Shown here: in pieces, positions 1 to 64,000 of the stretch | How the letters are laid out: each line of letters starts with the position of its first letter | Position numbering within the stretch: the stretch's first letter is position 1 | Assembly (NCBI GenBank): GCA_002255585.1 | Contig: NCBJ01000006.1 | Span: forward strand, 94 to 64,093 | Source: Parcubacteria group bacterium 21-54-25 | GTDB lineage: Bacteria; Patescibacteriota; Minisyncoccia; Phycocordibacterales; Phycocordibacteraceae | Direction of reading: 5' to 3' | DNA length: 64,000 nt | Notes under the pieces: model-generated | What the model was told of the DNA's origin: nothing | The model's input: the letters and a program-made list of their open reading frames with translations, nothing else | Database searches by the model: none | Translations under genes and position numbers: made by a program

Positions 1-127
1 ATAACGAACCGATTGACCGCAGATATAACGTCTGGTATTATCTATGCATCCTGAAATGTCCGCGTTGCGGGCATTTCTTGTTATAATTCGTTCATAAAAA
101 CGTGCAACATACATATTCCATATTCTT

Positions 128-1495
128 ATGATTGATCTCAAAACCATAAACTCAGTACTTGGTGAATTTGAAGACCGCGGCATAACCCGTAGCACCATGG
201 TCGATGCTATTGAGACCGCGATGGCCACGGCGTACAAAAAAGAGTACGGCAAGCGCGGTCAAATCGTGCGTGCGATACTCGATCTTGATACCGGCACGGT
301 CTCATTCGAGCAAGTGAAAACCGTTGTGGATGACTCGACCGTACGCTTCCCCACCGCAGATGAAGAGGGGACAGCTTCCCATGAGCCACTGCTTTCACAC
401 ACCCATGAGCACGAAGAAACGCTTGCGGAGGGTGAGCTGCCGCGTTTTGATCCGGAAAAGCATATTTTGCTCGAGAACGCAAAACTTATGAAGCGCGATG
501 CGATCGTTGGCGAAGAGCTCGTTTTCCCGCTCGAGCCGCAAGATGACTTCGGCCGCATCGCCGCACAAACTGCTAAACAGGTCATCATTCAAAAAATTCG
601 TGAGGCTGAGAAACTTTCGATACTTGATGAGTTTGCGCACAAAAAAAGCGAGGTGGTTTCAGGCATTGTGCAGCGTATCGAACGCGGCGCGCTCTACGTT
701 GACCTCGGGCGCACGACAGGCGTTATGCCCTATGAGGAGCAAATCCCAGGGGAGCGTTACCGCACTGGCGAACGCATTCGCGCCTATTTGTACGCCGTTG
801 ACGAAGGCTTCCGTGGCGTGTATTTGCGTCTTTCACGTTCGCATCCGCGGTTTGTGGTAAAATTGTTTGAAATGGAAGTTCCAGAACTCGCTGCGGGTTC
901 TATCGAAATAAAAGCAATCTCTCGCGAGGCGGGCAGCCGCACAAAACTTGCCGTTGCTTCGCTTGATCCACACGTTGATCCGGTTGGTTCACTGGTTGGC
1001 CAGCGAGGCGTGCGTGTTTCAACGGTGATGGGCGAGCTCGGTGGTGAACGCATCGACATTATTGAGTGGGCAGAAGACCCCGCGACCTATATTAAAGAGG
1101 CACTCTCCCCCGCAAGCGCGATTGATGTGGCGCTTGATTCGGACGATCATCGGGCAACGGTAACGGTGTCTGAAGACCAGCAGTCGTTGGCAATCGGCCG
1201 TGGTGGTCAAAACGTACGGCTCGCCGCCAAACTCACGGGGTGGAATATTGATATTGCGTCAACCGGCGGTGCAGCGATTGCCGGTACCGACGGCGACTCA
1301 GTAGATATTGCGCCGGAAGAACCGCTTGACGCGGCAGCCGAAGCGGGCGTTATTCCTACCGAATCTGAAGAAATAGTCGCCACGGGACAGAAAGAGACAA
1401 CCGAGCTTCCAGCTGAAGAAGAACTCACCGAGGACGAAGGCAATTCTATTGTCGATGAGGAAGAATCACGAGACAAAACCGCAACTGATGAGTAG
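128..1495 (+). CDS. nusA: Transcription termination/antitermination factor NusA, with a long acidic C-terminal tail
   Basis: 455-aa ORF. The N-terminus (MIDLKTINSVLGEFEDRGI...) and the S1/KH region (GRGGQNVRLAAKLTGWNIDI) are typical of NusA. The C-terminus is rich in D/E. Confidence 0.9.
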   Translation: MIDLKTINSVLGEFEDRGITRSTMVDAIETAMATAYKKEYGKRGQIVRAILDLDTGTVSFEQVKTVVDDSTVRFPTADEEGTASHEPLLSHTHEHEETLAEGELPRFDPEKHILLENAKLMKRDAIVGEELVFPLEPQDDFGRIAAQTAKQVIIQKIREAEKLSILDEFAHKKSEVVSGIVQRIERGALYVDLGRTTGVMPYEEQIPGERYRTGERIRAYLYAVDEGFRGVYLRLSRSHPRFVVKLFEMEVPELAAGSIEIKAISREAGSRTKLAVASLDPHVDPVGSLVGQRGVRVSTVMGELGGERIDIIEWAEDPATYIKEALSPASAIDVALDSDDHRATVTVSEDQQSLAIGRGGQNVRLAAKLTGWNIDIASTGGAAIAGTDGDSVDIAPEEPLDAAAEAGVIPTESEEIVATGQKETTELPAEEELTEDEGNSIVDEEESRDKTATDE

Positions 1496-1525
1496 TATAT
1501 CCACATAATCGTTTTATTTTTACCT

Positions 1526-2047
1526 ATGAACTTGCTACACGACCTCCCTGCCGGAACAAAAGAGGAAATGACGGTGATTATCGAGATTCCGCGTGGCTCA
1601 AAAAACAAATATGAGATTGACAAGAGGACGGGTCTTATAGCACTCGATCGCGTTCTTCATACCGCGCAAGATTACCCATTCGACTACGGATTCGTACCGC
1701 AGACAATTTGGGATGACGGTGATGCGCTTGACGTAATATTGCTCACCACCTACCCACTTGCCCCAGGCATACTCGTGCGTGCCCGTCCGGTCGGCATCTT
1801 GCGTATGATCGACGGCGGCGACAATGATGATAAGGTGCTCGCGGTACCGGCAGATGATCCTCGTTTTGCAGATACAAAAGATCTTTCCGACGTAAATACG
1901 CACACGCTTAAGGAAATCGAGCACTTCTTCATGACCTATAAACAGCTCCAGAAGAAAGAGGTGGTCACGAATGGGTTTGAGGACAAAAAAGCAGCAGAGA
2001 AGGCGTTCGAGCGTGCAGTAAAACTCTATAAAGAACAGCACCCATAA
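1526..2047 (+). CDS. ppa: Inorganic pyrophosphatase (family I)
   Basis: 173 aa. Family I PPase motifs are present: EIPRGSKNKYEID and DGDALDVILL. Confidence 0.9.
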   Translation: MNLLHDLPAGTKEEMTVIIEIPRGSKNKYEIDKRTGLIALDRVLHTAQDYPFDYGFVPQTIWDDGDALDVILLTTYPLAPGILVRARPVGILRMIDGGDNDDKVLAVPADDPRFADTKDLSDVNTHTLKEIEHFFMTYKQLQKKEVVTNGFEDKKAAEKAFERAVKLYKEQHP

Positions 2048-2052
2048 ATATT

Positions 2053-2244
2053 ATGTTGGAATCAAGCCATACTACTCTGGAACCCTCAACACCGCAGCAG
2101 CAGTCCTGGGGTGCCGTCATCGCGATAGTGGTCATTCTCGCCATGATTGTCATCGGTGCCTTCTATGCGTGGAATAAACGCCTCGGCAAAGAGCCGGGCG
2201 GCGCAGCTGCCCTTGCCACGACGACGGCTACGACGACGCCATAA
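2053..2244 (+). CDS. Small single-pass membrane protein with a Thr/Ala-rich tail (hypothetical)
   Basis: 63-aa ORF. It has one hydrophobic helix (AVIAIVVILAMIVIGAFYAW). It sits between ppa and a convergent gene. No homology is recognised. Confidence 0.3.
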   Translation: MLESSHTTLEPSTPQQQSWGAVIAIVVILAMIVIGAFYAWNKRLGKEPGGAAALATTTATTTP

Positions 2245-2247
2245 ATA

Positions 2248-3330
2248 CTACATTTTGGGCGCACAGTTTTGGTTTGTGCATGACGCTTTCAGTAATGCCA
2301 TATCCTTGGCGTCAATAATGCCGTCGTGATTGAGATCACGCGGGTCGCTGGTGCCGCCCTGCACTTTTGTATTTAGGTACGGGGCCAAAAGCAACGCGTC
2401 ATCGCTATCAACATCTCCATCTAAATTCAAATCGCCCAACGGAAATTCCGGCAGAGTAAGGTTCATTGTGTTATTCGTTGTGTTTAAGGAAAAATGGATT
2501 TGATATTGTGCGCCGGCAGTAATAATACCTGATCTGGTTTGATTATTGCTTGTATCATTGAGAAGCCCAAAGAAAACTACAAATGGTACATTCTTAATAC
2601 CTATAAGTGTGAGGGTGTAGAGTCCGGGAACGGTATTCTTGAGGAACAGACCGACTGACGATGTGCCGTTAGACTCTTTAGTTGTGTAGTAACTTGGTCT
2701 TGTGTCTGTGCTTTTTGCTGGGTGATTTAATCCAATTATGTTCCCGGTGGGGTCTTTTAACAACAGCTCTATCTGGGTCGAGGAAGAGTCAATGGCACTA
2801 ACCTGTATTTCCATACTCGGGAACATGCTCGGAAGATTGTGAGTAGCGGTAATTGTTGACGATTGGTACAAACGGAGGGATTTTATGTCTATAGAATGCC
2901 CTGATGCGGTGGTTACCAACCCTATAGACACTGTATGTTTGCCCGGAGAGATGATGCCCGCGGTAGTAATGAGTCCCGTGTTGCGCCACGTTCCACTGCC
3001 AAATTCCCCGGCCGCCCTACCGAATAACACTTTGTCATCAACCATAACCAAGAGCATATCCTGTGGTGATATGTGTACTCCTTTGTACTCGAAGGAAAAA
3101 CCAGCAACTCTTGGACCAAACGAGACGGTTGTAAACATCCACATGGAGTGATCTGCGGTATGTGAAGACGAAGTTGCTACAAGGCTTGTGTTTGCGTCGC
3201 GCTTAACCGACACAGATTGTCCGCCACGCTGAAACATATTATAGTGGTACGCAGCACCCATGGTTCCAAAGATAATTATTGCAAAGCAAAGACTGATGAG
3301 CAGGAACAGCGGCGAGCGCGCGAGCTTCAT
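2248..3330 (-). CDS. Secreted/anchored surface protein with a C-terminal dockerin-like domain
   Basis: 360 aa. The N-terminus is a signal or anchor helix ([21 protein letters not shown]). The C-terminus has two dockerin type-I-like repeats: [20 protein letters not shown] and [19 protein letters not shown]. Confidence 0.6.
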
Positions 3331-3412
3331 GCACTATTACACTAGCACGCGCTTGTCGGGAGCAATGCCACCCCTTGTGCCAAAGGGCGGATACCGCTAC
3401 TATGCGAATACT

Positions 3413-4030
3413 ATGATGAACAATATGGATAACCAGCAAGAACGGGCCTCGTATTTGGTGCCAATGGTTGTGGAAAAGTCACAATTCGGTGAGCGCGCGT
3501 ACGATATTTACTCGCGTCTTCTTCGAGAGCGCATAATTTTTCTCGGCGGGCCTATAGACGACGAGTCGGCAAACCTGATTATCGCCCAGCTACTTTTCCT
3601 TGAGGCCGAAGATCCGAAGAAAGACATTTTCCTATACGTGAATTCTGTTGGCGGATCGGTAACGGCCGGTCTCGCGATTCTCGACACGATGAACCATGTC
3701 AAGCCACACGTCGCAACCGTGTGCGTCGGTATTGCCGCCTCTGCTGGTGCGGTATTGCTCGCGGGCGGTCAAAAAGGCAAGCGCTTCGCGCTCCCGAACG
3801 CCGAAGTAATGATTCACCAGCCATGGGGCGGCGCACAAGGACAAGCAACCGACATAGAAATAACCGCGAAGCACATTATCGCGACGCGCGACCGTTTGAA
3901 TAAAATTCTGGCAAAAGCGACTGGTCAATCACTCGAAAAGATAGGAAAAGATGTCGACCGTGATTTCTTCATGACCGCAGAAGAAGCAAAAAAGTACGGC
4001 ATTGTTGACCAGGTGTACAAAACGAAATAG
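3413..4030 (+). CDS. clpP: ATP-dependent Clp protease proteolytic subunit
   Basis: ClpP motifs are present ([28 protein letters not shown], catalytic region [22 protein letters not shown]). The upstream extension back to 3260 overlaps the divergent gene. The start at ATG 3413 gives a typical ~205-aa ClpP. Confidence 0.9.
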
Positions 4031-4243
4031 CACGCAAGGAAACTCAAAACGGGGTGCTGCAAAGCCGCTGCGCCGGTGCCCGTCACAGGGCTTTTGCGGT
4101 AGTACGTCCTCCGTGCTAGAGTGCCGGTACCGTTTTGGCGGACAGAATCTTGTAATAACCGCCTGCGTCGAGCCTTCTTTTCGATTCGCTACTCAGGAAT
4201 GACTGCATGAAACTGGGGGGCGCGACAGGGCGCACCTTAAATT

Positions 4244-5773
4244 ATGTCGTTAAAATTTGTATTCATACTGCTTGCGCTCTCGGGCGCGGCGGGCATTGCG
4301 CTTGGCTATGTTCTCAGGTGGCTCATTGCGCTTGGGCAGCGCGGTTCGCTCGAGCTCGAAATCAAGCAGCAAATGCTTGATGCGAAGGAGCGGGCAGCGC
4401 GCATCATTACCGAAGCAGAGTCTCGCGTGGAAATCGTCGAAGCCGAGCGACTCGGCACAGTACGCGAGCGCGAAGAAAAGCTACAAAAAACTGAAGACCG
4501 GCTTACAAAAAAAGAGGAGTTTCTCGATGAACGCGAGCACAGTATCGCCGACGAATCTGAAAATGTCCGCGGTCGAGAGCATGAGGCCGCACGTCTTAAA
4601 AAAGAATCCGAAGCGCTTCTACACGAGCGCCGCACTGAGCTTGCGCGTATCGCGCAGCTTTCACAAGACGCAGCACGAGAAGAGCTTATGCGTGATATCG
4701 AGCAGGTACATGAGGACGCATTTCTCGCACGCCTGCAAAAACTCGAAGCGCACGGCAAGGCGCGTCTTGAGGACGCTGCGCGAAATATTCTAATCGCCGC
4801 CATTCACCGTCTTGGAAATGCCGTGAATGCTGATGTTATGACGCTTTCGGTACCTATTCCCTCCGAAGAGGTGAAGGGGAAAATTATCGGCAAAGAGGGG
4901 AGGAACATTAAAGCATTTGAGCGCGCAACCGGCGTCGATGTCATCGTTGACGATGCCCCCGACCGCATCACCCTTTCATCATTTGATCCACTGCGTCGTC
5001 ACATAGCAAAAATTGCACTCGAGGGATTAATTGCTGATGGACGCATCCAACCAGCAAAAATAGAAGACGCGGTGGAGCGTGCCCGTGCTGAAATTATCGA
5101 GACGGTAAAACAAAAGGGCGAGCAAGCGGCGTATGAGGCGGGTGTAGTTGGGCTTGATTCGAAACTTGTTGCGCTCCTCGGACGACTACATTTTCGTACT
5201 AGCTACGGACAAAACGTGTTGCAGCATTCAGTTGAGATGGCCCATATCGCGGGCATGCTTGCAACTGAGCTCGGTGCGAAGGCGACCATCGCGCGCGCAG
5301 GCGCACTGTTGCATGACATCGGAAAAGCAGTGGATCACGAGGTGCAGGGTACTCACGTAGAAATCGGGCGACGCATCTTAGAGAAATTTGGCCTCGATCG
5401 TCGCGTGATTCAAGCGATGCAGTCGCACCATGAAGAATACCCATATGAAACACCCGAAGCAGTTATTGTACAGGTTGCTGACGCCATATCAGGCGGGAGA
5501 CCAGGGGCACGGCGTGATACCGTTGAGCGCTATTTGGAACGCTTGGGTGAGCTTGAAAGACTCGCATCAAGCTTCCCGGGAGTGGAAAAAGTATACGCCG
5601 TACAAGCTGGGCGCGAGATTCGTGTCTTTGTAAATCCTGGGAAAGTATCCGACCTCGCCATGCATAAGATGGCACGTGATTTGGCAGGAAGAATACAGGA
5701 AGAGCTCAAATACCCTGGAGAAATAAAGGTAAATATCATCCGCGAGAATCGTGTTGTAGAGTTTGCGCGGTAA
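4244..5773 (+). CDS. rny: Ribonuclease Y
   Basis: 509 aa. It has an N-terminal TM helix, a coiled coil, a KH domain (GKIIGKEGRNIKAFE) and an HD domain (LLHDIGKAVDHE), which is the canonical RNase Y architecture. Confidence 0.9.
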   Translation: MSLKFVFILLALSGAAGIALGYVLRWLIALGQRGSLELEIKQQMLDAKERAARIITEAESRVEIVEAERLGTVREREEKLQKTEDRLTKKEEFLDEREHSIADESENVRGREHEAARLKKESEALLHERRTELARIAQLSQDAAREELMRDIEQVHEDAFLARLQKLEAHGKARLEDAARNILIAAIHRLGNAVNADVMTLSVPIPSEEVKGKIIGKEGRNIKAFERATGVDVIVDDAPDRITLSSFDPLRRHIAKIALEGLIADGRIQPAKIEDAVERARAEIIETVKQKGEQAAYEAGVVGLDSKLVALLGRLHFRTSYGQNVLQHSVEMAHIAGMLATELGAKATIARAGALLHDIGKAVDHEVQGTHVEIGRRILEKFGLDRRVIQAMQSHHEEYPYETPEAVIVQVADAISGGRPGARRDTVERYLERLGELERLASSFPGVEKVYAVQAGREIRVFVNPGKVSDLAMHKMARDLAGRIQEELKYPGEIKVNIIRENRVVEFAR

Positions 5774-5952
5774 TATCTACGTACGTAGAGTACGCAGCGT
5801 GTACCAAATAATATATATTTAGTAGCGAAGCTTTATTTGCCAATAAATTACACTACCAATTGTGCGAAGGCGCAATGGTTGCAAGAACCGCCGTATTTCC
5901 TATACTTTCCCCCATACCCCTCCAAACGAGGTATTATCCATAGCATATTCTT

Positions 5953-6225
5953 ATGAACAAAGCAGATATCGCCGCAAAAGTACACGAGGTACTCGGTACC
6001 ACCAAGGCCGATGCGGATCGCGCGGTCGAAACAATCATTGATTCTATTACGAGCGCGCTCAAGGGCGGCGATGAGGTGTCAATCGCCGGTCTGGGCATCT
6101 TTTCCGCAAAAGTGCGCCCTGCCCGCGAGGGACGGAACCCGCGCACGGGTGAGTCGGTACATATTTCTGCGATGCGCGTACCGAAATTCCGCGCTGCCAA
6201 AGCGCTCAAAGAAGCAGTTAAATAA
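5953..6225 (+). CDS. hup: HU/IHF-family DNA-binding protein
   Basis: 90 aa. It contains the HU signature GFGTF-like arm (GLGIFSAKVRPAREGRNPRTGESV). Confidence 0.85.
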   Translation: MNKADIAAKVHEVLGTTKADADRAVETIIDSITSALKGGDEVSIAGLGIFSAKVRPAREGRNPRTGESVHISAMRVPKFRAAKALKEAVK

Positions 6226-6255
6226 CCTGCTTGTTTTGCGGCCTTTCGGCCAGCC

Positions 6256-6290
6256 GCCACGCCCGCCTTTTGAAGGCGGGCGTGGCTTTT
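6256..6290 (+). terminator. Rho-independent terminator, bidirectional (hup and rarA are convergent)
   Basis: GCCACGCCCGCC-TTTTGAA-GGCGGGCGTGGC forms a 12-bp GC-rich stem. It is followed by TTTT. Confidence 0.7.
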
Positions 6291-6329
6291 ATATGCGGGG
6301 AGTCAATTCCGGCTTTCGCGTGCTTGAGC

Positions 6330-7457
6330 TTATTGCAGATACTTATGTTTCTTTATTTTGTCGGGCAGATAGTTTTCGGTATCGTACTTTTCATACCCTT
6401 TCCCGTAGCCGAGGTCTTTCATGAGTGTTGTGACCGGGTTGCGTATCTTTTTTGGAATTGGCAGATTGCCGAACTTCTGCACGTCACCTTGTGCAGCACG
6501 AAGTGCGTCGTACGCGCTTCGATCTTTCTTGGAGCGCGCGAGGTAGGCAGCACCGTGCGCAAGAGTTATCGCGCATTCAGGATAGCCGATCGTCTCACAA
6601 GCGCGAAAGACGGCGTTTGCCACCACAAGCGCCGTTGGCTGCGCAAGACCAATGTCTTCGCTCGCAAATATCACCATACGCCGTGCAATGAAAAGCGGAT
6701 CCTCCCCAGCTTCAACCATGCGCGCGAGGTAGTAGAGCGCGGCGTCGCTCTGGCTCGCGCGCATACTTTTTATAAATGCGGAGACCGTGTCGTGATGCTC
6801 CTCGCCATGCGTGTCGTAGCGTATGTGCGATGATTCCAGCGCCTTATTGAGCGCGCCGACAGTAACGTCGCCATAGAGTGACTGTGTGCTCTCGATGATG
6901 CCGAGCGCTTTCCGTGCGTCACCGTTTGCGTAGCCCACAAGCCACGCAAGCGTGTCTTGTGCAAGAGGCGTCGCCGCGCGCGCGATAATCGCGTGTAGTG
7001 CCTCCTCTGAAAGCGGCGTAAGTACAAACACGCGGCAGCGCGAGAGCAGCGGCGCTATAACCTCGAACGACGGATTTTCTGTGGTTGCACCGATGAGTAT
7101 GAGCTTGCCCGACTCTACAAATGGCAAGAGGAAGTCCTGCTGGGATTTATTAAAACGATGTATCTCGTCCAAGAACAGTACGGTGTCTTTTTCGTTTGGG
7201 GCCTCGGCCACGATGGTACGTATATCATCTTTACCAGCGGAAACTGCCGAGAGTTCGTAGAGCGTAGCATCGAGCGCACGTGCGTAGATTCGTGCGAGCG
7301 TCGTTTTTCCTGAACCAGGCGGCCCCCAGAGAATAAAAGAGAATGGGTGCTTTTTTTCGATAGCTACACGAAGCGGTTTCCCTTTCCCTACCAAGTGCTC
7401 CTGCCCGACAAAGTGGTCGAGTGACGTTGGCCGAATTCGAGAGGCAAGCGGTTCCAT
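6330..7457 (-). CDS. rarA: Replication-associated recombination protein A (AAA+ ATPase RarA/MgsA)
   Basis: Walker A (GPPGSGKTTLA), Walker B (LFLDEIHRF) and the MgsA C-terminal region are present. I take the start at MEPLASRIRPTSLDHF; the ORF track extends it upstream to 7556. Confidence 0.85.
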   Translation of the reverse strand: MEPLASRIRPTSLDHFVGQEHLVGKGKPLRVAIEKKHPFSFILWGPPGSGKTTLARIYARALDATLYELSAVSAGKDDIRTIVAEAPNEKDTVLFLDEIHRFNKSQQDFLLPFVESGKLILIGATTENPSFEVIAPLLSRCRVFVLTPLSEEALHAIIARAATPLAQDTLAWLVGYANGDARKALGIIESTQSLYGDVTVGALNKALESSHIRYDTHGEEHHDTVSAFIKSMRASQSDAALYYLARMVEAGEDPLFIARRMVIFASEDIGLAQPTALVVANAVFRACETIGYPECAITLAHGAAYLARSKKDRSAYDALRAAQGDVQKFGNLPIPKKIRNPVTTLMKDLGYGKGYEKYDTENYLPDKIKKHKYLQ

Positions 7458-7538
7458 GCGTGTATGGTACACCCGTGCCTGCCATCGACCAGCGATCCGG
7501 CACAAATACAAAAGGACCCGCGTGCGGATCCTTTTAGA

Positions 7539-7573
7539 TTGCCGAGCTGCGTGCAAAGCACGCAGCTCGGCAA
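7539..7573. other. Perfect 16-bp-stem hairpin (TTGCCGAGCTGCGTGC-AAA-GCACGCAGCTCGGCAA) upstream of rarA
   Basis: The inverted repeat is exact and read directly from the sequence. There is no flanking T-run, so it may be an operator or processing site rather than a terminator. Confidence 0.5.
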
Positions 7574-7870
7574 CGTAGGTTATTTCCAGTTTCCACCAGT
7601 GGGTCTTCTTCTTGTACCGCCCGCCGCAACAGGGGCGCGCGACCTCCCCACTTCCATCACATACTGGCGACGAGTGGCGTACGGGTCAAATGCATTGTTG
7701 TCATTTCGTCGTATTTCTTCCTCTCCATTGCTCCCTTTTTTGGGAGGGAATGTGAGCGCTTCTTCCTTCCAGAAATGCTTATACCATAACGTTGTACGGC
7801 TTCCGTTTCCGGCGTGAGCCGGAAAACACCAACTCTCACTATTCCACGGGTGGTTTTATCGCAGCTAGTA

Positions 7871-8002
7871 CTACTGCTCCTGCCAAGTTTCTAACGCTTC
7901 ATCCAGATCAAGACCCGACTCGTCGGAGAGGTCTTGCACCTCTTGCGCCTCATCCATGCTCAAGTTGTTATCTTTCGCGAGTTCGAAAAGTTCGTCGTCC
8001 AT
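7871..8002 (-). CDS. Small highly acidic protein (43 aa, hypothetical)
   Basis: Manual minus-strand translation gives MDDELFELAKDNNLSMDEAQEVQDLSDESGLDLDEALETWQEQ*. It is too short for the ORF track. Codon usage matches the rest of the genome. Confidence 0.2.
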   Translation of the reverse strand: MDDELFELAKDNNLSMDEAQEVQDLSDESGLDLDEALETWQEQ

Positions 8003-8097
8003 GGTTAAGAATTTAGCATGCTACTGTCCATGCGGGACATGGGCGTTGCCCTGCAAAGGAGAGTAAAGTATCATAGTCAACATGAAAAAAGGTTGCA

Positions 8098-8137
8098 CAA
8101 CATCCTTTTTGCGTACCATTCCTGCAGGCCATGGGAC
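8098..8137. repeat. Direct repeat copy A (~40 bp; ~82% identical to copy B at 8616..8655)
   Basis: GGTTGCACAACATCCTTTTTGCGTACCATTCCTGCAGGCC versus AGTTGCACGATAACCTTTTTGCGTACCACTCTTGCAGACC. The two copies flank the GFA gene. Confidence 0.6.
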
Positions 8138-8195
8138 GTCGGCGCTAACGCGCTGTCGCCCGTAAGGCGGGCCGTTGGGCATAACAGAGGGACTT

Positions 8196-8513
8196 ATGAC
8201 TTCGTCGAACATACGAGGCAGTTGCCTATGCGGCGCGGTGACCTTTGAGGTAAACTCGCCATACCACATCATGACTCATTGCCATTGCTCGCGGTGTCGC
8301 AAGAGTACGGGAGCAGGCCACTCGACAAATATTGCTGCTAATTCCGAGAGCATCAGGTGGCTAAGCGGATACGAAAGCATTACCCGCTTCGAGCTTCCAG
8401 GGTCAGAACGCTTCGGCAAATGGTTTTGCAGTCACTGCGGTGGCACTGGTGCAGGCCGGTCCTACCAGAAGACCCTAGATGTTTGGGACGGCCATCCTCC
8501 ACAATCGGCATGA
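8196..8513 (+). CDS. GFA-family (glutathione-dependent formaldehyde-activating / CENP-V-like) zinc-binding protein
   Basis: It has the Cys pattern C-x-C ... C-H-C-S-R-C ... C-x-x-C (SCLCGAVTFE, HCHCSRC, CSHCG). An SD-like GAGGG lies 5 nt upstream of ATG 8196. The ORF track starts at 8175. Confidence 0.7.
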   Translation: MTSSNIRGSCLCGAVTFEVNSPYHIMTHCHCSRCRKSTGAGHSTNIAANSESIRWLSGYESITRFELPGSERFGKWFCSHCGGTGAGRSYQKTLDVWDGHPPQSA

Positions 8514-8615
8514 TATTTGCATGTTATGATTTGGCCTTGCCCGGTGCTCCAATACGACCGTTATTATTGGAACGGTAAACAAGTCAATTATGGAAAATGA
8601 CGGATAGATAGTTGC

Positions 8616-8655
8616 ACGATAACCTTTTTGCGTACCACTCTTGCAGACCTCGATG
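8616..8655. repeat. Direct repeat copy B
   Basis: See copy A. Minus-strand translation of both copies preserves the peptide GLQEWYAKR, and three substitutions are synonymous. Confidence 0.6.
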
Positions 8656-8758
8656 CGAAGGCAGAGCAAAAACCGATCGGCAAGAATCGCACCATGTGCG
8701 ACTCTCAAACAAACGCCCGACATGTCCGTCGGGCGGGCCTGAAACTCAGGCAGAAGAT

Positions 8759-8980
8759 CTATGTCGCTCGGGCACGAGTAATTTGTTCGCGATTATGTCG
8801 CTCGATTCTGTCCATTTCTTCTCTAGTAAACACAGTCACTGTAATTTCGTGATGGCCGTTCTTCCCGTCCACAATAACCCGCACGTGATCATCATCAATC
8901 GGCTCAACGGTCCACGTCGAATGACAGGTGACGTCTTCGCCGAATCGGCGTAGCAATTTGTCAAGCAACTTGAGGAGCAT
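8759..8980 (-). CDS. Hypothetical 73-aa protein inside the putative island
   Basis: ORF only (MLLKLLDKLLRRFGEDV...). No recognisable domain. Confidence 0.2.
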   Translation of the reverse strand: MLLKLLDKLLRRFGEDVTCHSTWTVEPIDDDHVRVIVDGKNGHHEITVTVFTREEMDRIERHNREQITRARAT

Positions 8981-9117
8981 TTCGCAATCCCCCGTATGAC
9001 ATGCTGAAGCTATGATAGCCCATGCTTAGATTCGTGCAACGTGACATCGCCTGCGTTTTTTAACGTACGCAAGAGACCATAAATCCCATCTGCGACTCCC
9101 TGAAGCAGCGCTAGGTC

Positions 9118-9681
9118 GTGGACCTTCCGAAAGGCTCGGGGAATTGGTATACCGGCAAGCACACCCCGCTCATCACTCAAGAACTCTTTCAAGCGGTGCA
9201 GGAGAAAATCGCTGAAGAGAGCCAGCCCAAGCACAAGTTCAAAAAGTGGAACTTCACCAAGCTCCTTATCTGTGGATACTGCGGCTCCAGCATCACCGCC
9301 CAAGAGAGGGCCAAGATATTGAGTACCGGAGAACCCGTCTCCTATGTCTATTATTCCTGCTCCCGCGCCAAGGACGTGAACTGCAAGAATCCGTACCTGC
9401 GGGAAGAGAAACTCACCGAGCAGCTAACGAATCTCGTCGGCCGTGTTTCACTCGACGAAATCGGTGCACGCCATCTCATTGAGCGTGAGGTATCCAGGTA
9501 CAACAAGCTCAGAGCGGAGGTTGAAGGAAAGAGTGAAATCATCAAGGCGAAGGAGATGGACATACGCAAATACGCCAAGTATCTGCTCAAGAACGGATCA
9601 AGAGAAGAAAAGCGCGAACTTCTTGAGCACCTGCGTGATCGGCTCATCCTGAACGATCGCGCGATCACGCTCGCTGACTGA
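9118..9681 (+). pseudogene. Large serine recombinase remnant (recombinase domain + zinc ribbon + coiled coil; the N-terminal catalytic resolvase domain is absent)
   Basis: It begins with GTG within the recombinase domain ([14 protein letters not shown]). It has a zinc-ribbon C-x-x-C ... YYSCS motif ([12 protein letters not shown]...YYSCSRAKD) and a coiled-coil tail. About 250 aa of N-terminal catalytic domain are missing. A tRNA gene lies 100 bp downstream. Confidence 0.6.
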
Positions 9682-9783
9682 CACAAAGGCGCGGCATGTG
9701 TCGCGTCTTTGTGCGGGAATAGCTCTCGCGGTTGCGAACTGGAGTTGAGGCCTCGCGGTCGGGAAACCACGTGCTGACTGCTG

Positions 9784-9854
9784 TGCGGGCAGGGAGAATC
9801 GAACTCCCGACTACTGCTTGGAAGGCAGTCGTTTTACCACTAAACCATGCCCGC
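9784..9854 (-). tRNA. tRNA-Gly (anticodon UCC), 71 nt, no encoded CCA
   Basis: Manual fold of GCGGGCA-TG-GTTT-AGTGGTA-AAAC-G-ACTGC-CTTCCAA-GCAGT-AGTC-GGGAG-TTCGATT-CTCCC-TGCCCGC-A. The anticodon loop is CTTCCAA. The GTTCGATTC T-arm is canonical. Confidence 0.8.
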
Positions 9855-9915
9855 GGTTTTGTATGTAGCATAGCAAAAACGAGACTTTATCGCACGGCTC
9901 GGGTAGCATACCAGT

Positions 9916-11058
9916 ATGAGAACGTACCTTGTATCGGGGAGTATTGCGGCCGCAGCCGCAGCTTTTGTATTTTTGTATGTATGGTGGCCGGGCGTGCCCG
10001 CCGCTAATGCCCCTGTTGTCGCACCTGCTCTCGCGACCACTTCCGCCGCCGCACCCATTGAAACGGCCCCACCCGCCACGACAGGCGCACCGCCGCCGCT
10101 AAGCAGTACCGACAACGCTGTCTTTTCCCGCAAAGAACAGCCGAGCAAAACGAGTTCGTCAACGCCGGTCACGCAGGCACCCACCAGCACGCCGAGTGCA
10201 GCTGCGGTGCAGGACTCGCTCGCACAGGGCGCCACCGCGCTACGTGCGGCATTGGTAAATATTATTTGCACCACGACGGCGGGGGGCGGAATTCGCTCGA
10301 TTTCAGGCAGCGGCGTCATCGTCAGCGCAAAAGGTGTCATTCTCACCAACGCACACATAGGCCAGTACTTCCTGCTTACTAACTACCCCAGCCCCGACAG
10401 TACAGACTGTGTGGTGCGTACGGGCAGCCCCGCCACTCCCGCATATAAAGCCAAGTTGATATTCATCTCACCCACATGGATCCACGACAATCCGAACACT
10501 CTTACAGAAATAGCGCCCACCGGCACAGGCGAACACGACATCGCCCTGCTCGCAATCACGAAAAGTGACACCGGCGCCCCTCTGCCTACATCCTTCCCTT
10601 CCGTATCTCTCGCAACGCGCGTACCGTTTCTCGGAGAGCCAGTTGTCATTGAATCGTACGCTGCGCAGTTCCTCTCAGCAAGCGAAATTGAATCCTCGCT
10701 CTACCCAACCATCGTGTACGGCACCATAAAAAACGTGTATACCTTTGCCACCACTACAGTTGACGTTGTGTCTTTGGGTGGAACTGCTGCCGCGCAAGAA
10801 GGGTCTTCCGGTGGAGGCATCCTCGACTCTGCAGGAAAGCTTATTTCAACCATAACCACGAGCACCGTAAAGGGCGCAACAAGTAGTCGTACGCTCTATG
10901 CCATCACCGCGTCCTACATTCGGCGTGACTATGCGGCAGAAACGTCCCGCTCGCTTAACGACCTCTTAGCTGAGTCGACAAGCACTGCGGTAGCTGACTT
11001 TGCACCCACGCGTTCAACGCTTACCACCTTTCTTTTGCACGCACTTTCCGGACAATAA
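9916..11058 (+). CDS. Membrane-anchored trypsin-like (S1/chymotrypsin-fold) serine protease with a Pro/Thr/Ala-rich linker
   Basis: The catalytic triad context is TNAHI (His), DIALL (Asp) and GSSGGGI (Ser). There is an N-terminal TM helix and a low-complexity linker. Confidence 0.75.
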   Translation: MRTYLVSGSIAAAAAAFVFLYVWWPGVPAANAPVVAPALATTSAAAPIETAPPATTGAPPPLSSTDNAVFSRKEQPSKTSSSTPVTQAPTSTPSAAAVQDSLAQGATALRAALVNIICTTTAGGGIRSISGSGVIVSAKGVILTNAHIGQYFLLTNYPSPDSTDCVVRTGSPATPAYKAKLIFISPTWIHDNPNTLTEIAPTGTGEHDIALLAITKSDTGAPLPTSFPSVSLATRVPFLGEPVVIESYAAQFLSASEIESSLYPTIVYGTIKNVYTFATTTVDVVSLGGTAAAQEGSSGGGILDSAGKLISTITTSTVKGATSSRTLYAITASYIRRDYAAETSRSLNDLLAESTSTAVADFAPTRSTLTTFLLHALSGQ

Positions 11059-11059
11059 A

Positions 11060-12106
11060 TTATGACTCCGAAACAACATGTACGGTGCGCGTTGGAAAAG
11101 CAAACGCAACCTTCTCTTTCTCAAAAAGTTCCATGATTGCCAGGTTTATTTCCTGCTGACGATCCATGTACTCAGTGTAGTCGCCTGAGGGAACGTGGTA
11201 CACAATATCGAAATCAAGTGCAGAGTCGCCGAAGCTTGCGAAGTGAACACGTTCAACACGCACGCCTTGGATTGCCTCCATGTGTGTACGAATTTTTGCT
11301 GCAAGTCCGGCTATGGTCTCGCGCGGAGTGCCGTATTCGATGCCGATGTGCGTTTCGACGCGACGATCCTGCATCGTGTGGAAGTTTTGAACACGTACGG
11401 ACGTGAGTTCCCGGTTAGAAATGATTATCTCTTCGCCCTGAAGCGCACGCAGGCGAGTGGTTTTGATACCAATTCGCTCGACCACGCCCATATGCGACCC
11501 CACGATGATGAAGTCCCCAACCACAAAAGGTTTATCGAAGTAAATTGCAAATGAGCTGAAGAGATCGGTGAGGATATTCTGAAGCGCAAACGCAATGGCG
11601 ACACCGCCAATACCCAACCCCGCAATCAGTGAAGTAATGTTGATACCGAGGTTAGAAAGAAGGAGGAGGACCGCAACAATCCACAGCGCGCCCTTAATAA
11701 GAGCAGAAAGAAACCGTCGTGCGGTTCGCTCTTCAGCTCCTGCCGCCCCGTGCGCAAGGTACAGGTCCGTTGCGATACCGAGTGCCCGTATAGCATAGAG
11801 CAGCACCACTCCCAACAAGAGGCCGTTTGAGACTGTGTAGGCAACCGGTGGGAGCGGGAGCGTCAAAAGGCCAAGATATATTGCAATAAACCAGTAAAAA
11901 GGTGGCTTAATACTGCGCACCATCGCTACGACAGCGTCGTCAATTTTTGTTGTGGTACGTAAGGACAGGCGCTCAAAATATACAAGAAGACGGTTCTGGA
12001 TGAGCGCAAACGCAAGCAGTGCAATTATGATGACGGCGAGCGCTGTCGTGATTGCGCTGCTATAGAATACGAGAAAATGTAGTGGCGGCGTGAAAGAAAA
12101 TGACAT
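11060..12106 (-). CDS. Mechanosensitive ion channel (MscS family)
   Basis: It has several N-terminal TM helices. The conserved MscS pore/beta domain (FDKPFVVGDFIIVGSHMGVVERIGIKTTRLRALQGEEIIISN) is present. Confidence 0.8.
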   Translation of the reverse strand: MSFSFTPPLHFLVFYSSAITTALAVIIIALLAFALIQNRLLVYFERLSLRTTTKIDDAVVAMVRSIKPPFYWFIAIYLGLLTLPLPPVAYTVSNGLLLGVVLLYAIRALGIATDLYLAHGAAGAEERTARRFLSALIKGALWIVAVLLLLSNLGINITSLIAGLGIGGVAIAFALQNILTDLFSSFAIYFDKPFVVGDFIIVGSHMGVVERIGIKTTRLRALQGEEIIISNRELTSVRVQNFHTMQDRRVETHIGIEYGTPRETIAGLAAKIRTHMEAIQGVRVERVHFASFGDSALDFDIVYHVPSGDYTEYMDRQQEINLAIMELFEKEKVAFAFPTRTVHVVSES

Positions 12107-12167
12107 GTTCTCTGTGTATGCGAAAGTGTGGTGGCTGTCAAGCGACGCTTCTGCGCAGGACTGCTGT

Positions 12168-12241
12168 TGGTCGGGCCGCTGGGAATCGAACCCAGTCTAC
12201 ATCCTCCCAAAGGATGCGTACTACCGGTATACGACGGCCCG
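12168..12241 (-). tRNA. tRNA-Pro (anticodon UGG), with encoded CCA
   Basis: CGGGCCG-TC-GTAT-ACCGGTA-GTAC-G-CATCC-TTTGGGA-GGATG-TAGA-CTGGG-TTCGATT-CCCAG-CGGCCCG-A-CCA. C1-G72 is typical of bacterial tRNA-Pro. Confidence 0.85.
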
Positions 12242-12338
12242 TGGTGGGGATAGCGTAGCACATAACTTATGCGCTGTCTTAATGAGGGGTGTGCCGCACT
12301 CGCTAACCAGGCGGCCCCACAAAAACCAATCTCTCTAT

Positions 12339-13208
12339 TTATGCCTTCTCGGAAACGGGGGTTTCGCTCAGCACCTCTTGCACACGACTTGCGATTTCTT
12401 CCAGGTTAAAGTTCGCCTTGACCATAAAACCTTTCGCGCCCAGGTGCATAGCCCGATCAATGTCTTCCTGTTGCCCCAAATTAGAAAGTATCATCACAGG
12501 CACGGCCGCAAGTCGCTCATCTTTCTTCAGGCGCGCAAGAATTTCAAATCCATCGACATCAGGAAGCAGTAGGTCGAGCAAAATAATATCTGGCTTCCAT
12601 TGTTCAAGTATAGAAAACGCCTCCTTCCCATCGACCGCATGCCGTACATCAAGACCAATCGTCGTCAATTTGCGAACAAAAAGGTCGCGGAGAAACTTAT
12701 CATCCTCAACCACGAGGGCGCGCTGGCCGACCACGCCATCCGTGCGTGCCTTCGCGGCATCAGAACCCGCGTGGGCAGTATCGTAATCGAGATCGACGTG
12801 CGTTTCCCCTTTTGGCACATCCTGTCCGATCTGCTCACCGAGTAGTACACGCGCCTTTTCAAGTACTTCCGATGGATCGAAAACTGCTTTGATTAAAAAG
12901 TCACGGGCACCGAGCTTCTTTGCTCGCTCAATCTCTACCGGTTGGCCGGAATTTGAGATGATCATAACGGGAATACTCTTGAGCGCCTGATCACCGTTCA
13001 TCTCTTCCAGTACTTCCATACCATTTTTGTGTGGCATGAGAATATCCAGCAGTATTAGGTCGGGACGAAATCCTGCATGTAATTTTTGAAGCGCAATACT
13101 GCCATCCTCCGCTCCTTCAACAAGGTAGCCGCTCTGTGAGAGTTTTTCGAGCAACACGGTGCGCAGCACCGTGTCGTCCTCAACGACGAAAATAGTCTTT
13201 TGGTTCAT
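12339..13208 (-). CDS. Response regulator with two tandem receiver (REC) domains and no output domain
   Basis: It has two phosphoacceptor sites, DLILLDILMP and DIILLDLLLP. There are conserved K residues (IMIISNSGQ, VMILSNLGQ) and an N-terminal DD pair. Confidence 0.8.
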   Translation of the reverse strand: MNQKTIFVVEDDTVLRTVLLEKLSQSGYLVEGAEDGSIALQKLHAGFRPDLILLDILMPHKNGMEVLEEMNGDQALKSIPVMIISNSGQPVEIERAKKLGARDFLIKAVFDPSEVLEKARVLLGEQIGQDVPKGETHVDLDYDTAHAGSDAAKARTDGVVGQRALVVEDDKFLRDLFVRKLTTIGLDVRHAVDGKEAFSILEQWKPDIILLDLLLPDVDGFEILARLKKDERLAAVPVMILSNLGQQEDIDRAMHLGAKGFMVKANFNLEEIASRVQEVLSETPVSEKA

Positions 13209-13286
13209 GGGACATCTATGCTATGTATCATAGTACAGGGTTGGCTACTTCACTACCGTGACCTGTGGATGGTTGGCCCGGTCATA

Positions 13287-15098
13287 TCATGTGTCATCAA
13301 CCGTAATGTCGTCTTGTGGAATACGGCGCGCGTCCAACGGAAGCGCAAGCGTAAACACTGTGCCCACTCCTTCTGTAGACGAGACGGTGAGCGCGCCCCC
13401 GTGTCGAATAACAACGTTTTTCGCGAGATAGAGGCCGAGGCCAGATCCGCTTGTTTGCATATGCAACGCATTGTCTGCGCGGAAAAACTTTGTAAATAAC
13501 CGCGGCATTTGAGACGCGGGTATGCCGATACCGGTGTCGCGTATGTGCGTAATGAGATGCTCTTTGTCGACTGAAACATCAATCGTTACCGTACCACCGA
13601 CGGGCGTATATTTCACCGCGTTATCGATAAGATTTTGGAAAACGAGTGCCATTTTGTTCGCGTCAAAGGTCAGTGGCGGGAGCGTGGCGGACGGCATTTT
13701 TACTACCACCGACACCTGGTTACTTTGCGCGAACCCTTTTATTGAAGCGAGGACGCTTTCAATCACTGGCATAAGATCGCCTTGTTTAAATGTGTATCCA
13801 AAACGACCTTCCTCAATACGCGCAACGTTGAGCAGGTCGTTAACCAACTGAATCATTTTTTCGTTCGTCTCGTACCCATTGGTGAGCAATTCTTTTTGTG
13901 ACGGCTGCAGGGGGCCCGTGTCGCCATTAATAACCATATGCAATACCCACTTAATTGCGGAGAGCGGCGTGCGCAGTTGGTGTGCGGCAATGGAAATAAA
14001 TTCACTTTTGCTCCGCGCAATTGTTTTCTCTCGAGTAATATCGCGTACCAGCTTTATAAAGCCCTGTCGTGCGCCAGTGGCACGGCTGAGCACGGGTGTC
14101 GTCGTTACTTGCAGTTCGCGCTCGAGCGGGTAGGTCACCTTAATCTCTGTTATATCGACATCTTTTCCGGCGTTCTCTCGTGTCATTTTTTTCGCCACGG
14201 GGGCGAGCGCTGGGTACGACACATCTACCAGTGTCTGCCAGTGTGGTTTATGCAGATCCCTTGGGAACACTTGGTGTCCCGTTACTTCATTGGGCGATAC
14301 TCCGAGTAATTCTTCCGCCTTGCGGTTCATACGTAATAAGGTAAAGGCGTTGTCGTATTCAAGCAGTCCATTTGGAAGGGTGTCGATGAGTGTTTCCACA
14401 TGTACTTTTGCTCGTGTAATTTCTTCTGTCTTTTCTTCAACTTGCTTCTCGAGATGTTTTGCGTATTCCTCTGCTAATGCGCGCCGATCCGCTTCTGTTT
14501 TCTGGATTGCGAGGATTCGTTCTGCTTGCTCACGCTTACGGTCTACTGCGATTTGACGCAAGTCTTCTACCATGAGCCTGACGCCTACGTAGAGCTCGGT
14601 GAATTCATTTTCTTCGCGCGGTACGTTTGGCACGGTGGAAAAATCTCCGGTCGCAGCGCGCTGCAAAATTGGCGTGAGCTCCGAAAGTTGTTGAGCGGTA
14701 TGTTCTTTATAGTGCTCAAGTGTTTTTTCTTTAGTGATATCACGAAATACTAAAATACCCACGACCCCGTCTTCGAGTGAAATGGTGCGGGACGCAACGA
14801 ATACTGGAAATCGTCGCCCAGAATGTGTGGTGACATACGCTGTTGCACCCTGGGGAACGGTGTAGGTCTTTTTTTTTGCAAAAACGGTATGTGCGATACC
14901 CGGGAAAGGTGTCGTTGGAGCATTCTCCATAGTCAGCTGCAATACAGTGTCAATCTGTTTGTGTATGATTTCATCGGTCGTACAGTCAAGCAGCAGACTT
15001 GCGTGCGGATTTACGAGAGTAACCGTGCCGTCAGGCGCGTACACAATAACTCCCTCCGCAACGAAAGAGAGCACCCCACTGAGAATTGACTGCGTCAC
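13287..15098 (-). CDS. Cytoplasmic multi-PAS sensor histidine kinase
   Basis: The HisKA H-box is AAHQLRTPLSAI. The HATPase_c region has N/G1/G2 boxes (NLIDNAVKYT, IRDTGIGIP, GSGLGLYLAK). Upstream there are PAS-like repeats and a coiled coil. No TM helix is present. Confidence 0.85.
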   Translation of the reverse strand: MTQSILSGVLSFVAEGVIVYAPDGTVTLVNPHASLLLDCTTDEIIHKQIDTVLQLTMENAPTTPFPGIAHTVFAKKKTYTVPQGATAYVTTHSGRRFPVFVASRTISLEDGVVGILVFRDITKEKTLEHYKEHTAQQLSELTPILQRAATGDFSTVPNVPREENEFTELYVGVRLMVEDLRQIAVDRKREQAERILAIQKTEADRRALAEEYAKHLEKQVEEKTEEITRAKVHVETLIDTLPNGLLEYDNAFTLLRMNRKAEELLGVSPNEVTGHQVFPRDLHKPHWQTLVDVSYPALAPVAKKMTRENAGKDVDITEIKVTYPLERELQVTTTPVLSRATGARQGFIKLVRDITREKTIARSKSEFISIAAHQLRTPLSAIKWVLHMVINGDTGPLQPSQKELLTNGYETNEKMIQLVNDLLNVARIEEGRFGYTFKQGDLMPVIESVLASIKGFAQSNQVSVVVKMPSATLPPLTFDANKMALVFQNLIDNAVKYTPVGGTVTIDVSVDKEHLITHIRDTGIGIPASQMPRLFTKFFRADNALHMQTSGSGLGLYLAKNVVIRHGGALTVSSTEGVGTVFTLALPLDARRIPQDDITVDDT

Positions 15099-15113
15099 AA
15101 ACGTGTTGATATG

Positions 15114-15335
15114 TTACGCGGCGGGTGACGTGACGGTGTCGGTACCGTGAGACGAATTTGTCGATATGTCGGTAATTGCCGCCCGACATTTTTTCTCTAT
15201 GTTTGGTGGAATAACTGGTAGGTTGTGTTCATGCGCCGCGTGTTCTTCTGCTTGCCGCATAACATCTTCTTCTGACTCCCCAACGAACTTCATATCGCAG
15301 TCAACACCAATGTCGTGGCACGTAAGCTGTTTCAT
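15114..15335 (-). CDS. DUF1059-family small metal-binding protein
   Basis: MKQLTCHDIGVDCDMKFVGESEEDVMRQAEEHAAHEHNL matches the DUF1059 signature. The start is taken at this Met; the ORF track extends it to 15428. Confidence 0.55.
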   Translation of the reverse strand: MKQLTCHDIGVDCDMKFVGESEEDVMRQAEEHAAHEHNLPVIPPNIEKKCRAAITDISTNSSHGTDTVTSPAA

Positions 15336-15372
15336 GTGAGTGGTTCTTATGTTGAATAAGGGACCGATGTCA

Positions 15373-15765
15373 TCAGGCGTGCTCGCCTGTGGCAACGAGC
15401 CACGTGCGCGCTTCTTGTTCGGTCGCAAAGAATTTTATATTTTTACGCTGTGACGCTCCTATGACAAACATGGCAAGTGTACGTATAAACGTATTGCCAC
15501 CAAAAATCGCAGTTTTTACAATCGCGGGGTGTTGAAGGAAGGCGACCCAACGACGACGAGCCGCTGACGAGAAATCGGTTGAATGTCGGATGTCGATCAG
15601 AACTCGGCTCGCCTCATTACGGTCTAAAAAAATTCTCCCCGCCGCGTCAAGGCGCTCTGCCTCTTTGTCATCGATCGGGACATTTAAGCGATATACAAGG
15701 ATGTCCTCTTCACGACGTACTTCGTTCCTTTTTTCGACTATATTTTGTGTAGCGCTCTCTGTCAT
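15373..15765 (-). CDS. STAS-like (anti-sigma-factor-antagonist-like) protein, hypothetical
   Basis: 130 aa. The C-terminal FATEQEARTWL resembles the SpoIIAA/STAS C-terminus. It is adjacent to the HK/REC genes. The call is weak. Confidence 0.4.
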   Translation of the reverse strand: MTESATQNIVEKRNEVRREEDILVYRLNVPIDDKEAERLDAAGRIFLDRNEASRVLIDIRHSTDFSSAARRRWVAFLQHPAIVKTAIFGGNTFIRTLAMFVIGASQRKNIKFFATEQEARTWLVATGEHA

Positions 15766-15860
15766 ACCTGTTCAGTACTTTCAGTATACCAATACTGCAC
15801 GCGGTCAACTGTCCTGGGTGGGTACAAGGTTGTGTGTTGCCGCGTGGACACAAATCAAGG

Positions 15861-15931
15861 TCGGGCCGCCGGGAATTGAACCCGGTCTACATCCACCCCA
15901 TGGATGCGTACTACCGGTATACTACGGCCCG
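15861..15931 (-). tRNA. tRNA-Pro (anticodon GGG), 71 nt
   Basis: CGGGCCG-TA-GTAT-ACCGGTA-GTAC-G-CATCC-ATGGGGT-GGATG-TAGA-CCGGG-TTCAATT-CCCGG-CGGCCCG-A. It is a paralogue of the UGG tRNA at 12168. Confidence 0.8.
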
Positions 15932-16051
15932 AGTGAGGATAGCGTACCATACCGAGCTTGCTCGTGTATGAACGCTCGCCCGAACGAGGAGACGTATCTG
16001 CACTCTGTGCGGCCAGATCCCGTTTAGAAAACGGTCACGCGCAAGAACAGG

Positions 16052-16450
16052 TTACACGAGCTGGGGTAAATAACGTACTCGCGCAATACCATCACGACGA
16101 CGCAGCCATACGACAATCCCGTCGACCTGCCACTCTCCTTCCCAATGCTTCTCCGCGATGTACCATTGCCCTGTACGAACGACTTTACGCAACTTTGCTG
16201 GGTGCAGGTTTTCTGTTGGATTAAAAAGTGTGCTTTCGGTTATGTCCGGTGCGGGGAACTCGTCGCACGCAACGCTTTTTACTTCGACAACATGCAGTGT
16301 CGTGCGCTTTATAGCAACCAAATCAAGTTCACCCGTCTTACGCGCCACGTTTGTATCGAGCACGGAGAAACCATTCCGACGCAAATATTCAGCCGCGGCG
16401 CGCTCACCAAGCGCGCCGATTTGTTTGCGTGACCACCCGGACAAATTCAC
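16052..16450 (-). CDS. YraN/UPF0102-family endonuclease-like protein
   Basis: IGALGERAAAEYLRRNGFSVLDTNVARKTGELDLVAIKRTTLHVVEVK matches the UPF0102 core. Confidence 0.7.
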   Translation of the reverse strand: MNLSGWSRKQIGALGERAAAEYLRRNGFSVLDTNVARKTGELDLVAIKRTTLHVVEVKSVACDEFPAPDITESTLFNPTENLHPAKLRKVVRTGQWYIAEKHWEGEWQVDGIVVWLRRRDGIARVRYLPQLV

Positions 16451-16634
16451 GATCGCAGTATACCATTGGCCTAGAAGAATACTTTCTATCCGCTGTTTAT
16501 TTTAAGAACACTGTTTTTGTCCTTTATCCCCACTATGCACAGGTTTGTCCACACATAAAAACAGGCGAGTTGGCGTTGCTTCCCAACGTATTAGCCTCAA
16601 AATACTCTCAAAAGTAAGATCGCTGGTTGTTTTG

Positions 16635-16705
16635 TGCGGATAGGGAGAATCGAACTCCCGACTCGTCCTTGGCAAGGACGCATTTTACCACTAAACCATA
16701 TCCGC
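16635..16705 (-). tRNA. tRNA-Gly (anticodon GCC), 71 nt
   Basis: GCGGATA-TG-GTTT-AGTGGTA-AAAT-G-CGTCC-TTGCCAA-GGACG-AGTC-GGGAG-TTCGATT-CTCCC-TATCCGC-A. It is closely related to the UCC tRNA at 9784. Confidence 0.85.
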
Positions 16706-17008
16706 TTACGGGAAAATATATCACGGGCAAGCATACGTAACCAGGGCCGCGTCTGCACAAATCAGCGTGGCGACGTGCGGAACGCAGGCATAAATAGCGA
16801 AGCAACGATACCAACCCCACCCCCCGCAAGACCTGCGTTCCTGGAATTTAATCCAAAATGAGTTGCGGTAACCCACGCAACACCAAGAGCAACAAACGCT
16901 ACTGCAGATCCTTGCCATACCATCGGCCACGTAATCCGTTTATTATAGTTATCCATTGATTTGTGTTTTGTATTTGCAACAAGTCGTCGCCTTAAAACCG
17001 ATAGCTTG

Positions 17009-17080
17009 TGCCCCCGCCAGGACTCGAACCCAGAACGCCTGGTCCGAAGCCAGGTGTGATATCCATTTCACCACAGGGGC
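17009..17080 (-). tRNA. tRNA-Arg (anticodon UCG), 72 nt
   Basis: GCCCCTG-TG-GTGA-AATGGAT-ATCAC-A-CCTGG-CTTCGGA-CCAGG-CGTT-CTGGG-TTCGAGT-CCTGG-CGGGGGC-A. The anticodon stem is perfect. The T-stem has G-U pairs. Confidence 0.75.
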
Positions 17081-17145
17081 GTGGTACTCATCCATACTAC
17101 TTCCCTGCTAGGAAAAACGCCACACGAGTATTAGTATGGCAATAC

Positions 17146-18609
17146 ATGCGGTACGATGTTCCACGTGAAATACGGGCAGTCACCAATACGCTTCGCAATG
17201 CTGGTTTCGAGGCATACTTAGTCGGTGGCTGCGTGCGCGACTTGCTGCTTGGCAGAAAACCCAAGGACTGGGACGTAACCACCAACGCGAAGCCAGAAAA
17301 CATCCAGAGCATTTTCGAGGAAACCTTCTATACGAACAATTTCGGCACCGTTGGCGTCGTCAACGACACTGAAGACATATCACTCAAGGTTGTAGAAGTA
17401 ACCCCTTACCGCACTGAGTCTGCGTATGAGGACAAGCGTCGCCCAAACTCGGTTACATTTGGAAACGCCATCGAAGAAGATCTTGCGCGACGCGATTTTA
17501 CGATAAACGCCATTGCGTACGACGATTCTAAAGGACAGATAGTAGACCCCTATAAAGGACAAAAAGACATTGAGGCGAAGGTGCTACAGACCGTTGGTGA
17601 CCCCGAGGAGCGCTTTGATGAGGACGGGTTGCGTCTCATGCGCGCTCTTCGTTTGGTAGCAGAACTTGATTTTGCGCTCGATGCTCAAACAGCAGCCGCG
17701 ATACAGAAAAAAGCACATAATCTGAGCTATATTTCAAAGGAGCGCATCCGCGATGAGCTCGTACGCATACTCAACTCTGACCAGCCGATGACGGCACTCG
17801 TGCTTGCGGCTCGCCTTGATATTCTTGAACACATTTCCTCCGATCTCATGCGCGGTATTGGCGTTGAGCAAAACCAGGCGCATTCGTTTGACGTTTTTGA
17901 GCACCTCATGCGAACCATGCAGCATGCGGCAGATAAAAACTGGCATTTCGATATTCGCCTTGCTGGGTTATTCCATGATGTATCCAAGCCAGAAACTAGA
18001 CGTTGGTCAGAAGAAAAAAAGGAATGGACGTTCCATGGCCACGAAGTTGTTGGCGCTCGTGTCGCCAAAAAAGCATTGGAGGATCTCCGTTTTTCACGTG
18101 AAACCATAGAAAAGGTGGTAAAACTAGTGCGTTGGCACATGTTTTTCTCTGATCCGGATCAAATTACACTTTCAGCCGTACGTCGCATGGTTCGTAATGT
18201 CGGTGAAGAAAATATATGGGATCTTCTCAATCTACGGATCTGCGATCGCGTTGGTACTGGGCGGCCAAAGGAACAGCCGTTTCGTTTCCGTAAATACAAA
18301 GCCATGGTGGAGCAAGCACTGCGCGATCCAATATCAGCCGCCATGCTCAAGATTGATGGGACCCACATAATGGAGAAGTTCCACGTGCAACCAGGACCAC
18401 GGATAGGGTGGACACTGCATGCGCTTCTTGAAGAAGTACTTGAGGATCCGAAAAAGAATACCGAAGACTACCTCGATTCACGTGTTTCAGAGCTTCTCGG
18501 TCTCTCTGACGATGATTTACGGAAATTTGGGGAGTCTGGCAAACAGAAGCGTGAGAAGCGCGAGGATGAAGAAATAAAGAACATAATGGATAAACACCAC
18601 GTCTGTTAG
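17146..18609 (+). CDS. cca: CCA-adding tRNA nucleotidyltransferase (PolyA-pol head + HD domain)
   Basis: Motifs GGCVRDLLLG..DWD and RDFTINA are present, with a C-terminal HD domain (LFHDVSKPET). The upstream extension to 17008 overlaps tRNA-Arg and is rejected. Confidence 0.85.
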   Translation: MRYDVPREIRAVTNTLRNAGFEAYLVGGCVRDLLLGRKPKDWDVTTNAKPENIQSIFEETFYTNNFGTVGVVNDTEDISLKVVEVTPYRTESAYEDKRRPNSVTFGNAIEEDLARRDFTINAIAYDDSKGQIVDPYKGQKDIEAKVLQTVGDPEERFDEDGLRLMRALRLVAELDFALDAQTAAAIQKKAHNLSYISKERIRDELVRILNSDQPMTALVLAARLDILEHISSDLMRGIGVEQNQAHSFDVFEHLMRTMQHAADKNWHFDIRLAGLFHDVSKPETRRWSEEKKEWTFHGHEVVGARVAKKALEDLRFSRETIEKVVKLVRWHMFFSDPDQITLSAVRRMVRNVGEENIWDLLNLRICDRVGTGRPKEQPFRFRKYKAMVEQALRDPISAAMLKIDGTHIMEKFHVQPGPRIGWTLHALLEEVLEDPKKNTEDYLDSRVSELLGLSDDDLRKFGESGKQKREKREDEEIKNIMDKHHVC

Positions 18610-18804
18610 TTTTCACGTGGAACGCATATATAGAAAAAGTATGGACGGTCCGGTCGTTTTCACGTGGAACATTATAAAATAGATCTTCTGTAGAAATAAA
18701 AAAGCCGCCTTGTGGCGGGCAAATAGGTAGCTTTGGGGCTTTTGTTTTGTGGCCCGCCTGGGGAAGGTGGCGACTTTTTATTTGTTGTGTGTTGCACGTG
18801 GAAC
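18610..18804. promoter_or_regulatory. Three copies of the 13-mer T(T/G)CACGTGGAAC within 195 bp, in a convergent intergenic region
   Basis: TTTTCACGTGGAAC lies at 18610-18623 and 18657-18670, and GTTGCACGTGGAAC at 18791-18804. The core is the imperfect palindrome CACGTG. Confidence 0.5.
18703..18726 (-). terminator. Probable rho-independent terminator of xth
   Basis: The minus strand reads GCCCGCC-ACAA-GGCGGC followed by TTTTTTATTT. Confidence 0.5.
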
Positions 18805-18977
18805 AGTCGCTGCCCTTTGGTTTTTATGGGGGATTCGCCCCGTCGTTGGCCAGCCGTTCGCGCACAATCAGAAAGAACTAGAAAGAGCTCGCAAGGATCA
18901 CTCTTTCTGTAACACATGATACCGCTCTATAGGACATAGTAAATAGCCGGCCTGTGGATAAGTGTCCTTTATGTCTT

Positions 18978-19742
18978 TTATAACGTTATGGAGACAGGGC
19001 AGTGGTCGCTCCCATACACGCGACTATTGATTTCGGCTTTCTTTATTTTACCAACAAGCTCGCTCGATACGAAAAAATAATCGAGACGCCAGCCCACATT
19101 CCTATCGCGTGCACGCGTTTGCATATCCCAGTAGCTATACGCCTCTGCCTGGTGTGGATGCAGGTGGCGGAACGTATCCACGTAGCCAACATTTATAACC
19201 TCATCTATCCACGCGCGTTCTTCGGAGAGGAAGCCGGTGTTCCCTTCGTTTTCTTTCGGGCGAGCTAGATCTATTTCCTCATGCGCCGTGTTTACGTCCC
19301 CACAAAAAATAATGGGTTTTTTCTTACGTAACTTCTCAATAAACGCAAGGAATGAATCGTAAAAACGCAGTTTGTAGTCGAGCCGCTCTGGACCCATGCC
19401 GCCGTTGGGGAAGTACACGTTGAGAAGCCAAAAGTCGTCAAACTCGGCACCGACGATACGTCCTTCCTGATCAAACTCCTTGATGCCCATACCGTACGTT
19501 ACAGAAAGTGGCTCGATTTTTGAGTACAGTGCGACGCCGCTATAGCCCTTGCGCGTCTGAGAGGAAGAAAAGAACGCCGAGTATCCGGCGGGGGAGAGCA
19601 TGTCTTCGGGAAGTTGTTCTGGCGACGCCTTGGTCTCTTGCAGGCAGAAAATGTCTGGCTTCATCGTTTTCAAAAAGTCCTGCCAATAGTCGTTTTTTGC
19701 GAGCGATCGGAGGCCGTTTACGTTCCATGAGACGATACGCAT
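18978..19742 (-). CDS. xth: Exodeoxyribonuclease III (AP endonuclease)
   Basis: The N-terminus MRIVSWNVNGLRS and the motif DIFCLQETK are present. The C-terminus has SDHCPV. Confidence 0.9.
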   Translation of the reverse strand: MRIVSWNVNGLRSLAKNDYWQDFLKTMKPDIFCLQETKASPEQLPEDMLSPAGYSAFFSSSQTRKGYSGVALYSKIEPLSVTYGMGIKEFDQEGRIVGAEFDDFWLLNVYFPNGGMGPERLDYKLRFYDSFLAFIEKLRKKKPIIFCGDVNTAHEEIDLARPKENEGNTGFLSEERAWIDEVINVGYVDTFRHLHPHQAEAYSYWDMQTRARDRNVGWRLDYFFVSSELVGKIKKAEINSRVYGSDHCPVSITL

Positions 19743-19827
19743 GTGCTCAGTATAGCTTATAGTAAACTCTCCGAATTATGTCTGCGCAGCTTGCTGCGCA
19801 GGTTTTTGTTTTGCAATACGCCCAGAA

Positions 19828-20745
19828 CTACGCCCCGCGGCTGTGGTATTTTTTGTGTACCTCGCGCAGGTGAGCGTCGGTGACATGGGTATAGATCTGT
19901 GTGGTTGCGATATTGGCATGCCCTAAAAGGGCTTGAACGCTGCGTAAATCGGCACCATTGGAGAGGAGGTCGGTGGCAAAGGCGTGCCGCAGCATGTGTG
20001 GCGTAACCTTGCTCGTGATTCCAGCACGCGCAGCGTACTGCTTAATGTGGCGTTGCACATCGCGCGAGGTGATGCGGTGCAATTTTGACGCCCAACCGTC
20101 CACAAAAAGCGCCTCTCCCATGTCTTCACGCGCCGCAAGATATGTTCGCACCGCTTCTTTTGCGGCAGGGGAGAGAAACACCACACGAACCTTGTCGCCC
20201 TTGCCGCGAATGGAAAACTCGTCACGCGATAGGTCGATGTCGGCGTTGAGCGAGCACAGCTCTGCGACGCGCAGGCCGGTGGAGAAAAATAGCTCTAGTA
20301 TGGCCGCGTCGCGCAGGAAGGCGCGGCGTCGGTTCGGGTCTTGCTCTTTAGCGAGCGCTTCGCGCGGAGCGGCAAGTAAACGCGCCAACTCTGCGGCGGT
20401 CATAATGTCGAGCGAGCGCTCCGGCACCTTGGCAAGTTCTATGCGTTCGGGAGAGATGCCTTCTATGCCGCGTTTACGCAAGAACTTGAGAAACGCACGC
20501 AGGGCGATGAGGTAGTAGTTTTGCGTCCGCCGCTTCATAGAATCGCGCCCGGTGCCCGCCTGACGATTGAGCCACAGACGAAATTCACGAATATTTTCCT
20601 CGCTAATATCACTCGTGCGCTTGATATTCGCATGCGTAAAGTAGCGAGTGAGGTAGCGATCGTAGTTTTCGACGGTTTTGACCACGCGGCCGCGCTCTAT
20701 TTCTATATATTCAAGGAACTGCCGCTTGGCGTTTTCTATTTCCAT
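19828..20745 (-). CDS. Tyrosine site-specific recombinase XerC/XerD
   Basis: It has an N-terminal SAM-like domain. The catalytic R..HxxR..Y pattern is present (HMLRHAFAT, LLGHANIATTQIYTHV). Confidence 0.85.
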   Translation of the reverse strand: MEIENAKRQFLEYIEIERGRVVKTVENYDRYLTRYFTHANIKRTSDISEENIREFRLWLNRQAGTGRDSMKRRTQNYYLIALRAFLKFLRKRGIEGISPERIELAKVPERSLDIMTAAELARLLAAPREALAKEQDPNRRRAFLRDAAILELFFSTGLRVAELCSLNADIDLSRDEFSIRGKGDKVRVVFLSPAAKEAVRTYLAAREDMGEALFVDGWASKLHRITSRDVQRHIKQYAARAGITSKVTPHMLRHAFATDLLSNGADLRSVQALLGHANIATTQIYTHVTDAHLREVHKKYHSRGA

Positions 20746-20924
20746 GACTAGATGGTTGCACCCACCGTCTTAGTATACCGTGAGTTTGCGCACAATATTG
20801 TTCGTTTTGCCACAATACTCCTAGTTACGGGAGTATTGTGGCTTGAGTTTTGTTGCTTTTGAACAAAAAGACCCATTCCACAAGATTTGCAAAAATAATC
20901 AAGGTATGGTATGGTGTGGCTACC

Positions 20925-21191
20925 ATGCTTACCAAACGTGTAAAAACGACCGCGATCAAAAGTGCGGCACGTCATGAGGACGATACTGGTTCACCAGATG
21001 TCCAGGTCGCGGTACTTACCCGACGCATTGACGACCTGACCAAGCACCTCAAGAAAAACCAAAAGGATTTTCATTCGCGTCGCGGTCTTTTGCAAATGGT
21101 CGCCGATCGGCGCGCGCACTTGCGATACCTTGAAAAGAACGACAAGCGGCGCTACAACGCGGTCGTAAAAAAGCTTGGGCTCAAGCGGTAA
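20925..21191 (+). CDS. rpsO: 30S ribosomal protein S15
   Basis: The 88-aa ORF from ATG 20925 contains S15 motifs (GSPDVQVAVLTRRIDDLTKHLKKNQKDFHSRRGLL). The ORF track extends it to 20850. Confidence 0.9.
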   Translation: MLTKRVKTTAIKSAARHEDDTGSPDVQVAVLTRRIDDLTKHLKKNQKDFHSRRGLLQMVADRRAHLRYLEKNDKRRYNAVVKKLGLKR

Positions 21192-21348
21192 TGGCGCGCG
21201 CCTTAACGGCGGCACTATTCTTTATAATATACGGGATACGAGTTTTTGTGCGGTGCGCACACCGTTCATCTTTGCACAAAAATGGTAGTGTAGTATGGGG
21301 TGGAGAGTTAGCAGCGGTTATTTTAATAAAATTTTATAATATTCTTTT

Positions 21349-21864
21349 ATGGCAGTTATCAAACATACTGCGCAGCGAGTGGGTGTTTTTATTGACACGC
21401 AAAACCTCTACCACAGCGCAAAACATCTTTACAAGGCACGCGTAAATTTTGCAAAAATTCTCGAGGAGGCCGTAAGCGGCCGCATACTCGTGCGTGCCAT
21501 TGCTTATGTCATTGCCACAGAAAGCGGCGAGGAGAAGAATTTCTTCGAAGCGCTCACCAAAATTGGCATTGAAACTAAGGTAAAAGATCTGCAAATATTT
21601 GCCGGAGGCGCAAAGAAAGCCGACTGGGACGTGGGCATTGCGATTGACGCAGTGAAACTGGCTCCGCGACTTGACACTATCGTGCTGGCAACTGGTGACG
21701 GCGACTTCGTTCCACTTATCCAATATCTTGATATGAGTAAGGGGTGCCAAGTTGAGGTTATTTCATTTGGCAAATCGTCTTCGGGAAAATTGAAAGAAGC
21801 TGCGCACGCATTTACTGATATGTGTGACGAACCGAAAAAGTTCACCATCGGGTCTCGCGGCTAG
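21349..21864 (+). CDS. NYN/LabA-like (PIN-fold) domain protein
   Basis: VGVFIDTQNLYHSAK...LVRAIAYV...IVLATGDGDFVPLIQYL matches the NYN/LabA fold with conserved acidic residues. Confidence 0.7.
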   Translation: MAVIKHTAQRVGVFIDTQNLYHSAKHLYKARVNFAKILEEAVSGRILVRAIAYVIATESGEEKNFFEALTKIGIETKVKDLQIFAGGAKKADWDVGIAIDAVKLAPRLDTIVLATGDGDFVPLIQYLDMSKGCQVEVISFGKSSSGKLKEAAHAFTDMCDEPKKFTIGSRG

Positions 21865-21941
21865 TCTTTGGTTTTGCGCATACACATGTACGCCCCGCAA
21901 TGACATTGCGGGGCGTACTAATGCGTTAGAATAAAGAGTAC

Positions 21942-23705
21942 GTGATGACCGATGCACAGCACAACGACGAGCCACGCACGGACGCTTCTTTGCCAAAGCG
22001 CGTTGTGCGCACGTATGCCAGTGATCTCGCTGCGCTACAGGGTAACAACGTACCAGTATCGGGTACTACCAAGCCGCCCGCTGCGACGCCACCCCCGCCC
22101 CGCGCGCCAATAGAACACGGAGAGGCGGGCCTCGCGACGTCACCACCAAAGACGCCGCCAAAGCCGGAGGTCGTTCAAACACCAATACCCCCGCCCCCAA
22201 CACACACACCGGAGGTTGTGGCACCGCCTGCCGCAACAAAGACGCGCCTCGCGCCACCCCCAAGGGCGTCGTCGCTTCCGGAAAAACAAAAAGAGCGTCC
22301 CGAAATTCCTGTTGATCTTGTGCTCATGAATCGCCGACCGCTGGCAGAGCAGGAATCGCACTGGTCAAAGCTCTGGTCATCTTTTGCATCAAAATCTTCT
22401 GACGTCGAAACGAACATAGCAGGGGCGCCAGTCATCCATGAGGACATCAAGGTTGCTGATAGCGAGCCGGCTCCCGCGCAACGAGAACAGGTTGCCGTGT
22501 CCCCTGTGATGACATCGCCGTCCATATCCTCACCCCAACAAAAGGCTCCTGCTAATACTAAACCGGCGGTACAATCGGCTCCGTACGTGCCGCCTCCGAC
22601 CACGGGATATTTCTCGCCACCTCAACCATTCCAGCAACCACAAGGCACTGAGAATGAGCCCCGCGAAGAAATACTTGCGCGTCTGCGCGCAAAAGTGGCT
22701 CGTGAGCGGCGCGCTAGTGATCAGCTTGTAGAAAAAAGTGTCTTGCCAGAGGAGAAAAGAGCCTCTGTGCTGGCCCCGGCGGCGTCGACACAAACACCAG
22801 TTTTTGCAACACAGCCTGATGAGCTCTCACCACTACACACGTACAAAACTGATTTCGTCGACCACTTACAGCAAACACAAGCATCTACTGTGTCCGTACT
22901 CGCCGCTGAGCACGATGCCGGACAAGCGCCTACCAAAGAAGCATATGCGACTTCTCGTTCGTACACGCTCCTGTGGGCAATTTCCGGCATACTCTTGCTT
23001 ATCATTGGTATCGGCGGCGTGTTCTACGCCTATTACTATCATGTTGGTCTCTCCGCGCCTGTCGCTACGGTACAAACAGCGCCGTCGCTCATTGCGACTG
23101 ACGGGTCGGTGCGGCTTTCTGGGACGGGTGGTGCGCTTATGAACGCACTTGCAAACGCTGCGAATACCGCATCACTTTCCGATGGCTCCGTGGAGCTTAC
23201 GTATATTACTATCGCAACCACTACTGCTACGGGTGCAACCACCACTATTTCTGTACCCGGAGGGTATCTCATTGCGGCGCTGAGGTTGCCCTTGCCAAAC
23301 ATTCTTGCAAACAACATTGCGGCTGATAGCACGGTAGGCATTGTGCGCGCAAGCGGCGAAACGAGACCCTTCTTCCTGCTGCACGTTGCGTCATACGATG
23401 CCGCCTTTGCTGGTATGTTGAGTTGGGAACGCACAATGGCAACGGATCTGGCCCCGCTCTATCCGCCGTATCCAACGGCGACAAGTACCGCCACAACGAC
23501 AGTTCGTATCTCAAGCGGTGCGGCGACGGCAAGCTCGTTTGTTGACGAGGTTGTTGCAAATCACGATACCCGCGTCCTCCGTGACGCCGCAGGCAGAAGT
23601 ATCATGCTCTATGGTTTCCGTGATAAAAACACGGTTATCATTGCGCGTAACGCGGCCGCATTTACCGCGATTCTCAACCGCCTCAACAATACAAGTGCGC
23701 AATAG
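21942..23705 (+). CDS. Hypothetical bitopic membrane protein with a Pro-rich cytoplasmic N-region and a large extracytoplasmic C-domain
   Basis: 587 aa. The first ~330 aa are Pro/Ala/Thr-rich. A single TM helix (LLWAISGILLLIIGIGGVFYAYYY) follows. No domain is recognised. Confidence 0.5.
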   Translation: MMTDAQHNDEPRTDASLPKRVVRTYASDLAALQGNNVPVSGTTKPPAATPPPPRAPIEHGEAGLATSPPKTPPKPEVVQTPIPPPPTHTPEVVAPPAATKTRLAPPPRASSLPEKQKERPEIPVDLVLMNRRPLAEQESHWSKLWSSFASKSSDVETNIAGAPVIHEDIKVADSEPAPAQREQVAVSPVMTSPSISSPQQKAPANTKPAVQSAPYVPPPTTGYFSPPQPFQQPQGTENEPREEILARLRAKVARERRASDQLVEKSVLPEEKRASVLAPAASTQTPVFATQPDELSPLHTYKTDFVDHLQQTQASTVSVLAAEHDAGQAPTKEAYATSRSYTLLWAISGILLLIIGIGGVFYAYYYHVGLSAPVATVQTAPSLIATDGSVRLSGTGGALMNALANAANTASLSDGSVELTYITIATTTATGATTTISVPGGYLIAALRLPLPNILANNIAADSTVGIVRASGETRPFFLLHVASYDAAFAGMLSWERTMATDLAPLYPPYPTATSTATTTVRISSGAATASSFVDEVVANHDTRVLRDAAGRSIMLYGFRDKNTVIIARNAAAFTAILNRLNNTSAQ

Positions 23706-23850
23706 CAGACACTGCCGTGTGGTAATTGTACGCTTCGTACACTACGTGCTTGCGGGAACGGTGCAGTGCATTAGAAAAACTTGTGCCCCGTGTGCGGCCA
23801 AAACGTACAAAACGCAGGGTGCCGACGAGTAACTATTCGGAAAGTACCGT

Positions 23851-25404
23851 ATGATAGGAGTTGTGCCCGATTCAACACAAGCCACGGACACGCAGGATGT
23901 CGTACGCGGTTATGCTGCCATAACCGCTGCGCAACCCGTGGGCGCAACGGCTGAGCTGGTGACCATTGAGGCCGATATCACGCGCGGGCTTCACTCATTT
24001 TCAATCGTTGGACTAGCGGATAAGGCGGTAGAAGAAGCTCGCGACCGTCTATCTGCGGCGCTACGACATGCGGGGTTCAAGTCGCCAAAATCAGAAAATC
24101 GACGCGTGGTGCTTTCACTCTCTCCTGCGGACCTCAAAAAAGAGGGGTCCCATTTTGACGTGCCACTTGCGCTTTGTTATCTGGCCGCCGTCGGTGAGGT
24201 GACCTTGTCCGACCCGTGCGCGCTCTATACCGGTGAGCTAGCGCTAGATGGCACCCTGCGTAGCGTGCGCGGTATTCTCCCGCAAGTACTTGCTGCAAAA
24301 CGGCATGGTATAACGACGGTATTTGTACCACCAGGCAACGTACCGGAAGCTTGCTTGGCGACCGGTATAAAGGTTTTTGCTCCGGCAACACTTGCTGATC
24401 TCGTTGCGCATGCGCGGGGCACACGACTGCTCACTGAAATGCGTGCCGCGCCGGTGGCTCCAACAGGAGCGCCCCCGGCGGTAGATTTGGCAACTATTCT
24501 CGGACAGGAGAGCGCGAAACGTGCACTAGAAATCGCCGCGGTCGGCCGCCACAACCTCGTGCTCTATGGACCGCCCGGCACCGGCAAGACGCTTTTGGCA
24601 CGCGCGCTGCCGAGTATTTTACCGCCCCTTAATAGCGACGAAATGCTCGAGGTCACGGCCATTCATTCTACCGCCGGCGCGCTCAAAGAAGGGGCCGTAG
24701 TGCGCTGGCCTCCGTTTCGTGCGCCACACCATACCGTGTCGCCCACGGCTATTATTGGTGGGGGTGCGGTGCCGCGCGCAGGTGAAGTGACGCTCGCACA
24801 CAAAGGTGTTTTATTTTTGGACGAGTTCCCCGAATTTGATACGCGCGCGCTGGAAGCGCTGCGGCAGCCACTTGAAGACCGCACGGTGACTGTTTCACGT
24901 GCGCGAGGCACTGTTACGTTTCCTGCCGACTGCATGCTGGTGGCGGCAATGAATCCTGCTGAGACTCTCTCTACTGACACCGGTGTTGCGGTGCGTGCGG
25001 CACGGAAACAGGCGCGCAAAATATCACGCCCGATTGTCGATCGCCTTGATTTGTGGGTGCCCGTGCCACATGTGCCACACGAGACGCTCGCAGGACTTGC
25101 GCATGGAGAGCCGTCAGCCACCGTACGCGCGCGCGTTACCGCGGCGCGCGTACGCGCAGACGAGCGTGCCGGTGCGGCGCAAACGTCGCGCGTACCGCGC
25201 GACGACACCACGTACTGTTCTGATGCGGCAAAAAAGGTGCTGCTTGCTGCTGCTAAAAAGCTTGATCTGTCACCCCGCGCCTACTACCGCACACTGCGTG
25301 TCGCCCGCACGATTGCTGATTTGGCCGACAACGATATGATTGCGCCGACACACATTCTCGAAGCACTCCAGTACCGCCCGCGCGGACTTTTTGGATTTAC
25401 CTAG
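23851..25404 (+). CDS. comM: YifB/ComM-family Mg-chelatase-like AAA+ protein
   Basis: It has an N-terminal Lon-protease-like domain ([25 protein letters not shown]). Walker A is [15 protein letters not shown] and Walker B is [12 protein letters not shown]-terminal ChlI domain is present. Confidence 0.85.
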
Positions 25405-25490
25405 TACAGGGCGGCACACACCACCAACAGGTGCTACACTGGCGATTATGAAAACCGTCTATTGTGACGCGTGCATGCCGTGATTCCGTT

Positions 25491-26777
25491 ATGAATGAGA
25501 CTTTCCATGTCGAGGGGCTCGGTGGTGAGCATGTACTGCAGGGGGACATTCCCGTGCACGGCGCAAAAAACGACACCTTGAAGATTATGGCGGCATCGCT
25601 CCTTTTTGAAGACCTGGTTGCGGTTACCAATGTGCCTGATGTAACTGATGTGGCCGCACTTGCAGAACTCCTTGCCGATATGGGAGTGCACGCAACTCGC
25701 ACAGGACGAAATCTTTCACTAGCCGCGCCAACGAGCGCAAACACGACACTTGATACGACCCGGGCAAAAAGATTGCGGGCATCGGTTACGCTTACCGGCC
25801 CCACGCTTGCACGCTATGGGGCAGTGTCGTTTCCACATCCTGGTGGCTGCGTTATCGGCGCACGCCCCATTGATCTTTTTATCGAGGCGTTTAAAAAAAT
25901 GGGTGCTGACTGCACCACTGATGACCACCACTACCACTTCGTGGCCCGGGATGGACAATTGCACGGCGCGGACATGTTTCTCGACATTGCAAGCGTCGGG
26001 GTAACGGAAACGGTTATGATGGCGGCCGTACTCGCTACAGGAACCACCATTATTCGTAACGCCGCAATGGAGCCAGAGATACAAAACCTCGCACACTACC
26101 TTGCTGCCTGCGGTGCGCGCATTACGGGCATCGGCACACCGCTCTTGGTTATTGAAGGCGGTTCGCTACTTACCGCGCGCGGTAAGGCATACGCGGTGCT
26201 CCCTGATCGCATTGAGACCGGGAGTTTTGCCATCCTCGCTGCGCTGGCGGGGAGAGGGGTGCGCATTACCCATTGCGACCCACAGCACGTAGCGGCGCTG
26301 CTTTCTTTTTTTAGCAAAGCGGGCGTTTCCTATCACACGGACGCGGACTCAATCACCGTGCAAGCACCTACAGCGCCCTACCGATCGGTTAATATTCGCA
26401 CGCATGAATACCCGGGGTTTTCGACTGATCTTCAAGCGCCAATGACCGTATTTCTCACCCAAGCCGAGGGGGAGGGCATGGTGTTTGAGACATTGTTTGA
26501 GGGGCGACTGCGCTATACCGACGACCTGGTGCGCATGGGCGCCGACATCACCATGTTTGATCCTCACCGGGTCATGGTGCGTGGCCCACGCACGCTCACC
26601 GGAAGAAACCTTGCGGCGCCAGATCTGCGAGCAGGACTGGCGTACGTCATTGCGGCAACTATCGCAGCAAAAGATTCTGATATTCACACTATTGAACATA
26701 TCGATCGCGGCTATGAGCGAGTTGAAGAGCGCTTCCGCGCACTCGGCGTGCCTATCACCCGCACGCAAGAAAAATAA
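25491..26777 (+). CDS. murA: UDP-N-acetylglucosamine 1-carboxyvinyltransferase
   Basis: The N-terminus (MNETFHVEGLGGEHVLQGDIPVHGAKN) and the EPT fold are typical of MurA. The active Cys region is PHPGGCVIGARPID. The ORF track starts at 25464. Confidence 0.9.
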   Translation: MNETFHVEGLGGEHVLQGDIPVHGAKNDTLKIMAASLLFEDLVAVTNVPDVTDVAALAELLADMGVHATRTGRNLSLAAPTSANTTLDTTRAKRLRASVTLTGPTLARYGAVSFPHPGGCVIGARPIDLFIEAFKKMGADCTTDDHHYHFVARDGQLHGADMFLDIASVGVTETVMMAAVLATGTTIIRNAAMEPEIQNLAHYLAACGARITGIGTPLLVIEGGSLLTARGKAYAVLPDRIETGSFAILAALAGRGVRITHCDPQHVAALLSFFSKAGVSYHTDADSITVQAPTAPYRSVNIRTHEYPGFSTDLQAPMTVFLTQAEGEGMVFETLFEGRLRYTDDLVRMGADITMFDPHRVMVRGPRTLTGRNLAAPDLRAGLAYVIAATIAAKDSDIHTIEHIDRGYERVEERFRALGVPITRTQEK

Positions 26778-26801
26778 GCATCCTATCGAAAGGGGTGTTT
26801 C

Positions 26802-27950
26802 CTATTGCATAAAACAACCTGTATCGACCTCCATAAGACGACAGGCGGCAAAAGGATTCTCTGCCCCACGCACTTCGAAGTGAAGGTGTGGGCCCGTTGC
26901 CTCTCCCGTCCTTCCCACATATCCTATAACTTGCTCTTGGCTCACCTGTTCACCAACGTGGGAAATGTCGCGACTCATGTGCGCGTAGAGTGTTTGTGTG
27001 CCATTCCCGTGGTCGATAACCACGTAGTTGCCGTAGCCGCCATTCCACCCGCCCACACGAGAGACGATTACCGTACCGGCGGCGGCGGCATGAATCGGCG
27101 TTCCGGTACGTGCGCCAATATCAAAAGCGTTCCATCCGTGAAGCCTTTGGGTAATGATGCCTCCGGGAAGCGGGTCGCTGAAAAAGCCGGGGAGCGCGGG
27201 ACCGCCGCCGCCGCGGTAGGGGTTTGGCGCAAGCGCAGAGGCGCGTGAACCGCGCGACACCGATGCGCGCGAACTTACTGACGATGCTGGCATCTCTCCA
27301 CCTGGAATAACAATAATCTCTCCTGTCGTAAGCGGTGTCTGTGCGTCAATGCCATTATAGAGCGCGATATCGTTCGTATTTGCATGATACTTCTTTGCGA
27401 TTGTCGCCAGTGTCTCTCCGTTGGTCACGGTGTGCTGAATACCAGAAACTGGCAAGATGAGGAGGGTGTCCCCGGGCTTTATGAGGCTTGCGTTCCTAAT
27501 GTTGTTCGCCCAGAGAATAGTATTAACCGACACACCGAACATCTGTGCAATTTCCGAGAGAGAATCCCCTGGTCGCACCACATACAGAGAAATCTGGCCA
27601 TTGGAGGTGGGAGAAGCATCGGTAGCGACACCGCCTGGACTGTCCGCGGCAATAAGCGCTGCGCCGCCGGTCATGGCAATAGTAACGCCATCTGTTGCTG
27701 TCGCGGTTGGGTCTGGTGTGGTGGGCGCGCGCAAAAGTGTTGTCGAGCCGCTATAGGCAAGCATCGCTCCCTGTGCGGCCGTGTTGGACGTGGTATTTGG
27801 AAATGGCCAGAATGCGCCAGCCGGTGCTGGAAAACCAGTGGTAAGCACGAGGAGCGCAAGCATCATTGCCGCCGCCGTGCCTCCTACCCAATATGCATTC
27901 CGACCCTGCCGCATCGTGCGAGCTTCGTCGGAAGGTTTCTTTTTAAGCAA
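26802..27950 (-). CDS. Peptidoglycan hydrolase: two LysM domains + M23 metallopeptidase
   Basis: The LysM repeats are YVVRPGDSLSEIAQMF and HTVTNGETLATIAKKY. The M23 motifs are HxxxD (IDHGNG...YAHM) and HLHFE. Confidence 0.8.
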   Translation of the reverse strand: MLKKKPSDEARTMRQGRNAYWVGGTAAAMMLALLVLTTGFPAPAGAFWPFPNTTSNTAAQGAMLAYSGSTTLLRAPTTPDPTATATDGVTIAMTGGAALIAADSPGGVATDASPTSNGQISLYVVRPGDSLSEIAQMFGVSVNTILWANNIRNASLIKPGDTLLILPVSGIQHTVTNGETLATIAKKYHANTNDIALYNGIDAQTPLTTGEIIVIPGGEMPASSVSSRASVSRGSRASALAPNPYRGGGGPALPGFFSDPLPGGIITQRLHGWNAFDIGARTGTPIHAAAAGTVIVSRVGGWNGGYGNYVVIDHGNGTQTLYAHMSRDISHVGEQVSQEQVIGYVGRTGEATGPHLHFEVRGAENPFAACRLMEVDTGCFMQ

Positions 27951-28179
27951 AATAAATCTGAAGAGCGAGTCTGCGGTGCTTCCTTTTACAAAAATGGCTT
28001 AACAAAGCCATTTATTTCATACTTCCATGACAACCAGTGCCGCGATTATACCGCTGCCACCACGGCGGTCAACAGGACATCTGGGCAGGGTGTTGAAAAC
28101 GGCATCCTGCTTCCCACCGATCAAAATAGGCCCTTATTAGCAAGGGTAATTCGTTCGCTTCGTTATTTCCGGTTATAGT

Positions 28180-30096
28180 GTGCACACGATGCGCTATCTC
28201 GAAGGGATGAACGACCGCCAACGCGAAGCGGTGCTGGCCACCGACGGACCGCTGTCGGTGCTGGCCGGTGCTGGATCGGGCAAGACGCGCGTACTCACTA
28301 CCCGCATATACCACCTAATCCGTACCGGCGTTCCCACTGAACACATTCTTGCCGTTACCTTCACCAACAAAGCCGCCCGCGAGATGCGGGAACGTCTGGC
28401 GGCGCAGCTTGGAGAAGGCGCGCCCCTACCGCTCATCGCAACCTTCCATGGGTTAGGGCGCGTGCTACTTGAAGAGTACGGGAGCGCGATAGGCACCCCG
28501 CGCTACTTTTCCATTTTTGATCGCGGCGACTCCGAACGCGTCGTGAAAAATGCGCTCAAGGAGATAGGGGTCGATCCAAAAGAAGTGCCGCCGCGCGCGA
28601 TACTCGCACGTATTTCTAAAGCGAAAGGGGAGGGGCTGACGGCGGAGGGCTTTCACGAACGACATGCGCACGAAGGATTTCGTGCCCGCTTGACGAACGA
28701 TGTTTGGACGCGCTACGACCGCACGCTCGCGCGCGAAAAGGCGTTCGACTTTGATGATCTCATCGCACTACCTGTCCGACTACTAGAGGAGCATGCGGAC
28801 GTGCGTGCAGCGGTTGAGGAGCGTTTTCACTACATCCACGTAGACGAATACCAGGACACGAACGAACTGCAGGGCCGTCTCGTGAACCTGCTTGCCGCAA
28901 AACATAGGAATATTTTTGTGGTTGGTGATATCGACCAGACGATTTATACATGGAGAGGCGCAACGATTGACAACTTGCTTTCTTTTGACCGTACCTATCC
29001 AGACGCAAAAACAATCATTCTCGAGCACAACTACCGATCTTCCGGCACCATCGTTTCCGTAGCAAATACAATCATCGCCCACAACAAGAATCGAAAGGAG
29101 AAACGTTCGGTCACCGACAATCCGCCCGGCGAACCAATTACGCTATACGCCGCAACCGGTGCGGAGCAGGAGGCATCGTGGGTTGCTAAAGAGGCAAAGA
29201 AAGCGATTGCGCAAGGAGCCGCGCTCGAAGATATTGCGATACTGTTTCGCACAAATTTCCAGTCGCGCGCACTTGAAGAAGCCCTCCTGCAGGAGGGCGT
29301 GCCCTATCGATTGCTTGGTACGCGGTTTTTTGAACGGAAAGAAGTGAAAGACGTGCTCGCTTGGATCCGCCTTGCGCTTCTCCCCTCACGCGAGGCCGAT
29401 CGTATGCGCGCGGTGCAAGCGCCGCCCCGCGGTATCGGCAAGGTAACGCTCGGCAAGCTCGTGGCGGGGGAGCGCAGAGCGCTTCGCGCAGGGGAGCGTG
29501 CGAAGGTCGAAGCATTTGAAGCGATTGTGGCCGCGCTTGCGGAAGCGGCTGAAAGCGCGACACCTTCTACTTTTGTCCGCCTTGTCATTGATAAGAGCGG
29601 GCTTGAACACGCGTTTGCCGGCGGCGGCGAGGACGACCACGAGCGTCTTGAGAACGTCCATGAACTTGCAACACTCGCCACCCGCTACGACGCCGTGGCG
29701 GGACACGAAGGCATTGCTGCATTTCTTGCTGATGCGGCGCTAGCAAGTGATCAGGACGAACTCGATAGAACCCCCGATGCACGTGGCGTCACCTTGATGA
29801 CCGTGCACGCGGCAAAAGGGCTTGAGTTTGATACGGTGTTTGTTACTGGAATGGAGGAGGGGTTGTTTCCGCACGAAGGCATGGGAGATGACGAGAATCG
29901 AGACGAGGAAGAAGAGCGTCGTTTATTTTATGTGGCAGTCACGCGTGCAAAACGTCAGTTGGTACTTACTTTTGCGCGCGTTCGACGCATCTATGGGGCG
30001 GACTATCTCCAGGAGCCCTCATCGTTTTTACATGACATAGACGCTGCGCATGTGCGCTATGCACAAACCGAAGAAGAGCCGACGGTGTATTTATAG
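28180..30096 (+). CDS. pcrA: ATP-dependent DNA helicase PcrA/UvrD family
   Basis: The Q-motif is LNDRQREAV. Walker A is AGAGSGKTRVLT and the DExQ box is HVDEYQDTN. The C-terminus has VTLMTVHAAKGLEFDTVFV. Confidence 0.9.
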   Translation: MHTMRYLEGMNDRQREAVLATDGPLSVLAGAGSGKTRVLTTRIYHLIRTGVPTEHILAVTFTNKAAREMRERLAAQLGEGAPLPLIATFHGLGRVLLEEYGSAIGTPRYFSIFDRGDSERVVKNALKEIGVDPKEVPPRAILARISKAKGEGLTAEGFHERHAHEGFRARLTNDVWTRYDRTLAREKAFDFDDLIALPVRLLEEHADVRAAVEERFHYIHVDEYQDTNELQGRLVNLLAAKHRNIFVVGDIDQTIYTWRGATIDNLLSFDRTYPDAKTIILEHNYRSSGTIVSVANTIIAHNKNRKEKRSVTDNPPGEPITLYAATGAEQEASWVAKEAKKAIAQGAALEDIAILFRTNFQSRALEEALLQEGVPYRLLGTRFFERKEVKDVLAWIRLALLPSREADRMRAVQAPPRGIGKVTLGKLVAGERRALRAGERAKVEAFEAIVAALAEAAESATPSTFVRLVIDKSGLEHAFAGGGEDDHERLENVHELATLATRYDAVAGHEGIAAFLADAALASDQDELDRTPDARGVTLMTVHAAKGLEFDTVFVTGMEEGLFPHEGMGDDENRDEEEERRLFYVAVTRAKRQLVLTFARVRRIYGADYLQEPSSFLHDIDAAHVRYAQTEEEPTVYL

Positions 30097-30138
30097 CGGC
30101 ATATCTTTCCGTGTTTAGATGCGTTACTGTGTCAGCGT

Positions 30139-30933
30139 ATGCGCGCAAAAAAATCGCTCGGGCAACATTTTCTCATGCATCGGCAAACTGCCGAGCGCAT
30201 CGCGGCGGCGGCGGGGATTACGAAATCCGATACGGTGCTCGAGATCGGTCCGGGTACCGGCATGCTCACAAAATCGCTTCTTGCACGCGCCAAGCAAGTG
30301 ATTGCTATCGAGGCAGATACAGAACTTGCTGGTGCGCTGCGGGAATTATTTTCAAAAGAATTGGCGTCTGGCGCGCTTGTTCTCCTCGCGCAAGACGTGC
30401 GCGCGTTTGATTCGGCTACAATCAACACCCCCTACCTGCTCGTTGCGAACATTCCGTACTATCTCACCGGAATGATTGTGCGTACGTTTCTTGAATCTGC
30501 CCATCGGCCGACGTCCATGACACTCTTGGTACAAAAAGAAGTAGCTGAACGTGTCGCGCGCTCAAAAAAGGAGAGCCTGCTTTCGCTTGCGGTAAAAGCG
30601 TACGGCACACCGCAGTACGTTTTTACCGTGCCGCGCGGGGCGTTCACCCCAGCGCCCGCGGTGGACTCGGCCGTGCTTTCTATTACACACATACAAAACC
30701 CTTTTAAAAACGAGGAGGAGGGGCGGCGATTTTTCTCACTCATCCACGCGGGGTTTGCGCACAAACGCAAGCGTTTAGCAAAAAATCTAGAGATGGTTCT
30801 AGAAAAGGGCTTTGTTTTGAGAGCCCTTTCCGATGCGCGCATCCCAAAGGATGCGCGGGCTGAGGACGTTGCGCTTGTGGCGTGGCTGCGCCTTGCCGCC
30901 ATTTCTTCTGGTGCACATGTCAGTGAGGTGTAA
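30139..30933 (+). CDS. rsmA: 16S rRNA (adenine1518/1519-N6)-dimethyltransferase
   Basis: SLGQHFL is present, with the SAM-binding LEIGPGTGMLT and the catalytic NIPY motif. Confidence 0.9.
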   Translation: MRAKKSLGQHFLMHRQTAERIAAAAGITKSDTVLEIGPGTGMLTKSLLARAKQVIAIEADTELAGALRELFSKELASGALVLLAQDVRAFDSATINTPYLLVANIPYYLTGMIVRTFLESAHRPTSMTLLVQKEVAERVARSKKESLLSLAVKAYGTPQYVFTVPRGAFTPAPAVDSAVLSITHIQNPFKNEEEGRRFFSLIHAGFAHKRKRLAKNLEMVLEKGFVLRALSDARIPKDARAEDVALVAWLRLAAISSGAHVSEV

Positions 30934-30998
30934 TACACAGACACGGGCACGTTACTTGCCCCGATAGAGACACAGACTGCTATACTATATGACGTACC

Positions 30999-32054
30999 GT
31001 GGCTTGGATGAAACGACAATGGGGCATTATTTCTGCAAGCATGCTTGCCGCACTGCTTATTGGCGGCGCATACCTGCTTGCCGCCGGTGCGTTTGCGCCA
31101 CGGCAGGCGGGTGCCACCGATACCACAGCGCTTTTGCAGGCGGTCGCCACGCGCGATAGCAATGGCGACGGGCTCCCAGATTGGGAGAAGGTGCTGTACG
31201 GCATCCCAATTAACGCCACCACCACCGACTATTTCCACCTCGGCATGACCGATGGCGAAGCGGTTGCGCGGGGACTCATTGTGCCAAAAGCCGTGGTCAA
31301 TATTCCTACGCCACCAGCAGCGACTTCTTCCGAAACACTCGCAGCCCTCGGACTACCATCCCCTTCACCGTCGGGAACGCTCACCAGCGCATTTGCAAAA
31401 AATTTCTTCCTGCTCTACCTAACCGCAAAACAAGCAAACGGCGGGGCGGCGCTTTCCCAAACCCAAGAAGAAGCCGTCGCGCAGCAGGCGCTCACACAGC
31501 TCTCTCAAGCAGTGTCTGCGGTGCCTAACTTTAAGTCAGCACAGGATCTCACCGTTTCCGGCTCTGGTCCTAGCGCGCTAAAAACGTTTGCAAACGCGGT
31601 GGGCACTATTTTCTTGAAGAATACCTCGACCGCGACAACGAGCGAATTGACATATCTTAAGGAAGCACTGAATAGCAGCGGTGATGATACATATGCGCTC
31701 ACACAAATCGCCTCTATTTCAAAAACATATCAAGACGTAGCGGCTGGTCTTGCGGCGCTCCCGGTGCCCCAAGAGCTTGCGAGCGCAGATCTCGCTTTGA
31801 TAAACGCGACCGAGCGCATTGGTGAAATTACGAGTGATTTCACCAACGTGGACACCGACCCGCTCACCACAATGATCGCCCTGCAACAGTACCCGCAAGC
31901 GGTGCTGGACTTTAGCCATGCACTGCTTAGTATCCATACCACCTATGTTGATGCGGGCATAACGTTCCCAGCGAACTCTCCTGCTGCTAGTTTTGTGAAC
32001 CTTGTGTCGAACGCCACCACCACACCCCAACAGACGCAGTCCACCACGCCATGA
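30999..32054 (+). CDS. Hypothetical membrane-anchored or secreted protein (first gene of the T4SS-like operon)
   Basis: 351 aa. There is an N-terminal hydrophobic helix and a DSNGDGLPDWEK Ca-binding-like motif. Its stop overlaps the next start (ATGA). Confidence 0.5.
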   Translation: MAWMKRQWGIISASMLAALLIGGAYLLAAGAFAPRQAGATDTTALLQAVATRDSNGDGLPDWEKVLYGIPINATTTDYFHLGMTDGEAVARGLIVPKAVVNIPTPPAATSSETLAALGLPSPSPSGTLTSAFAKNFFLLYLTAKQANGGAALSQTQEEAVAQQALTQLSQAVSAVPNFKSAQDLTVSGSGPSALKTFANAVGTIFLKNTSTATTSELTYLKEALNSSGDDTYALTQIASISKTYQDVAAGLAALPVPQELASADLALINATERIGEITSDFTNVDTDPLTTMIALQQYPQAVLDFSHALLSIHTTYVDAGITFPANSPAASFVNLVSNATTTPQQTQSTTP

Positions 32055-33709
32055 GAGCAGCGAGCTCTAAAAAAATACTTGCGCTACTTCTCATCGTGGC
32101 TTTTACCGCACCCGCGTCACTTCTTGTAGCCCCGCAACGGGCGCACGCATTCCTCGGATTTGGAGACACGATAGTTAAGATTGGCGATTACGCCAAAACG
32201 ACCTTTTTAAGTATCGCTAAAGAAACAATATCTGCTGTTGCAAACGTCTCCTCCTCAGCGGCAACGGTCGCGCTTGAAGTAGACAAGTACGTCCTTCAAC
32301 CGCTCGCTTTTGAGCTTTCGGGAAAAATACTGAAATCGATGACGTCGGACGTCATTGGTTTTATAAATGGAAAAACAAATGGCACCGGGCAACCGCAGTA
32401 TGTACAAAATCTGCGCGGATATGAGCAAACCGTTAATGATGGCCAGGTGCGTCCTTTTATCTCTGAGTTTCAGAGCTCCTCAAACTCCCAGTTTGCGCCG
32501 CAAATTGCGGCGTCGCTATACCAAGACTATACCCAAAACTCGAGTCTCGCCGGCTTTTTCGCACAAAACCAAGATACGCTTGGCAACGCATCTCCCAACC
32601 CACAGGCATTTGTTTCCGGCAGTTTCCGCGGCAACGGTGGGTGGAACGCATGGTTTTCGCTCACCACAGAGTGCCAGAACGATCCGTACTGCCTCCAGTA
32701 TCGCGCACAAAACGAGCTCGCAAGCCTTACTCAAAACGCTACGCAAGCCGGCCTTGCGGCACTCAACTGGGGAAATGGGTTCTTGTCGTGGTGTGGAGGA
32801 AGCGCTCCGTCGTCTTCGTCATCGAAAGGGGGCTCTGCGCCTACGGTCGGCACCGCGCCCGGAGACGCGTGCACAAAAGCAGACGGCTCGCCCGGAACTA
32901 TTTTGACTCCCGGTTCAGTTATTAAAGACCAGCTTCAGAACGTAGAAAACGCAAATATTATCAAAGTGACTCAGCTCGGTTCTCTTGGCGGAGAGGTGAC
33001 CCGTATACTTGGCAACATCGGAACCGTGATGCAAACGGTAAACCTGGCTTCGAATATTCTTGGTGGTAGCGGAAACTCGGGAGGATTTTCTGGCATTGGC
33101 CAGCCGTCCGGTAGCGGGGGTGGCTCAGCGCTTAGTCAATACGCAAACGCGCCGGGGTACCTGGGGGTAACCAGTGCGGGCGTCGCCCAGAGTGCGGGCG
33201 CCTCTTTCGCCGCTTCACTGCAACAGATAACCGCGAACGTAAACCAGTACGAGTCGGACTGGAATACGATAGCAAACTCGGCGACTTCGGCCTCGTCGGC
33301 GCTACACAAAATCATATCGTCATGCACCAGCACGAGCACACGGGACACGGCGAGTACCGCGCTCCAGGTCGAGGTAGCGCCCGTGCTTTCAAACGCGGCA
33401 ACAGCGTTCTCAGACATTTCTACAACACGCGTGCTCATCCAAAAAGTGCAGGCGGACGTAAATGGGACCGGAAATGGCGCAACATACCCAGAAGACCTTC
33501 AGGCGCTACAGACAGCGCCTCCAACCGCGCAAGACCTTGCGCAGGCGACACAAGATTCGATAGTACAAAACGCCGCAACGTCCTCACCGAGCAGTCCGTT
33601 GACCGTGTCTGGCGGATCTTTGGCAGACCAAATGAACCGTATTGCCCAAAACGCCAGCACTATACTTTCTTCCTGTGTGGTGGCCACCGCTACTACCACG
33701 AAACCCTAG
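32051..33709 (+). CDS. Hypothetical secreted protein, Ser/Gly/Ala/Thr-rich
   Basis: 552 aa. It has a signal peptide (LALLLIVAFTAPASLLVAPQRAHA) and a low-complexity C-terminal half. Confidence 0.5.
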   Translation: MRAASSKKILALLLIVAFTAPASLLVAPQRAHAFLGFGDTIVKIGDYAKTTFLSIAKETISAVANVSSSAATVALEVDKYVLQPLAFELSGKILKSMTSDVIGFINGKTNGTGQPQYVQNLRGYEQTVNDGQVRPFISEFQSSSNSQFAPQIAASLYQDYTQNSSLAGFFAQNQDTLGNASPNPQAFVSGSFRGNGGWNAWFSLTTECQNDPYCLQYRAQNELASLTQNATQAGLAALNWGNGFLSWCGGSAPSSSSSKGGSAPTVGTAPGDACTKADGSPGTILTPGSVIKDQLQNVENANIIKVTQLGSLGGEVTRILGNIGTVMQTVNLASNILGGSGNSGGFSGIGQPSGSGGGSALSQYANAPGYLGVTSAGVAQSAGASFAASLQQITANVNQYESDWNTIANSATSASSALHKIISSCTSTSTRDTASTALQVEVAPVLSNAATAFSDISTTRVLIQKVQADVNGTGNGATYPEDLQALQTAPPTAQDLAQATQDSIVQNAATSSPSSPLTVSGGSLADQMNRIAQNASTILSSCVVATATTTKP

Positions 33710-33715
33710 AAATAT

Positions 33716-36058
33716 ATGCGCCGCACCCTTACCATCGGATTTTTTTCACTCGCGCTTCTTGGGGTAGGCACCGGCATCGCTTTGGTTGCCGGGCCTGTGT
33801 CGAGTGTGCATGCGAAAATATTGAAGGGCGCAGGGAACAGCAGCACAGCAAGCTCTCTGTCGTCAGCAACAAACGTAAATCTCGGCACAGGAGCCGTCAA
33901 CACCCAGGGATTTAATGGAACCGGCCCAACTATTTCAAAAGGAAATGCCGCCACTTCGACCGGACAACCCGCGTCGCAACAAACACCCCCCGGTGCAAAT
34001 AATCCAACAACAAAAAGTACCGGCCCAGGAGACGTTCTTGGCCCGATACTTAATTACATTCTAGAAATGTTTGCTTGGTTTGTGGGCGCGACGGGCGTGC
34101 TTATGGGCGGGGCAATTTACTACACCGTCACCAATGCTGGTAACTCCATAAACTCGCTTGGTCCTATCCAGACTGCGTGGGAAGTCTTTCGCGATCTGGG
34201 CAACATCATTTTGGTATTCGGATTTATTGCTATCGGTATCGCAACCATTCTTGACAACGCCTCCTACGGCGCAAAAAAGGCGCTCCCGAAACTGCTTATT
34301 GTTGCGCTCATGCTGAACTTCTCTCTTTTTGCCGCGGAATTTATTGTGGATACCGGCAATATGTTTGCAACACAGTTTTACACCCAAATAAATGGAGGCC
34401 CGCTCCCTACGACAAACGCGAGTTTCCTGAGCCAGGTTAGCAACGAACCGATTTCAAACATACTCATGGATCGGCTGCAGCTCACTACAATCTATAATAT
34501 TAATAATCCGGGTAGCGGTGCGGCGTCTGCGGCAACCAAAAACCCACAGCAACACTGGTTTATCACCTTCATGCTCGGCATTGTGCTGTTTATTGTCACC
34601 GCGTTTGTGCTCGGCACTATCGCGCTCATGCTCATCACGCGTTTCGTCATACTCGTATTCCTTCTTATCGTGTCTCCATTCGGCTTCATTGGCCTGGCCG
34701 GCATTCCGCTCATCAGCACGTACAGCAAAAAGTGGTGGTCGGAACTCACAGACCAGGTGCTTCTTGCGCCCGTGCTCATGTTGCTGCTGTTGGTCGCGCT
34801 CAAACTCGTGCAGTCAGCCACCTTTCTTCAAGGCGCCTCGGCTACGTACGCGAGCGCAACAAGCGGTAACAATCTGCAAGCCATTACCACCCTCCTTGTT
34901 GGATTTACCATCATCATTGGTCTCATGATTGCCGCGCTTATCATTGCGAAGAGCCTCTCGGGGAAAGCCGCCGCGTTCGCCACAAAAACCCAGGGCCGAA
35001 TGATATTTGGCGGCCTCGGCATCGCGGGCCGAACCTCGCTTGGGCTGGGTTTCCACTACGCTTCGGAGAAATTCGGTGGCAGACTCGCGCGCGTTCCTGT
35101 GCTCGGACGCAGTATCGCATCGGGTCTTAAGCGCGGGGCCTCCGCCAGCTACGACGTGCGGGGTAGCAAATTCGTTGGTGCTGGGCTGAAAAATATTGGC
35201 ATTGATGCCGGCAGAGCCGGTGGCAAGGGCGGCTATAAAAAACATTTTGAAGACAGGGTAAAAGGTCGTGAGGAATACGCCGATAGTCTGAAGAAGCTTT
35301 CCTTAGAGGAGCGCCAGAAGCTCGCCGCGGCAAAAGGTGTCGCACAGGCAGCAGAAACAAAACTTAAAGACGTTAGGCCGACTCAGGCAGAAGACGAGGC
35401 GTTTATGCGAAACGAGCACACGAAAGCGCTTGAGGAACACGGTGTGCGCATTGATGCGGCGCGGACAAATGTTACCGGTATGAAAGCTGCGCATGCGAAA
35501 GCGCTTGAAGAGCACGATGCGCGTATTAGTGCAGCACGCACAATTACCGAAAACCTTCGAGCGGTGCGCTCTGATCCAACCCAAGCATTGGTCGGTGAGG
35601 CAGGGAGAATACAAGAGGAAAACGCCCAGAAAGCAGAAGAGGCGCTGGGGCGAGAAGAGGCTCTAAGGAACGAAAAAGAGCGGGTGCAAAAAGAAGATCT
35701 GCGTCAGGCAGAAGCGGGTCTGCAGCAAGAAGAGGACGCGCGACGTGAGAAAGAACGTGAACAGAAAAAAGAAATGGAGGAGCTCCGCAGCGCGCACGCT
35801 GCAGAACGTACGCTGCGGGAAAACGAACTGCAGACCGCAAAGGCGGCCTCAAGCACCATTACTGCCACCGCAAACGCACGCGCCACAAAATACGCAGAAA
35901 ACATCAATTGGGGGCCCGGGCGCTTATTCAAAGCAAATAGACTCGCTCGACAAAACATAGGCGATACTATCAACAAGTCGTCAACTCAGGCGCAGGTTGA
36001 CGCTCTTATGAAAACAATTAAAGATAACCAGAAGAAAGAAGACGCGGAGGAAGCCTAG
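33716..36058 (+). CDS. VirB6/TrbL-like polytopic membrane protein with a long C-terminal charged coiled-coil tail
   Basis: 780 aa. There is a signal or anchor helix followed by at least 6 TM helices in the 110-480 region. The ~250-aa C-terminus is E/K/R/A-rich with tandem repeats KALEEH(G/D)xRI(D/S)AART. Confidence 0.5.
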   Translation: MRRTLTIGFFSLALLGVGTGIALVAGPVSSVHAKILKGAGNSSTASSLSSATNVNLGTGAVNTQGFNGTGPTISKGNAATSTGQPASQQTPPGANNPTTKSTGPGDVLGPILNYILEMFAWFVGATGVLMGGAIYYTVTNAGNSINSLGPIQTAWEVFRDLGNIILVFGFIAIGIATILDNASYGAKKALPKLLIVALMLNFSLFAAEFIVDTGNMFATQFYTQINGGPLPTTNASFLSQVSNEPISNILMDRLQLTTIYNINNPGSGAASAATKNPQQHWFITFMLGIVLFIVTAFVLGTIALMLITRFVILVFLLIVSPFGFIGLAGIPLISTYSKKWWSELTDQVLLAPVLMLLLLVALKLVQSATFLQGASATYASATSGNNLQAITTLLVGFTIIIGLMIAALIIAKSLSGKAAAFATKTQGRMIFGGLGIAGRTSLGLGFHYASEKFGGRLARVPVLGRSIASGLKRGASASYDVRGSKFVGAGLKNIGIDAGRAGGKGGYKKHFEDRVKGREEYADSLKKLSLEERQKLAAAKGVAQAAETKLKDVRPTQAEDEAFMRNEHTKALEEHGVRIDAARTNVTGMKAAHAKALEEHDARISAARTITENLRAVRSDPTQALVGEAGRIQEENAQKAEEALGREEALRNEKERVQKEDLRQAEAGLQQEEDARREKEREQKKEMEELRSAHAAERTLRENELQTAKAASSTITATANARATKYAENINWGPGRLFKANRLARQNIGDTINKSSTQAQVDALMKTIKDNQKKEDAEEA

Positions 36059-36122
36059 TACGTACTACAATAATACAATTACCAAACGCAAACAGATTAC
36101 TCATATTTTTCATCCTTAATCT

Positions 36123-36686
36123 ATGGACACCCCCTCGCAAATACCGCTCGATGATAGTGTTCGCGCAGTAATGGGTGAGCTGCCACAGCCCCTGCAACAA
36201 TTCCTAGCGAGCGGAAAAGTAGAGGCAGTGACCAAGCTGCTGGTAGAAAAATATCGACTTCACCTCGACCAAGGAACCATGCTTGAGCGCGCGCTCATTC
36301 TCATGCTTCTTGGTGTGGAGAGCCCGGAAGAGTTTTCCACGGGTCTAGAAAAAGATCTGGGGCTTTCTGAAGGCACGGTCCGCGCACTTGTTGCTGATGT
36401 AAACGAACAGGTTTTTGTGCCAATTCGAAAACAACTGGAGAAAGAGGGCGCAGGCACACCAGACGCGCCGCAGCCAGGGACACTGCCAGGACAGGAGCAG
36501 AAAACCCCAATGGGAGTTGCTGAGGCGGCAATAATGGGCACCGCAAGCGCGGTAGCGGATCCACCTCCAACAGCGCACACGCCACCACGTGCAGAGCCGC
36601 CACCCCCCATTCCGCTCCGTCCAAAAAATGCGCCGCCCCTGGTCAAGGAGTACGCGGTCGACCCGTACCGAGAATCCGTTGAGTAG
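36123..36686 (+). CDS. Hypothetical protein with a Pro-rich C-terminus
   Basis: 187 aa. No TM helix and no recognisable domain. It is part of the operon. Confidence 0.45.
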   Translation: MDTPSQIPLDDSVRAVMGELPQPLQQFLASGKVEAVTKLLVEKYRLHLDQGTMLERALILMLLGVESPEEFSTGLEKDLGLSEGTVRALVADVNEQVFVPIRKQLEKEGAGTPDAPQPGTLPGQEQKTPMGVAEAAIMGTASAVADPPPTAHTPPRAEPPPPIPLRPKNAPPLVKEYAVDPYRESVE

Positions 36687-36758
36687 GACGTGGCGATGCG
36701 TTCGTAACGGTGGAGAACCTGCGTTTTTTATTCAGTATTCCGGTATACTATCTAGTAC

Positions 36759-37178
36759 ATGGAGTACCCGGTACCGCAGTTCATTGAGATAGAGAGCAAG
36801 ATCATAGGGCCGCTCACGCTCAAGCAGTTCATTTATATTGCTGGTGGTGGTGGGCTTTGTATTATTCTTTTTCATTTCTTGCCTTTTTTTCTTGCGGTCT
36901 TGGCGTGTCTTCCGGTCGCGGGCTTTGCGGGCGCGTTGGCGTTTTATAAAATAAATAACAAGCCGTTCATTGCTACTGTGGAGGCCGCGTTTAGGTTCTA
37001 CACTTCTTCACGCTTGTTCTTGTGGCATAAAGAGCACACGAAGGAAAGTGCAGTGCAAGCCGCGCCCGCGGCGGCGCCGGCGGCGCACGCAGCCAGCCGC
37101 CTTACGCGCGGCAAGCTGCATGAACTTGCGTGGTCGCTTGATATACAGAATCACCCCCGAGAGCGCTCCTCCTTATAG
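36759..37178 (+). CDS. PrgI-family (VirB3-like) small membrane protein
   Basis: The N-terminus (MEYPVPQFIEIESKIIGPLTLKQFIYIAGGGGLCIIL, then a second helix) matches the PrgI-family pattern. It lies immediately upstream of the VirB4 ATPase, as in Gram-positive T4SS. Confidence 0.55.
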   Translation: MEYPVPQFIEIESKIIGPLTLKQFIYIAGGGGLCIILFHFLPFFLAVLACLPVAGFAGALAFYKINNKPFIATVEAAFRFYTSSRLFLWHKEHTKESAVQAAPAAAPAAHAASRLTRGKLHELAWSLDIQNHPRERSSL

Positions 37179-37181
37179 AGT

Positions 37182-37829
37182 ATGACTAAACCACGCGCTA
37201 CCGCGGCACAAACATTCGTTCCAGTGAAAGAAATACGTAACGGTGTCATCATACTCAAAGACGGCGGGTATCGCGGCGTACTTATTTGTTCTTCGGTAAA
37301 CTTTGGTTTGAAGTCCGCGGGCGAACAGGCGGCTATCATAAGCGGCTTCCAAACTTTTTTAAACACGCTTGATTTTCCAGTGGAGATTGTTGTGCAGTCG
37401 CGTAAAATGGATATCCGTCCGTATCTCAGTCTTCTCGCGGAAAAAGAAAAGGACCAGCAGACGGAGCTGTTGCGTATTCAATTGCGCGAATACATGGCGT
37501 TTGTTCGTTCGTTTACGGAAAATTCAAATATCATGACTAAATCGTTTTATGTTTTGGTACCCTACGCTCCGGAGGGTGCTGCGGCTGCAAAAAAAGCTCT
37601 GGGTGGACTTATCCACATGGGCGGGAGCACCGCTGGAAACGCCCGCGCGCAGACAAAATCATTTGAGGAGTCCCATGCGCAACTCGAGCAGCGTATGGCG
37701 CTCGTTGCTTCCAGCCTTTCAGCCACCGGCGTGCGCGCCGTACCGCTTGGCACAGAAGAAATCATCGAGCTGCTCTACCGATCGTTTAATCCTGGTGAAC
37801 TTGAAAACCCTATTCGCCTTGAGCAATAA
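37182..37829 (+). CDS. VirB4/PrgJ-family ATPase, N-terminal domain fragment (ends at an in-frame TAA)
   Basis: 215 aa. The VirB4 N-domain pattern is present (VPVKEIRNGVIILKDGGYRGVLICSSVNFGLKSAGEQAAIISGFQTFLN). It is in the same reading frame as the next ORF. Only one TAA (37827-37829) plus two codons separate them. Confidence 0.6.
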   Translation: MTKPRATAAQTFVPVKEIRNGVIILKDGGYRGVLICSSVNFGLKSAGEQAAIISGFQTFLNTLDFPVEIVVQSRKMDIRPYLSLLAEKEKDQQTELLRIQLREYMAFVRSFTENSNIMTKSFYVLVPYAPEGAAAAKKALGGLIHMGGSTAGNARAQTKSFEESHAQLEQRMALVASSLSATGVRAVPLGTEEIIELLYRSFNPGELENPIRLEQ

Positions 37830-37835
37830 ATCATT

Positions 37836-39662
37836 ATGTCACTTATTGATTTTCTCAACAAAAAACATCAACAGGAGTCTGCCGTCACCTCGGTGCTTCC
37901 GAAAGATATCTATGCCGAGGGGAAACTTGATCTGGTCGACACTATTGCGCCCGCGGCGCTTAAGGTTAGCGCGCGCGAAATTGAACTGGGTGAGAAGTTT
38001 GCGCGCACCTTTTATACCATCTCGTACCCCGCCTTTCTTTCTGACGGCTGGTTTGCACCGATTGTAAATCTCGATAAGGTGCTCGATGCATCAATATTCA
38101 TACACCCCCTTGAAACCGAGGAGGCGCTCCGTAACTTCCAAAAGAAGGTGGCTGATGTGCAAAGCCAGATAAACGAACGCGAACACAAGGGCTTGGTACG
38201 CGACCCGAAGCTTGACACCGCCTACCAAAACCTTGAGGCGCTGCGCGACCGGCTTCAGCAGGCGCGCGAGAAACTGTTTGATGTTGGGCTCTACCTCACG
38301 CTCTACGGCGATTCGAAAGAGGAAATTGACAAAACCGAGGGGGATATTCGCGGCATCCTCGACGCGCAGCTCGTCTACACAAAGCCTGCGCTTTTTCAAC
38401 AAGAACAGGGGTTCCGCACAACGCTCCCGCTTGGCAACGACGAGCTCATGGTCGAGTCGAAAATGAACTCTGAACCGCTCTCGTCCATCTTCCCGTTTGT
38501 TTCGTTTGATCTCACGAGTGATCGCGGCATTCTCTATGGTATTAATCGGCACAACGCTTCCTTAATTCTCTTCGATCGCTTCTCTCTTGAAAACTATAAC
38601 TCGGTCGTATTTGCGAAATCCGGTTCGGGTAAGTCATACGCGCTGAAGCTCGAGATCCTTCGCTCGCTCATGTTTGGCACTGACGTAATCGTCATTGACC
38701 CTGAGCGCGAGTACGAGCAGCTTGCCGAGGCCACTGACGGGCGCTCTTTTAACATCTCTCTATCCTCTGAACATCATATAAATCCCTTCGACCTGCCGGT
38801 CATCCAGGAGGGAGAAGATCCGAAGGACCTGCTGCGCAACAACATTATTACGCTCGTGGGACTGTTTCGCATCATGCTGGGCGGTCTTACGCCTGGAGAG
38901 GACGCGCTTATCGATCGCGCAATTACGGAAACCTACGCCCTCAAAGACATTACTGGCGATACTGATTTCACCAATATTGAGCCACCACTGTTGGCGGACT
39001 TCGAAACGGTACTCGTGGGTATGGAGGGGACTGATTCGCTCGTGGAGCGGCTCACCAAGTACACCACTGGTTCGTGGAGTGGTTTCATCAATCAACCAAC
39101 CAATATCGATATCAATCGCCAATTTATTGTGTTTTCGGTGCGTGATATGGAGGACGAGCTGAAGCCGGTCGCCATGTATATCGTTTCGCACTACATTTGG
39201 AACGCAATTCGTCGCAACCTTAAAAAACGCCTTTTAGTTATCGATGAGGCGTGGTGGATGATGAAAGCAGAGGACACCGCCTCTTTCCTCTACTCGCTTG
39301 CCAAACGTGGGCGCAAATATTACCTCGGTGTTGCGACGATTACCCAGGACGTTGAGGACTTCTTGCGCTCGCCCTATGGGCGGCCAATTCTGACAAACTC
39401 ATCCATTCAGCTTCTTTTGAAACAATCGCCGACAACCGTCGATGTGCTCCAAAAAACCTTTAATCTTACCGATGAGGAAAAATACCTGCTGCTTGAGTCC
39501 GGGGTGGGTGAGGGGCTCTTCTTCGCCGGATTGAAACACGTGGCTATTAAAATTGTTGCTTCGTACACCGAAGATCAGATCATCACATCGGATCCGTCAC
39601 AACTTCTTGCAATCAAGCGCGAAAAAGAACGACTTGAAGAAACTGATGCTGGCGGCACGTAG
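37836..39662 (+). CDS. VirB4/TraC/PrgJ-family conjugation-type ATPase (C-terminal ATPase portion)
   Basis: 608 aa. Walker A is VVFAKSGSGKSYAL and Walker B is VIVIDPEREY. The C-terminal TraC/VirB4 motifs are VATITQDVEDF. Confidence 0.8.
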   Translation: MSLIDFLNKKHQQESAVTSVLPKDIYAEGKLDLVDTIAPAALKVSAREIELGEKFARTFYTISYPAFLSDGWFAPIVNLDKVLDASIFIHPLETEEALRNFQKKVADVQSQINEREHKGLVRDPKLDTAYQNLEALRDRLQQAREKLFDVGLYLTLYGDSKEEIDKTEGDIRGILDAQLVYTKPALFQQEQGFRTTLPLGNDELMVESKMNSEPLSSIFPFVSFDLTSDRGILYGINRHNASLILFDRFSLENYNSVVFAKSGSGKSYALKLEILRSLMFGTDVIVIDPEREYEQLAEATDGRSFNISLSSEHHINPFDLPVIQEGEDPKDLLRNNIITLVGLFRIMLGGLTPGEDALIDRAITETYALKDITGDTDFTNIEPPLLADFETVLVGMEGTDSLVERLTKYTTGSWSGFINQPTNIDINRQFIVFSVRDMEDELKPVAMYIVSHYIWNAIRRNLKKRLLVIDEAWWMMKAEDTASFLYSLAKRGRKYYLGVATITQDVEDFLRSPYGRPILTNSSIQLLLKQSPTTVDVLQKTFNLTDEEKYLLLESGVGEGLFFAGLKHVAIKIVASYTEDQIITSDPSQLLAIKREKERLEETDAGGT

Positions 39663-39665
39663 GGT

Positions 39666-40292
39666 ATGGAGCAGCCGCCAAAACAGAAAATGCCCATGTG
39701 GCGCGCCGTCGTCATTGTAGCGCTTGCTTTTTTTGTAGACCTATTGAAATTCTTTTTCTCAATACTTGCCGTCACCGGCCCCCTGCTTGTGGGCGCAGCG
39801 GCGGGCGCAGCTGTGGGTAGTCACCTTGGTTCTACGGCGGGCCACGTTACCGGGCTGGCCGTTATGGGGTCGTCGTACCTATTTGAGTTTGCGAGTGGCG
39901 GCATTGGCGCAGCAGGCATTACGTTCATCGGCGAAATGTTTGCTTTGGCTATTGCTTTTTTTGGAGAGGTGCTCATCACAATGATGCTTGCGCTCTCTGG
40001 AGTACAGATTTTCAGCAAGAAAGCTCCCTCAAAAAGACTTGCTACTGTTTTTGTAACGGCGCTGCTTAATTTTGTACCATTTATTAACAGTGGTCCGTGG
40101 CTTACTGCCGGAACCTGGTTGATTGTGCGCGGTGTTAGAAAAGAAGATCGCGACGCACAGCGTGAATATGAAGATAAGACGAACCAGGAACGCACACGGG
40201 TGCAGTCAAGGCGTGAAGCGGCATCTGCGTTCTTTGCGAATCGACAGGCTGCAAATGAGGAAATCCCCGAATCACCACCACTGGCCGCCTAG
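39666..40292 (+). CDS. Hypothetical polytopic membrane protein
   Basis: 208 aa. It has 4-5 hydrophobic helices rich in Gly/Ala and a charged C-tail. Confidence 0.45.
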   Translation: MEQPPKQKMPMWRAVVIVALAFFVDLLKFFFSILAVTGPLLVGAAAGAAVGSHLGSTAGHVTGLAVMGSSYLFEFASGGIGAAGITFIGEMFALAIAFFGEVLITMMLALSGVQIFSKKAPSKRLATVFVTALLNFVPFINSGPWLTAGTWLIVRGVRKEDRDAQREYEDKTNQERTRVQSRREAASAFFANRQAANEEIPESPPLAA

Positions 40293-40322
40293 CTCGACTC
40301 GTAACGCGGTATACTATTTTAT

Positions 40323-41324
40323 ATGCGGACATTGATTGCGGCTAGTGCGAGCATGAGCATGATTATGTTAGTGCTGCCACTTGCGGTACGCGCGCAAACC
40401 ATCTCCACCGACCCGTTCTCAATCAACATCACACCCGCGTACCCAAGCCCGTATGAGCCACTGACACTGTCTGTTGGAAGCGGCTCTGTTGATATGTCAA
40501 ACAGCACTTTTAAGGTGTTTGTAAACGGGGCACTGGCGACAGTTGGGACGGGCGCGTCTTCTGTTTCTCTCACTGCGAGCGGCCCAGGCACAACAATGAA
40601 TATTCGGGTTGTCGTGTCGTCAGGCGGCCAGCAGTATCAAAAAACACTTGCGGTGCGTCCGCTTGCGGTGGCGCTTTCAGTAGAGCCCCTTGCGACCCTC
40701 CCTCCGCTTTATCCCGGCGGCGCTACCATTCCCCCAAACGGGAGCGTCCGCATGGTCGCCGTTCCTACTTTTTATTCGAATAGTGGTGTCTACATTGACC
40801 CCGCGACTCTTTCGTATACCTGGAGCGTGGGCGGGCAAACGCTTATAGCAAGCTCCGGCATTGGCCAATCCTCGGTGGTTGTTTCGGCACCGCTTCCGTA
40901 CCGTCAAGAAGACGTTTCGGTGCTTGTACAAAACCAAGACGGCTCGCTGGTTGCCTCCCAGAGCGTCGCGCTCACCCCACAGAACCCGCTCGTGCAGTTG
41001 TACCAAAAAGATCCGCTTATGGGGATTGAATATGGGCACGCGCTATCCGGGCAACAAACCCTTTCGGGAGTACAAACTTCATTTGTGGCGGTGCCGTACG
41101 GTTTTTCGACCGATAGTGGCGGGCCGAGCATTGTGTGGTCGCTAAACGGCGCGACGGCGCAGACTGGAGACACTATCACGCTTCAGCCGCAGGGCGCCGG
41201 GCAGGGAAGTGCGGCTCTGTCGGCTGCGGTGAGTGATCCGGCGTCGTACGAGAGCGCGACGGCGGGATTCACTGCGGTATTTGGATCTGCTCAGACCGGC
41301 GGTTTTGGGCTATTCGGTTTGTAG
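40323..41324 (+). CDS. Hypothetical secreted protein
   Basis: 333 aa. It has a signal peptide (MLVLPLAVRAQT). The composition is Ser/Thr/Val-rich and looks beta-rich. Confidence 0.45.
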   Translation: MRTLIAASASMSMIMLVLPLAVRAQTISTDPFSINITPAYPSPYEPLTLSVGSGSVDMSNSTFKVFVNGALATVGTGASSVSLTASGPGTTMNIRVVVSSGGQQYQKTLAVRPLAVALSVEPLATLPPLYPGGATIPPNGSVRMVAVPTFYSNSGVYIDPATLSYTWSVGGQTLIASSGIGQSSVVVSAPLPYRQEDVSVLVQNQDGSLVASQSVALTPQNPLVQLYQKDPLMGIEYGHALSGQQTLSGVQTSFVAVPYGFSTDSGGPSIVWSLNGATAQTGDTITLQPQGAGQGSAALSAAVSDPASYESATAGFTAVFGSAQTGGFGLFGL

Positions 41325-41334
41325 TATTGCTTAT

Positions 41335-42387
41335 ATGTATACCCTACTGTCTTATCGTCAGAAATTATTGCGAATTTTGGCACTCACGGGCTTTGTTGGG
41401 ATGTTATTCCTTTTTCTCCCGCCCATTGCTGCGGCTGCGGGCACTACCGCGGTAACGCCGGCCGTTGCGTCGACTGGTTCTGCTGGTTTTGTTTCTTTGA
41501 CCGGCCTTCCTCTCTTTTCACAAGGAGCGGCTGCGGGCGGCATGAGTACTTTTTTGAATTTACTCTATCAGTACTTAATTGGTATTGCGGTTATCCTCGC
41601 GGTGCTTGAAATTATGTGGGGTGGATTTCTCATCATGGGAAGTGGTGCGAGTGTTTCGAGTAAGGAGGCGGGGAAAAATAAGGTTGGCATGGCGCTCGGC
41701 GGCCTCCTTCTTGTTCTTTCTCCGTATATTGTCTTCAGCCTCATAAACCCCGGCGCGCTTTCGCTCCAAATCGGCGCTGGAAACCTGCAGCTGAGTCCGA
41801 CACCACCACCCAAACAATCTTCGTCCGGACCGCAACAACAAGTCAGTTTAGGTACTGGATGCTCTATTGTTGGCGCAAGTGATGTTTTGCAGACTGCAAA
41901 CTGTCCTTCTTCTAAAAGTACGCAGCAATTCCAAAACTTGTGTGGCAGCGAGGGGGGTCAATATTCGAACATCTCTTTAAACAAGTATGCTGACGGAACA
42001 GCGGCTTATGGTGTCTGGATGTGCTCGTGGCCACATAAATATGTATTTATAGACACAAGCCCGAACTCCCTTTTGTCTCTTCAGAACTACACCTCGGCAT
42101 TTAATACCATTAACTGGATGCAGCCACTGGCGGTCACGTCAAAAGACTCAAACAATGCTAGTTCCGCGATACAATTTGCACACATCTGCTCAAGTGCTGG
42201 CTTCTCGACCTGTATAAGCCAACAGTTTCTCTCTGTTCCTTGTGCACCTATACCGAAAACATCGCTGCCTGCGGGCAGAAGTATGAAATGTTATTCAGAA
42301 TCTTTAACATGTAGGGACTATGGCTATGCACACTCTATTGTCGCGAGCTTGTGCTCAAAGGACCCAAGCTGGGCACCGTTTCAGTAG
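41335..42387 (+). CDS. VirB2/TrbC-like pilin-type protein with a Cys-rich C-terminal extension
   Basis: A signal-like helix is followed by two hydrophobic segments separated by a short charged loop (LIGIAVILAVLEIMWGGFLIMGSG...KNKVGMALGGLLLVLSPYIVFSLI), as in T4SS pilins. A ~200-aa domain with 12 Cys follows. The start is at ATG 41335; the ORF track's 41233 overlaps the previous gene. Confidence 0.45.
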   Translation: MYTLLSYRQKLLRILALTGFVGMLFLFLPPIAAAAGTTAVTPAVASTGSAGFVSLTGLPLFSQGAAAGGMSTFLNLLYQYLIGIAVILAVLEIMWGGFLIMGSGASVSSKEAGKNKVGMALGGLLLVLSPYIVFSLINPGALSLQIGAGNLQLSPTPPPKQSSSGPQQQVSLGTGCSIVGASDVLQTANCPSSKSTQQFQNLCGSEGGQYSNISLNKYADGTAAYGVWMCSWPHKYVFIDTSPNSLLSLQNYTSAFNTINWMQPLAVTSKDSNNASSAIQFAHICSSAGFSTCISQQFLSVPCAPIPKTSLPAGRSMKCYSESLTCRDYGYAHSIVASLCSKDPSWAPFQ

Positions 42388-42392
42388 ATGAT

Positions 42393-43613
42393 ATGAGAAG
42401 AATCTTTATTGTTGCTGGTAGCATCCTCGCTCTCGTAATTGTGGGCGTTGGCGGGTATATTTTATTTTTTGCGCATCGGGCTAGTGTGGCGGTAGCTCCG
42501 CCCGAGCAGGTGGCCTTCCCAACAGGAACCAGCACGGGCCCCGTAGGGGCTGTTGTGGGCACAAGCACCGCTCCTGTGGTCGTCCAGCCGGCTTCCACCG
42601 CTTCGAGCACGCAGCCGCATTTGGTGCAAATTGCGGCAGGCCCTGTGGTGCCGGGGGTGGTCGTGTTTGACGCCACCACAACCTCAACAAGTACGGTTTC
42701 TGCTGTGGTTCGATATATCGATCGACAGAGTGGTAACGTGTACAGCTACGCTGTTGCAAACGGGGAGTTGTCGCGCCTCTCGAACAAAACGATCCCTGGT
42801 ATCGAGCGCGCGACGTGGCTTGCCGATGGCTCGCTTGCGTACGTGCAATATTTGTCCGCCATCAGCGGCACCACAAACACCCAGACCTACGCGCTTCCCG
42901 CAAACGGTATTGGTGGTTTCTTTCTTGCACAAGACCTCTCTGGAATAGCGGTGCAGGGCTCAAAATCCATCCTCACGCTTGCTTCCGGCGCAAATGGATC
43001 GGCAGCTACGTATGCGAAATCGGATGACAGCAGCCCCTATACTGCCTTCCAAACACCGCTCTCTTCTGTTGTCGCCTCGTTTGCTGGGCCGTCCCACTAT
43101 TTGATATACACCAAACCATCCGTGGCGCTTGGTGGCTACGCATTTCTCGTCAACAAAAAAACTGGCGCGTTTTCCCAAATAGCTGGCCCTCTCGACGGAC
43201 TTGTGGCGCGCGCAAGCCCGGACGGCACACAAATTCTCGTGAGTTATGTTGATGCACAGGGAGCGATGCGTTTGGAGTTGGTTGCTGTGGCAACCCACAC
43301 AGCGACAGAGCTGCCGCTGGCAACAATTGCGAGCAAGTGTGTGTGGGCCAGCGACAGCGCGTCTATTTATTGCGGTATCCCCACTAACCCCCCAGCCGCT
43401 TCCTATCCGGATGATTGGTACCAGGGCGCAGTGGCTTTTGATGATCAGATATGGAAAATTGATGTGGCCGGCCGTTATGCGCAATTGGTGCTTGATTTTT
43501 CGAAAGAGACGGGCGGGCAGCTTGACGCAACCGCACTGTCGGTTGATCCCAAAAACACTGTTTTGTCGTTTGTAAATAAAAATGATGGGTCGTTGTGGGA
43601 GTACAGATTTTAG
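42393..43613 (+). CDS. Hypothetical membrane-anchored extracytoplasmic protein (last gene of the operon)
   Basis: ~407 aa from MRRIFIVAGSILALVIVGVGGYILFF. The composition looks beta-rich, possibly a propeller-like fold. Confidence 0.45.
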   Translation: MRRIFIVAGSILALVIVGVGGYILFFAHRASVAVAPPEQVAFPTGTSTGPVGAVVGTSTAPVVVQPASTASSTQPHLVQIAAGPVVPGVVVFDATTTSTSTVSAVVRYIDRQSGNVYSYAVANGELSRLSNKTIPGIERATWLADGSLAYVQYLSAISGTTNTQTYALPANGIGGFFLAQDLSGIAVQGSKSILTLASGANGSAATYAKSDDSSPYTAFQTPLSSVVASFAGPSHYLIYTKPSVALGGYAFLVNKKTGAFSQIAGPLDGLVARASPDGTQILVSYVDAQGAMRLELVAVATHTATELPLATIASKCVWASDSASIYCGIPTNPPAASYPDDWYQGAVAFDDQIWKIDVAGRYAQLVLDFSKETGGQLDATALSVDPKNTVLSFVNKNDGSLWEYRF

Positions 43614-43635
43614 GGGGGTGTGGAACTTCTTGTTT

Positions 43636-44403
43636 TTAGGCAACCGCTTTTGTTTTTTTGTCCTCAAGTGAGTCTGTCGCCGCCTCATGCGCTAAACTGC
43701 GCCGTACGTAGAGTTCCTGAAAGGAACCAAATGTGTTGGTGGTTACAAAATAAAGCGCGATAGCGCCGCCAGTTGAATACGCAATGGCGGTGATAATAAA
43801 AGGGAAGACGAAGCGCATTTGGGTGCCCATCATTCGTGAAAAATCTGCGGTGGCGCCATTCTTTTTTATAGGTTGCTTGACCCGAGACAGAGCGAGGGTT
43901 GCTTGTATGTATTGGGTGATACCAGCAAGCGCGGCGAGAATAACGCTTTTCCCGGCAATATTTATAAGTCCAAGGAATTTCATAGACACGACAGTTGGCG
44001 CAGTAACAAAAGTGTAGAGAATGTGGGTGTCGATATTTGGAAATGCCTCGTAACGAAACACGAGATAGAGGGCGAGTAATATGGGTATTTGCAGTACGAC
44101 GGTTATGATGCTTGAAAAGGGATTTATTTGTGCCTCTCGATACAAGGCCATTGTTTTTTCTGCTTGCGCGGCTTTGTCATTTTTATGAAGCTCTTTTATT
44201 TCGTTGAGTTTCGGTTCAAGCCCGCCGATAACTTGCTGTGTCCTCGCTGCAGAGAGAGAAAAAGGAAGAAGGAGGAGGCGGATAAATATTGTAATGATGA
44301 GCACCGCAAGACCAACGTCCCCCCCAGGGGCAAGGTGTACGAGAAAAACAAGCAGGTTGTAGATTGGGTTGTAGAAAAAGGTGTGGAAAAGATATGCGAT
44401 CAT
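43636..44403 (-). CDS. yidC: Membrane protein insertase YidC (short form)
   Basis: 255 aa. The YidC/Oxa1 core is GLAVLIITIFIRLLLLPFS with 5 TM helices. It overlaps rnpA by 4 nt, the conserved rnpA-yidC arrangement. Confidence 0.85.
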   Translation of the reverse strand: MIAYLFHTFFYNPIYNLLVFLVHLAPGGDVGLAVLIITIFIRLLLLPFSLSAARTQQVIGGLEPKLNEIKELHKNDKAAQAEKTMALYREAQINPFSSIITVVLQIPILLALYLVFRYEAFPNIDTHILYTFVTAPTVVSMKFLGLINIAGKSVILAALAGITQYIQATLALSRVKQPIKKNGATADFSRMMGTQMRFVFPFIITAIAYSTGGAIALYFVTTNTFGSFQELYVRRSLAHEAATDSLEDKKTKAVA

Positions 44404-44735
44404 GGTTTCGTTGATGTATTGTACCTCATTAGATCGTTAAAAAGAGTGTTGGTTTCCTCAAAAAGGTCTTTGTATGTGAGTGTTTCTGCCCCCTTTCTTG
44501 CAAAAAGAACGAGGCTTTTTGTGGGTAGTGTGCTTGCTCGACATACTGCAAACAATTGGCGCTTAAGACGGTGTCTTTGTACTGATGTTTTTGCTATTTT
44601 TTTACTCACCACGACCGCGCACCCGGACACACTGTTTGCGTACACAAGAGACAAGTGTTTTGAGTTGGATCGATTCCCAATGGAAAGTAGGTAGGTCAGG
44701 TCGCGCCGACGAAGCCGGCGGAAATGATCGGGCAT
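44400..44735 (-). CDS. rnpA: Ribonuclease P protein component
   Basis: The RnpA pattern VSKKIAKTSVQRHRLKRQL is present. It is positioned between rpmH and yidC. Confidence 0.75.
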   Translation of the reverse strand: MPDHFRRLRRRDLTYLLSIGNRSNSKHLSLVYANSVSGCAVVVSKKIAKTSVQRHRLKRQLFAVCRASTLPTKSLVLFARKGAETLTYKDLFEETNTLFNDLMRYNTSTKP

Positions 44736-44745
44736 ATGTAATTAT

Positions 44746-44883
44746 TTATACCGCAAGTTGTTTGCGGCCTTTTTGTGCTCGGCGACGCAGTATTTTCCGG
44801 CCGCCGGGTGTTTTTGATCGCGAGAGGAAGCCGTGTGTTTTTGCGCGCTTGCGTTTTTTTGGTTGATAGGTGCGTTTTGGCAT
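44746..44883 (-). CDS. rpmH: 50S ribosomal protein L34
   Basis: Manual minus-strand translation gives [45 protein letters not shown], the canonical L34. It is too short for the ORF track. Confidence 0.85.
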
Positions 44884-44990
44884 GTCCACAGGATACTAAC
44901 AGGTTGTGGTGGAAACCGCAAGATGTGTTGTGTTTTCTATACCATTTGCTTTGGTGGTGGGGAGTGTATAATGCCTTACACACAGGCCCA

Positions 44991-46364
44991 ATGAACACTC
45001 CAACTCATACTGTAAATACTGCTGACGCTCACGAGCTTTGGGAGTATGTACTGAGTCAGATAGAGCTCTCAATATCACCAGCAAACTTTAACACGTGGTT
45101 TAAATCGAGCTCTATTGTAAAAATAGAGGAGGGGGTGGTGTATGTGGGCCTACCGAGCCAATTTTTCCGTGAGTGGTATTTGAAAAAATTCCATCCAACC
45201 ATTTTAAAAGTGGTTCGTTCGGTCTCGTATGAGTTTCGTAACGTTGAATACCTTATTGTAAAAGATGAGCGCAGAAGGCTTGTACGGGAACAAAAACACG
45301 ACAAACCAACCATCGAACTCCCGTTGAATGAGTTTTATGTCAATAAGAGTGATAATTTAAACCCGCGATATACATTCGACTCGTTTGTTGTTGGTTCTTT
45401 CAATGAGCTTGCTTATACTGCCGCTCAGGCGGCGATAAATCGCCCCGGAATAACCTACAACCCACTTTTTATTTATGGGGACACAGGGAGAGGAAAAACA
45501 CACCTTATTCAAGCAATAGGCAACCAATTTAAAAAACTTTACCCAAACAGAAAAGTTTACTATCTAACCTCTGAAAAGTTTGCTGTTGATTATACCGACT
45601 CTCTTCAGTCGGGGTCTGCAAACCGTTTTAAAGATAAATATCGTCAATACGATCTTCTTATTATGGATGATATTCAGTTCCTCTCCAGGAAAGAGAAGTC
45701 GCAGGAGGAGCTTTTTCATCTTTTCAACGCATTGTATGACAATAATAAACAAATTGTCTTTTCTTCAGACCACGCTCCGGTTGCTATCCCAGATATTGCC
45801 AACCGGCTCAGAAGTCGTTTCTCTGTTGGTATGATGATTGATATTGGAGAGCCGGACATGGAGTCGCGTGTTGCTATTATTAATAAAAAAATGGCATTAA
45901 ATAGTGTGGTGCTTGCGCCAGAAGTTGTTGAATATATTGCAACAACCGTTCCTGGTAGTATTCGTGAACTTGAGGGGGTGGTGAATAATATTGTATGCCA
46001 TACTCAAACTAAAGGAGTGCCACCAGACATTGCTGAGGTGCGCCAAACTCTCCGCTCATTCTCAAAATCTACAAAAAATGTTTCAGTTAAGTATATTGTG
46101 TCGAAGGTTGCTGATTTTTACGGTATTGATCAGGAAAGTGTATATGAGAAAACGAGACGACGGGAAGTTGTTCGACCGCGGCAAATAATTATGTATATTT
46201 TACGTGAGGATTTTAGTGTCTCTTATCCGACTATTGGTATGAAGTTGGGTGGGAGAGACCATACAACAGTGATTCATTCTTGTGAGAAAATTAAAAGAAA
46301 TCTTATTGAGGATCCTGAGCTTGCAAAAGAGATTGAGGATATTAGGACACTGTTAACTAATTGA
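44991..46364 (+). CDS. dnaA: Chromosomal replication initiator protein DnaA
   Basis: It has the DnaA N-domain, AAA+ Walker A (GDTGRGKTHL) and Walker B (LLIMDDIQFL), and a C-terminal DNA-binding domain. The start is taken at MNTPTH (ATG 44991). The upstream extension to 44775 runs into the rpmH promoter region. Confidence 0.9.
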   Translation: MNTPTHTVNTADAHELWEYVLSQIELSISPANFNTWFKSSSIVKIEEGVVYVGLPSQFFREWYLKKFHPTILKVVRSVSYEFRNVEYLIVKDERRRLVREQKHDKPTIELPLNEFYVNKSDNLNPRYTFDSFVVGSFNELAYTAAQAAINRPGITYNPLFIYGDTGRGKTHLIQAIGNQFKKLYPNRKVYYLTSEKFAVDYTDSLQSGSANRFKDKYRQYDLLIMDDIQFLSRKEKSQEELFHLFNALYDNNKQIVFSSDHAPVAIPDIANRLRSRFSVGMMIDIGEPDMESRVAIINKKMALNSVVLAPEVVEYIATTVPGSIRELEGVVNNIVCHTQTKGVPPDIAEVRQTLRSFSKSTKNVSVKYIVSKVADFYGIDQESVYEKTRRREVVRPRQIIMYILREDFSVSYPTIGMKLGGRDHTTVIHSCEKIKRNLIEDPELAKEIEDIRTLLTN

Positions 46365-46463
46365 GTATTTTTGTGGAAAAAACTATGTATATCTTCTGGA
46401 TAAAAAACAAAATTTCCACTTCATTAAATGTTGTGGTGAGTTTAGTTGGTGATGTTGTTAATA

Positions 46464-46543
46464 TTATCCACCTACTGTCTTTTTATCCATCTGTTTTTTA
46501 TGCTTCTGTGGTGGGGGTTTTTAAAGAATCCACATTATCCACA
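46464..46543. promoter_or_regulatory. oriC DnaA-box cluster in the dnaA-dnaN spacer
   Basis: The boxes are TTATCCACC (46464-46472), TTATCCATC (46483-46491), GAATCCACA (46526-46534) and a perfect TTATCCACA (46535-46543). The region is AT-rich (46365-46560). Confidence 0.65.
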
Positions 46544-46560
46544 CAGTTAATAGAAGTACT

Positions 46561-47658
46561 ATGATTATAGTTTTAGAAAAAATAAAATTTATTGAGGCGG
46601 TGCGTAGTGTTGCTCGTTTCACTCAGCACCACATCACATCACTCCCTGTGCTCTCCTGTATACTTATTGTTGCTGGAGACGATGGGGTACGATTTAGAGC
46701 AACTAATTTAGAAACAGGAATTGATTTTAAGATCGATGGTATTTGTAAGGCTACGGGGGTAGTCGCCATACCAGCAACCATTCTTCAGCAAATAGCCGCC
46801 TCTCTAACTAATGAAGGATCATTAACTATTGAACAAACAGGAGACACTGCAATAATCTCATTTAACAATGCACGAAGTGTTATAAAAACAATAGCATATG
46901 AAGATTTTCCAATAATCCCCCTCCCTACAACAAATAAAAAAAATACCATAAACGGCGCGGTGTTTAAATCACTCATTGAAACTGTCGCTGTGTGTGCATC
47001 AACATCAACTGTTCGTCCAGATCTTTCAAGTATCGCAATATTTTTCGAAGGAGGAGTACTGACATTTGTTGCAACAGATTCATTTCGTCTTGCTGAAAAA
47101 AAGAAAACACTTCAAACAACGTTACCAAATCTCAACATCCTCATTCCTGCTAAAAATAGCACCAACATCATTCAAACCATCCCAGACAACGACATAATTT
47201 TTATGTTCGATGAACATCAGGTCGCCTTCTTGTGGAATGAAAGCATAGTAACAACACGCCTTACTAATGGAACCTATCCAGACTACCGACAAATTATTCC
47301 AAAAAAAACAACCACAGAGGCAACATTTTTAAAAAAAGATTTTGAAGCAGCGCTCCGCCGCACAGCAATTTTCTCTGACACCTTTCAAAAACTACAACTA
47401 GGTTTTGATCCAAAAAAACAACACCTTACCCTTACAACACATAATCAAGACACCGGCAGCGCAAAAGAATCTATAACTGCAAAAATAACTGGCGCAGCTA
47501 TAGAGCAATCCTTTAATCACCACTATCTTCAAACACCTCTTTCTCTTATAAACACGGAGAGTATAACTGTTTCCGCGGGCAGCGTGGGACAACCACTCAC
47601 TATTCGCGGCGTTGGCGACAACTCATTTCTTTATCTCGTTATGCCGATGAACCAATAA
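46561..47658 (+). CDS. dnaN: DNA polymerase III beta sliding clamp
   Basis: 365 aa with the three-domain clamp pattern. It directly follows dnaA. Confidence 0.9.
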   Translation: MIIVLEKIKFIEAVRSVARFTQHHITSLPVLSCILIVAGDDGVRFRATNLETGIDFKIDGICKATGVVAIPATILQQIAASLTNEGSLTIEQTGDTAIISFNNARSVIKTIAYEDFPIIPLPTTNKKNTINGAVFKSLIETVAVCASTSTVRPDLSSIAIFFEGGVLTFVATDSFRLAEKKKTLQTTLPNLNILIPAKNSTNIIQTIPDNDIIFMFDEHQVAFLWNESIVTTRLTNGTYPDYRQIIPKKTTTEATFLKKDFEAALRRTAIFSDTFQKLQLGFDPKKQHLTLTTHNQDTGSAKESITAKITGAAIEQSFNHHYLQTPLSLINTESITVSAGSVGQPLTIRGVGDNSFLYLVMPMNQ

Positions 47659-47667
47659 TAAACAAAA

Positions 47668-47919
47668 ATGCAGGCCATCAAAGATCTTCTTTTGAAACAC
47701 AAACTCCCCACCACACGTATTTTGGAAATACGCCGTATTTGTGCGAGAACTGCATCTGAGGTAATAAAAATAGAAATAAAAATAAAAGAGATACAATACC
47801 AAAATGGTCAGATATCATTTCTTACAACTCCAATAATAAAAACAGAGCTTCTTTTGCGGAAAAAAGAAATCACCGAACAACTCAAGAAGCAGGGCGTGTT
47901 GGTGTCGTTGATGCAGTAA
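47668..47919 (+). CDS. DUF721/DciA-like small protein
   Basis: 83 aa. It sits immediately after dnaN, as DUF721 genes typically do. The pattern is a weak match only. Confidence 0.4.
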   Translation: MQAIKDLLLKHKLPTTRILEIRRICARTASEVIKIEIKIKEIQYQNGQISFLTTPIIKTELLLRKKEITEQLKKQGVLVSLMQ

Positions 47920-50068
47920 CCATTGTTTCCAGTAGAGAATTTGTTTTTTGAGAAATCTGTGTGGCGTGACTTTGTGCCCACACAGAGACAGGGTACTCCC
48001 AATAACTGTACTGCGGGTCTTGAGATGGGTCGACCGGTTGTGGTCCGAGAGGATTGTCTTTATTTATCCAATACAGAAGACTATGCACCCCAACACTACC
48101 GTCCGGTTGTGGGATAACGTACTGGCCACGAAGAACCGCAGGCAGGCTCTGGGGAATAGGGGTAGGCTCACCGAAATAACTTTTCGGATACTGTTCGAGG
48201 GCGTATTGCATCATTTCATGCCACATAGGAGCAATAATATATCCCGCAATTTCCTTCACCATAGGGGAGTTGTTATTGTTCCCAGCCCACGCACCAATAA
48301 CAATAGAGGGCGAGTAACCAATAGTCCACGCGTCACGGAAGTTGTCGGTCGTTCCTGTTTTTACCGCCACATCATATCCTGGGAAATTAAGTGGGTTGAC
48401 TGGCGGATACTCTGGATACCGTGCGGCATTGTTTGAAAGCATAGCAGAAATATCACGCGCAATTTTTGGAGGCATAACTTGCACAGGCTGTGGCTGGTAT
48501 TGTCCAAGCACGTTTCCACTCGCGTCATCTACCTCAAGAATGCCTGTAGTAGGGTTGTGTACCCCATCATTCGCAAAAGTGCCATATGCATCGACCATAT
48601 CAAGCAGGCGCACGTCGGCAGCCCCGAGCGCAAAAGAGAGGCCATACCGACTCGAATTGTGTATGGTGGTTATCCCTGCGGCAGTGGCCAGGTCAATTAC
48701 TGGTTGGATACCGGTTAAGTACAGCACCTTGACCGCAGGGATGTTAATTGATTGCGCGAGGGCTGTGGTAAAGGTCATTGGCCCGCGAAATTTATTATCA
48801 AAGTTCACCGGAGCGTAACAGGGCGGCGTATCGTTCGTGTTGTCTGTTGGTGAGCAGGCGGTTGAAAATTGTGTTGGGAGATCAAACACCGTCGTGTCGC
48901 GCGTAAAGCCCTTCTCCAACGCAGCGGCGTACTCAAACGGCTTGAAGGTTGACCCCGGCTGACGAAGTGCGAGAGTGTCGTTATAACTTCCATTAATACT
49001 TGCATCAAAATAGTTTGGTGAACCAATCATCGCAAGAATCTGGCCAGTTTTTGGATCAATAGCAACCGCCGCCTCATTTGCCGCATTAAAGTTTTTCTGA
49101 TTATTTTTTGCGTAATTAGTAACAATTGACTGCATTTTATTTTGCAAATTAACATCAAGCGTTGTTATTACTCGCAGGCCCTGCTGAAGCACGTCCGGAC
49201 CATATTGCTGTGTTAGCTGGTTAAGAATGTAGAAAACAAAATGCGGTGCAATAATTGAGCCGCTTTGTTGCGGTGCGAATACGACTTGTTCTTGCTGTGC
49301 TTGGGTGTATTGCGACTGATCAATAAAACCAAGATCTTTCATACGAGAAAGAACAAGATTTTTTCTATCATCGAGCGCTGCGCGATTATTGCCGTACGGG
49401 GAATAGAGTGATGGGGCTTGTAAAAGCGCCGCTAGATATGCCGCTTGCGCCAAATCAACATTTTCTGCGCTCTTTCCAAAAAAAGCCTCGCTTGCTGCCT
49501 GCACACCATACAGAGTGCCGCCATAGGGCATCTCATTTAAATATGCCTGCAAGATTTGGTCTTTCGAGTAACGCTGCTCAAGCTTGATAGAGAGTATCCA
49601 CTCATGCACCTTGCGGCTAATGCTCTTCTGGTTTGTGAGGAGGGCGTTTTTAACCACCTGCTGCGTGATAGTTGATCCACCCTGTGCGAACGAGCCACCC
49701 AGCAAATCAGTAAACATGGCACGGAGTATTGATGAAAAACGCACACCGCCGTGGCTATAGAAACTCGAGTCCTCAATAGCGATCGTTGCTTTTTGTATAT
49801 AAGGAGAAATAGCCGAGAGGGGGACTACACTCCGTTTCACATCACGACCATAATCGTAAAGTAATATCTTTCCAGTGCGGTCATATATTTTTGTGGACTG
49901 AGTAACTTCGCGATTTGAGAATGTTGCGATGTCCGGGGTTGGTGTAAAAGCAATCCACAAGGCACCGGCGCCCGCTACTACCAACACAAAACTCGTCACG
50001 AATATAAACGCCACCAAAAAGGGTCGCGGCCGGCCTTTAGATCGGGCTTTCTTTTTTCGAAACACCAT
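47882..50068 (-). CDS. Class A penicillin-binding protein (PBP1A: glycosyltransferase GT51 + transpeptidase)
   Basis: GT51 motifs are EDSSFYSHGGV and GGSTITQQVVKN. The transpeptidase SxxK is STFKP, with SxN and KTGT also present. There is an N-terminal TM anchor. Confidence 0.85.
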   Translation of the reverse strand: MVFRKKKARSKGRPRPFLVAFIFVTSFVLVVAGAGALWIAFTPTPDIATFSNREVTQSTKIYDRTGKILLYDYGRDVKRSVVPLSAISPYIQKATIAIEDSSFYSHGGVRFSSILRAMFTDLLGGSFAQGGSTITQQVVKNALLTNQKSISRKVHEWILSIKLEQRYSKDQILQAYLNEMPYGGTLYGVQAASEAFFGKSAENVDLAQAAYLAALLQAPSLYSPYGNNRAALDDRKNLVLSRMKDLGFIDQSQYTQAQQEQVVFAPQQSGSIIAPHFVFYILNQLTQQYGPDVLQQGLRVITTLDVNLQNKMQSIVTNYAKNNQKNFNAANEAAVAIDPKTGQILAMIGSPNYFDASINGSYNDTLALRQPGSTFKPFEYAAALEKGFTRDTTVFDLPTQFSTACSPTDNTNDTPPCYAPVNFDNKFRGPMTFTTALAQSINIPAVKVLYLTGIQPVIDLATAAGITTIHNSSRYGLSFALGAADVRLLDMVDAYGTFANDGVHNPTTGILEVDDASGNVLGQYQPQPVQVMPPKIARDISAMLSNNAARYPEYPPVNPLNFPGYDVAVKTGTTDNFRDAWTIGYSPSIVIGAWAGNNNNSPMVKEIAGYIIAPMWHEMMQYALEQYPKSYFGEPTPIPQSLPAVLRGQYVIPQPDGSVGVHSLLYWINKDNPLGPQPVDPSQDPQYSYWEYPVSVWAQSHATQISQKTNSLLETMVTASTTPTRPAS

Positions 50069-50115
50069 TGTGTTGCCCATGCTAACACACAAAACCCCTC
50101 GTAATGGGGTTTTGT

Positions 50116-50250
50116 GGCGGCACGTCAGTAGGATTCTTTTTCCTCCTCCTCGTGGAATCCGTTCATATCGAGGTCGTCGGAGTCTCTCTCGGAGTCGTCG
50201 TCGTTCGCATTCTCAAAATCCTCCTCGTCTGTATCAAATTCATTAGACAT
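50116..50250 (-). CDS. Small highly acidic protein (44 aa, hypothetical), directly upstream of PBP1A
   Basis: Manual translation gives MSNEFDTDEEDFENANDDDSERDSDDLDMNGFHEEEEKESY*. It is too short for the ORF track. Confidence 0.2.
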
Positions 50251-50330
50251 GATGGTTAGATAATTATTTCCTCCGCACTACACGGAGCGTCTCTATTTTT
50301 ATCAGGCGCAGCGTACTTTGCAAGGCCTCT

Positions 50331-50810
50331 TTACTGGGTATGTGGATAGCGTTTAGCAAGCGCCGCAATACCAAGCGCCAGCGCGTCATATTCGTCATCA
50401 CGGCGCTTCCCCGGCGGCAGGGTGATGAGTTTTGGCACCATATGCATAACCGCTCTTTTGTCGGCATTTCCGTACCCAGTTACTGCCAGTTTTATCGACT
50501 GCGGCGAATACTCGCGCACGGGGATATTGGCGATTCCCGCGGCGCTTAGTACTGCCCCACGTGCCTCAGCTACGCGCAGAGCTGTTTTTTTATTCGTACT
50601 AAAAAACAAGGCCTCAATAGCAAGAATGTCTGGGGAGTGGGCGGCGAGCGCCTTTTTTACCACAGTGAATACTGTCGCCAGACGCTCAGAAGGCTCGCCA
50701 GACGCAGGTTCAACACAAGCACTCCATATGTATGACGGACAAGAAGGGTCGCCTTCGACCACTGCGATACCAAGCCGATCGAAACCAGGATCAATCGCGA
50801 GTACTCTCAT
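50331..50810 (-). CDS. ruvC: Crossover junction endodeoxyribonuclease RuvC
   Basis: The N-terminus MRVLAIDPGFDRLGIAVV is the canonical RuvC start. The catalytic D/E residues are conserved. The ORF track extension to 50993 is rejected. Confidence 0.85.
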   Translation of the reverse strand: MRVLAIDPGFDRLGIAVVEGDPSCPSYIWSACVEPASGEPSERLATVFTVVKKALAAHSPDILAIEALFFSTNKKTALRVAEARGAVLSAAGIANIPVREYSPQSIKLAVTGYGNADKRAVMHMVPKLITLPPGKRRDDEYDALALGIAALAKRYPHTQ

Positions 50811-51351
50811 ACTCACGCGCGTTGGTGTATACCACCTGCACATCATCGTTTTCGTCAAGCATTGTGAGGAGCGTACTAAGTTTCTCTTCGTCACCGGCGG
50901 AGACGACAAGCAGCGTCTGATCGTTTGGGGTGTAGGTGCCATCCAGCTCTCGGGTGAATGCCCAGGCAGCTGATCCAGGAGTAGAAAGTTCATACCCCTG
51001 TTTGGAGAGCAAGTGCTTTACTTCCTGTGTCGTGCGGTTTCGATTATCAGTGAGTACGTCGATAACAACAGCGGTTCCCGCGGGGCCGTAGCACTCATAT
51101 ATCACCCGCTCAAAAGAATCAGCATCTCTTGACACGCCTTTTGCAATTGCCCGCTCAATACTGTCTTTCGGCATATTTGCGGCTTTTGCGCGGTCAACAG
51201 CGGTCTTAAGTGCTGGCGCACTCACGTTGCCGCCGGCTTGTTTTGACTCGAGCGCGATAAGGCGCGAGAAACGCGCAAACACTCGACTTTTCGCGGCATC
51301 GGTAGAGCCCTTCTGTCTTTTAATTTGCGACCACTTACTGTGTCCCGACAT
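50791..51351 (-). CDS. yebC: YebC/PmpR-family transcriptional regulator
   Basis: The N-terminus MSGHSKWSQIKRQKG is the signature YebC start. Confidence 0.85.
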   Translation of the reverse strand: MSGHSKWSQIKRQKGSTDAAKSRVFARFSRLIALESKQAGGNVSAPALKTAVDRAKAANMPKDSIERAIAKGVSRDADSFERVIYECYGPAGTAVVIDVLTDNRNRTTQEVKHLLSKQGYELSTPGSAAWAFTRELDGTYTPNDQTLLVVSAGDEEKLSTLLTMLDENDDVQVVYTNAREYESTRD

Positions 51352-51371
51352 AATATTGACAATACTACACG

Positions 51372-52385
51372 CTATATTAGCGCACCAGTTGCAAGATACG
51401 CGCGGCCGCGTCCAGAAAGTATCCGACCACGTAGCGATCGTTCAACAAAACCAAGTCGTAGCAAGAACGGTTCGTATACCTGTTCGAGCGTCTCTACATC
51501 CTCATGAAGCGCGGCAGCGAGCGCACGCACGCCAGCGGGCCCACCACGGAAACTTCGATCAAGGGTTTCAAGATAGCGGCGATCATCTTTAGTAAGACCA
51601 AGGGCATCAATACCGAAAAGCGTGCAGGCTTCATCGCACACCACACTTGAAAGCGCACGCTCGTGCACTTCCGAAAAATCACGCACTCGTTTTAAGAGCG
51701 CGTTGGCAATACGTGGAGTGGCGCGACTCCGTGCGGCAATTTGCACGATAACATCTTTCGGCACCGACAAATTGAGTACCTCTGCCGATCGCCGGATAAT
51801 TTTCTCCAAATCACCGTTTGTGTAGAAGTCGAGCTGGTATACGCCGCCGCCGAAGCGCGAGCGAAGTGGCCCTGAAATCTGCGCCACGCGGGTAGTTGCT
51901 CCGACGAGCGTAAAGGGAGGTAGAGAAAGTTCGACCGTACGAGCTGACGGCCCCTTTCCCAATATGATATCGAGCGTGCCGCTTTCGAGCGCCGGATAGA
52001 GCAACTCCTCAATTTTGCGCGAGAGCTGGTGTATCTCATCAATAAAAAGGATTGTTCCGGGTTCTAGGTTGGTTAAAATTGCCGCAAGATCGCTTGCGCG
52101 CTCAATCGCAACTCCCGAAGTGCTTTTAAGCGGCGTCTCAAGGGCGCGTGAGACGAGATGCGCAAGTGTAGTTTTCCCCACACCGGGCGGGCCGTAGAAG
52201 AGTATGTGTTCTGGCATACCTCCACGTTTTTTTGCGGCCTCCAGCACAATACGTACATTTGCTTTTATTTGCTCCTGTCCTATGTAGTCATCCCACGACG
52301 CAGGGCGCAGCGCCGCGTCGAGCGTTTGGTCTTTGGGAAGCAGGGCTTCGGGGGAACTTGACATATATTTCCTATATGATACCAT
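51372..52385 (-). CDS. ruvB: Holliday junction branch-migration helicase RuvB
   Basis: Walker A is GPPGVGKTTLA and Walker B is ILFIDEIHQL. The C-terminal winged helix is present. Confidence 0.9.
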   Translation of the reverse strand: MVSYRKYMSSSPEALLPKDQTLDAALRPASWDDYIGQEQIKANVRIVLEAAKKRGGMPEHILFYGPPGVGKTTLAHLVSRALETPLKSTSGVAIERASDLAAILTNLEPGTILFIDEIHQLSRKIEELLYPALESGTLDIILGKGPSARTVELSLPPFTLVGATTRVAQISGPLRSRFGGGVYQLDFYTNGDLEKIIRRSAEVLNLSVPKDVIVQIAARSRATPRIANALLKRVRDFSEVHERALSSVVCDEACTLFGIDALGLTKDDRRYLETLDRSFRGGPAGVRALAAALHEDVETLEQVYEPFLLRLGFVERSLRGRILSGRGRAYLATGALI

Positions 52386-52464
52386 TCTACCATACGAGGG
52401 TGAGGCTCGTAAGGACCTTCTGGAAATGTTTTCCGTAGGTCATTTATTTTTTCATCGTGCACAG

Positions 52465-52598
52465 AACCCTCCAAGCAAGGCTTGACGGCTTCGGGCGCGC
52501 CCCCAAGGCTTTCCTGGTTCCCACCTAGAGTGGAATTGCTGGGAATACCCTCAGGTTGCTGCGTCCACTTTCCTCCGGGAAAGAGTGTTTGGAGGGTT
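52465..52598. ncRNA. Candidate structured RNA (~134 nt) closed by a 10-bp helix (AACCCTCCAA ... TTGGAGGGTT); identity and strand unknown
   Basis: The terminal helix is perfect. Internal hairpins include CCAC-CTAGA-GTGG and CACTTTCC-TCCG-GGAAAG(AG)TG. It lies in the pilB-ruvB intergenic region. Confidence 0.3.
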
Positions 52599-52659
52599 GT
52601 GTGCGGGATGAGATATGCTAAAAACAGCGGGGCTCCAGGCCCTGCTGTTTTTGTTTATT

Positions 52660-54333
52660 TTAATCACGCGGAAGATCAACGGTGCTGAAGACCTCCTCGA
52701 GAGAGGTTTCTCCGGCAAGGGCTTTCAAAACACCGTCTTGCGCCATAGTGAGATTGCCCTGTTTGCGCGCCATCTTTGCGATGTCGGCTTCGCTCGGGTT
52801 ATCGCGCAAGAACGCACCAAGCTCGTCATCCATAAAAATTGCTTCATAGACTCCAACGCGACCATGGTAGCCGGTGTCGTTTTCTGAAGTGGTATCAGGT
52901 ATCCACGCGCGGTCGATGGAGGTGGGGAGGAGGCTCTTGTCCTCGACGGTCGAGAGGAGGCGCTCAACCATACGCTTTTGTTTGTCGGTTAGCGGTATCT
53001 GTTTGCGATTCTCTGGTTTTAGGCGTCGCACAAGACGCTGTGCCATGGAGACCGTAATAGCCGAAGCGAATTCTTTCGGATCAATGCCGAGATCGGCAAA
53101 GCGCGGGAAGGTGCCGGCTGCGTTGTTGGTGTGGAGTGTGGAGAAGACGAAGTGGCCAGTGAGCGCCGCTTGAATAGCGATGCTCGCCGTCTCGTTATCA
53201 CGAATTTCACCGACCATGATGACGTCGGGGTCTTGGCGCACAATTGAACGCAGGCCTGATGCAAAAGTATATTTCTTTTCAGTCACCTGCGTCTGCACAA
53301 TGCCTTCAAGATGATACTCGATAGGATCTTCCACGGTAATGACTTTTATTTCCGGGGACTGCATTTTACGAAGAAAAGAATACAGCGTTGTTGTTTTTCC
53401 AGATCCGGTTGGGCCGGTGGTAAGAAGCATGCCATTTGGCCGTTGTATTTCCACGAGGAGGCGGGAGAGGAGTTTGGGATGAATACCGAGCGTTTCAAGC
53501 GAAACTTGGATGGAGTTCGGATCAAGAATACGCATGACAAATGATTCGCCGTATGCGTTTGGGATGAGGGACGCGCGGATTTCTATTTCCGTTCCGTGAA
53601 GCGCCACACTAAAGCGACCGTCTTGCGCTTGGTCACGCACATTCAATTTCATTCCTGAGAGTATTTTTATACGCGAATCAACAAGGCGATAGAGCGCGGC
53701 GTCAAACTCGGCGACATCGGTGAGGACACCATCCAACCGGAAGCGCAGACGAATTTTTCCATCCTCGGGCTCAAGATGCACATCAGACACCTTAAGCGAG
53801 AACGCCCCTGCAAGAATGTACTCAAGCAATCGAGACACCTCAGCGGACTTTTTTTCAGCAGTTGTTTTTGCGATAAAGTTACGAATTGCGGGGATACTGT
53901 TAAGCTCTTTCGAAAAAGTTGAAAGCTCTTTGCTTGAAATATCAAAGACACCTACACGCGACTCCGCGGCAAACGACAGATCGGCGTATCGGGAGAACGC
54001 CTTCTCAAGACTTTTTTTAGATACCAAAAACTTAGTTACTTGATATCCGCGAGCCGCAAGATCTTTCTCAAGCGCGGGGAGCGTTTCGTTGTGCGGGTTG
54101 TGAATTGCAACCGAGACTTTTTTAGCCGCATGGTCAAACGCGGCCGCTTCGGATGCGCGTGCTTTTTCTTCCGGAATGAGCCGCAGTGCGTCAACATCAA
54201 TTGGGAGCATCGAGAGATCGGTGTACTGCAGCCCATATTTTTTAGAGAGAATATTCGCAACATCCTCCTCTTCTTTTGCGCGCACCTCTCCTAGCTTCGC
54301 GTTTTCAGCGCTTGTATCAAAAGGCAAGCTCAT
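52660..54333 (-). CDS. pilB: Type IV pilus / type II secretion assembly ATPase (PilB/GspE family)
   Basis: It has an N-terminal GSPII_E-like domain. Walker A is GPTGSGKTTTL, with the Asp box, Walker B and His box also present. The start is at MSLPFD (ATG 54333). Confidence 0.85.
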   Translation of the reverse strand: MSLPFDTSAENAKLGEVRAKEEEDVANILSKKYGLQYTDLSMLPIDVDALRLIPEEKARASEAAAFDHAAKKVSVAIHNPHNETLPALEKDLAARGYQVTKFLVSKKSLEKAFSRYADLSFAAESRVGVFDISSKELSTFSKELNSIPAIRNFIAKTTAEKKSAEVSRLLEYILAGAFSLKVSDVHLEPEDGKIRLRFRLDGVLTDVAEFDAALYRLVDSRIKILSGMKLNVRDQAQDGRFSVALHGTEIEIRASLIPNAYGESFVMRILDPNSIQVSLETLGIHPKLLSRLLVEIQRPNGMLLTTGPTGSGKTTTLYSFLRKMQSPEIKVITVEDPIEYHLEGIVQTQVTEKKYTFASGLRSIVRQDPDVIMVGEIRDNETASIAIQAALTGHFVFSTLHTNNAAGTFPRFADLGIDPKEFASAITVSMAQRLVRRLKPENRKQIPLTDKQKRMVERLLSTVEDKSLLPTSIDRAWIPDTTSENDTGYHGRVGVYEAIFMDDELGAFLRDNPSEADIAKMARKQGNLTMAQDGVLKALAGETSLEEVFSTVDLPRD

Positions 54334-54398
54334 ATGGTTATGATAGCGCGGCACGACCGCTTGTGCCACTGAGGCTCTCCACTTGGTACAATGGCTGT

Positions 54399-54845
54399 AT
54401 GGAAAAAGAATGCCGCACGCTCGAGGACCTATATCAAGAAGCCGCTCGATTTGTGAGCACCTTGATACCGCACGAAAATGCTGCAACGCTCATTACGCTC
54501 TCGGGCGCACTTGGAGCGGGGAAGACCGCTTTTACAAAAGCGGTTGCCCGCTCGCTCGGTGTTGAAGAGCGTGTCACAAGCCCGACGTTTGTTCTAGAAA
54601 AGATATATGACTTGCCTGCCCCACGAAACGGCACGGGCTTTGCGCGGCTCGTACATATTGACGCGTATCGGCTTGAAGGAGCCACGGCACTTTCGCCACT
54701 CGGTTTTGATGCGCTCATGCGCGACCCGCAGAATCTCATACTTATTGAGTGGCCAGAACAGGTTGTGGGGGGACTACCTGAACCCGCCACGCGTATTTCA
54801 TTTGTTGCGCGCAATGACGAAAGTCGCACCGTTACGTATGCCTAA
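54399..54845 (+). CDS. tsaE: tRNA t6A37 threonylcarbamoyladenosine biosynthesis protein TsaE
   Basis: The P-loop is LSGALGAGKTAFTKAV. Motifs SPTFVL and HIDAYRL are present. A TGGTACAAT extended -10 lies upstream. Confidence 0.8.
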   Translation: MEKECRTLEDLYQEAARFVSTLIPHENAATLITLSGALGAGKTAFTKAVARSLGVEERVTSPTFVLEKIYDLPAPRNGTGFARLVHIDAYRLEGATALSPLGFDALMRDPQNLILIEWPEQVVGGLPEPATRISFVARNDESRTVTYA

Positions 54846-57228
54846 AAAAGACAATACCAAAAAGAAACGGCTTGTGCTTTTAGACGCACACGCGATCATC
54901 CACCGCGCATACCACGCACTGCCGGACTTCACGAGCCCAAACGGCGAGCCGACCGGTGCGCTTTATGGTGTCGCGTCGATGCTCATCAAAATCGTGCAAG
55001 AGCTTTCTCCAGACTACATCGCTGCATGCTACGACCTGCCCAAGCCCACTATTCGTCATGAAGCCTACGCGGGGTACAAGGCGACACGACAAAAATCCGA
55101 CGATGCGCTCGTTTCGCAAATTGAGCGTTCGCGCGCGGTGTTTGAAGCATTTGCTATTCCTATCTATGAGCGCGAGGGGTTTGAGGCGGATGACATCCTC
55201 GGCACCATCACACACAAACTCAAGGGGGATAAAGGAGTGGACATTGTCATTGCTTCTGGTGATATGGACACCCTGCAGCTAGTCGACGACAAACATGTGC
55301 AGGTGTATACGCTTAAGAAGGGGTTGAACGACACCATTCTCTACGACGAGAAAGCAGTGCTCGATCGTTTTGGTTTTCCGCCGGAGCTCATTCCGGACTA
55401 TAAGGGTCTGCGCGGGGATCCGTCCGACAACATCATTGGAATTCCCGGCATCGGCGAGAAGACCGCCACGGCGCTCATTACGAACTTCGGCACCATCGAG
55501 CAGATGTACAGGGCGCTCAAGAAGGACGAGCGCACGTTTGTGAGCGCTGGCATGAAGCTGCGCATCGTGAACTTACTCAAAGAGCACGAGGACGACGCGC
55601 TCTTCTCCAAGACACTCGCCACCATTCGCACCGACGCGCCTATCGCGTTTGCGCTGCCGAAGGGTGCGTGGCGCTCCCAAGTGCGGATTGACGTCGTGCT
55701 CGCATTGTTTGACGAGCTTGGGTTTCGGTCGCTGCGCGATCGCGCCAAAAGCGCGCTTGTGGGCGAGGGCGCGGCCACCGTGGCCGACGAAGAGCCAGAA
55801 ACCGAAGAAGACATTGCGCCCGAACACCTCGACCAAGCAAGAGTGATGCTGTGGCTGCTTGCTTCTGATTTCACCAACCCATCGCTCGACGACGTGCTCG
55901 CGTACACCAAGGCGCGAGCATTTGATGCAGCATACAAGGTGCTTGAGGAAAAAATCGCCGACACCGGTACTCTGAAAAAGCTTTATGAAAATATCGAAAG
56001 ACCGCTTATCGCTGTGGTACGGAAAATGGAAAAACGCGGCGTCTTGATCGATACGGATGTGCTTAAAAAGCTTTCGGTGCAATATCGTAGCGAGCTCGAG
56101 CAAGTCGAGAAGCGTGTTTACCAAGCCGCGGGACACGAATTTAATGTAAGCTCGCCAAAACAGCTGGGCACTATCTTATTTGATGAACTCGGTCTCAAAC
56201 CAAAAAATCAGAAGCGCACGTCTACTGGGCAGCGCTCCACACGCGAGAGCGAGCTCGAGAAACTACGTGACGAACATCCGATTATTGCAGACATTCTTGA
56301 GTATCGAGAGATACAAAAACTTCTTTCTACCTACATCGACAATCTTCCGCCGCTGCTGGATGCGAAGCATCGCTTGCACGCGCAGTTTCTGCAAACCGGT
56401 ACGACGACGGGGCGTATGGCATCACAGAATCCAAATCTGCAAAATATCCCGCTCCATTCTGAGCGCGGCCGCGCCATTCGGCGCGTGTTTGTTGCCTCCG
56501 AGGGCTACACGCTCGTTGGTTTTGATTATTCGCAAATTGAGCTTAGGCTCGCAGCGATACTTTCGGGCGACGAGAAATTACTCAACATCTTCCGTAGTGG
56601 TCGTGATGTGCACCGTGAGGTCGCGGCACATGTTTTTGGCGTGCCGCCTGACGACGTGGATAGAGAAATGCGTCGTCGCGCTAAAGTAATCAACTTCGGT
56701 ATTCTCTACGGCATGGGGGTCAATGCGCTGCGCGCACAGCTAGGTACCACCACCCCCGAGGCGCACGAATTTTATGACAACTACTTTGGTCAATTTACGC
56801 AGCTAGCAGAATATCTCGAGACAACAAAAGGATTCGCCCGCAAACACGGCTACACCGAGACGCTTTTTGGCCGCCGCCGCCAGTTTCCTGAAATGAAGTC
56901 TCCTCTGCCGTATGTACGCGCACAAGCGGAACGCATGGCGATTAACGCGCCAATACAAGGCACACAAGCTGACATCATTAAGCTTGCGATGGTGCGCATC
57001 GATGGAATGCTTACCGAAAAAAATGCGCAGGACAATGCACACCTGTTGCTCCAAGTGCACGACGAGCTGGTGTACGAAGTTCGTACACCAGACGTGCCGG
57101 AGCTCGCGCGCGCCATCAAGGAACTTATGGAAGGCATACTCTCACTAGACGAAACCAGGGGCGTACCGCTCCTTGCCGAAGGGAAGTTCGGCACAGACTG
57201 GGGTACTATGGAGTCATTGAATATCTAG
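54838..57228 (+). CDS. polA: DNA polymerase I (5'-3' exonuclease + family A polymerase; short, ~796 aa)
   Basis: The 5' nuclease motifs are LLDAHAIIHRAYHAL and GIPGIGEKTA. The pol motifs are A (DYSQIELR), B (RRRAKVINFGILYG) and C (VHDE). ATG 54838 overlaps the tsaE stop. Confidence 0.9.
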   Translation: MPKKDNTKKKRLVLLDAHAIIHRAYHALPDFTSPNGEPTGALYGVASMLIKIVQELSPDYIAACYDLPKPTIRHEAYAGYKATRQKSDDALVSQIERSRAVFEAFAIPIYEREGFEADDILGTITHKLKGDKGVDIVIASGDMDTLQLVDDKHVQVYTLKKGLNDTILYDEKAVLDRFGFPPELIPDYKGLRGDPSDNIIGIPGIGEKTATALITNFGTIEQMYRALKKDERTFVSAGMKLRIVNLLKEHEDDALFSKTLATIRTDAPIAFALPKGAWRSQVRIDVVLALFDELGFRSLRDRAKSALVGEGAATVADEEPETEEDIAPEHLDQARVMLWLLASDFTNPSLDDVLAYTKARAFDAAYKVLEEKIADTGTLKKLYENIERPLIAVVRKMEKRGVLIDTDVLKKLSVQYRSELEQVEKRVYQAAGHEFNVSSPKQLGTILFDELGLKPKNQKRTSTGQRSTRESELEKLRDEHPIIADILEYREIQKLLSTYIDNLPPLLDAKHRLHAQFLQTGTTTGRMASQNPNLQNIPLHSERGRAIRRVFVASEGYTLVGFDYSQIELRLAAILSGDEKLLNIFRSGRDVHREVAAHVFGVPPDDVDREMRRRAKVINFGILYGMGVNALRAQLGTTTPEAHEFYDNYFGQFTQLAEYLETTKGFARKHGYTETLFGRRRQFPEMKSPLPYVRAQAERMAINAPIQGTQADIIKLAMVRIDGMLTEKNAQDNAHLLLQVHDELVYEVRTPDVPELARAIKELMEGILSLDETRGVPLLAEGKFGTDWGTMESLNI

Positions 57229-57328
57229 CTATGACACATGCCGGCGTATCGAAAAAGTCCACGCTCCAGGCCGCTTGGCCGAGTCTTACGGACTTTTTGC
57301 GATATGCCGGCACGTGTCTACCGCGCTC

Positions 57329-58024
57329 ATGATTTACCTTTTCCACGGCTCTGATACCGACACCGCACGCAAAAAGGCGTTTGCGTGGGTCGCAGCGGCG
57401 CGCGCAAAGGAGCCGCAGCTCGTCTACGCACGGCTTGCGGCTAGCGATGTTTCTGACGCAGCCCTTACTGAGGCGGCAGGCGCGGGGGGCTTGTTTGTGA
57501 AGCGTCTGCTCGTGCTGATTGACGACCCGTACGCAAAAACGAAAGCTGCTGACGACGTGGAGGATACTGTCGATGACGCAAGCGCTACAGGAATCGATGC
57601 GCATATCGATGCCCTCGCCGCAAGCGACAATGCTATCGTGATACTTGCGCCAGGACTCACCATCGCTCGTGCAAAAAAAATCACAGCAAAAGCGACAAAA
57701 GAATATAAATTTGATCGCGTCGCCGCCGCGCCCGCGCGAGGTTTTAATAGCGCGCTTGTGAACGCACTTGCTTCGCGCGACGCGGGGAAGCTCTGGCTCG
57801 AAGTGGTGCGGGCAATTCGTGCGGGTGACGCTCCTGAGATGCTCCACGGGCTCTTGCATTGGAAGGCGCGCGATATCATGGAGAAGGGCGCGCGCGCCTG
57901 GCCATCCACTGAAGCCAGAGCGCTGTCACTCAAACTCATCATGCTTTTGGGTGATGCGCGCCGCACAGGGACAGACTTGGCTCTCGCACTCGAGCGCTTT
58001 GCGCTTTCGATACGAGGCGTATAG
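57329..58024 (+). CDS. holA: DNA polymerase III delta subunit-like (short form)
   Basis: The N-terminus MIYLFHGSD and the C-terminal pattern LVNALASRDAGKLWLEVVRAIRAGDAPEMLHGLLHWKARDI resemble HolA domain III. At ~231 aa it is shorter than canonical HolA. Confidence 0.45.
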   Translation: MIYLFHGSDTDTARKKAFAWVAAARAKEPQLVYARLAASDVSDAALTEAAGAGGLFVKRLLVLIDDPYAKTKAADDVEDTVDDASATGIDAHIDALAASDNAIVILAPGLTIARAKKITAKATKEYKFDRVAAAPARGFNSALVNALASRDAGKLWLEVVRAIRAGDAPEMLHGLLHWKARDIMEKGARAWPSTEARALSLKLIMLLGDARRTGTDLALALERFALSIRGV

Positions 58025-58056
58025 TCTAAATGTAGACCGTAACCGAGGACACGACC

Positions 58057-58378
58057 ATGAAAAAAGCGACCCTCGCCTCCATACTTAAAGACAGGCACAT
58101 TCTCCTTGGCGAGAAGCGCGGCGGATCAGAAATTGGTGACGGCACGCTGAACGGTCCGGCGGCAAACTCGACTCGGGCGAGACGCTTGAGCGGTGTCTTG
58201 TGCGCGAAACTAAGGAAGAGGTAGGCGTTACGCTCGATCCGGACGCGCTCGAGAAGATCGCCGTCGTGACGTTTTATGCTTCTGGCGAGCCCTCTAGCGC
58301 CCGCGTGTACTACAAAGAAAAAGCGAAAGGATTTCTTGATATTGATTTTTTACCTTTTACCCAGGAGCCAGCCACGTA
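58057..58378 (+). pseudogene. NUDIX hydrolase gene interrupted by a -1 frameshift
   Basis: Frame 1 gives MKKATLASILKDRHILLGEKRGGSEIGDGTLNGP... and stops at 58222. The +2 frame from ~58156 gives GGKLDSGETLERCLVRETKEEVGVTLDP..., a perfect Nudix box GX5EX7REUXEEXGU. A single missing G in the CCGG run restores LNGPGGKLDSGE. Confidence 0.55.
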
Positions 58379-58468
58379 GAGTGCGCTGGCTTTTAGTCTG
58401 CGTGAATTGTACTGGCAGTGGATGACGTACGTTTTCTCCACACAACGTTTCGTGGTATTGTTATCTCA

Positions 58469-58795
58469 ATGTTCGCTCCAGAAGAAGTTCCTAGCATATC
58501 AGTGCAAGAAGCACACCAGCGTTTTATTGGCGAGAAGTGTCTTCTTATAGACGTACGCACTCCGGAAGAATTTGCTGCCGGACACCCTGCGGGCGCACGA
58601 AACATTCCTCTTGCCGAGCTTCCAGCGCACGTGGATAAGCTCACCGAACACCATGAAATTTATCTCATCTGCCAGTCAGGGGGGAGAAGTGTAATTGCGA
58701 CAAATGCTTTGCACGAACGCGGACTCACGCAAGCGATAAACGTTACCGGAGGTTTTCTCGATTGGCAGGGGAAGGGACTTCCCACAGAACAGTAA
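58469..58795 (+). CDS. Rhodanese-like single-domain sulfurtransferase
   Basis: It has the active-site loop CQSGGRS. The flanking LIDVRTPEEFAAGH is typical of rhodanese. Confidence 0.75.
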   Translation: MFAPEEVPSISVQEAHQRFIGEKCLLIDVRTPEEFAAGHPAGARNIPLAELPAHVDKLTEHHEIYLICQSGGRSVIATNALHERGLTQAINVTGGFLDWQGKGLPTEQ

Positions 58796-58867
58796 ACGCG
58801 CAGGCACTTTACGCCCCCTCGTTTCTGTTCGTGAGGGCCTATCGGCCCTCTTTCCTCTCGGCTTGTC

Positions 58868-59518
58868 TCAATCCGAGAGTGATTTTTTGTGTGCTTGCGA
58901 GATGGTGGGGATAAATTGGCGAAACGCGAAAAGTGTAATGAGAGCGTCGACTCCAAGTGAGTAGAGTGGAACGAGTAGGTTATATATTGTCAGCTCTGTC
59001 GTCGCAATAATTTCGAGTACGACAGTCGTTACGTATATAATCCAAAGCAGCCAAGGTTCAGAAAAAGGGTCTAGATACGTTTTATAAAGCGTGGGAATAC
59101 TTATCGCGATGTCAGCGATAATGCTTAATACAAGTGCAGTAAGCGGTTCTTTGGTAATCGCCCAAAGGATGATCGCCAAAATTGCTACAGCAATACAAAA
59201 ACGATCGACCGGAGTCCATAACGCTTTCCCCGCACGAAGCGCGATGACGGCAACAGTACTTGCGCTGAATGCCCCAATGACCGGTATAGTGAGTGACCAG
59301 TCAAGACCTTTGGAGGCTTGTGCCGCCGCTGCAATGGCGTATAAAAGCGCCCAGCCAAACCACGACACCGGATTCGGTCTCGTGTCTTCTCGTAAGACAC
59401 CCCTCACATAAGGGACAACAAGGGCAGTCATGATAATGGCTGCCCCGGTACCCACGATGGTGTGCCAATCGTACATCGCTAGAAAGTATAGCGCGCCCAT
59501 CGCCCAGTATAGACTCAT
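58868..59518 (-). CDS. Hypothetical integral membrane protein (~7 TM)
   Basis: 216 aa and highly hydrophobic. No family is recognised. Confidence 0.5.
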   Translation of the reverse strand: MSLYWAMGALYFLAMYDWHTIVGTGAAIIMTALVVPYVRGVLREDTRPNPVSWFGWALLYAIAAAAQASKGLDWSLTIPVIGAFSASTVAVIALRAGKALWTPVDRFCIAVAILAIILWAITKEPLTALVLSIIADIAISIPTLYKTYLDPFSEPWLLWIIYVTTVVLEIIATTELTIYNLLVPLYSLGVDALITLFAFRQFIPTISQAHKKSLSD

Positions 59519-59585
59519 CCATACAAAGGCTCGAACCTAGGACGGCTCGAAAATAGAACCGTTTTCTGCTATGCTTGCAATATAT

Positions 59586-59658
59586 CCGCCTGTAGCTCAA
59601 TTGGCAGAGCAGCTCCCTTTTAAGGAGAAGGTTGGGGGATCGTGGCCCTCCAGGCGGA
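59586..59658 (+). tRNA. tRNA-Lys (anticodon UUU), 73 nt, no encoded CCA
   Basis: CCGCCTG-TA-GCTC-AATTGGCA-GAGC-A-GCTCC-CTTTTAA-GGAGA-AGGTT-GGGGG-ATCGTGG-CCCTC-CAGGCGG-A. The D-arm is canonical. The T-loop is atypical (ATCG). Confidence 0.75.
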
Positions 59659-59659
59659 C

Positions 59660-60487
59660 ATGAACACATTCAAGGAGCAGTGTCGCACGCTTCGCACGCA
59701 AGGGCACACGCTTCCTGAAATCGTCCGTCTGATCGGACGACCAAAGACCAGTGTTTACTTCCATATAAAAGACATAAGCCTTCCCGCAAAAAAGATTGCG
59801 GAAATCCACAAGGCGTGTGGTGAGCGCATACGACCGTACGCGCTCGCACGCAAAGGCAAGAGCAGTAGGTTGTTTAAACGTGTCGACACCATAACACCCG
59901 AGATGGCACTCCTGCTGGGCCACTTGCTATTTGATGGTGAGATACGTCGAGGTGCGTGCGCATATAGTAATAGAAGTTTGATACTTATAGAGCGAGTCGT
60001 GAAGCTTATGCGCATGCTATACGCATACTCACCGCGCACCCACCTGAATGATGCAACCGGCGTAATGCGGGTCACTTACAATAACGTCGAGCTCGCGGCA
60101 CACCTGCACACGCAGGCAATGTGTCTGCTCGAAACCATCCCATCAGCACCGCAGGCAGTTAAGCGCGAGTTTCTGCGAGCATTCTTTGATGACGAGGGCT
60201 GTATGGACGTGGCTCTTCCAAAACACCGCCGGGTTCGCGGGTATCAAAAGGACGTGCGCGTTCTGGAAATCATCCAGCGGCTACTCGCCGAGTTTGGTAT
60301 TGAGTCGCGCATCGTGCTGCCGAATGAAGTCGTGATACGCGGAAAGGGAAACTTTGAGCGGTTTGAGCGAGAGATAAACTTCTCGCAGGGCGTATGCGTT
60401 AATGGCAAGCGGAGCAATAGTCGATGGAAAGAGTCGCTTGAAAAACGAGTACTGCTCCGGCGGGCAATCGACTCATTCAAAAGCTAA
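59660..60487 (+). CDS. LAGLIDADG-family homing endonuclease (double-motif), free-standing
   Basis: Two LAGLIDADG motifs are present: LLGHLLFDGEI and LRAFFDDEGCM. The ATG lies 2 nt after the tRNA-Lys discriminator base. Confidence 0.7.
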   Translation: MNTFKEQCRTLRTQGHTLPEIVRLIGRPKTSVYFHIKDISLPAKKIAEIHKACGERIRPYALARKGKSSRLFKRVDTITPEMALLLGHLLFDGEIRRGACAYSNRSLILIERVVKLMRMLYAYSPRTHLNDATGVMRVTYNNVELAAHLHTQAMCLLETIPSAPQAVKREFLRAFFDDEGCMDVALPKHRRVRGYQKDVRVLEIIQRLLAEFGIESRIVLPNEVVIRGKGNFERFEREINFSQGVCVNGKRSNSRWKESLEKRVLLRRAIDSFKS

Positions 60488-61473
60488 TACGGGAACAGAT
60501 CGACCGTCTTGCCGTTTGCGTCGAGCAGCCTAACGACCTCGTGTTGACTTCGCCACATGCTCACGTTACGGCCGAGATACACGCGCCAAGTGTTCCCCAT
60601 AAAATTCGTGTCCTGTTGGTGCGCGTCAACACAGCCATTGTAGTTAAGATAGTTCGTAAGGAAGGTTGTACAGGCACTCGTCATGTTTACCGGCGGCGTT
60701 GCAACCAGTGTGCAGCGGTTCAGACTCTGTGCGTAGGTAATGCATGCATCGTCACGAATATAATTAGGACCATAAAATTGTTTTAGCTCATCGTAGGGGG
60801 TGGGGCAGATAAGTGGCAGTGGGGGGTAGAACGATTGGTACTGAGCAAAATACCCAATACATTTATTTTCACGAAACGACGCACCGATGGGAGACCTCCC
60901 GGAGGAAATAATAGCCATATCTCCCGGCGAGAGTTCTATGGGTTGAACGGCGTTGATGAGGCCTGAACGCGGCACCTCCGTACCAAAAGGAATCGTTGCG
61001 CCGGCACCGGTCGCGTCGCTTTGCAGACGCCAACCAGAAATATCGACTGGTCCTGGCGCGTTGGCAGCAACACGTATCGTGACATACTCTTTTGCTGGAT
61101 CGGCGGCACCAGCATCTGAGACATAATGGTTCATAAACACTGTGCCGCGATATGGTGAGGGAGTGCCAAACGCCACCGTCTGCGCCACTTTCTGCGAAAG
61201 AGTGTCCACTTGATTGCCTACTTGTGTTACCTGTTGAGAAATTTGATTGAGGTTTTGCCCGGTAGTGCCGCGCGTTCCCTGCGGAACCGTATAGGAAACT
61301 CCCGGTGCTGTCGGAAAAAATCCAGTGCCGCCCGAGTACGACACCCCTTTTGAAGAAATGTTTGTTGTTAATACTGGCCCAGCAAAAGAAAGGGGTCGTG
61401 TGGGGCCACCGGTAGCAAACCAGACAACAAACACAAACGCGAAGAGGCCGAGAAAGAAGTACGCATCATTCAT
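60484..61473 (-). CDS. Secreted protein with a lamin-tail-domain (LTD)-like segment
   Basis: It has an N-terminal TM or signal segment. The pattern EYVTIRVAANAPGPVDISGWRLQSD...IELSPGDMAIISSG resembles an LTD. The C-terminus is Cys-containing. Confidence 0.45.
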   Translation of the reverse strand: MNDAYFFLGLFAFVFVVWFATGGPTRPLSFAGPVLTTNISSKGVSYSGGTGFFPTAPGVSYTVPQGTRGTTGQNLNQISQQVTQVGNQVDTLSQKVAQTVAFGTPSPYRGTVFMNHYVSDAGAADPAKEYVTIRVAANAPGPVDISGWRLQSDATGAGATIPFGTEVPRSGLINAVQPIELSPGDMAIISSGRSPIGASFRENKCIGYFAQYQSFYPPLPLICPTPYDELKQFYGPNYIRDDACITYAQSLNRCTLVATPPVNMTSACTTFLTNYLNYNGCVDAHQQDTNFMGNTWRVYLGRNVSMWRSQHEVVRLLDANGKTVDLFPY

Positions 61474-62777
61474 AGAGGCATTCTATCAGGTGTCCTTCGA
61501 TTTTTCTCTTGCCGCAAGCGTGTCAATTCTTCGCGCGTTACCGCCGCATCACTCCACGGCGTTTTTGTACCGTGCGGTCCCATGATGAACGGGTCGGTTC
61601 CCTTGCCGGAAACAAGCACCATGTCGTCTTCTTGTGCGAGCGCGAGCGCGACACGAATCGCCTCACGCCGATCCATGATGATCTGTGGCGGTCGCGTCAT
61701 GCCGCGCGCCATCGCGTCAACAATAGCGCGCGGATCTTCGTCGTACGGGTCTTCATTGGTGAGAATGACCTCACCGCATGCTTCGTCGGCAACGCGACCC
61801 ATGGCTGGCCGTTTCCACACATCGCGTCCACCGCCGGTATTACCCAGAACACAAATTTTTCGTCGATTTGGGAATGCGCTATAGAGGGCAGAAAGCGAAT
61901 CCGGTGTGTGTGCATAGTCGACCACCACCAAAAAATCTTGACCCTCCTCTATGCGCTCAACACGGCCAGGGATATGGGAAAGTGTGCTGAGTGCTTGCGC
62001 CGCGGTTGTCACTGGCACGCCAAACGCCGCACAAAGTTTTATTGCAGCAAGCGCGTTGAGCGCATTAAATACACCTGGCAACGGAAGGGCGATTGGTACC
62101 TGCGCATATTCAAAAGATACGTGCGCATCATCTGCAACAAGCTTCGTAAGCTCCTGCGCATCAAAACCAATTGCGCGCGGTACGCGCGCCTTCAGAAACG
62201 CGTTTGTCTCGGGAGTGTCGCGGCTGGCTACCAGTACGCGTGTCGGTTTTGTGGAGCATTCAAGCGCTCGTACAATTGAGCGCTTTGCCGCAACATACTT
62301 TTCAAATGAACCGTGTCGCTCGATATGCTCGCGCTGGATATTGGTTACGACCAACCCATCGAGTGCGAGAAACTGGTGGCGGTATTGCAGCACCGCTTCG
62401 GACGTTATCTCAACTACCACGTGTGTGCAGCCAGCAGCAAGCGCTCGATGCATGAACGCCTGCATGAAACCGCGACCTGGCGTCGTCATTTTAAAACGGT
62501 TTGGCTCGCTTTCCTCACCAATCGCAAACCGTATTGTTGAAGCAAGCGCCACCTTTTTTCCAGAGGCGGTAAGAATTGCAAAAAGCATTTCAGCGACGGT
62601 TGATTTTCCTTTCGTGCCGGTTACCCCCATCACTATCAGGCGGCGGGCAGGAAAGCCATAGGAAAGTGCCGATAAAAAAGCGAGCGCGCGATGGTAGAGT
62701 GGCAGGAGCGGGCGCACCACCGGTTCAGGTAGTATTTTTTTTAATACACGCACAATTAGGGGGGCACCTTCGTACAT
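61470..62777 (-). CDS. murE: Mur ligase, probably UDP-MurNAc-L-Ala-D-Glu:2,6-diaminopimelate/L-Lys ligase
   Basis: The Mur ligase P-loop is VTGTKGKSTV. The central and C-terminal domains are present. Assignment as MurE rather than MurF rests on overall pattern and is not certain. Confidence 0.65.
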   Translation of the reverse strand: MYEGAPLIVRVLKKILPEPVVRPLLPLYHRALAFLSALSYGFPARRLIVMGVTGTKGKSTVAEMLFAILTASGKKVALASTIRFAIGEESEPNRFKMTTPGRGFMQAFMHRALAAGCTHVVVEITSEAVLQYRHQFLALDGLVVTNIQREHIERHGSFEKYVAAKRSIVRALECSTKPTRVLVASRDTPETNAFLKARVPRAIGFDAQELTKLVADDAHVSFEYAQVPIALPLPGVFNALNALAAIKLCAAFGVPVTTAAQALSTLSHIPGRVERIEEGQDFLVVVDYAHTPDSLSALYSAFPNRRKICVLGNTGGGRDVWKRPAMGRVADEACGEVILTNEDPYDEDPRAIVDAMARGMTRPPQIIMDRREAIRVALALAQEDDMVLVSGKGTDPFIMGPHGTKTPWSDAAVTREELTRLRQEKNRRTPDRMPL

Positions 62778-62786
62778 AAACAGTAT

Positions 62787-63341
62787 CTAACGCAGCGTCG
62801 CAGACAACGCTGCTTTGAGTCGCGCCTCACGCCCCACCACCTCCTCAGGGACGGCGCCGAGCGCTTGTCGTGCCTCACGATCGGTGTACCCGAGTGCCAC
62901 CAGCATATCGAACACGTCAGCGTCATCGCCCTCTCGCACCCCTTCTTGCGGAGTAATCTTTTCAGCGAGCTCGACCACAAGCTTCTCTGCCGATTTTTTC
63001 CCGAGCCCCACCACACGGGTGAGGTAAGCGAGGTCACGCGCGGCAATCGCGCGCTCGAGTTGTTCGCGTGAGGCGCGCCGCAGGAGCGAGAGCGCCGTCT
63101 TGGGACCGAGCCCCGGCACGACGAGGAGTTGTTCGAAAAAAGCACGGTCTGCTGAATCGAGAAAGCCGTAGAGCTCAGGGCCGTCCTGTCGCAGCACCAA
63201 GTGGGTAGAGAGAGTAACTTCGCTGCCTATTGGGAGCGGCTCAACGGCGGCCAAGTGAACGAACACTCCCCAACCAGCCACGTCAACCACCACCCCTCCT
63301 GGCTCAAGCGATCGCACGGTTCCACGAATACTTCGAATCAT
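62787..63341 (-). CDS. ruvA: Holliday junction DNA helicase RuvA
   Basis: The N-terminus MIRSIRGTV and the HhH motifs LLVVPGLGPKTA and RVVGLGKKSAEKL are present. The start is at ATG 63341; the ORF track extends to 63437. Confidence 0.85.
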   Translation of the reverse strand: MIRSIRGTVRSLEPGGVVVDVAGWGVFVHLAAVEPLPIGSEVTLSTHLVLRQDGPELYGFLDSADRAFFEQLLVVPGLGPKTALSLLRRASREQLERAIAARDLAYLTRVVGLGKKSAEKLVVELAEKITPQEGVREGDDADVFDMLVALGYTDREARQALGAVPEEVVGREARLKAALSATLR

Positions 63342-63406
63342 ATAAAGCCATCCTAGCACCTCCAAGCGATTTGCGTTTTCATCATTTGTCGCGTAGTATG
63401 CGCCGC

Positions 63407-63679
63407 ATGGCAATAACCACATCGGCCAAGAAAGCACATCGCGCCTCTATCAACAAGCGTGTGTTCAACTTGCGCCGCAAGAAAGCGCTCACCGATACGG
63501 CCAAGTCGTTCAAGAAGGCGCTCGGCGCTGGCGGTGTAGCAGAGGCCGAGAAACTCCTTCCGGCTGCGTATCAAGCAATAGATAAGGCGACCAAGCGCGG
63601 CGTTATAAAAGCGAATACGGCTGCACGCAAAAAGTCGCGCCTCGTCGCGGCGATTCGTCGCGCCGAAGCCAAGGCGTAA
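63407..63679 (+). CDS. rpsT: 30S ribosomal protein S20
   Basis: MAITTSAKKAHRASINKRVFNLRRK matches the S20 N-terminus. The real gene is ~90 aa; the ORF track extends upstream to 63230. Confidence 0.85.
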   Translation: MAITTSAKKAHRASINKRVFNLRRKKALTDTAKSFKKALGAGGVAEAEKLLPAAYQAIDKATKRGVIKANTAARKKSRLVAAIRRAEAKA

Positions 63680-63692
63680 ATATGATAAAAAA

Positions 63693-63726
63693 CAAGGCCC
63701 GGAGGACTTCCCGGCCTTGTTTTTTA
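63693..63726 (+). terminator. Rho-independent terminator after rpsT
   Basis: CAAGGCCCGG-AGGACTT-CCGGCCTTG is followed by TTTTTTAT. Confidence 0.7.
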
Positions 63727-64000
63727 TCAGCTACGCAATAGTGATGCCTCCTGGGCCGCCTAAATGGACACCAATATCCGGTGCCATGTCTTGAAAGGGC
63801 ACACCGATGAACGCGGCGACCGTGCTCGCAGTCAATCGTATCTGCTACTATAAATACGTGCCTCCACGCCCCATCATTAATCATCTTGTCTCATGAAATG
63901 GCGAATTGCCTATGCGGTGCTCTGGATACTTGCTCTCGGCGCATATTTCATGCCTTGGAGTATCTGGAGCACCTGGGGCGCTACACCAGGTCATTTTGTG

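Follow-up and report, generated by a model that had tools for sequence, protein, structure and literature searches.

A cluster of 11 genes in Parcubacteria group bacterium 21-54-25, a Parcubacteria/Paceibacteria MAG, can with high confidence be identified from its sequence as the form that the chromosomal 'Patescibacteria-clade' T4SS takes in Paceibacteria. We examined 64 kb of this genome (the whole stretch is hereafter called the window), and the best explanation for the whole, at a probability of about 0.8, is a T4SS of this clade that acts as a host-contact machine and not in conjugation. The parts identified were a PrgI/VirB3-like protein, a split VirB4, a probable extended VirB6/TrbL-like protein and a VirB2-like pilin, plus seven lineage-specific proteins. 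We hold with high confidence that the machine descends from a monoderm conjugation apparatus of the MPF_FATA class whose DNA-processing parts were lost. An earlier note on this DNA had described a surface apparatus derived from a T4SS, fixed in the chromosome and not conjugative, with unannotated accessory subunits, and this description is supported by the source genome, the housekeeping flanks, the absence of mobilisation genes from the 64 kb window and a match in the literature. T4SSs of this kind in ultra-small Patescibacteria have already been published between 2023 and 2025 (Wang 2023; Quinonero-Coronel 2025).

The region from 30999 to 43613 is filled by 11 ORFs, g1 to g11, all on the plus strand, and not by the 12 genes counted earlier; NCBI locus tags concur (B7X04_02655 for g2 to B7X04_02700 for g11, in steps of 5). 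All previously quoted junctions were correct (32051/32054, a 4-nt overlap; 33709/33716; 37178/37182; 39662/39666; 42387/42393), and the spacers of 0–30 bp hold with the exception of g3/g4 (64 bp) and g4/g5 (72 bp). Judging by conserved TATACT boxes found upstream of g1, g5 and g9 only, the cluster is probably not one tightly coupled operon, as had been proposed, but three short transcription units, g1–g4, g5–g8 and g9–g11. The putative promoter of the first unit has a TATACT −10-like box at 30981–30986 (plus strand), 12 nt upstream of the g1 start codon, and TACTAT/TATACT-like boxes precede g1 in 12/29 related loci. The −10 box of the putative second promoter (36744–36749, plus strand) lies 9 nt upstream of the g5 ATG; in relatives it is of the TGnTATACT type and occurs no more than 30 nt upstream in 57/74 loci, compared with 0–8 for unit-internal genes. 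The third (40310–40315, plus strand) lies 7 nt upstream of the g9 ATG, and a box was found there in 42/76 loci. The gene-order co-occurrence in relatives that the earlier note had suggested looking for was found: in the 80 Paceibacteria species-representative genomes that match best, the genes are arranged in this order again. The arrangement is far beyond chance.

The membrane core and its motor are encoded in the middle of the cluster. The PrgI/VirB3-like protein g5 (36759–37178; 139 aa, two TM) matched Pfam PrgI at 2.5e-10 (41.2 bits, cutoff 27 bits), bearing out its earlier identification; the gene adjoins the virB4 region without being fused to virB4 and is present in 75/80 loci. Contrary to the previous reading, it does not directly precede the ATPase gene, as a conserved 215-aa ORF, g6 (37182–37829), intervenes. 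This TrsD-like protein, equivalent to a detached VirB4 N-terminal domain, matched the NCBIfam CD1110 VirB4 model at positions 2–133 and the Mbov_0397 VirB4 model at positions 104–233. Its orthologues matched VirB4 N-terminal models in 26/26 cases and TrsD in 23/26, and it forms a separate ORF in 77 loci. By these matches VirB4 is split into the TrsD-like N-domain ORF g6 and the ATPase g7 (37836–39662; 608 aa), which comprises the middle and C-terminal domains with intact Walker A (KSGSGKS) and Walker B (LLVIDEAW) motifs. NCBIfam conju_CD1110 aligned to g7 over profile positions 182–733 (9.4e-114, 381 bits, cutoff 325 bits) and Pfam P-loop_TraG matched at 5e-25; among PDB entries, 4AG5 matched at 5.4e-43 and TrwK at only 3e-5. 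Identity to the VirB4 of 80 Paceibacteria-type genomes was 71–86%. Profile and structure-database sequence matches thus agree with the earlier VirB4 assignment and point to MPF_FATA affinity.

For g3 and g10 the window proteins fall below family thresholds, so that both assignments rest on orthologues. A TM scan of g3 (33716–36058; 780 aa) indicated a polytopic membrane protein with a signal peptide, ∼6 TM segments and, on the cytoplasmic side, a tail of ∼260 aa that forms a charged coiled coil. The proposed VirB6/TrbL-like identity drew no Pfam or NCBIfam match from the window protein itself; of 31 sampled relatives, however, seven matched Pfam TrbL (best 2e-7; 6/30 when only the orthologues from species genomes are counted) and one matched TrbL_4. 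Topology and position also fit VirB6/TrbL. Like extended VirB6 proteins such as Rickettsiales VirB6 paralogues and F-type TraG, which a review characterises by these features, g3 has at least five hydrophobic helices and a large hydrophilic C-proximal domain. Unlike theirs, its extension is the coiled-coil tail, which bears no similarity to them and matched coiled-coil proteins only.

The predicted VirB2-like pilin g10 (41335–42387; 350 aa) consists of a signal peptide, a two-helix hydrophobic hairpin (approximately residues 60–150), a Pro/Ser linker and a hypervariable C-terminal domain. Its own match to T4SS_pilin (E 5e-4) was below the gathering score, whereas 27/31 sampled relatives matched (best 3e-11; 26/30 when only the orthologues are counted); 5,702 related cluster representatives were found. 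The Cys-rich extension noticed previously is real, with 10 Cys in about 180–200 aa. Pairwise identity was 15% in the extension versus 44% in the pilin core, and Cys content 5.8% versus 0.7%. The Cys number was even in 146/147 extended relatives, which, together with the hypervariability, suggests a displayed, disulfide-bonded host-recognition domain. We found no published description of a pilin whose outer domain evolves fast and is rich in disulfides. A globular domain of ∼20 kDa per subunit may fit poorly into a VirB2-type filament, and g10 could alternatively act as an adhesin anchored in the membrane, or as a minor pilin.

The remaining genes encode lineage-specific proteins. The signal-anchored, extracytoplasmic g1 (30999–32054; 351 aa) has a DxDxDG Ca-binding-like motif (DSNGDGLPDWEK) followed by a mainly helical region; Pfam and NCBIfam searches gave no known family, and orthologues occupy the same position in 29/80 loci. 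Secreted and mostly helical, g2 (32051–33709; 552 aa) has several invariant Gly/Pro/Cys positions and belongs to an orphan family confined to Paceibacteria-type genomes. As a VirB5/TraC candidate it had no sequence match, and Foldseek returned nothing at E<0.7. The soluble g4 (36123–36686; 187 aa), present in 41/80 loci, combines a helical N-domain of ∼110 aa, a variable Pro-rich linker and a C-terminal DPYRE motif that was invariant (26/26); it had no match in Pfam or PDB. Rich in Gly and charged at its tail, the polytopic membrane protein g8 (39666–40292; 208 aa) evolves fast and matched no Pfam or NCBIfam family; jackhmmer recovered 49 ORFs homologous to it, which in the related loci likewise lie between virB4 and g9. 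The secreted, beta-rich g9 (40323–41324; 333 aa) probably consists of tandem Ig-like domains, to judge from weak profile matches to Hoc Ig-like (1.2e-3) and PKD and a weak Cadherin-like match. In g11 (42393–43613; 406 aa) an N-terminal TM anchor and a disordered linker of ∼45 aa precede an extracytoplasmic part that was confidently modelled as a seven-bladed beta-propeller and is TolB/PD40-like by sequence profile; the protein is thus predicted to be a membrane-anchored propeller. Among the seven lineage-specific proteins, fold evidence was obtained only for g11 and, weakly, for g9, and the remaining five matched nothing known. From conserved adjacency only, we infer that g1, g2, g4, g8, g9 and g11 belong to the machine.

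We compared the cluster with the Patescibacteria-clade T4SS (Quinonero-Coronel et al. 2025, Microb Genom, PMC12102498) and with SEML1_0005-0019 of Southlakia epibionticum (Wang et al. 2023, Cell, PMC10633639). The parts list given for the clade comprises TrsD, PrgI, VirB4, VirB6 and VirB2-like pilins, without relaxase and with KsgA, RnpA and DnaA as neighbours (PMC12102498). The cluster resembles these systems in its order (a probable VirB6-like protein, PrgI, TrsD-like, VirB4, exported Ig-like protein(s), and VirB2-like pilin(s)), in its chromosomal site beside ksgA, rnpA and dnaA, in having no relaxase or T4CP nearby and in its monoderm host. It differs from Southlakia in having one VirB6-like gene instead of two, and one 350-aa pilin gene with a hypervariable Cys-rich C-terminal domain instead of six short ones (103–185 aa). 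In addition g1, g2, g4, g8 and the beta-propeller g11 occur only in Paceibacteria-type genomes, and no lysozyme or peptidase gene lies downstream of virB4. The sole nearby candidate encodes an M23/LysM peptidase (26802–27950, minus strand), 3 kb upstream of the cluster.

Could the T4SS-derived machine be g5–g8, g3 and g10 only, with g1, g2, g4, g9 and g11 being unrelated origin-proximal envelope proteins? The three separate promoter-like boxes would suit such a division, those five proteins match no known T4SS family, and in genomes with the closest VirB4 (L004 type) the g1–g4 module is not adjacent to prgI. However, g9, the most conserved accessory gene, lies next to virB4 in 79/80 genomes and g11 follows the pilin in 67/80, and translational coupling is tight, with the g1/g2 overlap and gaps of 3–10 nt in g9-g10-g11. 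In Southlakia, too, the third gene downstream of virB4 encodes an exported Ig-like (PEGA) protein, and its Tn-seq class, GD at the first time point and ES (essential) at both later ones, is like that of its neighbours (PMC10633639). We consider the restricted machine unlikely and favour a host-contact T4SS that includes the accessory proteins.

Among the Gram-positive MPF_FATA systems compared (the CTn2 CD1110 family, pCF10 Prg/Pcf, pGO1 Trs and pIP501 Tra), the cluster shares the CD1110-type VirB4, PrgI/VirB3, a probable VirB6-like polytopic protein and the absence of outer-membrane core proteins, and with pGO1 a TrsD-like protein. In contrast to these plasmid- or ICE-borne systems it is chromosomally fixed, has a VirB2-like pilin, absent from Gram-positive systems, and comes without T4CP, relaxase/oriT or a detectable VirB8-like or VirB1-like gene; neither VirB8-like (PrgL/TraM) nor VirB1-like (PrgK/TraG) proteins were matched in g1–g11. 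As stated in the earlier note, the window holds no relaxase, coupling protein or VirB11: a Pfam inventory of all ORFs of 74 aa or more in the 64 kb found no relaxase, T4CP (VirD4/TcpA) or VirB11 family. The only T2SSE-family ATPase (52660–54486, minus strand) was rejected as VirB11, which has about 330–350 aa. Its 608 aa and MshEN domain favour a PilB-like protein, and its gene, flanked by ruvB and polA, is 9 kb away.

Helicobacter ComB and archaeal Ced likewise operate without relaxase and T4CP, and together with Bordetella Ptl they resemble the cluster in being VirB4-powered, relaxase-free and repurposed from conjugation; VirD4 is absent in Ptl and ComB. A DNA-uptake (competence-type) T4SS of the ComB or Ced kind would bring in host DNA or nucleotides for a cell unable to synthesise nucleotides. 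Such a function might be read from weak NCBIfam matches of g7 to CedB (5e-9) and CedD (3e-3), from comEC (DUF4131 + Competence) immediately upstream of prgI in genomes with the closest VirB4 (e.g. L004), and from comF, recG and radA beside the T4SS in class ABY1 (PMC12102498). The CedB match, however, spans only ∼70 residues of the shared ATPase fold, and beyond that fold no component specific to Ptl, ComB or Ced was found: Ptl and ComB belong to the MPF_T type of diderms and include VirB7, VirB9 and VirB10, and Ced uses CedA/CedA1/CedA2 and type IV pili. Furthermore, comEC is not adjacent in this window. Southlakia competence depends on type IV pili, and comEC deletion there abolishes competence but not viability, whereas the T4SS is essential. 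DNA uptake is therefore quite improbable.

On one side the flanks of the cluster are pcrA-ksgA, on the other yidC-rnpA-rpmH-dnaA-dnaN, all housekeeping genes; rpmH and dnaA adjoin the cluster, which sits beside oriC. A working conjugation or mobilisation apparatus, with coupling protein, relaxase and oriT elsewhere in the genome, is very improbable. In its favour, only 64 kb of the genome was examined, and most Patescibacteria genomes encode VirD4-like T4CPs, generally at a distance from virB4 (5,713 homologues, 2,918 genomes; PMC12102498). Against it, just 109 relaxase homologues were found, in 103 Patescibacteria genomes, and rarely near virB4; VirB4 seldom crosses Patescibacteria classes (by patristic distances, the closest homologue belongs to the same class for 99.3%; PMC12102498); the distant t4cp of Southlakia is non-essential while its T4SS genes are essential; and dozens of species carry the cluster at this one site, with ksgA on one side and yidC/rnpA/dnaA on the other, its borders showing no integrase, repeats or compositional break.

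To the published picture this analysis adds the hypervariable pilin extension, the g4 DPYRE motif and the TATACT boxes before g1, g5 and g9. In the host-contact T4SS that we favour, whose three units beside oriC appear to be expressed with a short leader or none, homology suggests a membrane core in which the VirB3-like PrgI (g5) would anchor a VirB4 motor made of the g6 N-domain and the g7 ATPase, beside the extended VirB6-like channel or platform protein g3. The motor would extract the pilin g10 from the membrane for polymerisation into a filament or short conduit, with the disulfide-bonded hypervariable domain facing the exterior as a host-recognition or adhesion surface. The g11 propeller, Ig-like g9, helical secreted g2, g1 and g8 would be lineage-specific envelope accessories, which may stand in for the missing VirB8/VirB1-type parts, and g4 may be a cytoplasmic adaptor docking through its invariant C-terminal peptide. 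In Saccharimonadia, a different class from Paceibacteria, Southlakia epibionticum cannot grow epibiotically without its T4SS and the pilins of that system (PMC10633639), and a conduit hypothesis has been set out (PMC12857230). By analogy with Saccharibacteria, the cluster would encode a host-contact conduit or pilus for contact-dependent exchange with a host cell, through effector export or uptake of host molecules.

The cluster at 30999-43613 proved real, and every junction coordinate quoted for it in the earlier note was correct, but its gene count and spacer lengths had to be amended. We counted 11 plus-strand ORFs rather than 12, in concordance with the NCBI locus tags (g2 is B7X04_02655 and g11 is B7X04_02700; both products match hypothetical proteins of 'Parcubacteria group bacterium 21-54-25' at 100% identity). 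The ORFs are g1 (30999-32054, 351 aa), g2 (32051-33709, 552 aa), g3 (33716-36058, 780 aa), g4 (36123-36686, 187 aa), g5 (36759-37178, 139 aa), g6 (37182-37829, 215 aa), g7 (37836-39662, 608 aa), g8 (39666-40292, 208 aa), g9 (40323-41324, 333 aa), g10 (41335-42387, 350 aa) and g11 (42393-43613, 406 aa). The starts of g10 and g11 were set at the first ATG past the gene before; in their longest form the two ORFs would begin at 41233 and 42351, within the preceding genes. Spacers of 0-30 bp had been described, to which g3/g4 (64 bp) and g4/g5 (72 bp) are exceptions.

A single, tightly coupled operon had been proposed. A sigma-70 consensus scan displayed no enrichment (8 found versus 10 expected), and promoters were inferred from conserved -10-like TATACT boxes instead. 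These lie at 30981-30986, 36744-36749 and 40310-40315, preceding the g1, g5 and g9 start codons by 7-12 nt, and in relatives often read TGnTATACT. In the 30 nt ahead of the gene, such a box occurs at g5 in 57 of 74 loci and at g9 in 42 of 76, with counts of 0-8 for unit-internal genes. The conserved boxes before g1, g5 and g9 thus argue for three units, and we infer that leaderless or short-leader units g1-g4, g5-g8 and g9-g11 describe the cluster better than one operon. Their transcription would begin at ~30993, ~36756 and ~40322. The genes behind the boxes are without Shine-Dalgarno-like sequences, and leaderless or very short-leader mRNAs are suggested for the lineage. Other genes are preceded by similar boxes too, among them minus-strand examples near 19759 and 20770.

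The g5 product belongs to the PrgI/VirB3 family (Pfam, 2.5e-10, over threshold). A VirB4 ATPase is encoded by g7: its score with the CD1110-family model of NCBIfam is 381 bits (cutoff 325), its Walker A (KSGSGKS) and Walker B (LLVIDEAW) motifs are intact, and it matched 4AG5, the VirB4 ATPase domain of Thermoanaerobacter, at 5e-43, against only 3e-5 for TrwK. Its alignment spans profile positions 182-733 of 752; the N-terminal VirB4 part absent from g7 is supplied by g6, which covers positions 2-133 of that CD1110 model and also aligns with the N-terminal end of NCBIfam's Mbov_0397 VirB4 model. All 26 g6 orthologues tested matched VirB4 N-terminal models and 23 of them also matched TrsD; a PDB profile search with the orthologues gave no match, so that the VirB4-N/TrsD identity of g6 is drawn from NCBIfam only. 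The VirB4 behind the PrgI-like gene is thus divided between two ORFs, and the ATPase ORF does not directly follow that gene, as g6 stands between them. This split is kept in 77 related loci.

The VirB6/TrbL-like g3 has a signal peptide and approximately six hydrophobic helices; its charged tail, ~260 aa long, matched coiled-coil proteins only. The window protein gave no family match; among 31 sampled relatives, seven matched Pfam TrbL/VirB6 (best 2e-7) and one matched TrbL_4. For the pilin g10, Pfam matches to T4SS_pilin and TrbC/VirB2 were below threshold, and 27 of 31 sampled relatives matched T4SS_pilin (best 3e-11) and 14 matched TrbC. Homology shows a VirB3-anchored, two-piece VirB4 motor and a VirB2-like pilin, with a probable VirB6-like protein as membrane platform; the cell is a monoderm, and no DNA-processing genes lie nearby.

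When one genome per species was scanned, 551 VirB4 relatives were recovered, the best 80 of which all came from Paceibacteria/Kaiserbacteria-type MAGs and were 71-86% identical to g7. The order pcrA-ksgA-g1...g11-yidC(-)-rnpA(-) recurs in these 80 loci, as the earlier note had proposed looking for in related genomes. By tblastn, g9 was matched in 79 of the 80, g6 in 78, g5 in 75, g11 in 67, g3 in 50, g10 in 47, g4 in 41, g1 in 29 and g2 in 26, counts that are lowered by contig ends cutting many of the loci. In one closest-VirB4 subgroup (L003, L004, L007, L011, L014, L018 and others; ~81-84% identity) the g1-g4 (VirB6) module is not adjacent to prgI, and L004-type loci have pgk, recJ, an RNase H-like gene, comEC and an M50-peptidase ORF before prgI. 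The comEC gene (DUF4131 and Competence domains) lies just upstream of prgI at L004:5292-6814 and in similar loci. The modules thus appear separable. The view that the accessory genes are mere neighbours of the apparatus seems to us unlikely.

Scanned directly, g1, g2, g3, g4, g8, g9 and g11 had no significant match in Pfam or NCBIfam. Structure prediction, which had been recommended for the unannotated genes, was carried out on g11 and g2. In the confident g11 model (pLDDT 85, pTM 0.78), a disordered stretch of ~45 residues links an N-terminal transmembrane helix to a seven-bladed beta-propeller; the g11 sequence profile gave a weak pointer to TolB (2e-4). For g2 the model (pLDDT 70) is largely helical, and its C-terminal bundle is of high confidence. 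None of 98 g2 homologues bears a functional name and almost none a Pfam domain, and the orthologues had no match in a PDB profile search. Foldseek against the PDB also found nothing for the model, so the idea of a VirB5 analogue was dropped, and no assignment of g2 is warranted. The secreted, beta-rich g9 has weak profile matches to Ig-like Hoc and PKD and is probably an Ig-like secreted protein. A signal anchor and a DxDxDG Ca-binding-like motif are present in g1, and jackhmmer recovered 49 ORFs homologous to the fast-evolving g8, which occupy its position in related loci. Soluble g4 combines a conserved N-domain of ~110 aa, a Pro-rich linker of highly variable length and a C-terminal DPYRE motif invariant in 26 of 26 orthologues. 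The orthologue set matched nothing in the PDB or Pfam and has no known relatives or family; the DPYRE end looks like a tethered docking peptide.

Conserved features of the g10 orthologue alignment are the signal peptide, the motif FVPLxxIPGL and a hairpin of two helices (residues ~55-150 in g10), after which 75-289 aa are unalignable; mean pairwise identity is 44% for the core versus 15% for the extension. With the C-terminal domain alone as query, a word-indexed homologue search gave no match. An exhaustive phmmer search identified 5,702 related representatives of 50%-identity clusters, 35 of them full-length relatives at E<=1e-30; the domain is thus divergent, and its supposed uniqueness was rejected. 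Among the best 150 of the 5,702, extensions of 60 aa or more occur in 147 (median 181 aa; 60-320 aa among the close relatives P0219-P0368), and Cys content is 5.8% in the extension versus 0.7% in the N-terminal part. All but one of these 147 (146) have an even number of Cys (mode 10), the parity that paired extracellular disulfides would give. The word 'extension' is absent from the full text of the main comparative paper (Quinonero-Coronel et al. 2025), where the single 'cysteine' refers to CHAP domains and not to pilins. In the Patescibacteria T4SS literature examined, we did not find a hypervariable even-Cys pilin extension described.

On its upstream side the cluster is bordered by genes for an M23/LysM peptidase (minus strand), PcrA/UvrD and KsgA; on its downstream side come YidC, RnpA and RpmH, each on the minus strand, followed by DnaA and DnaN. 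The unlisted rpmH (L34) at ~44746-44883 (-) falls between rnpA and dnaA, which places the true dnaA start downstream of the GTG at 44775 of the longest ORF. GC shows no break at the upstream border and falls downstream, at ~44-48 kb over rnpA-rpmH-dnaA-dnaN, outside the cluster; values of 0.38-0.43 there are consistent with an oriC region. An integrated mobile element was rejected on the absence of an upstream GC break and of border integrase or repeats, and on flanks identical across species. An Rfam scan of the window found tRNAs only, with no structured RNA or tRNA inside the cluster. Elsewhere, within 9118-9854, a serine recombinase fragment (zinc-ribbon recombinase domain only) beside tRNA-Gly 9783-9854 (-), with degenerate-looking ORFs at 7792-8953, is possibly the remnant of an integrated element, and the 3' end of tRNA-Lys 59586-59659 (+) is overlapped by a LAGLIDADG homing-endonuclease-domain ORF (59642-60487). 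Also encoded in the window are a 587-aa protein (21942-23705, +; Pro-rich N-terminal half, one transmembrane segment, extracytoplasmic C-terminal domain, no Pfam match) and two secreted or anchored proteins, one with a dockerin type I domain (2248-3330, -) and one with a weak lamin-tail match (60484-61473, -). Essential surface proteins of this kind have been reported from Saccharibacteria, among them the dockerin-domain SEML1_0315 (Wang et al. 2023, PMC10633639).

A system of this kind is already described. Across 3,035 genomes, Patescibacteria VirB4 forms a monophyletic clade nested in MPF_FATA, with TrsD, PrgI/VirB3, VirB6 and VirB2-like pilins near virB4; genes for DnaA, DnaN, RnpA, KsgA and RpmH are often found alongside, notably in Paceibacteria (Quinonero-Coronel et al. 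2025, PMC12102498). The window locus fits this description feature by feature, and the interpretation in the earlier note was right. Tn-seq of Southlakia epibionticum showed that epibiotic growth requires the cluster, pilins included (Wang et al. 2023, PMC10633639). DNA uptake by a ComB/Ced-like apparatus appears improbable to us. As had been reported, our scan of all other ORFs of at least 74 aa in the 64-kb window found no relaxase, VirD4/TcpA coupling protein or VirB11. The sole T2SSE-family ATPase (52660-54486, -; 608 aa, between ruvB and polA) is PilB-like by its size and MshEN domain, and was rejected as a VirB11 substitute on size, domain and location; no other pilus genes adjoin it. 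Conjugation with a distant T4CP and relaxase seems to us very improbable. In Patescibacteria, T4CPs are rarely adjacent to virB4 and relaxases are nearly absent (PMC12102498); in Southlakia, coupling and relaxase proteins were noted to be missing (PMC10633639).

Southlakia pilins are short (103-185 aa) and arrayed, whereas g10 is one gene with a long extension. We tentatively propose, at a probability of roughly 0.3, that the Paceibacteria T4SS pilin is a modular adhesin, a single-gene counterpart of the Saccharibacteria pilin arrays: the VirB2 hairpin would polymerise or anchor, and each subunit would show a fast-diversifying, disulfide-stabilised host-specificity domain, helped by an envelope scaffold of g11, g9, g2 and g4 that no other T4SS is known to have. 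In our main reading, VirB4 would drive pilin extraction and polymerisation, and the outward-facing hypervariable domain would mediate host recognition. The g9, g11, g2, g1 and g8 products may be lineage-specific envelope parts and g4 a cytoplasmic adaptor, the whole serving contact-dependent exchange with the host cell.

The Patescibacteria T4SS is regarded as among the most interesting newcomers to the T4SS superfamily, being essential for an epibiotic lifestyle and equipped with pilins in a monoderm. The window locus leaves this picture unchanged and adds a clean, fully syntenic Paceibacteria example with testable details; leads worth pursuing are the extended pilin g10, the DPYRE adaptor g4 and the g11 beta-propeller. 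The conserved accessories, including the modelled membrane-anchored beta-propeller g11 and the probable Ig-like g9, could guide structural work on a T4SS crossing the CPR envelope. The putatively exposed hypervariable disulfide domain of the pilin may determine host range, and would be a useful marker in metagenomic studies of host specificity.

What the first reader, a model, noticed from the sequence alone, without database searches (positions are those of the whole stretch)
37182..39662. VirB4-family ATPase split by a single in-frame TAA codon
ORFs 37182..37829 (VirB4 N-domain) and 37836..39662 (Walker A/B ATPase domain) are in the same frame. Only TAA (37827-37829), ATC and ATT separate them (...LEQ*IIMSLIDF...). 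Together they give ~823 aa, the normal VirB4/PrgJ length. This could be a recent nonsense mutation (pseudogenisation of the operon's motor), a genuine two-polypeptide VirB4, or translational readthrough. No SD-like sequence precedes the downstream ATG.
Basis: seen in the sequence. Interest (0 to 1): 0.55.

Follow-up and report, generated by a model that had tools for sequence, protein, structure and literature searches.

The report
Conserved two-gene VirB4 (TrsD plus ATPase)
The "split" secretion-motor gene is two separate genes, a small TrsD-like protein and a VirB4 ATPase, that hundreds of related ultra-small bacteria also keep apart; their sharing a reading frame here is chance, and the arrangement is already published.

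Summary
ORF 37182..37829 (215 aa) and ORF 37836..39662 (608 aa) share a frame and are separated only by TAA-ATC-ATT. It is not a lesion, an assembly error or a readthrough site.

- **Stand-alone in relatives:** the 215-aa protein is a conserved separate gene in 505 species-level genomes. All 120 best database hits are 208-232 aa.
- **Frame is random:** in 79 related loci the ATPase always starts at its own ATG, aligned to residue 1. Among 71 short junctions the frame relation is 26 / 25 / 20 (chi-square p = 0.65).
- **No readthrough signature:** all three stop codons are used. Nine of 26 in-frame spacers hold a second in-frame stop. Eight loci have 113-978 nt between the genes, and seven of these inserts carry whole genes.
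- **Identity:** the small protein matches the N-terminus of single-chain VirB4 models and weakly matches TrsD/TraD. The large one matches the rest of VirB4 above the curated cut-off.
- **Precedent:** staphylococcal pGO1-type plasmids have the same VirB3-like, trsD, ATPase order.
- **Literature:** Quinonero-Coronel et al. 2025 (PMC12102498) report TrsD next to virB4 throughout Patescibacteria.

Verdict: already known, low interest.

The parts
36759..37178 (+). PrgI / VirB3-like small membrane protein (139 aa, 2 TM-like segments), first gene of the conserved triad
   Evidence: Pfam PrgI PF12666 at E 2.5e-10, 41 bits against a 27-bit cut-off. Two hydrophobic segments, and a same-strand match in 78 of 80 related loci. 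Its stop lies 3 nt before the next ATG.
37182..37829 (+). TrsD-like protein (215 aa): stand-alone homologue of the N-terminal 'TraC-like' domain of VirB4
   Evidence: All 120 best homologues are 208-232 aa and carry precomputed PF26593, which names 'TraC-like'. It aligns to positions 2-133 of 752 of NF045971 and 104-233 of 894 of NF045975. 27 of 27 family members hit these models and 25 of 27 hit TrsD/TraD NF041427. The top 14 PDB fold hits are TrwK/VirB4.
37827..37835 (+). Junction: TAA stop of the trsD-like gene plus a 6-nt spacer (ATCATT) before the virB4 ATG
   Evidence: Read directly from the sequence. In relatives the spacers are 1 nt (17 loci), 2 nt (17), 3 nt (7), 4 nt (6) and 6 nt (8), and range up to 978 nt, in all three frames and with all three stop codons.
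37836..39662 (+). VirB4 ATPase (608 aa) lacking the first ~180-215 residues of single-chain VirB4. Walker A AKSGSGKS is at 38613-38636 and Walker B LLVIDE at 39231-39248.
   Evidence: NF045971 CD1110-family VirB4 at 381 bits (cut-off 325), model positions 182-733 of 752. Pfam P-loop_TraG at 5e-25. PDB 4AG5 VirB4 C-terminal domain at 5e-43, and TrwK. Motif coordinates. Median 83% identity in 78 related loci.
39666..40292 (+). Downstream membrane protein (208 aa, 4 TM-like segments), starting 3 nt after the virB4 stop; probably part of the same operon
   Evidence: Gap and start. TM-like segments and hits in 22 related loci.
33716..36058 (+). 780-aa polytopic membrane protein (8 TM-like segments), a candidate VirB6-like channel subunit (inferred only)
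   Evidence: Hydropathy scan. No Pfam or NCBIfam hit. Matched in only 8 of 80 loci within 4-kb flanks.
40323..42387 (+). Two further ORFs (40323..41324, 333 aa; 41233..42387, 384 aa) conserved downstream of virB4 in relatives; function not established
   Evidence: Same-strand tblastn matches in 60 and 43 of 80 loci.
44775..47658 (+). dnaA and dnaN in a low-GC (38-43%) stretch, placing the T4SS operon next to the replication origin
   Evidence: Pfam Bac_DnaA at 3.6e-63 and the DNA_pol3_beta domains. GC profile. The same context is seen for the fused relative L082 and is described in PMC12102498.

Best explanation
These are two functional genes of the type IV secretion system (T4SS) of a Parcubacteria/Paceibacteria bacterium. 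One is a trsD-like gene encoding a detached copy of the N-terminal 'TraC-like' domain of VirB4. The other is a virB4 gene encoding the rest of the N-terminal region plus the Walker A/B ATPase domain. The gene order PrgI/VirB3-like, TrsD-like, VirB4 is ancestral to a very large clade. Each gene has its own conserved stop and start. The shared reading frame in this genome is one of three equally frequent, unselected outcomes of a very short intergenic spacer. Inferred: the cistrons are translated from one mRNA by termination-reinitiation coupling, since the spacers are 3, 6 and 3 nt and the genome does not use Shine-Dalgarno sites. Inferred: the two polypeptides assemble non-covalently into a VirB4-like motor, with TrsD playing the part that the extreme N-terminus plays in single-chain VirB4, namely docking to VirB3/PrgI at the membrane.
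For: Shown:
1. The window protein is 100% identical to a hypothetical protein of Parcubacteria group bacterium 21-54-25, and all 120 best homologues (65-80% identity) are stand-alone proteins of 208-232 aa.
2. 505 species-representative genomes encode a relative.
3. In 79 loci the ATPase begins at its own ATG, aligned to residue 1 (M[AS]L[LI]DF). Frame relation among 71 short spacers is 26 / 25 / 20 (chi-square p = 0.65). Stop codons are TAA 44, TGA 22, TAG 13. Nine of 26 in-frame spacers hold a second in-frame stop.
4. Eight loci have 113-978 nt between the genes. Seven of these inserts, and an eighth (L041) where the contig ends before virB4, carry complete ORFs with Pfam hits to 23S_rRNA_IVP, SET and DUF5680.
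5. The two proteins tile single-chain VirB4 models co-linearly without overlap: positions 2-133 and 182-733 of 752 in one model, 104-233 and 292-893 of 894 in another. This is consistent across 27 of 27 family members.
6. The top 14 fold matches of the predicted N-piece structure are all TrwK/VirB4.
7. In 1.84 billion cluster representatives, 3,274 clusters match. 149 of the 150 best are 117-443 aa, none of fused length. One is a fused 797-aa protein.
8. The same architecture occurs on a pGO1-type S. aureus plasmid: trsD of 227 aa, then a 670-aa ATPase that aligns from residue 3 of the window ATPase.
9. The triad PrgI, TrsD, VirB4 is present in 78 of 80 loci.
10. PMC12102498 reports 2,272 TrsD homologues in Patescibacteria, 1,664 of them next to virB4, and says TrsD is listed as essential in Ca. 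Southlakia epibionticum.
Against: The match to the curated TrsD/TraD model is far below its cut-off (16 bits against 200). A profile comparison with one S. aureus TrsD is weak (E 0.016, probability 2.8%). The link to staphylococcal TrsD therefore rests on remote homology plus synteny. The structure model is of moderate quality (pLDDT 70, TM about 0.43). Physical assembly of the two polypeptides and translational coupling are inferred and were not tested. No expression data exist for this organism.
Confidence: 0.93

Rival explanations
1. Recent nonsense mutation: a single-chain ~823-aa VirB4 was inactivated by a point mutation creating TAA, so the T4SS motor is a pseudogene.
For: The ORFs share a frame and only one stop separates them. 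A fused 797-aa relative exists.
Against: The stop and the downstream ATG start are conserved in 79 of 79 related loci at 64-88% protein identity. All 120 closest homologues are ~210 aa. The C-terminal motif of the small protein (SFNPGELENPIRL) is invariant right up to the stop. Both genes are highly conserved, with median identities of 68% and 83%.
Confidence: 0.01
2. Programmed stop-codon readthrough (or recoding of TAA) yields a full-length VirB4 in addition to, or instead of, the two pieces.
For: The window junction is in frame with a 6-nt, stop-free spacer. 17 of 26 in-frame junctions in relatives also have no second stop.
Against: 45 of 71 short junctions are out of frame. Nine in-frame spacers contain another in-frame stop. 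All three stop codons occur with no conserved context. Seven loci have whole genes inserted between the two. No suppressor tRNA was found in the window. TAA terminates other genes in the window.
Confidence: 0.02
3. Sequencing or assembly error in a metagenome-assembled genome created a false stop codon.
For: The source is a MAG, and single-base errors do occur in such assemblies.
Against: Independent assemblies from 79 other genomes and many studies show the same stop-plus-ATG architecture at the same position. The identical protein was seen on 3 contigs.
Confidence: 0.01
4. The 215-aa protein is an unrelated accessory protein that only happens to sit upstream of a naturally short VirB4, so there is no 'split' at all.
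For: No hit in the available Pfam copy. No significant PDB sequence hit. The TrsD match is weak.
Against: Its alignments to the extreme N-termini of two VirB4 family models are co-linear and do not overlap those of the ATPase, in 27 of 27 members with best E 1e-11. The precomputed PF26593 'TraC-like' domain is found both in the stand-alone proteins and at the N-terminus of the fused 797-aa protein. Fold hits are exclusively VirB4.
Confidence: 0.03

Closest known systems
TrsD + VirB4 pair of the Patescibacteria (CPR) T4SS (Quinonero-Coronel et al. 2025, Microb Genom, PMC12102498)
   Same: Same lineage, Parcubacteria/Paceibacteria. Same gene set (PrgI/VirB3, TrsD, VirB4), with TrsD next to virB4 and the locus close to the replication origin. 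This window is one instance of what that paper surveys.
   Different: Nothing substantive. In the passages returned by term searches of the paper, junction frames and spacers are not discussed. The frame statistics and inserted cassettes reported here are small additions.
TrsD/TraD + TrsE (VirB4-like) of staphylococcal pGO1/pSK41-type conjugative plasmids (MPF_FATA, pGO1 subclass)
   Same: Gene order is VirB3-like, then trsD (227 aa), then the ATPase (670 aa). The ATPase aligns from residue 3 of the window ATPase, so the break is at the same place. 25 of 27 family members hit NF041427.
   Different: Very remote in sequence: 16 bits against a 200-bit cut-off, and hhalign probability 2.8%. The spacer is 20 nt rather than 6. 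That system is a plasmid conjugation system, whereas this is a chromosomal, origin-proximal system thought to serve an epibiotic lifestyle (per PMC12102498 and PMC12857230).
Single-chain VirB4 ATPases (CD1110 family NF045971; Mbov_0397 family NF045975; TrwK of R388, PDB 7O41/7O43)
   Same: The two window proteins together cover these models end to end. They have the Walker A/B ATPase domain and a TraC-like N-terminal domain, and the summed length is 823 aa.
   Different: Here the first ~180-215 residues are a separate polypeptide. A single-chain version within the same clade is rare: 1 of the 150 best cluster representatives, P0226 at 797 aa.
SCO6880 family (NF042935, actinobacterial)
   Same: Weak matches suggest this one 477-aa protein covers PrgI (model positions 11-81), the TrsD-like protein (236-290) and the start of the ATPase protein (364-476). 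That would be another way of cutting the VirB3-VirB4 module.
   Different: All matches are far below the 60-bit cut-off (16-21 bits), so this is a hint only. The break point would differ.

Membership tests
VirB4-like conjugal transfer ATPase, CD1110 family (NF045971) | Whole-protein score above the curated cut-off (325 bits) | tested here: met
   The 608-aa protein scores 381.2 bits, E 9.4e-114, over model positions 182-733 of 752.
VirB4-like conjugal transfer ATPase, CD1110 family (NF045971) | Walker A and Walker B nucleotide-binding motifs | tested here: met
   AKSGSGKS at residues 260-267 and LLVIDE at residues 466-471. Aligned to the 4AG5 VirB4 ATPase domain at E 5e-43.
VirB4-like conjugal transfer ATPase, CD1110 family (NF045971) | Single polypeptide of ~750-820 aa that includes the N-terminal TraC-like domain | tested here: not met
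   Model positions 2-133 are matched by the separate 215-aa protein. The separation is conserved in 79 of 79 loci.
TrsD/TraD family conjugative transfer protein (NF041427; CONJscan MPF_FATA TrsD) | Score above the curated NCBIfam cut-off (200 bits) | tested here: not met
   16.4 bits, E 0.006 for the window protein. 25 of 27 relatives hit at E<0.01, best 1e-5. This makes it a remote homologue, not a member by this threshold. PMC12102498 assigns such proteins to TrsD with the CONJscan profile, which was not available here.
TrsD/TraD family conjugative transfer protein (NF041427; CONJscan MPF_FATA TrsD) | A soluble protein of ~200-230 aa encoded between the VirB3-like gene and the VirB4-like ATPase gene | tested here: met
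   Window: PrgI 36759..37178, the 215-aa protein with no TM segment, then VirB4. S. aureus pJ01-01: hypothetical protein, trsD of 227 aa, then the ATPase.
TrsD/TraD family conjugative transfer protein (NF041427; CONJscan MPF_FATA TrsD) | Remote homology to the N-terminal part of VirB4 | tested here: met
   27 of 27 members match the N-termini of NF045975 and NF045971. Foldseek top 14 hits are TrwK/VirB4. PF26593 TraC-like is shared with the fused P0226.
Programmed stop-codon readthrough | Downstream ORF kept in frame with the upstream ORF across relatives | tested here: not met
   Frame counts are 26 / 25 / 20 among 71 short junctions, p = 0.65 for uniformity.
Programmed stop-codon readthrough | Conserved stop codon identity and context, and no further in-frame stop | tested here: not met
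   TAA 44, TGA 22, TAG 13 with variable spacers. Nine of 26 in-frame spacers hold a second in-frame stop.
Pseudogene by nonsense mutation | Interruption confined to this genome, with orthologues intact | tested here: not met
   All 120 best homologues are 208-232 aa. 79 of 79 loci have the stop and the separate ATG.
Patescibacterial T4SS locus (PMC12102498) | VirB4 together with TrsD and PrgI/VirB3 in a Patescibacteria genome, often near the origin of replication | tested here: met
   Organism identified. Triad shown. dnaA/dnaN lie 5 kb downstream.

The most novel reading that the evidence does not exclude
In the third of lineages where the junction happens to be in frame with no second stop, as in this genome, rare spontaneous readthrough of the stop could yield a little covalently fused TrsD-VirB4. 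Such junctions are one point mutation away from a single-chain VirB4. This may be how the rare fused form (P0226, 797 aa) arose. The clade would then be a natural experiment in reversible fission and fusion of a secretion motor. A further untested possibility is that keeping the N-terminal domain separate lets the cell set its stoichiometry or assembly order independently of the ATPase.
Probability: 0.05. Interest if true: 0.35.

Novelty: already known. Interest (0 to 1): 0.1.

Why it matters
It matters mainly as a caution for annotation. Two adjacent same-frame ORFs that together reach the 'normal' length of a protein look like a broken gene, but here they are the normal, conserved state of the Patescibacteria T4SS, a machine reported to be essential for the epibiotic growth of these bacteria (PMC12102498, PMC12857230). 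Automated pipelines should not flag this pair as a pseudogene or merge it. The biological role of TrsD is still unassigned. The invariant C-terminal motif of TrsD and the conserved N-terminal motif of the ATPase found here are reasonable places to begin interaction studies, but this window adds nothing unexpected.

Tried and rejected
- **Pfam on the 215-aa protein:** no hit. The library copy apparently lacks PF26593, which the precomputed tables assign to all homologues and which names 'TraC-like'.
- **PDB sequence search with the family profile:** only a chance hit, fructosamine kinase at E 0.14. The fold search was needed instead.
- **hhalign of the family profile against one S. aureus TrsD:** too weak to count as evidence (probability 2.8%, E 0.016). 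The alignment has low diversity (Neff 1.7) and the template is a single sequence.
- **Promoter/terminator scan of 35900-44800:** no more sites than in shuffles, and none placed meaningfully at the junction. There is no sign of an internal promoter or terminator between the two genes.
- **Suppressor tRNA:** none among the six tRNAs in the window.
- **Structure of a concatenated or complex model:** not attempted.
- **Pseudogene, readthrough and assembly-error readings:** considered and rejected on the comparative evidence.
Full report
**1. The observation**

The sequence at 37818-37850 reads CTT GAG CAA TAA ATC ATT ATG TCA CTT ATT GAT TTT. ORF 37182..37829 (215 aa) and ORF 37836..39662 (608 aa) are both present and share a frame. 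The continuous translation has one internal stop. The description is accurate, and 215 + 608 = 823 aa.

**2. Identity of the two products**

The 608-aa protein is a VirB4-type ATPase.
- Pfam P-loop_TraG at 5e-25 and AAA_10.
- NCBIfam CD1110-family VirB4 at 381 bits against a 325-bit cut-off.
- PDB 4AG5, the VirB4 C-terminal domain, at 5e-43 over residues 230-585, plus TrwK of R388.
- Walker A AKSGSGKS at residues 260-267 and Walker B LLVIDE at residues 466-471.

The 215-aa protein has no hit in the Pfam copy available here. It does align to the extreme N-terminus of two single-chain VirB4 models: positions 2-133 of 752 in NF045971 and 104-233 of 894 in NF045975. The 608-aa protein covers positions 182-733 and 292-893 of the same two models. 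The two ORFs therefore tile a single-chain VirB4 co-linearly and without overlap. This holds for 27 of 27 members of the family alignment, and 25 of 27 also hit the TrsD/TraD model.

An AlphaFold model of the small protein (pLDDT 70) finds TrwK/VirB4 chains as its top 14 PDB fold matches (probability 0.75-1.0, TM about 0.43). The precomputed domain for every homologue is PF26593. One search names it 'TraC-like', and it sits at the N-terminus of a fused relative.

The break lies inside the VirB4 N-terminal region, not at the boundary with the ATPase domain. The large protein keeps about 230-250 residues ahead of the crystallised ATPase domain.

**3. Is the split a lesion?**

No. The window protein is 100% identical to a hypothetical protein of Parcubacteria group bacterium 21-54-25. 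All 120 best of 2,219 homologues (65-80% identity) are stand-alone proteins of 208-232 aa from Paceibacteria, Kaiserbacteria and other Patescibacteria. A scan of one genome per species found 505 genomes encoding a relative.

I analysed the junction in the 80 loci retrieved, 79 of which carry both genes.
- The ATPase gene always begins at its own ATG, aligned to residue 1 of the window ATPase (consensus M[AS]L[LI]DF).
- The small gene always ends at a stop just after the invariant motif SFNPGELENPIRL.
- Spacer lengths are 1 nt (17 loci), 2 nt (17), 3 nt (7), 4 nt (6), 6 nt (8), 24-39 nt (8) and 113-978 nt (8).
- Among the 71 short junctions the ATPase ATG is in the same frame in 26, in +1 in 25 and in +2 in 20. 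This is indistinguishable from uniform (chi-square 0.87, p = 0.65).
- Stop codons are TAA 44, TGA 22 and TAG 13.
- Nine of the 26 in-frame spacers contain a second in-frame stop.
- In seven of the long-spacer loci the insert carries complete genes. L041 carries a similar insert, but its contig ends before virB4. The inserted genes are a 23S_rRNA_IVP four-helix-bundle protein plus a SET-domain, DUF5680 or unassigned protein.

None of this is compatible with a recent nonsense mutation, an assembly error or programmed readthrough. The shared frame in the window is a one-in-three coincidence.

**4. How far does the two-gene state extend?**

A profile search of 1.84 billion cluster representatives found 3,274 matching clusters. 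Of the 150 best, 149 are 117-443 aa, so none has fused length. The longer ones carry low-complexity tails. One is a 797-aa fused protein, P0226.

That fused gene is real. It sits on a MAG contig downstream of PrgI and near dnaA, and carries TraC-like plus P-loop_TraG domains in one chain. Fused forms therefore exist in the clade but are rare.

Outside the clade, a pGO1-type S. aureus plasmid has the same order: a VirB3-like gene, trsD (227 aa), then a 670-aa VirB4-like ATPase. That ATPase aligns from residue 3 of the window ATPase, so the break is at the same position. The direct sequence link to staphylococcal TrsD is weak (16 bits against a 200-bit cut-off; hhalign probability 2.8%). I treat it as remote homology supported by synteny.

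**5. Context and likely mechanism**

The conserved core is PrgI/VirB3-like (36759..37178), TrsD-like (37182..37829) and VirB4 (37836..39662). It is present on the same strand in 78 of 80 loci. The successive gaps are 3, 6 and 3 nt.

Only 3 of 43 long ORFs in the window have an SD-like motif, below the 16% random background. The genome simply does not rely on SD sites. No promoter-like or terminator-like signal stands out at the junction.

I infer that the cistrons are translated from one transcript by termination-reinitiation coupling. I also infer that TrsD and the ATPase assemble non-covalently, with TrsD supplying the N-terminal module that contacts VirB3 at the membrane in single-chain VirB4. 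The latter draws on established knowledge of the R388 inner-membrane complex, PDB 7O41/8RTB. These two steps are inferred, not shown.

The operon lies about 5 kb upstream of dnaA-dnaN, in a low-GC origin region.

**6. Comparison with the literature**

Quinonero-Coronel et al. 2025 (PMC12102498) surveyed Patescibacteria T4SS loci and make the following points.
- It was the most abundant component recovered: 2,272 homologues, 1,664 of them associated with virB4.
- It occurs otherwise only in the pGO1 subclass of MPF_FATA.
- It has no assigned function.
- It is listed as essential in Ca. Southlakia epibionticum.
[quoted passage not shown] A 2025 review (PMC12857230) likewise treats the Patescibacteria T4SS as a monoderm-type system.

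**7. Verdict**

The feature is already known and ordinary for this lineage. The only small additions here are the junction statistics, the rare fused relative and the cassettes inserted between the two genes in some genomes. Interest is low.

Noticed in passing
L018:1896-2877, L024:4613-5421, L025:4604-5486, L041:4634-5545, L048:610-1165, L050:4631-5353, L052:4637-5534, L062:3475-4363: In 8 of 80 related loci, 550-980 nt are inserted exactly between the trsD-like gene and virB4, always after a TAG stop. The insert carries a conserved ~120-aa 23S_rRNA_IVP / bAvd-like four-helix-bundle protein (Pfam 2.4e-35). It is preceded by a variable ORF: SET domain (5e-15), DUF5680 (8e-30) or unassigned. 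In L048 the two ORFs appear fused or deleted. This looks like a small cassette that targets this intergenic site.
   Followed up: partly
L038, L042, L046, L047, L049, L066, L073, L077 (junction spacers of 24-39 nt): A subgroup of relatives has a longer AT-rich spacer between the two genes, always after a TGA stop, with a shared motif (tttaaatatttaaatat). All eight are in frame, and seven of the eight contain a second in-frame stop. This may be a -10-like or other regulatory element acquired once in that subclade.
   Followed up: no
L082:544-2937 (P0226, GCA_964615945.1 contig CAZTUR010000004.1): A rare naturally fused TrsD-VirB4 of 797 aa in a related MAG, with PrgI upstream and dnaA nearby. 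The linker lacks the M[AS]L[LI]DF start motif of the separate ATPases. It is the only fused-length protein among the 150 best cluster representatives.
   Followed up: partly
window 44000-48000 (dnaA 44775..46364, dnaN 46561..47658): GC drops to 38-43% around dnaA-dnaN, against about 52% elsewhere. This is the probable replication origin, and the T4SS operon ends about 1-5 kb upstream of it, as reported for Patescibacteria.
   Followed up: partly
window, whole; e.g. upstream of 36759, 40323, 30999: Only 3 of 43 long ORFs have an SD-like motif within 20 nt of the start, below random expectation. Several genes have TATACT about 8-12 nt before the start codon. This suggests leaderless or very short-leader mRNAs in this genome.
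   Followed up: partly
L066 (DAHXMN010000149.1): A 2-kb contig labelled 'Candidatus Woesearchaeota archaeon' carries the same trsD-virB4 junction, base for base, as the bacterial loci L047 and L049. This is probably a binning contaminant rather than an archaeal T4SS.
   Followed up: no
P0203 (432 aa), P0220 (443 aa) and other 280-440-aa representatives: Some TrsD-like proteins carry long Pro/Ala/Gln/Thr-rich low-complexity C-terminal extensions after the conserved ~205-aa core. Their function is unknown.
   Followed up: no
window 36759-39662 versus NCBIfam NF042935: The actinobacterial SCO6880 family model (477 aa) is weakly matched, in order, by PrgI (model positions 11-81), the TrsD-like protein (236-290) and the start of the ATPase protein (364-476). 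This hints that some Actinobacteria fuse VirB3 with the VirB4 N-region and cut the module elsewhere. All scores are well below the cut-off.
   Followed up: no
window 17008-17080: A tRNA-Arg(TCG) gene on the minus strand coincides with the first 73 nt of the mechanical + strand ORF 17008..18609 (GTG start). The true start of that gene is probably further downstream.
   Followed up: no

Follow-up and report, generated by a model that had tools for sequence, protein, structure and literature searches.

LAGLIDADG homing endonucleases make site-specific double-strand cuts in targets of about 20 bp and leave 4-nt 3' overhangs. One of them, the monomeric I-DmoI, is encoded by an archaeal 23S rRNA intron, while the host protein WhiA has lost the catalytic residues, carries a C-terminal HTH and is a fixed host gene. 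A tRNA can also mark the head of an mRNA, as in mitochondrial 'tRNA punctuation' and in bacterial tRNA-mRNA co-transcripts such as that of the tufB operon. In phages, SegB of T4 and other free-standing 'intronless homing' endonucleases are found in the tRNA gene region and are preferentially inherited together with flanking markers (PMC2330249; reviewed in PMC3984707). In collaborative, or trans, homing, a free-standing endonuclease gene lies beside a target interrupted by an ORF-less group I intron; examples are F-CphI beside the intron-bearing psbA of cyanophage S-PM2, and mobE/I-TevIII of T4 (PMC6083498, PMC2790892, PMC3984707). For CPR bacteria, LAGLIDADG genes have been described inside insertions and introns of the 16S and 23S rRNA genes, in a paper that makes no mention of tRNA (PMC11270868).

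How does the present locus compare with these systems? The window, that is, the whole stretch of 64,000 nucleotides analysed here, carries a LAGLIDADG homing endonuclease (HE) gene abutting tRNA-Lys(UUU), as shown in Table 1. ARAGORN places the tRNA-Lys(ttt) at 59586-59659, and the Rfam family RF00005 matches 59586-59658 as an uninterrupted cloverleaf with 56 bits (E = 1e-10). Its 3' end reads ...CAGGCGG-A-C-ATG. Thus the first-pass annotation was right in describing an intact tRNA-Lys without an encoded CCA, and also in calling it the only plus-strand tRNA of the window (one of six by ARAGORN). It had put the ORF start 2 nt past the tRNA; this needs correction, because the gap between the discriminator and the ATG is one nucleotide. 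A longer ORF from an in-frame GTG at 59642 was rejected, since that start lies inside the tRNA and is unused by the homologues. The neighbours are housekeeping genes, namely PolA, a holA-like gene, a Mur ligase and RuvA. With these neighbours and no PADLOC or PHROGs match for the HE or the neighbouring genes, a defence or phage origin was rejected.

Table 1. Features of the tRNA-Lys(UUU)/endonuclease locus, in positions of the window.
Feature	Position	Strand	Details
HE-specific 5' element and putative promoter	59554..59585	+	TAGAACC at 59554-59560; extended -10 TGCTATGCT at 59567-59575; 10 nt to tRNA nt 1
tRNA-Lys(UUU)	59586..59658	+	uninterrupted; no encoded CCA; all stems pair; ARAGORN, Rfam RF00005
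Anticodon and discriminator of tRNA-Lys	59619-59621; 59658	+	anticodon TTT; discriminator A59658
Unusual T-loop ATCGTGG	59639..59645	+	A54/U58 in place of T54/A58
Single C	59659	+	C59659, between discriminator and ATG; conserved tRNA/mRNA junction A-C-ATG
HTH-LAGLIDADG homing endonuclease gene	59660..60487	+	free-standing, intact; ATG 59660, stop 60487, 275 aa; from Pfam, homologues, alignment, structure model, fold search, ORF-only indel
N-terminal extension, aa 1-64	59660..59851	+	three-helix HTH, then a long helix; presumed extra DNA-binding module
LAGLIDADG motif 1, LLGHLLFDGEI, aa 85-95	59912..59944	+	catalytic D92 at 59933-59935
LAGLIDADG motif 2, LRAFFDDEGCM, aa 172-182	60173..60205	+	catalytic E179 at 60194-60196

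The ORF matches the Pfam family LAGLIDADG_3 (PF14528) at E = 9e-11, and the two motifs first read from the sequence are found where they had been placed. Among 20 aligned homologues, H88, F91, D92 and G93 of motif 1 are invariant, and so are F175, F176, D177, D178, E179, G180 and C181 of motif 2; conservation of the catalytic residues D92 and E179, a check that the first-pass annotation had proposed, is therefore confirmed. In the AlphaFold (AF2) model of the 275-aa protein (pLDDT 89), each motif lies at the C-terminal end of a helix that leads into beta-strands, and the order of helices and strands is that expected of a pseudo-symmetric alpha-beta-beta-alpha-beta-beta-alpha double domain. The N-terminal helices of the model span residues 3-13, 18-25, 29-36 and 43-64, and an HTH in this part is supported by a sub-threshold Pfam match to HTH_20 (E 0.036) and by weak matches to ArsR-type HTHs in the PDB. 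A PDB search by sequence alone gave marginal matches only. The best Foldseek matches are intein homing-endonuclease domains and I-DmoI, with probability 1.0 to I-DmoI, PI-PfuI and the TliVMA intein HE domain and a TM of 0.70 on I-DmoI as target. The profile alignment sets motif 2 on FIKGLYVAEGD of I-DmoI, and by our own count along it E179 would correspond to I-DmoI E117.

What the protein shares with I-DmoI and with the endonuclease domains of the VMA and PI-PfuI inteins is two LAGLIDADG domains in one chain, with, as in I-DmoI, one motif helix ending in an Asp and the other in a Glu. It differs from them in lying outside any intron or intein, in its home at the flank of a bacterial tRNA-Lys gene, in its N-terminal HTH extension of about 65-75 aa, and in sequence, with less than 20% identity. 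WhiA (DUF199) also combines a LAGLIDADG double domain with an HTH and is a lower Foldseek match, but the present family keeps its catalytic residues in all 20 aligned homologues, has the HTH at the N-terminus, and its gene is found in some relatives and missing from others. The protein is best read as a monomeric I-DmoI-like LAGLIDADG homing endonuclease with intact catalytic residues and an added N-terminal HTH.

Could the gene be a conventional intron- or intein-encoded endonuclease whose host element was missed? Distant relatives do physically adjoin a group I intron. However, when 58500-61500 was scanned with Rfam at E ≤ 10, no intron or other non-tRNA RNA family was matched, and the tRNA-Lys is an uninterrupted cloverleaf. 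The stop codon of the ORF overlaps the stop codon of the convergent gene, so there is no room for ribozyme sequence, and alignment of empty and occupied sites shows an insert of the ORF only. An intein is opposed by the Pfam matches of the ORF, which include no Hint/intein family; the NCBIfam matches to intein-containing proteins cover the endonuclease part only. A missed intron or intein is hence extremely improbable, and the gene is free-standing, as first proposed.

The HE belongs to a large family. Homologues form 639 clusters at 90% identity (E ≤ 1e-3), the best of them about 276 aa long, and 86 clusters at 50% identity remain at E < 1e-30. In 75 of 80 homologue loci, from Patescibacteria MAGs, the gene immediately before the ORF, on its strand, is tRNA-Lys(UUU). 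Exactly one nucleotide separates the discriminator from the start codon in 60 of the 80 HE+ loci, and the junction reads A-C-ATG in 57. The abutment of the ORF on the tRNA would be a conserved expression device. We searched the literature on LAGLIDADG genes in Parcubacteria/CPR or with tRNA, and on group I introns in tRNA-Lys, and found no description of this arrangement, nor of any free-standing LAGLIDADG HE dedicated to the flank of a tRNA gene. The best reading is of a previously undescribed HE family of hundreds of members, dedicated to tRNA-Lys(UUU). It shares with the rRNA-borne LAGLIDADG genes of CPR bacteria the host group at the phylum level, the enzyme superfamily and a strongly conserved RNA gene as the site of homing, but the tRNA-Lys family is free-standing. 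With SegB it shares a free-standing endonuclease gene in a tRNA gene region and presence/absence polymorphism between relatives. On the other hand, SegB is a GIY-YIG enzyme of a phage, while the present one is a LAGLIDADG enzyme of cellular chromosomes, abuts one specific tRNA with single-nucleotide precision, and probably uses the tRNA promoter and 3' processing for its expression.

The family extends over two uncultivated phyla and has three layouts, in which the ORF abuts an intronless tRNA, follows an intron-bearing tRNA, or precedes an intron-bearing tRNA. The Omnitrophota relatives (L080, L201-L204) adjoin a tRNA-Lys(UUU) split in its anticodon loop by an ORF-less group I intron (RF00028, 79-102 bits), with the ORF outside the intron, and L080 and L202-L204 also have a degenerate copy of the 5' half of the tRNA in front of the ORF. 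In L079 the HE follows an intron-bearing tRNA by 9 nt, the intron being called by ARAGORN only, and this locus probably fits the collaborative-homing layout as well. These loci have in common with collaborative homing that the HE is free-standing and that the target gene next to it carries an ORF-less group I intron. No intron is present in the window or in the main Patescibacteria group, and the target gene here is a tRNA and the enzyme of another family.

Then how is an ORF with one nucleotide in front of it expressed? The tRNA/ORF junction is too short for an SD or a promoter. Upstream of the tRNA, the pattern T(A/C)GAACC-N3-RTNTGNTANNAT-ATTAAGGYA stands immediately 5' of tRNA nt 1 in 23 HE+ loci in its strict form, and by a looser pattern in about 26-30 of 54. 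Loci of either orientation and from many host clades have it, and none of about 49 HE-less syntenic loci among the matches listed do. From its match to TGn-TAnnnT we infer that it includes a promoter. Since both the promoter element and variants of the tRNA are HE-specific, promoter, tRNA and ORF look like one cassette. As for translation, SD-like motifs were found before 3 of the 45 long ORFs of the window, and -10-like hexamers cluster 5-9 nt before the starts of its ORFs; many genes of this SD-poor genome seem to be translated leaderless. In divergent members of the family with a spacer between tRNA and ORF (e.g. L059, L077, L062, L174), -10-like boxes stand a few nucleotides before the ATG.

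Taken together, we consider it likely that the locus represents a family of free-standing HEs specialised on the tRNA-Lys(UUU) gene, apparently as selfish elements, which share a transcript with the tRNA and are translated leaderless. The unit in this Parcubacteria/Paceibacteria genome consists of the HE-specific promoter element, the tRNA-Lys, one C and the ORF. A single RNA would be transcribed from the extended -10 promoter 10 nt 5' of the tRNA. RNase Z-type 3' processing after the discriminator of the CCA-less tRNA would release an mRNA starting with C-AUG, which would be translated leaderless; the one-nucleotide 5' extension may lower such initiation. As in 'tRNA punctuation' and the tufB operon, the mRNA 5' end would come from tRNA 3' processing, but here a bacterial ORF begins 1 nt past the discriminator and the cut itself would yield a leaderless mRNA. 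The enzyme would cut tRNA-Lys loci without the HE gene, and repair by recombination with an HE+ copy, for instance one acquired by DNA uptake, would copy the ORF into the site, often together with the linked tRNA allele and promoter element. Loss and decay would regenerate empty sites. Where might the target lie? If it spans the junction, just one half of it would be conserved, because the sequence 3' of the tRNA is not conserved in empty alleles: these mostly read A-C-A after the acceptor stem, with no conserved downstream half-site past it. A target within the tRNA would leave unexplained how HE+ genomes without an intron escape self-cutting, which counts against this best reading.

Is there evidence that the gene moves? 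HE-less loci were sampled by a tRNA-pattern scan of metagenomes, which covers tRNAs matching one pattern, among the matches listed. In this sample the ORF is present in about 6 of about 55 syntenic loci among the matches listed, and at least about 49 HE-less loci keep the polA-holA-tRNA-Lys-Mur ligase-ruvA synteny. Relatives with the tRNA-Lys and the same synteny but without the ORF, the empty sites that the first-pass annotation had suggested looking for, thus exist. L109 and L131 are clean examples in the orientation of the window, while in L190 and L197, also HE-less, the tRNA is inverted relative to its flanks. In the pairs L131 versus L006 and L109 versus L017 the indel is the ORF alone, from the tRNA 3' end to the next gene. 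On the tree of the holA-like gene, HE-less loci are interspersed among HE+ loci and include sisters of HE+ genomes. The HE is therefore patchy at syntenic loci and not a fixed host gene.

An alternative is that a former homing endonuclease was domesticated and is kept, for example, to regulate as an HTH DNA-binding protein or to act on the tRNA-Lys locus or its transcript, being inherited vertically with the tRNA gene and repeatedly lost. Its adjacency to tRNA-Lys(UUU) in 75 of 80 loci would fit this, and so would a synteny that spans a class-level radiation, an HE tree that largely follows host clades and orientation groups, and a mean pairwise identity of the HE (0.55) near that of PolA (0.59) and Mur ligase (0.58). 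The conserved HTH and the HE-specific box beside the promoter could form a regulatory pair. No clear HE transfer between distant hosts was found in the identity comparisons or the HE tree, and repeated loss of a vertically inherited gene could account for much of the patchiness. Degenerate copies are few, 3 of about 87 (an N-terminal 80-aa remnant in L081, an in-frame stop in L063 and a frameshift in L069), fewer than a classic homing cycle predicts, and a host-level benefit could be the reason. Against domestication, most sampled relatives with the same synteny are without the gene, the indel matches the ORF exactly, the two catalytic acidic residues, which WhiA-type domesticated proteins have lost, are invariant, and distant relatives show the layout typical of collaborative homing. 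Moreover, among close hosts the ORF is the fastest-diverging segment, ahead of all four flanking genes. Between L020 and L055 it has 50-60% nucleotide identity, compared with 75-83% in the flanks and an identical tRNA core, and this island of divergence has an apparent breakpoint inside the ORF. Domestication was downgraded on the exact empty sites of the metagenome scan and appears unlikely. HE identity rises with flank identity in a compressed but monotonic way; this relation fits reassortment of old lineages and rate heterogeneity alike.

The first-pass annotation had offered a domesticated gene, a mobile one or a remnant. The mobile option is retained on the ORF-only polymorphism, the few degenerate copies and the HE-specific promoter element and tRNA variants; the domesticated one is disfavoured because most sampled same-synteny relatives lack the gene, and the remnant one does not hold for the window. 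The evidence, which is that of sequence comparison, favours an element that is intact and still or recently mobile, in line with the free-standing, co-transcribed family proposed above. Co-conversion of the gene with flanking markers may be reflected, indirectly, in the HE-specific 5' element, the HE-specific tRNA variants and the breakpoint in the ORF.

There is a further question, whether the endonuclease has shaped the tRNA beside it. HE-linked tRNA pairs differ at 12-16 of 60 core positions and HE-less pairs at 7-10, in every bin of host distance. The excess falls at 29-31/39-41, 50/64, 54, 58-60 and 15/48 and includes compensated stem swaps, and the stems stay 100% paired except at 27-43, a G.A position common to HE-linked and HE-less tRNAs. 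The T54/A58 pair is near-universal in tRNA, and yet A54 occurs in 19 of 44 HE-linked tRNA-Lys, compared with 1 of 48 HE-less ones among the matches listed (Fisher p = 1e-6). On the HE tree it turns up in scattered places and so arose repeatedly. One tentative explanation is a self-immune gene-drive cassette of promoter, tRNA allele and HE. The HE would recognise DNA inside the tRNA-Lys gene, in the T-arm and/or anticodon arm, and each HE lineage would travel with a resistant tRNA allele that it does not cut. The cassette would replace sensitive alleles, and the arms race would diversify enzyme and tRNA gene, giving the compensated stem swaps and the replacement of T54/A58; other lineages would gain immunity from the group I intron in the anticodon loop. 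All the tRNA differences above speak for this scenario, as do the relatives that guard the same tRNA gene with an intron, the 5' element that marks the cassette and the quick divergence of the HE among close hosts. However, the T-loop is canonical in 25 of the 44 HE+ tRNAs and C31-G39 is kept in 30 of them, no single immunity substitution is common to all 44 tRNAs compared, and tRNA differences do not follow HE distance (rho 0.02-0.19). A recurrent break with mutagenic repair nearby could also raise tRNA diversity, and so could relaxed constraint on this copy, should the genome have another tRNA-Lys(UUU) gene. The immune-allele scenario is thus possible but doubtful.

The family is of interest in several respects. 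Reports of free-standing LAGLIDADG homing endonucleases from bacterial chromosomes are rare, and the three layouts form a natural series for studying how endonucleases and introns join or part, and by what means a genome keeps its own target safe. For practical use, these proteins are new LAGLIDADG scaffolds of compact size that bring an extra HTH module, and their target can be guessed. With its spacing of one nucleotide, the tRNA/ORF junction is a testable case of mRNA 5'-end formation by tRNA processing in an apparently leaderless-reliant bacterium; if the proposed route is true, processing of a tRNA 3' end would provide a bacterial gene with its leaderless mRNA. HE-linked tRNA genes are about twice as diverse as HE-less ones, and this suggests that core RNA genes can evolve under the influence of selfish nucleases; if the immune-allele scenario is true, a selfish nuclease would measurably drive the sequence evolution of a core translation gene.

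Of the six tRNAs that ARAGORN detects in the window, tRNA-Lys(UUU) alone is on the plus strand, and the Rfam tRNA model runs over it end to end (59586-59658, 56 bits) without insertion. The tRNA is thus intact, as the first-pass annotation held, and no CCA is encoded at its 3' end. The 2-nt distance given there for the endonuclease ORF (HE) needs correction. The junction DNA reads ...CAGGCGG-A-C-ATG, with one C between discriminator and start codon. An in-frame GTG at 59642 in the ORF listing lies inside the tRNA, and since homologues all start at ATG, the ATG is taken as the start. Is the endonuclease carried by an intron? An Rfam E-value scan of 58500-61500 matched the tRNA only, so an intron is not detectable at the locus, and because the HE stop overlaps that of the convergent gene there is no room for one. 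The ORF is free-standing, and an intron- or intein-borne endonuclease was rejected. The convergent 329-aa ORF (cluster c4), which shares 4 nt with HE where the two stops meet, has just a weak Lamin-tail-domain match and is kept beside the tRNA-Lys locus across the clade.

By motif and predicted fold, HE is a LAGLIDADG superfamily member and a predicted endonuclease. Pfam places LAGLIDADG_3 on residues 167-239 (E=9e-11) and a weak HTH match on residues 8-37. A database search gave 639 homologues at E<=1e-3; among the top matches listed, identities are 52-63%, nearly all are full length (~276 aa), and those with a source name are Patescibacteria (Kaiserbacteria, Paceibacterota, Minisyncoccota). 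The 100% match bears the name 'Parcubacteria group bacterium 21-54-25', a MAG of the Parcubacteria group. Both motifs noticed at first reading are present, and in a 20-sequence alignment the invariant columns include the parts of them that hold the catalytic acidic residues, HLxFDG (D92) and FFDDEGC (E179). Further invariant blocks there are RGYQK, PNE and a C-terminal FSxGVxxNGxRxNSxWK...EKR. The AlphaFold model made from this alignment (mean pLDDT 89) has an N-terminal HTH of three helices; a long helix leads from it to two alpha-beta-beta-alpha-beta-beta-alpha domains, with each LAGLIDADG motif at a helix end. Foldseek against PDB ranks intein endonuclease domains (TliVMA, PI-PfuI) and I-DmoI (TM 0.70) at the top and WhiA further down, and a profile search aligns motif 2 on I-DmoI FIKGLYVAEGD, the motif holding E117. 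Judged by motifs, fold and alignments, HE lacks nothing that an active monomeric LAGLIDADG endonuclease should have, and it carries an additional module of DNA-binding type. Elsewhere in the window, one stretch shows weak similarity to the HE N-terminal HTH region (34% over 61 aa, E=0.017); it possibly encodes an unrelated HTH protein.

How could such an ORF be expressed? Neither a promoter nor a ribosome-binding site can fit into a 1-nt junction. An extended -10, TGCTATGCT, stands ten nt before tRNA nucleotide 1. In the simplest reading of this anatomy, tRNA-Lys and HE would share one co-transcript, and an RNase Z-type cut after the discriminator of the CCA-less tRNA would leave an mRNA starting C-AUG. 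For the 45 window ORFs of >=150 aa, an SD-like motif is found in 3, and TANNNT (-10-like) hexamers 5-9 nt before starts number 2.6 per position against a background of 0.7. The scarcity of SD motifs and the hexamers close to starts suggest that leaderless mRNAs are widespread in this genome.

The abutment of HE and tRNA-Lys is a family trait and not an accident. A homologue scan covering one genome per GTDB species gave 80 loci with protein identity of 34-62%, and in 75 of them the ORF directly follows a tRNA-Lys(UUU) gene of its own strand. Three of the 5 exceptions end at a contig edge, and the other two are L079 and L080. Junctions were counted at 80 loci with the tRNA in view (scan loci, metagenome contigs L092, L107, L114 and L174, and the window). 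Discriminator-C-ATG occurs in 57, and the start codon falls exactly 1 nt past the discriminator in 60; spacers are 0-86 nt in the remaining loci, and several spacer-bearing members (e.g. L059, L077, L062, L174) have a -10-like box a few nt 5' of the ATG.

Positions of features in the window and in compared loci
Locus	Feature	Position	Strand	Remark
window	stretch similar to HE HTH region	8462-8605	+	
window	5' element	59554-59585	+	3' part diverged
window	extended -10	59567-59575		
window	tRNA-Lys(UUU)	59586-59659	+	ARAGORN
window	T-loop	59639-59645		
window	acceptor stem 3' end	59657	+	DNA reading
window	discriminator A	59658	+	DNA reading
window	HE ORF, 275 codons	59660, stop at 60487	+	ORF reading; ATG after single C
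window	convergent 329-aa ORF	60484-61473	-	
L092, L107, L114, L174	HE in pattern loci			intact, downstream of tRNA
L150	HE in pattern locus	from 5081	+	divergent, upstream of tRNA
L150	tRNA-Lys	4907-4980	-	
L081	HE in pattern locus, decayed			remnant; first 80 codons left
L063	HE, decayed			in-frame stop
L069	HE, decayed			frameshift
L084	short ORF	1407-1592		
L083	short ORF	566-610		
L011	~43-nt tandem duplication	~2867-2926		
L079	tRNA with insertion	2693-2961		
L079	HE ORF	from 2971		
L080	tRNA-Lys(UUU) with group I intron in anticodon loop	2769-3109		RF00028, 79-102 bits (range for L080, L201-L204)
L201	same	3397-3730		
L202-L204	same	around 3325-3760		
L203	archease + RtcB genes	3781-5645		
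L204	archease + RtcB genes	3930-5795		

Is HE then a resident gene or a mobile one? The first-pass annotation had offered both a domesticated and a mobile endonuclease. Conserved synteny (polA, holA-like gene, tRNA-Lys + ORF, 329-aa protein gene, Mur-ligase-like gene, ruvA) and a mean HE identity of 0.55, near that of PolA, at first suggested a domesticated gene. This is countered by many HE-less loci with equal flanks. Metagenome contigs were scanned by a tRNA-Lys(UUU) pattern blind to downstream sequence, which gave at least 120 loci; among the matches listed, 6 carry HE sequence and about 49 have the same flanking genes without it. In DNA alignment the HE-less locus L131 reads ...GGGCGCAC^CAACTAATAACTAAACG, and at the caret L006 carries 821 nt (ATG...TCCTT); L109 and L017 likewise differ by the ORF only. 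On a tree of the holA-like host protein, loci with and without HE are intermingled, and HE is missing throughout two deeper clades. A single exact site that is empty in some genomes, occupied in others and decaying in a few is the hallmark of a homing-type element. HE is thus probably a mobile element at tRNA-Lys(UUU), and WhiA-type domestication does not fit. At two further loci (L084, L083), short ORFs without detectable HE similarity also open at the A-C-ATG junction behind tRNA-Lys; they may have arisen by chance, or may be traces left where an HE gene was lost.

Does this probable mobile element travel between distant hosts? Long-range transfer was not found by comparing HE with flank identity or in the HE tree. 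HE identity increases along with that of the flanks (Pearson 0.61-0.74), and the tree groups mostly by host clade and orientation. The relation is compressed, with HE identity of 0.52 at PolA ~0.5 and holA ~0.27, and just 0.66 at PolA 0.83 and holA 0.81. L020 and L055 (2850-4400) show no difference in the 5' element or over the 60 compared positions of the tRNA core, and their downstream flanks share 75-83% identity. The HE ORF is just 50-60% identical over positions 3000-3650, and identity climbs sharply near 3650 in what looks like a recombination breakpoint within the ORF. Related genomes may have swapped old HE lineages, or one part of the protein may have evolved very fast; both fit. Among known systems HE may be likened to the free-standing 'intronless homing' endonucleases of T-even phages, of which SegB is likewise found among tRNA genes (PMC2330249). 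It differs from them in being of another enzyme family, in a cellular chromosome, and fused at single-nucleotide spacing to one tRNA. The only published work on CPR LAGLIDADG proteins found in the literature concerns rRNA insertions, and tRNA is absent from it (PMC11270868).

Just before the tRNA lies a conserved non-coding box, the 5' element, T(A/C)GAACC-N3-RTNTGNTANNAT-ATTAAGGYA. The strict pattern occurs in 23 HE-bearing loci (more with a looser one) and in 0 of the HE-less loci listed. The box favours neither orientation and is spread over many host clades, HE-bearing metagenome loci included. Relative to the conserved flanks, the tRNA is oriented 42 A / 27 B in HE-bearing and 15 A / 24 B in HE-less loci among those listed, and between L197 and L010 the inversion is limited to the ~80-bp tRNA. 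At the metagenome locus L150 the ORF is divergent and begins 100 nt upstream of the tRNA, not abutting its 3' end. Both orientations and this divergent arrangement indicate that the locus acts as a small, repeatedly rearranged cassette. L190 against L006 is a further example of tRNA-Lys orientation differing within the conserved polA-holA-...-Mur ligase-ruvA neighbourhood, and tRNA-only inversion (~80 bp) is sometimes found between close relatives. In L011 a tandem duplication of the tRNA promoter and degenerate tRNA nucleotides 1-25 lies just 5' of the real tRNA-Lys; similar degenerate 5'-tRNA fragments are seen in L012 and L154.

There is a further question, what the family would cut. In L080, which is labelled Omnitrophota and has 38% identity, a group I intron of 266 nt (RF00028, 92.5 bits; ARAGORN with introns concurs) interrupts the anticodon loop of the tRNA-Lys(UUU) gene. 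The HE ORF is found just 5' of this gene, with a ~40-bp copy of the tRNA 5' half on each side. A search with the L080 HE protein brought up some 60 proteins at >50% identity, which form a sister subfamily. All four Omnitrophota contexts L201-L204 read rpsB-tsf-pyrH-frr-HE-tRNA-Lys(UUU), the tRNA holding a group I intron, and 3 of the 4 have a degenerate tRNA 5'-half copy ahead of the ATG. Archease and RtcB RNA ligase genes lie directly downstream of the intron-bearing tRNA in L203 and L204. In L079 (34% identity) the tRNA has a ~197-nt insertion in the anticodon loop and HE follows 9 nt later; ARAGORN calls Asn-GTT, and the exon junction read by eye, CTT^TTAA, gives Lys-UUU. Rfam detects no intron in L079 at E<=1. 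Bacterial tRNA group I introns occur in Leu-UAA, fMet, Ile-CAU and Arg-CCU; tRNA-Lys(UUU) is not known to be among such hosts, and a literature search found no case. In collaborative homing, a free-standing endonuclease adjoins a target gene that is shielded by an ORF-less intron (PMC3984707, PMC6083498, PMC2790892). The same layout in L080, L201-L204 and L079 argues that the cognate target of the HE family would be the tRNA-Lys(UUU) gene. The window's subgroup differs in having no intron, so self-protection there would come from an interrupted site spanning the tRNA 3' end, or from tRNA variants.

Do the HE-linked tRNAs vary? For genes matching one common pattern, they differ from the HE-less consensus at 15.1/75 positions, against 8.6/75 for HE-less genes. 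With host distance controlled by the holA-like protein, two HE-bearing loci show 12-16 differences over 60 core positions whatever the bin, against 7-10 for two HE-less loci, and the excess persists among the closest hosts. It falls on anticodon stem 29-31/39-41, T stem 50/64, T loop 54 and 58-60, 15/48 and 7/66. All stems are 100% paired except 27-43 G.A, common to both sets, so the changes are compensated and HE-linked tRNAs look functional. A54 replaces the near-universal T54 in 19/44 HE-linked and 1/48 HE-less genes (p=1e-6), or 1/14 within the HE-bearing clade (p=0.02), and its scatter over the HE tree points to many independent origins. In the window the T-loop is ATCGTGG, with A54/U58 in place of the near-universal T54/A58 pair. 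One possible explanation of the divergence is that selection favoured tRNA genes which resist the linked nuclease; error-prone repair and hitch-hiking foreign alleles are possible too, and HE-bearing genomes may have a second tRNA-Lys copy elsewhere. It is conceivable, if rather doubtful, that HE and its tRNA together form a self-immune drive which accelerates tRNA evolution.
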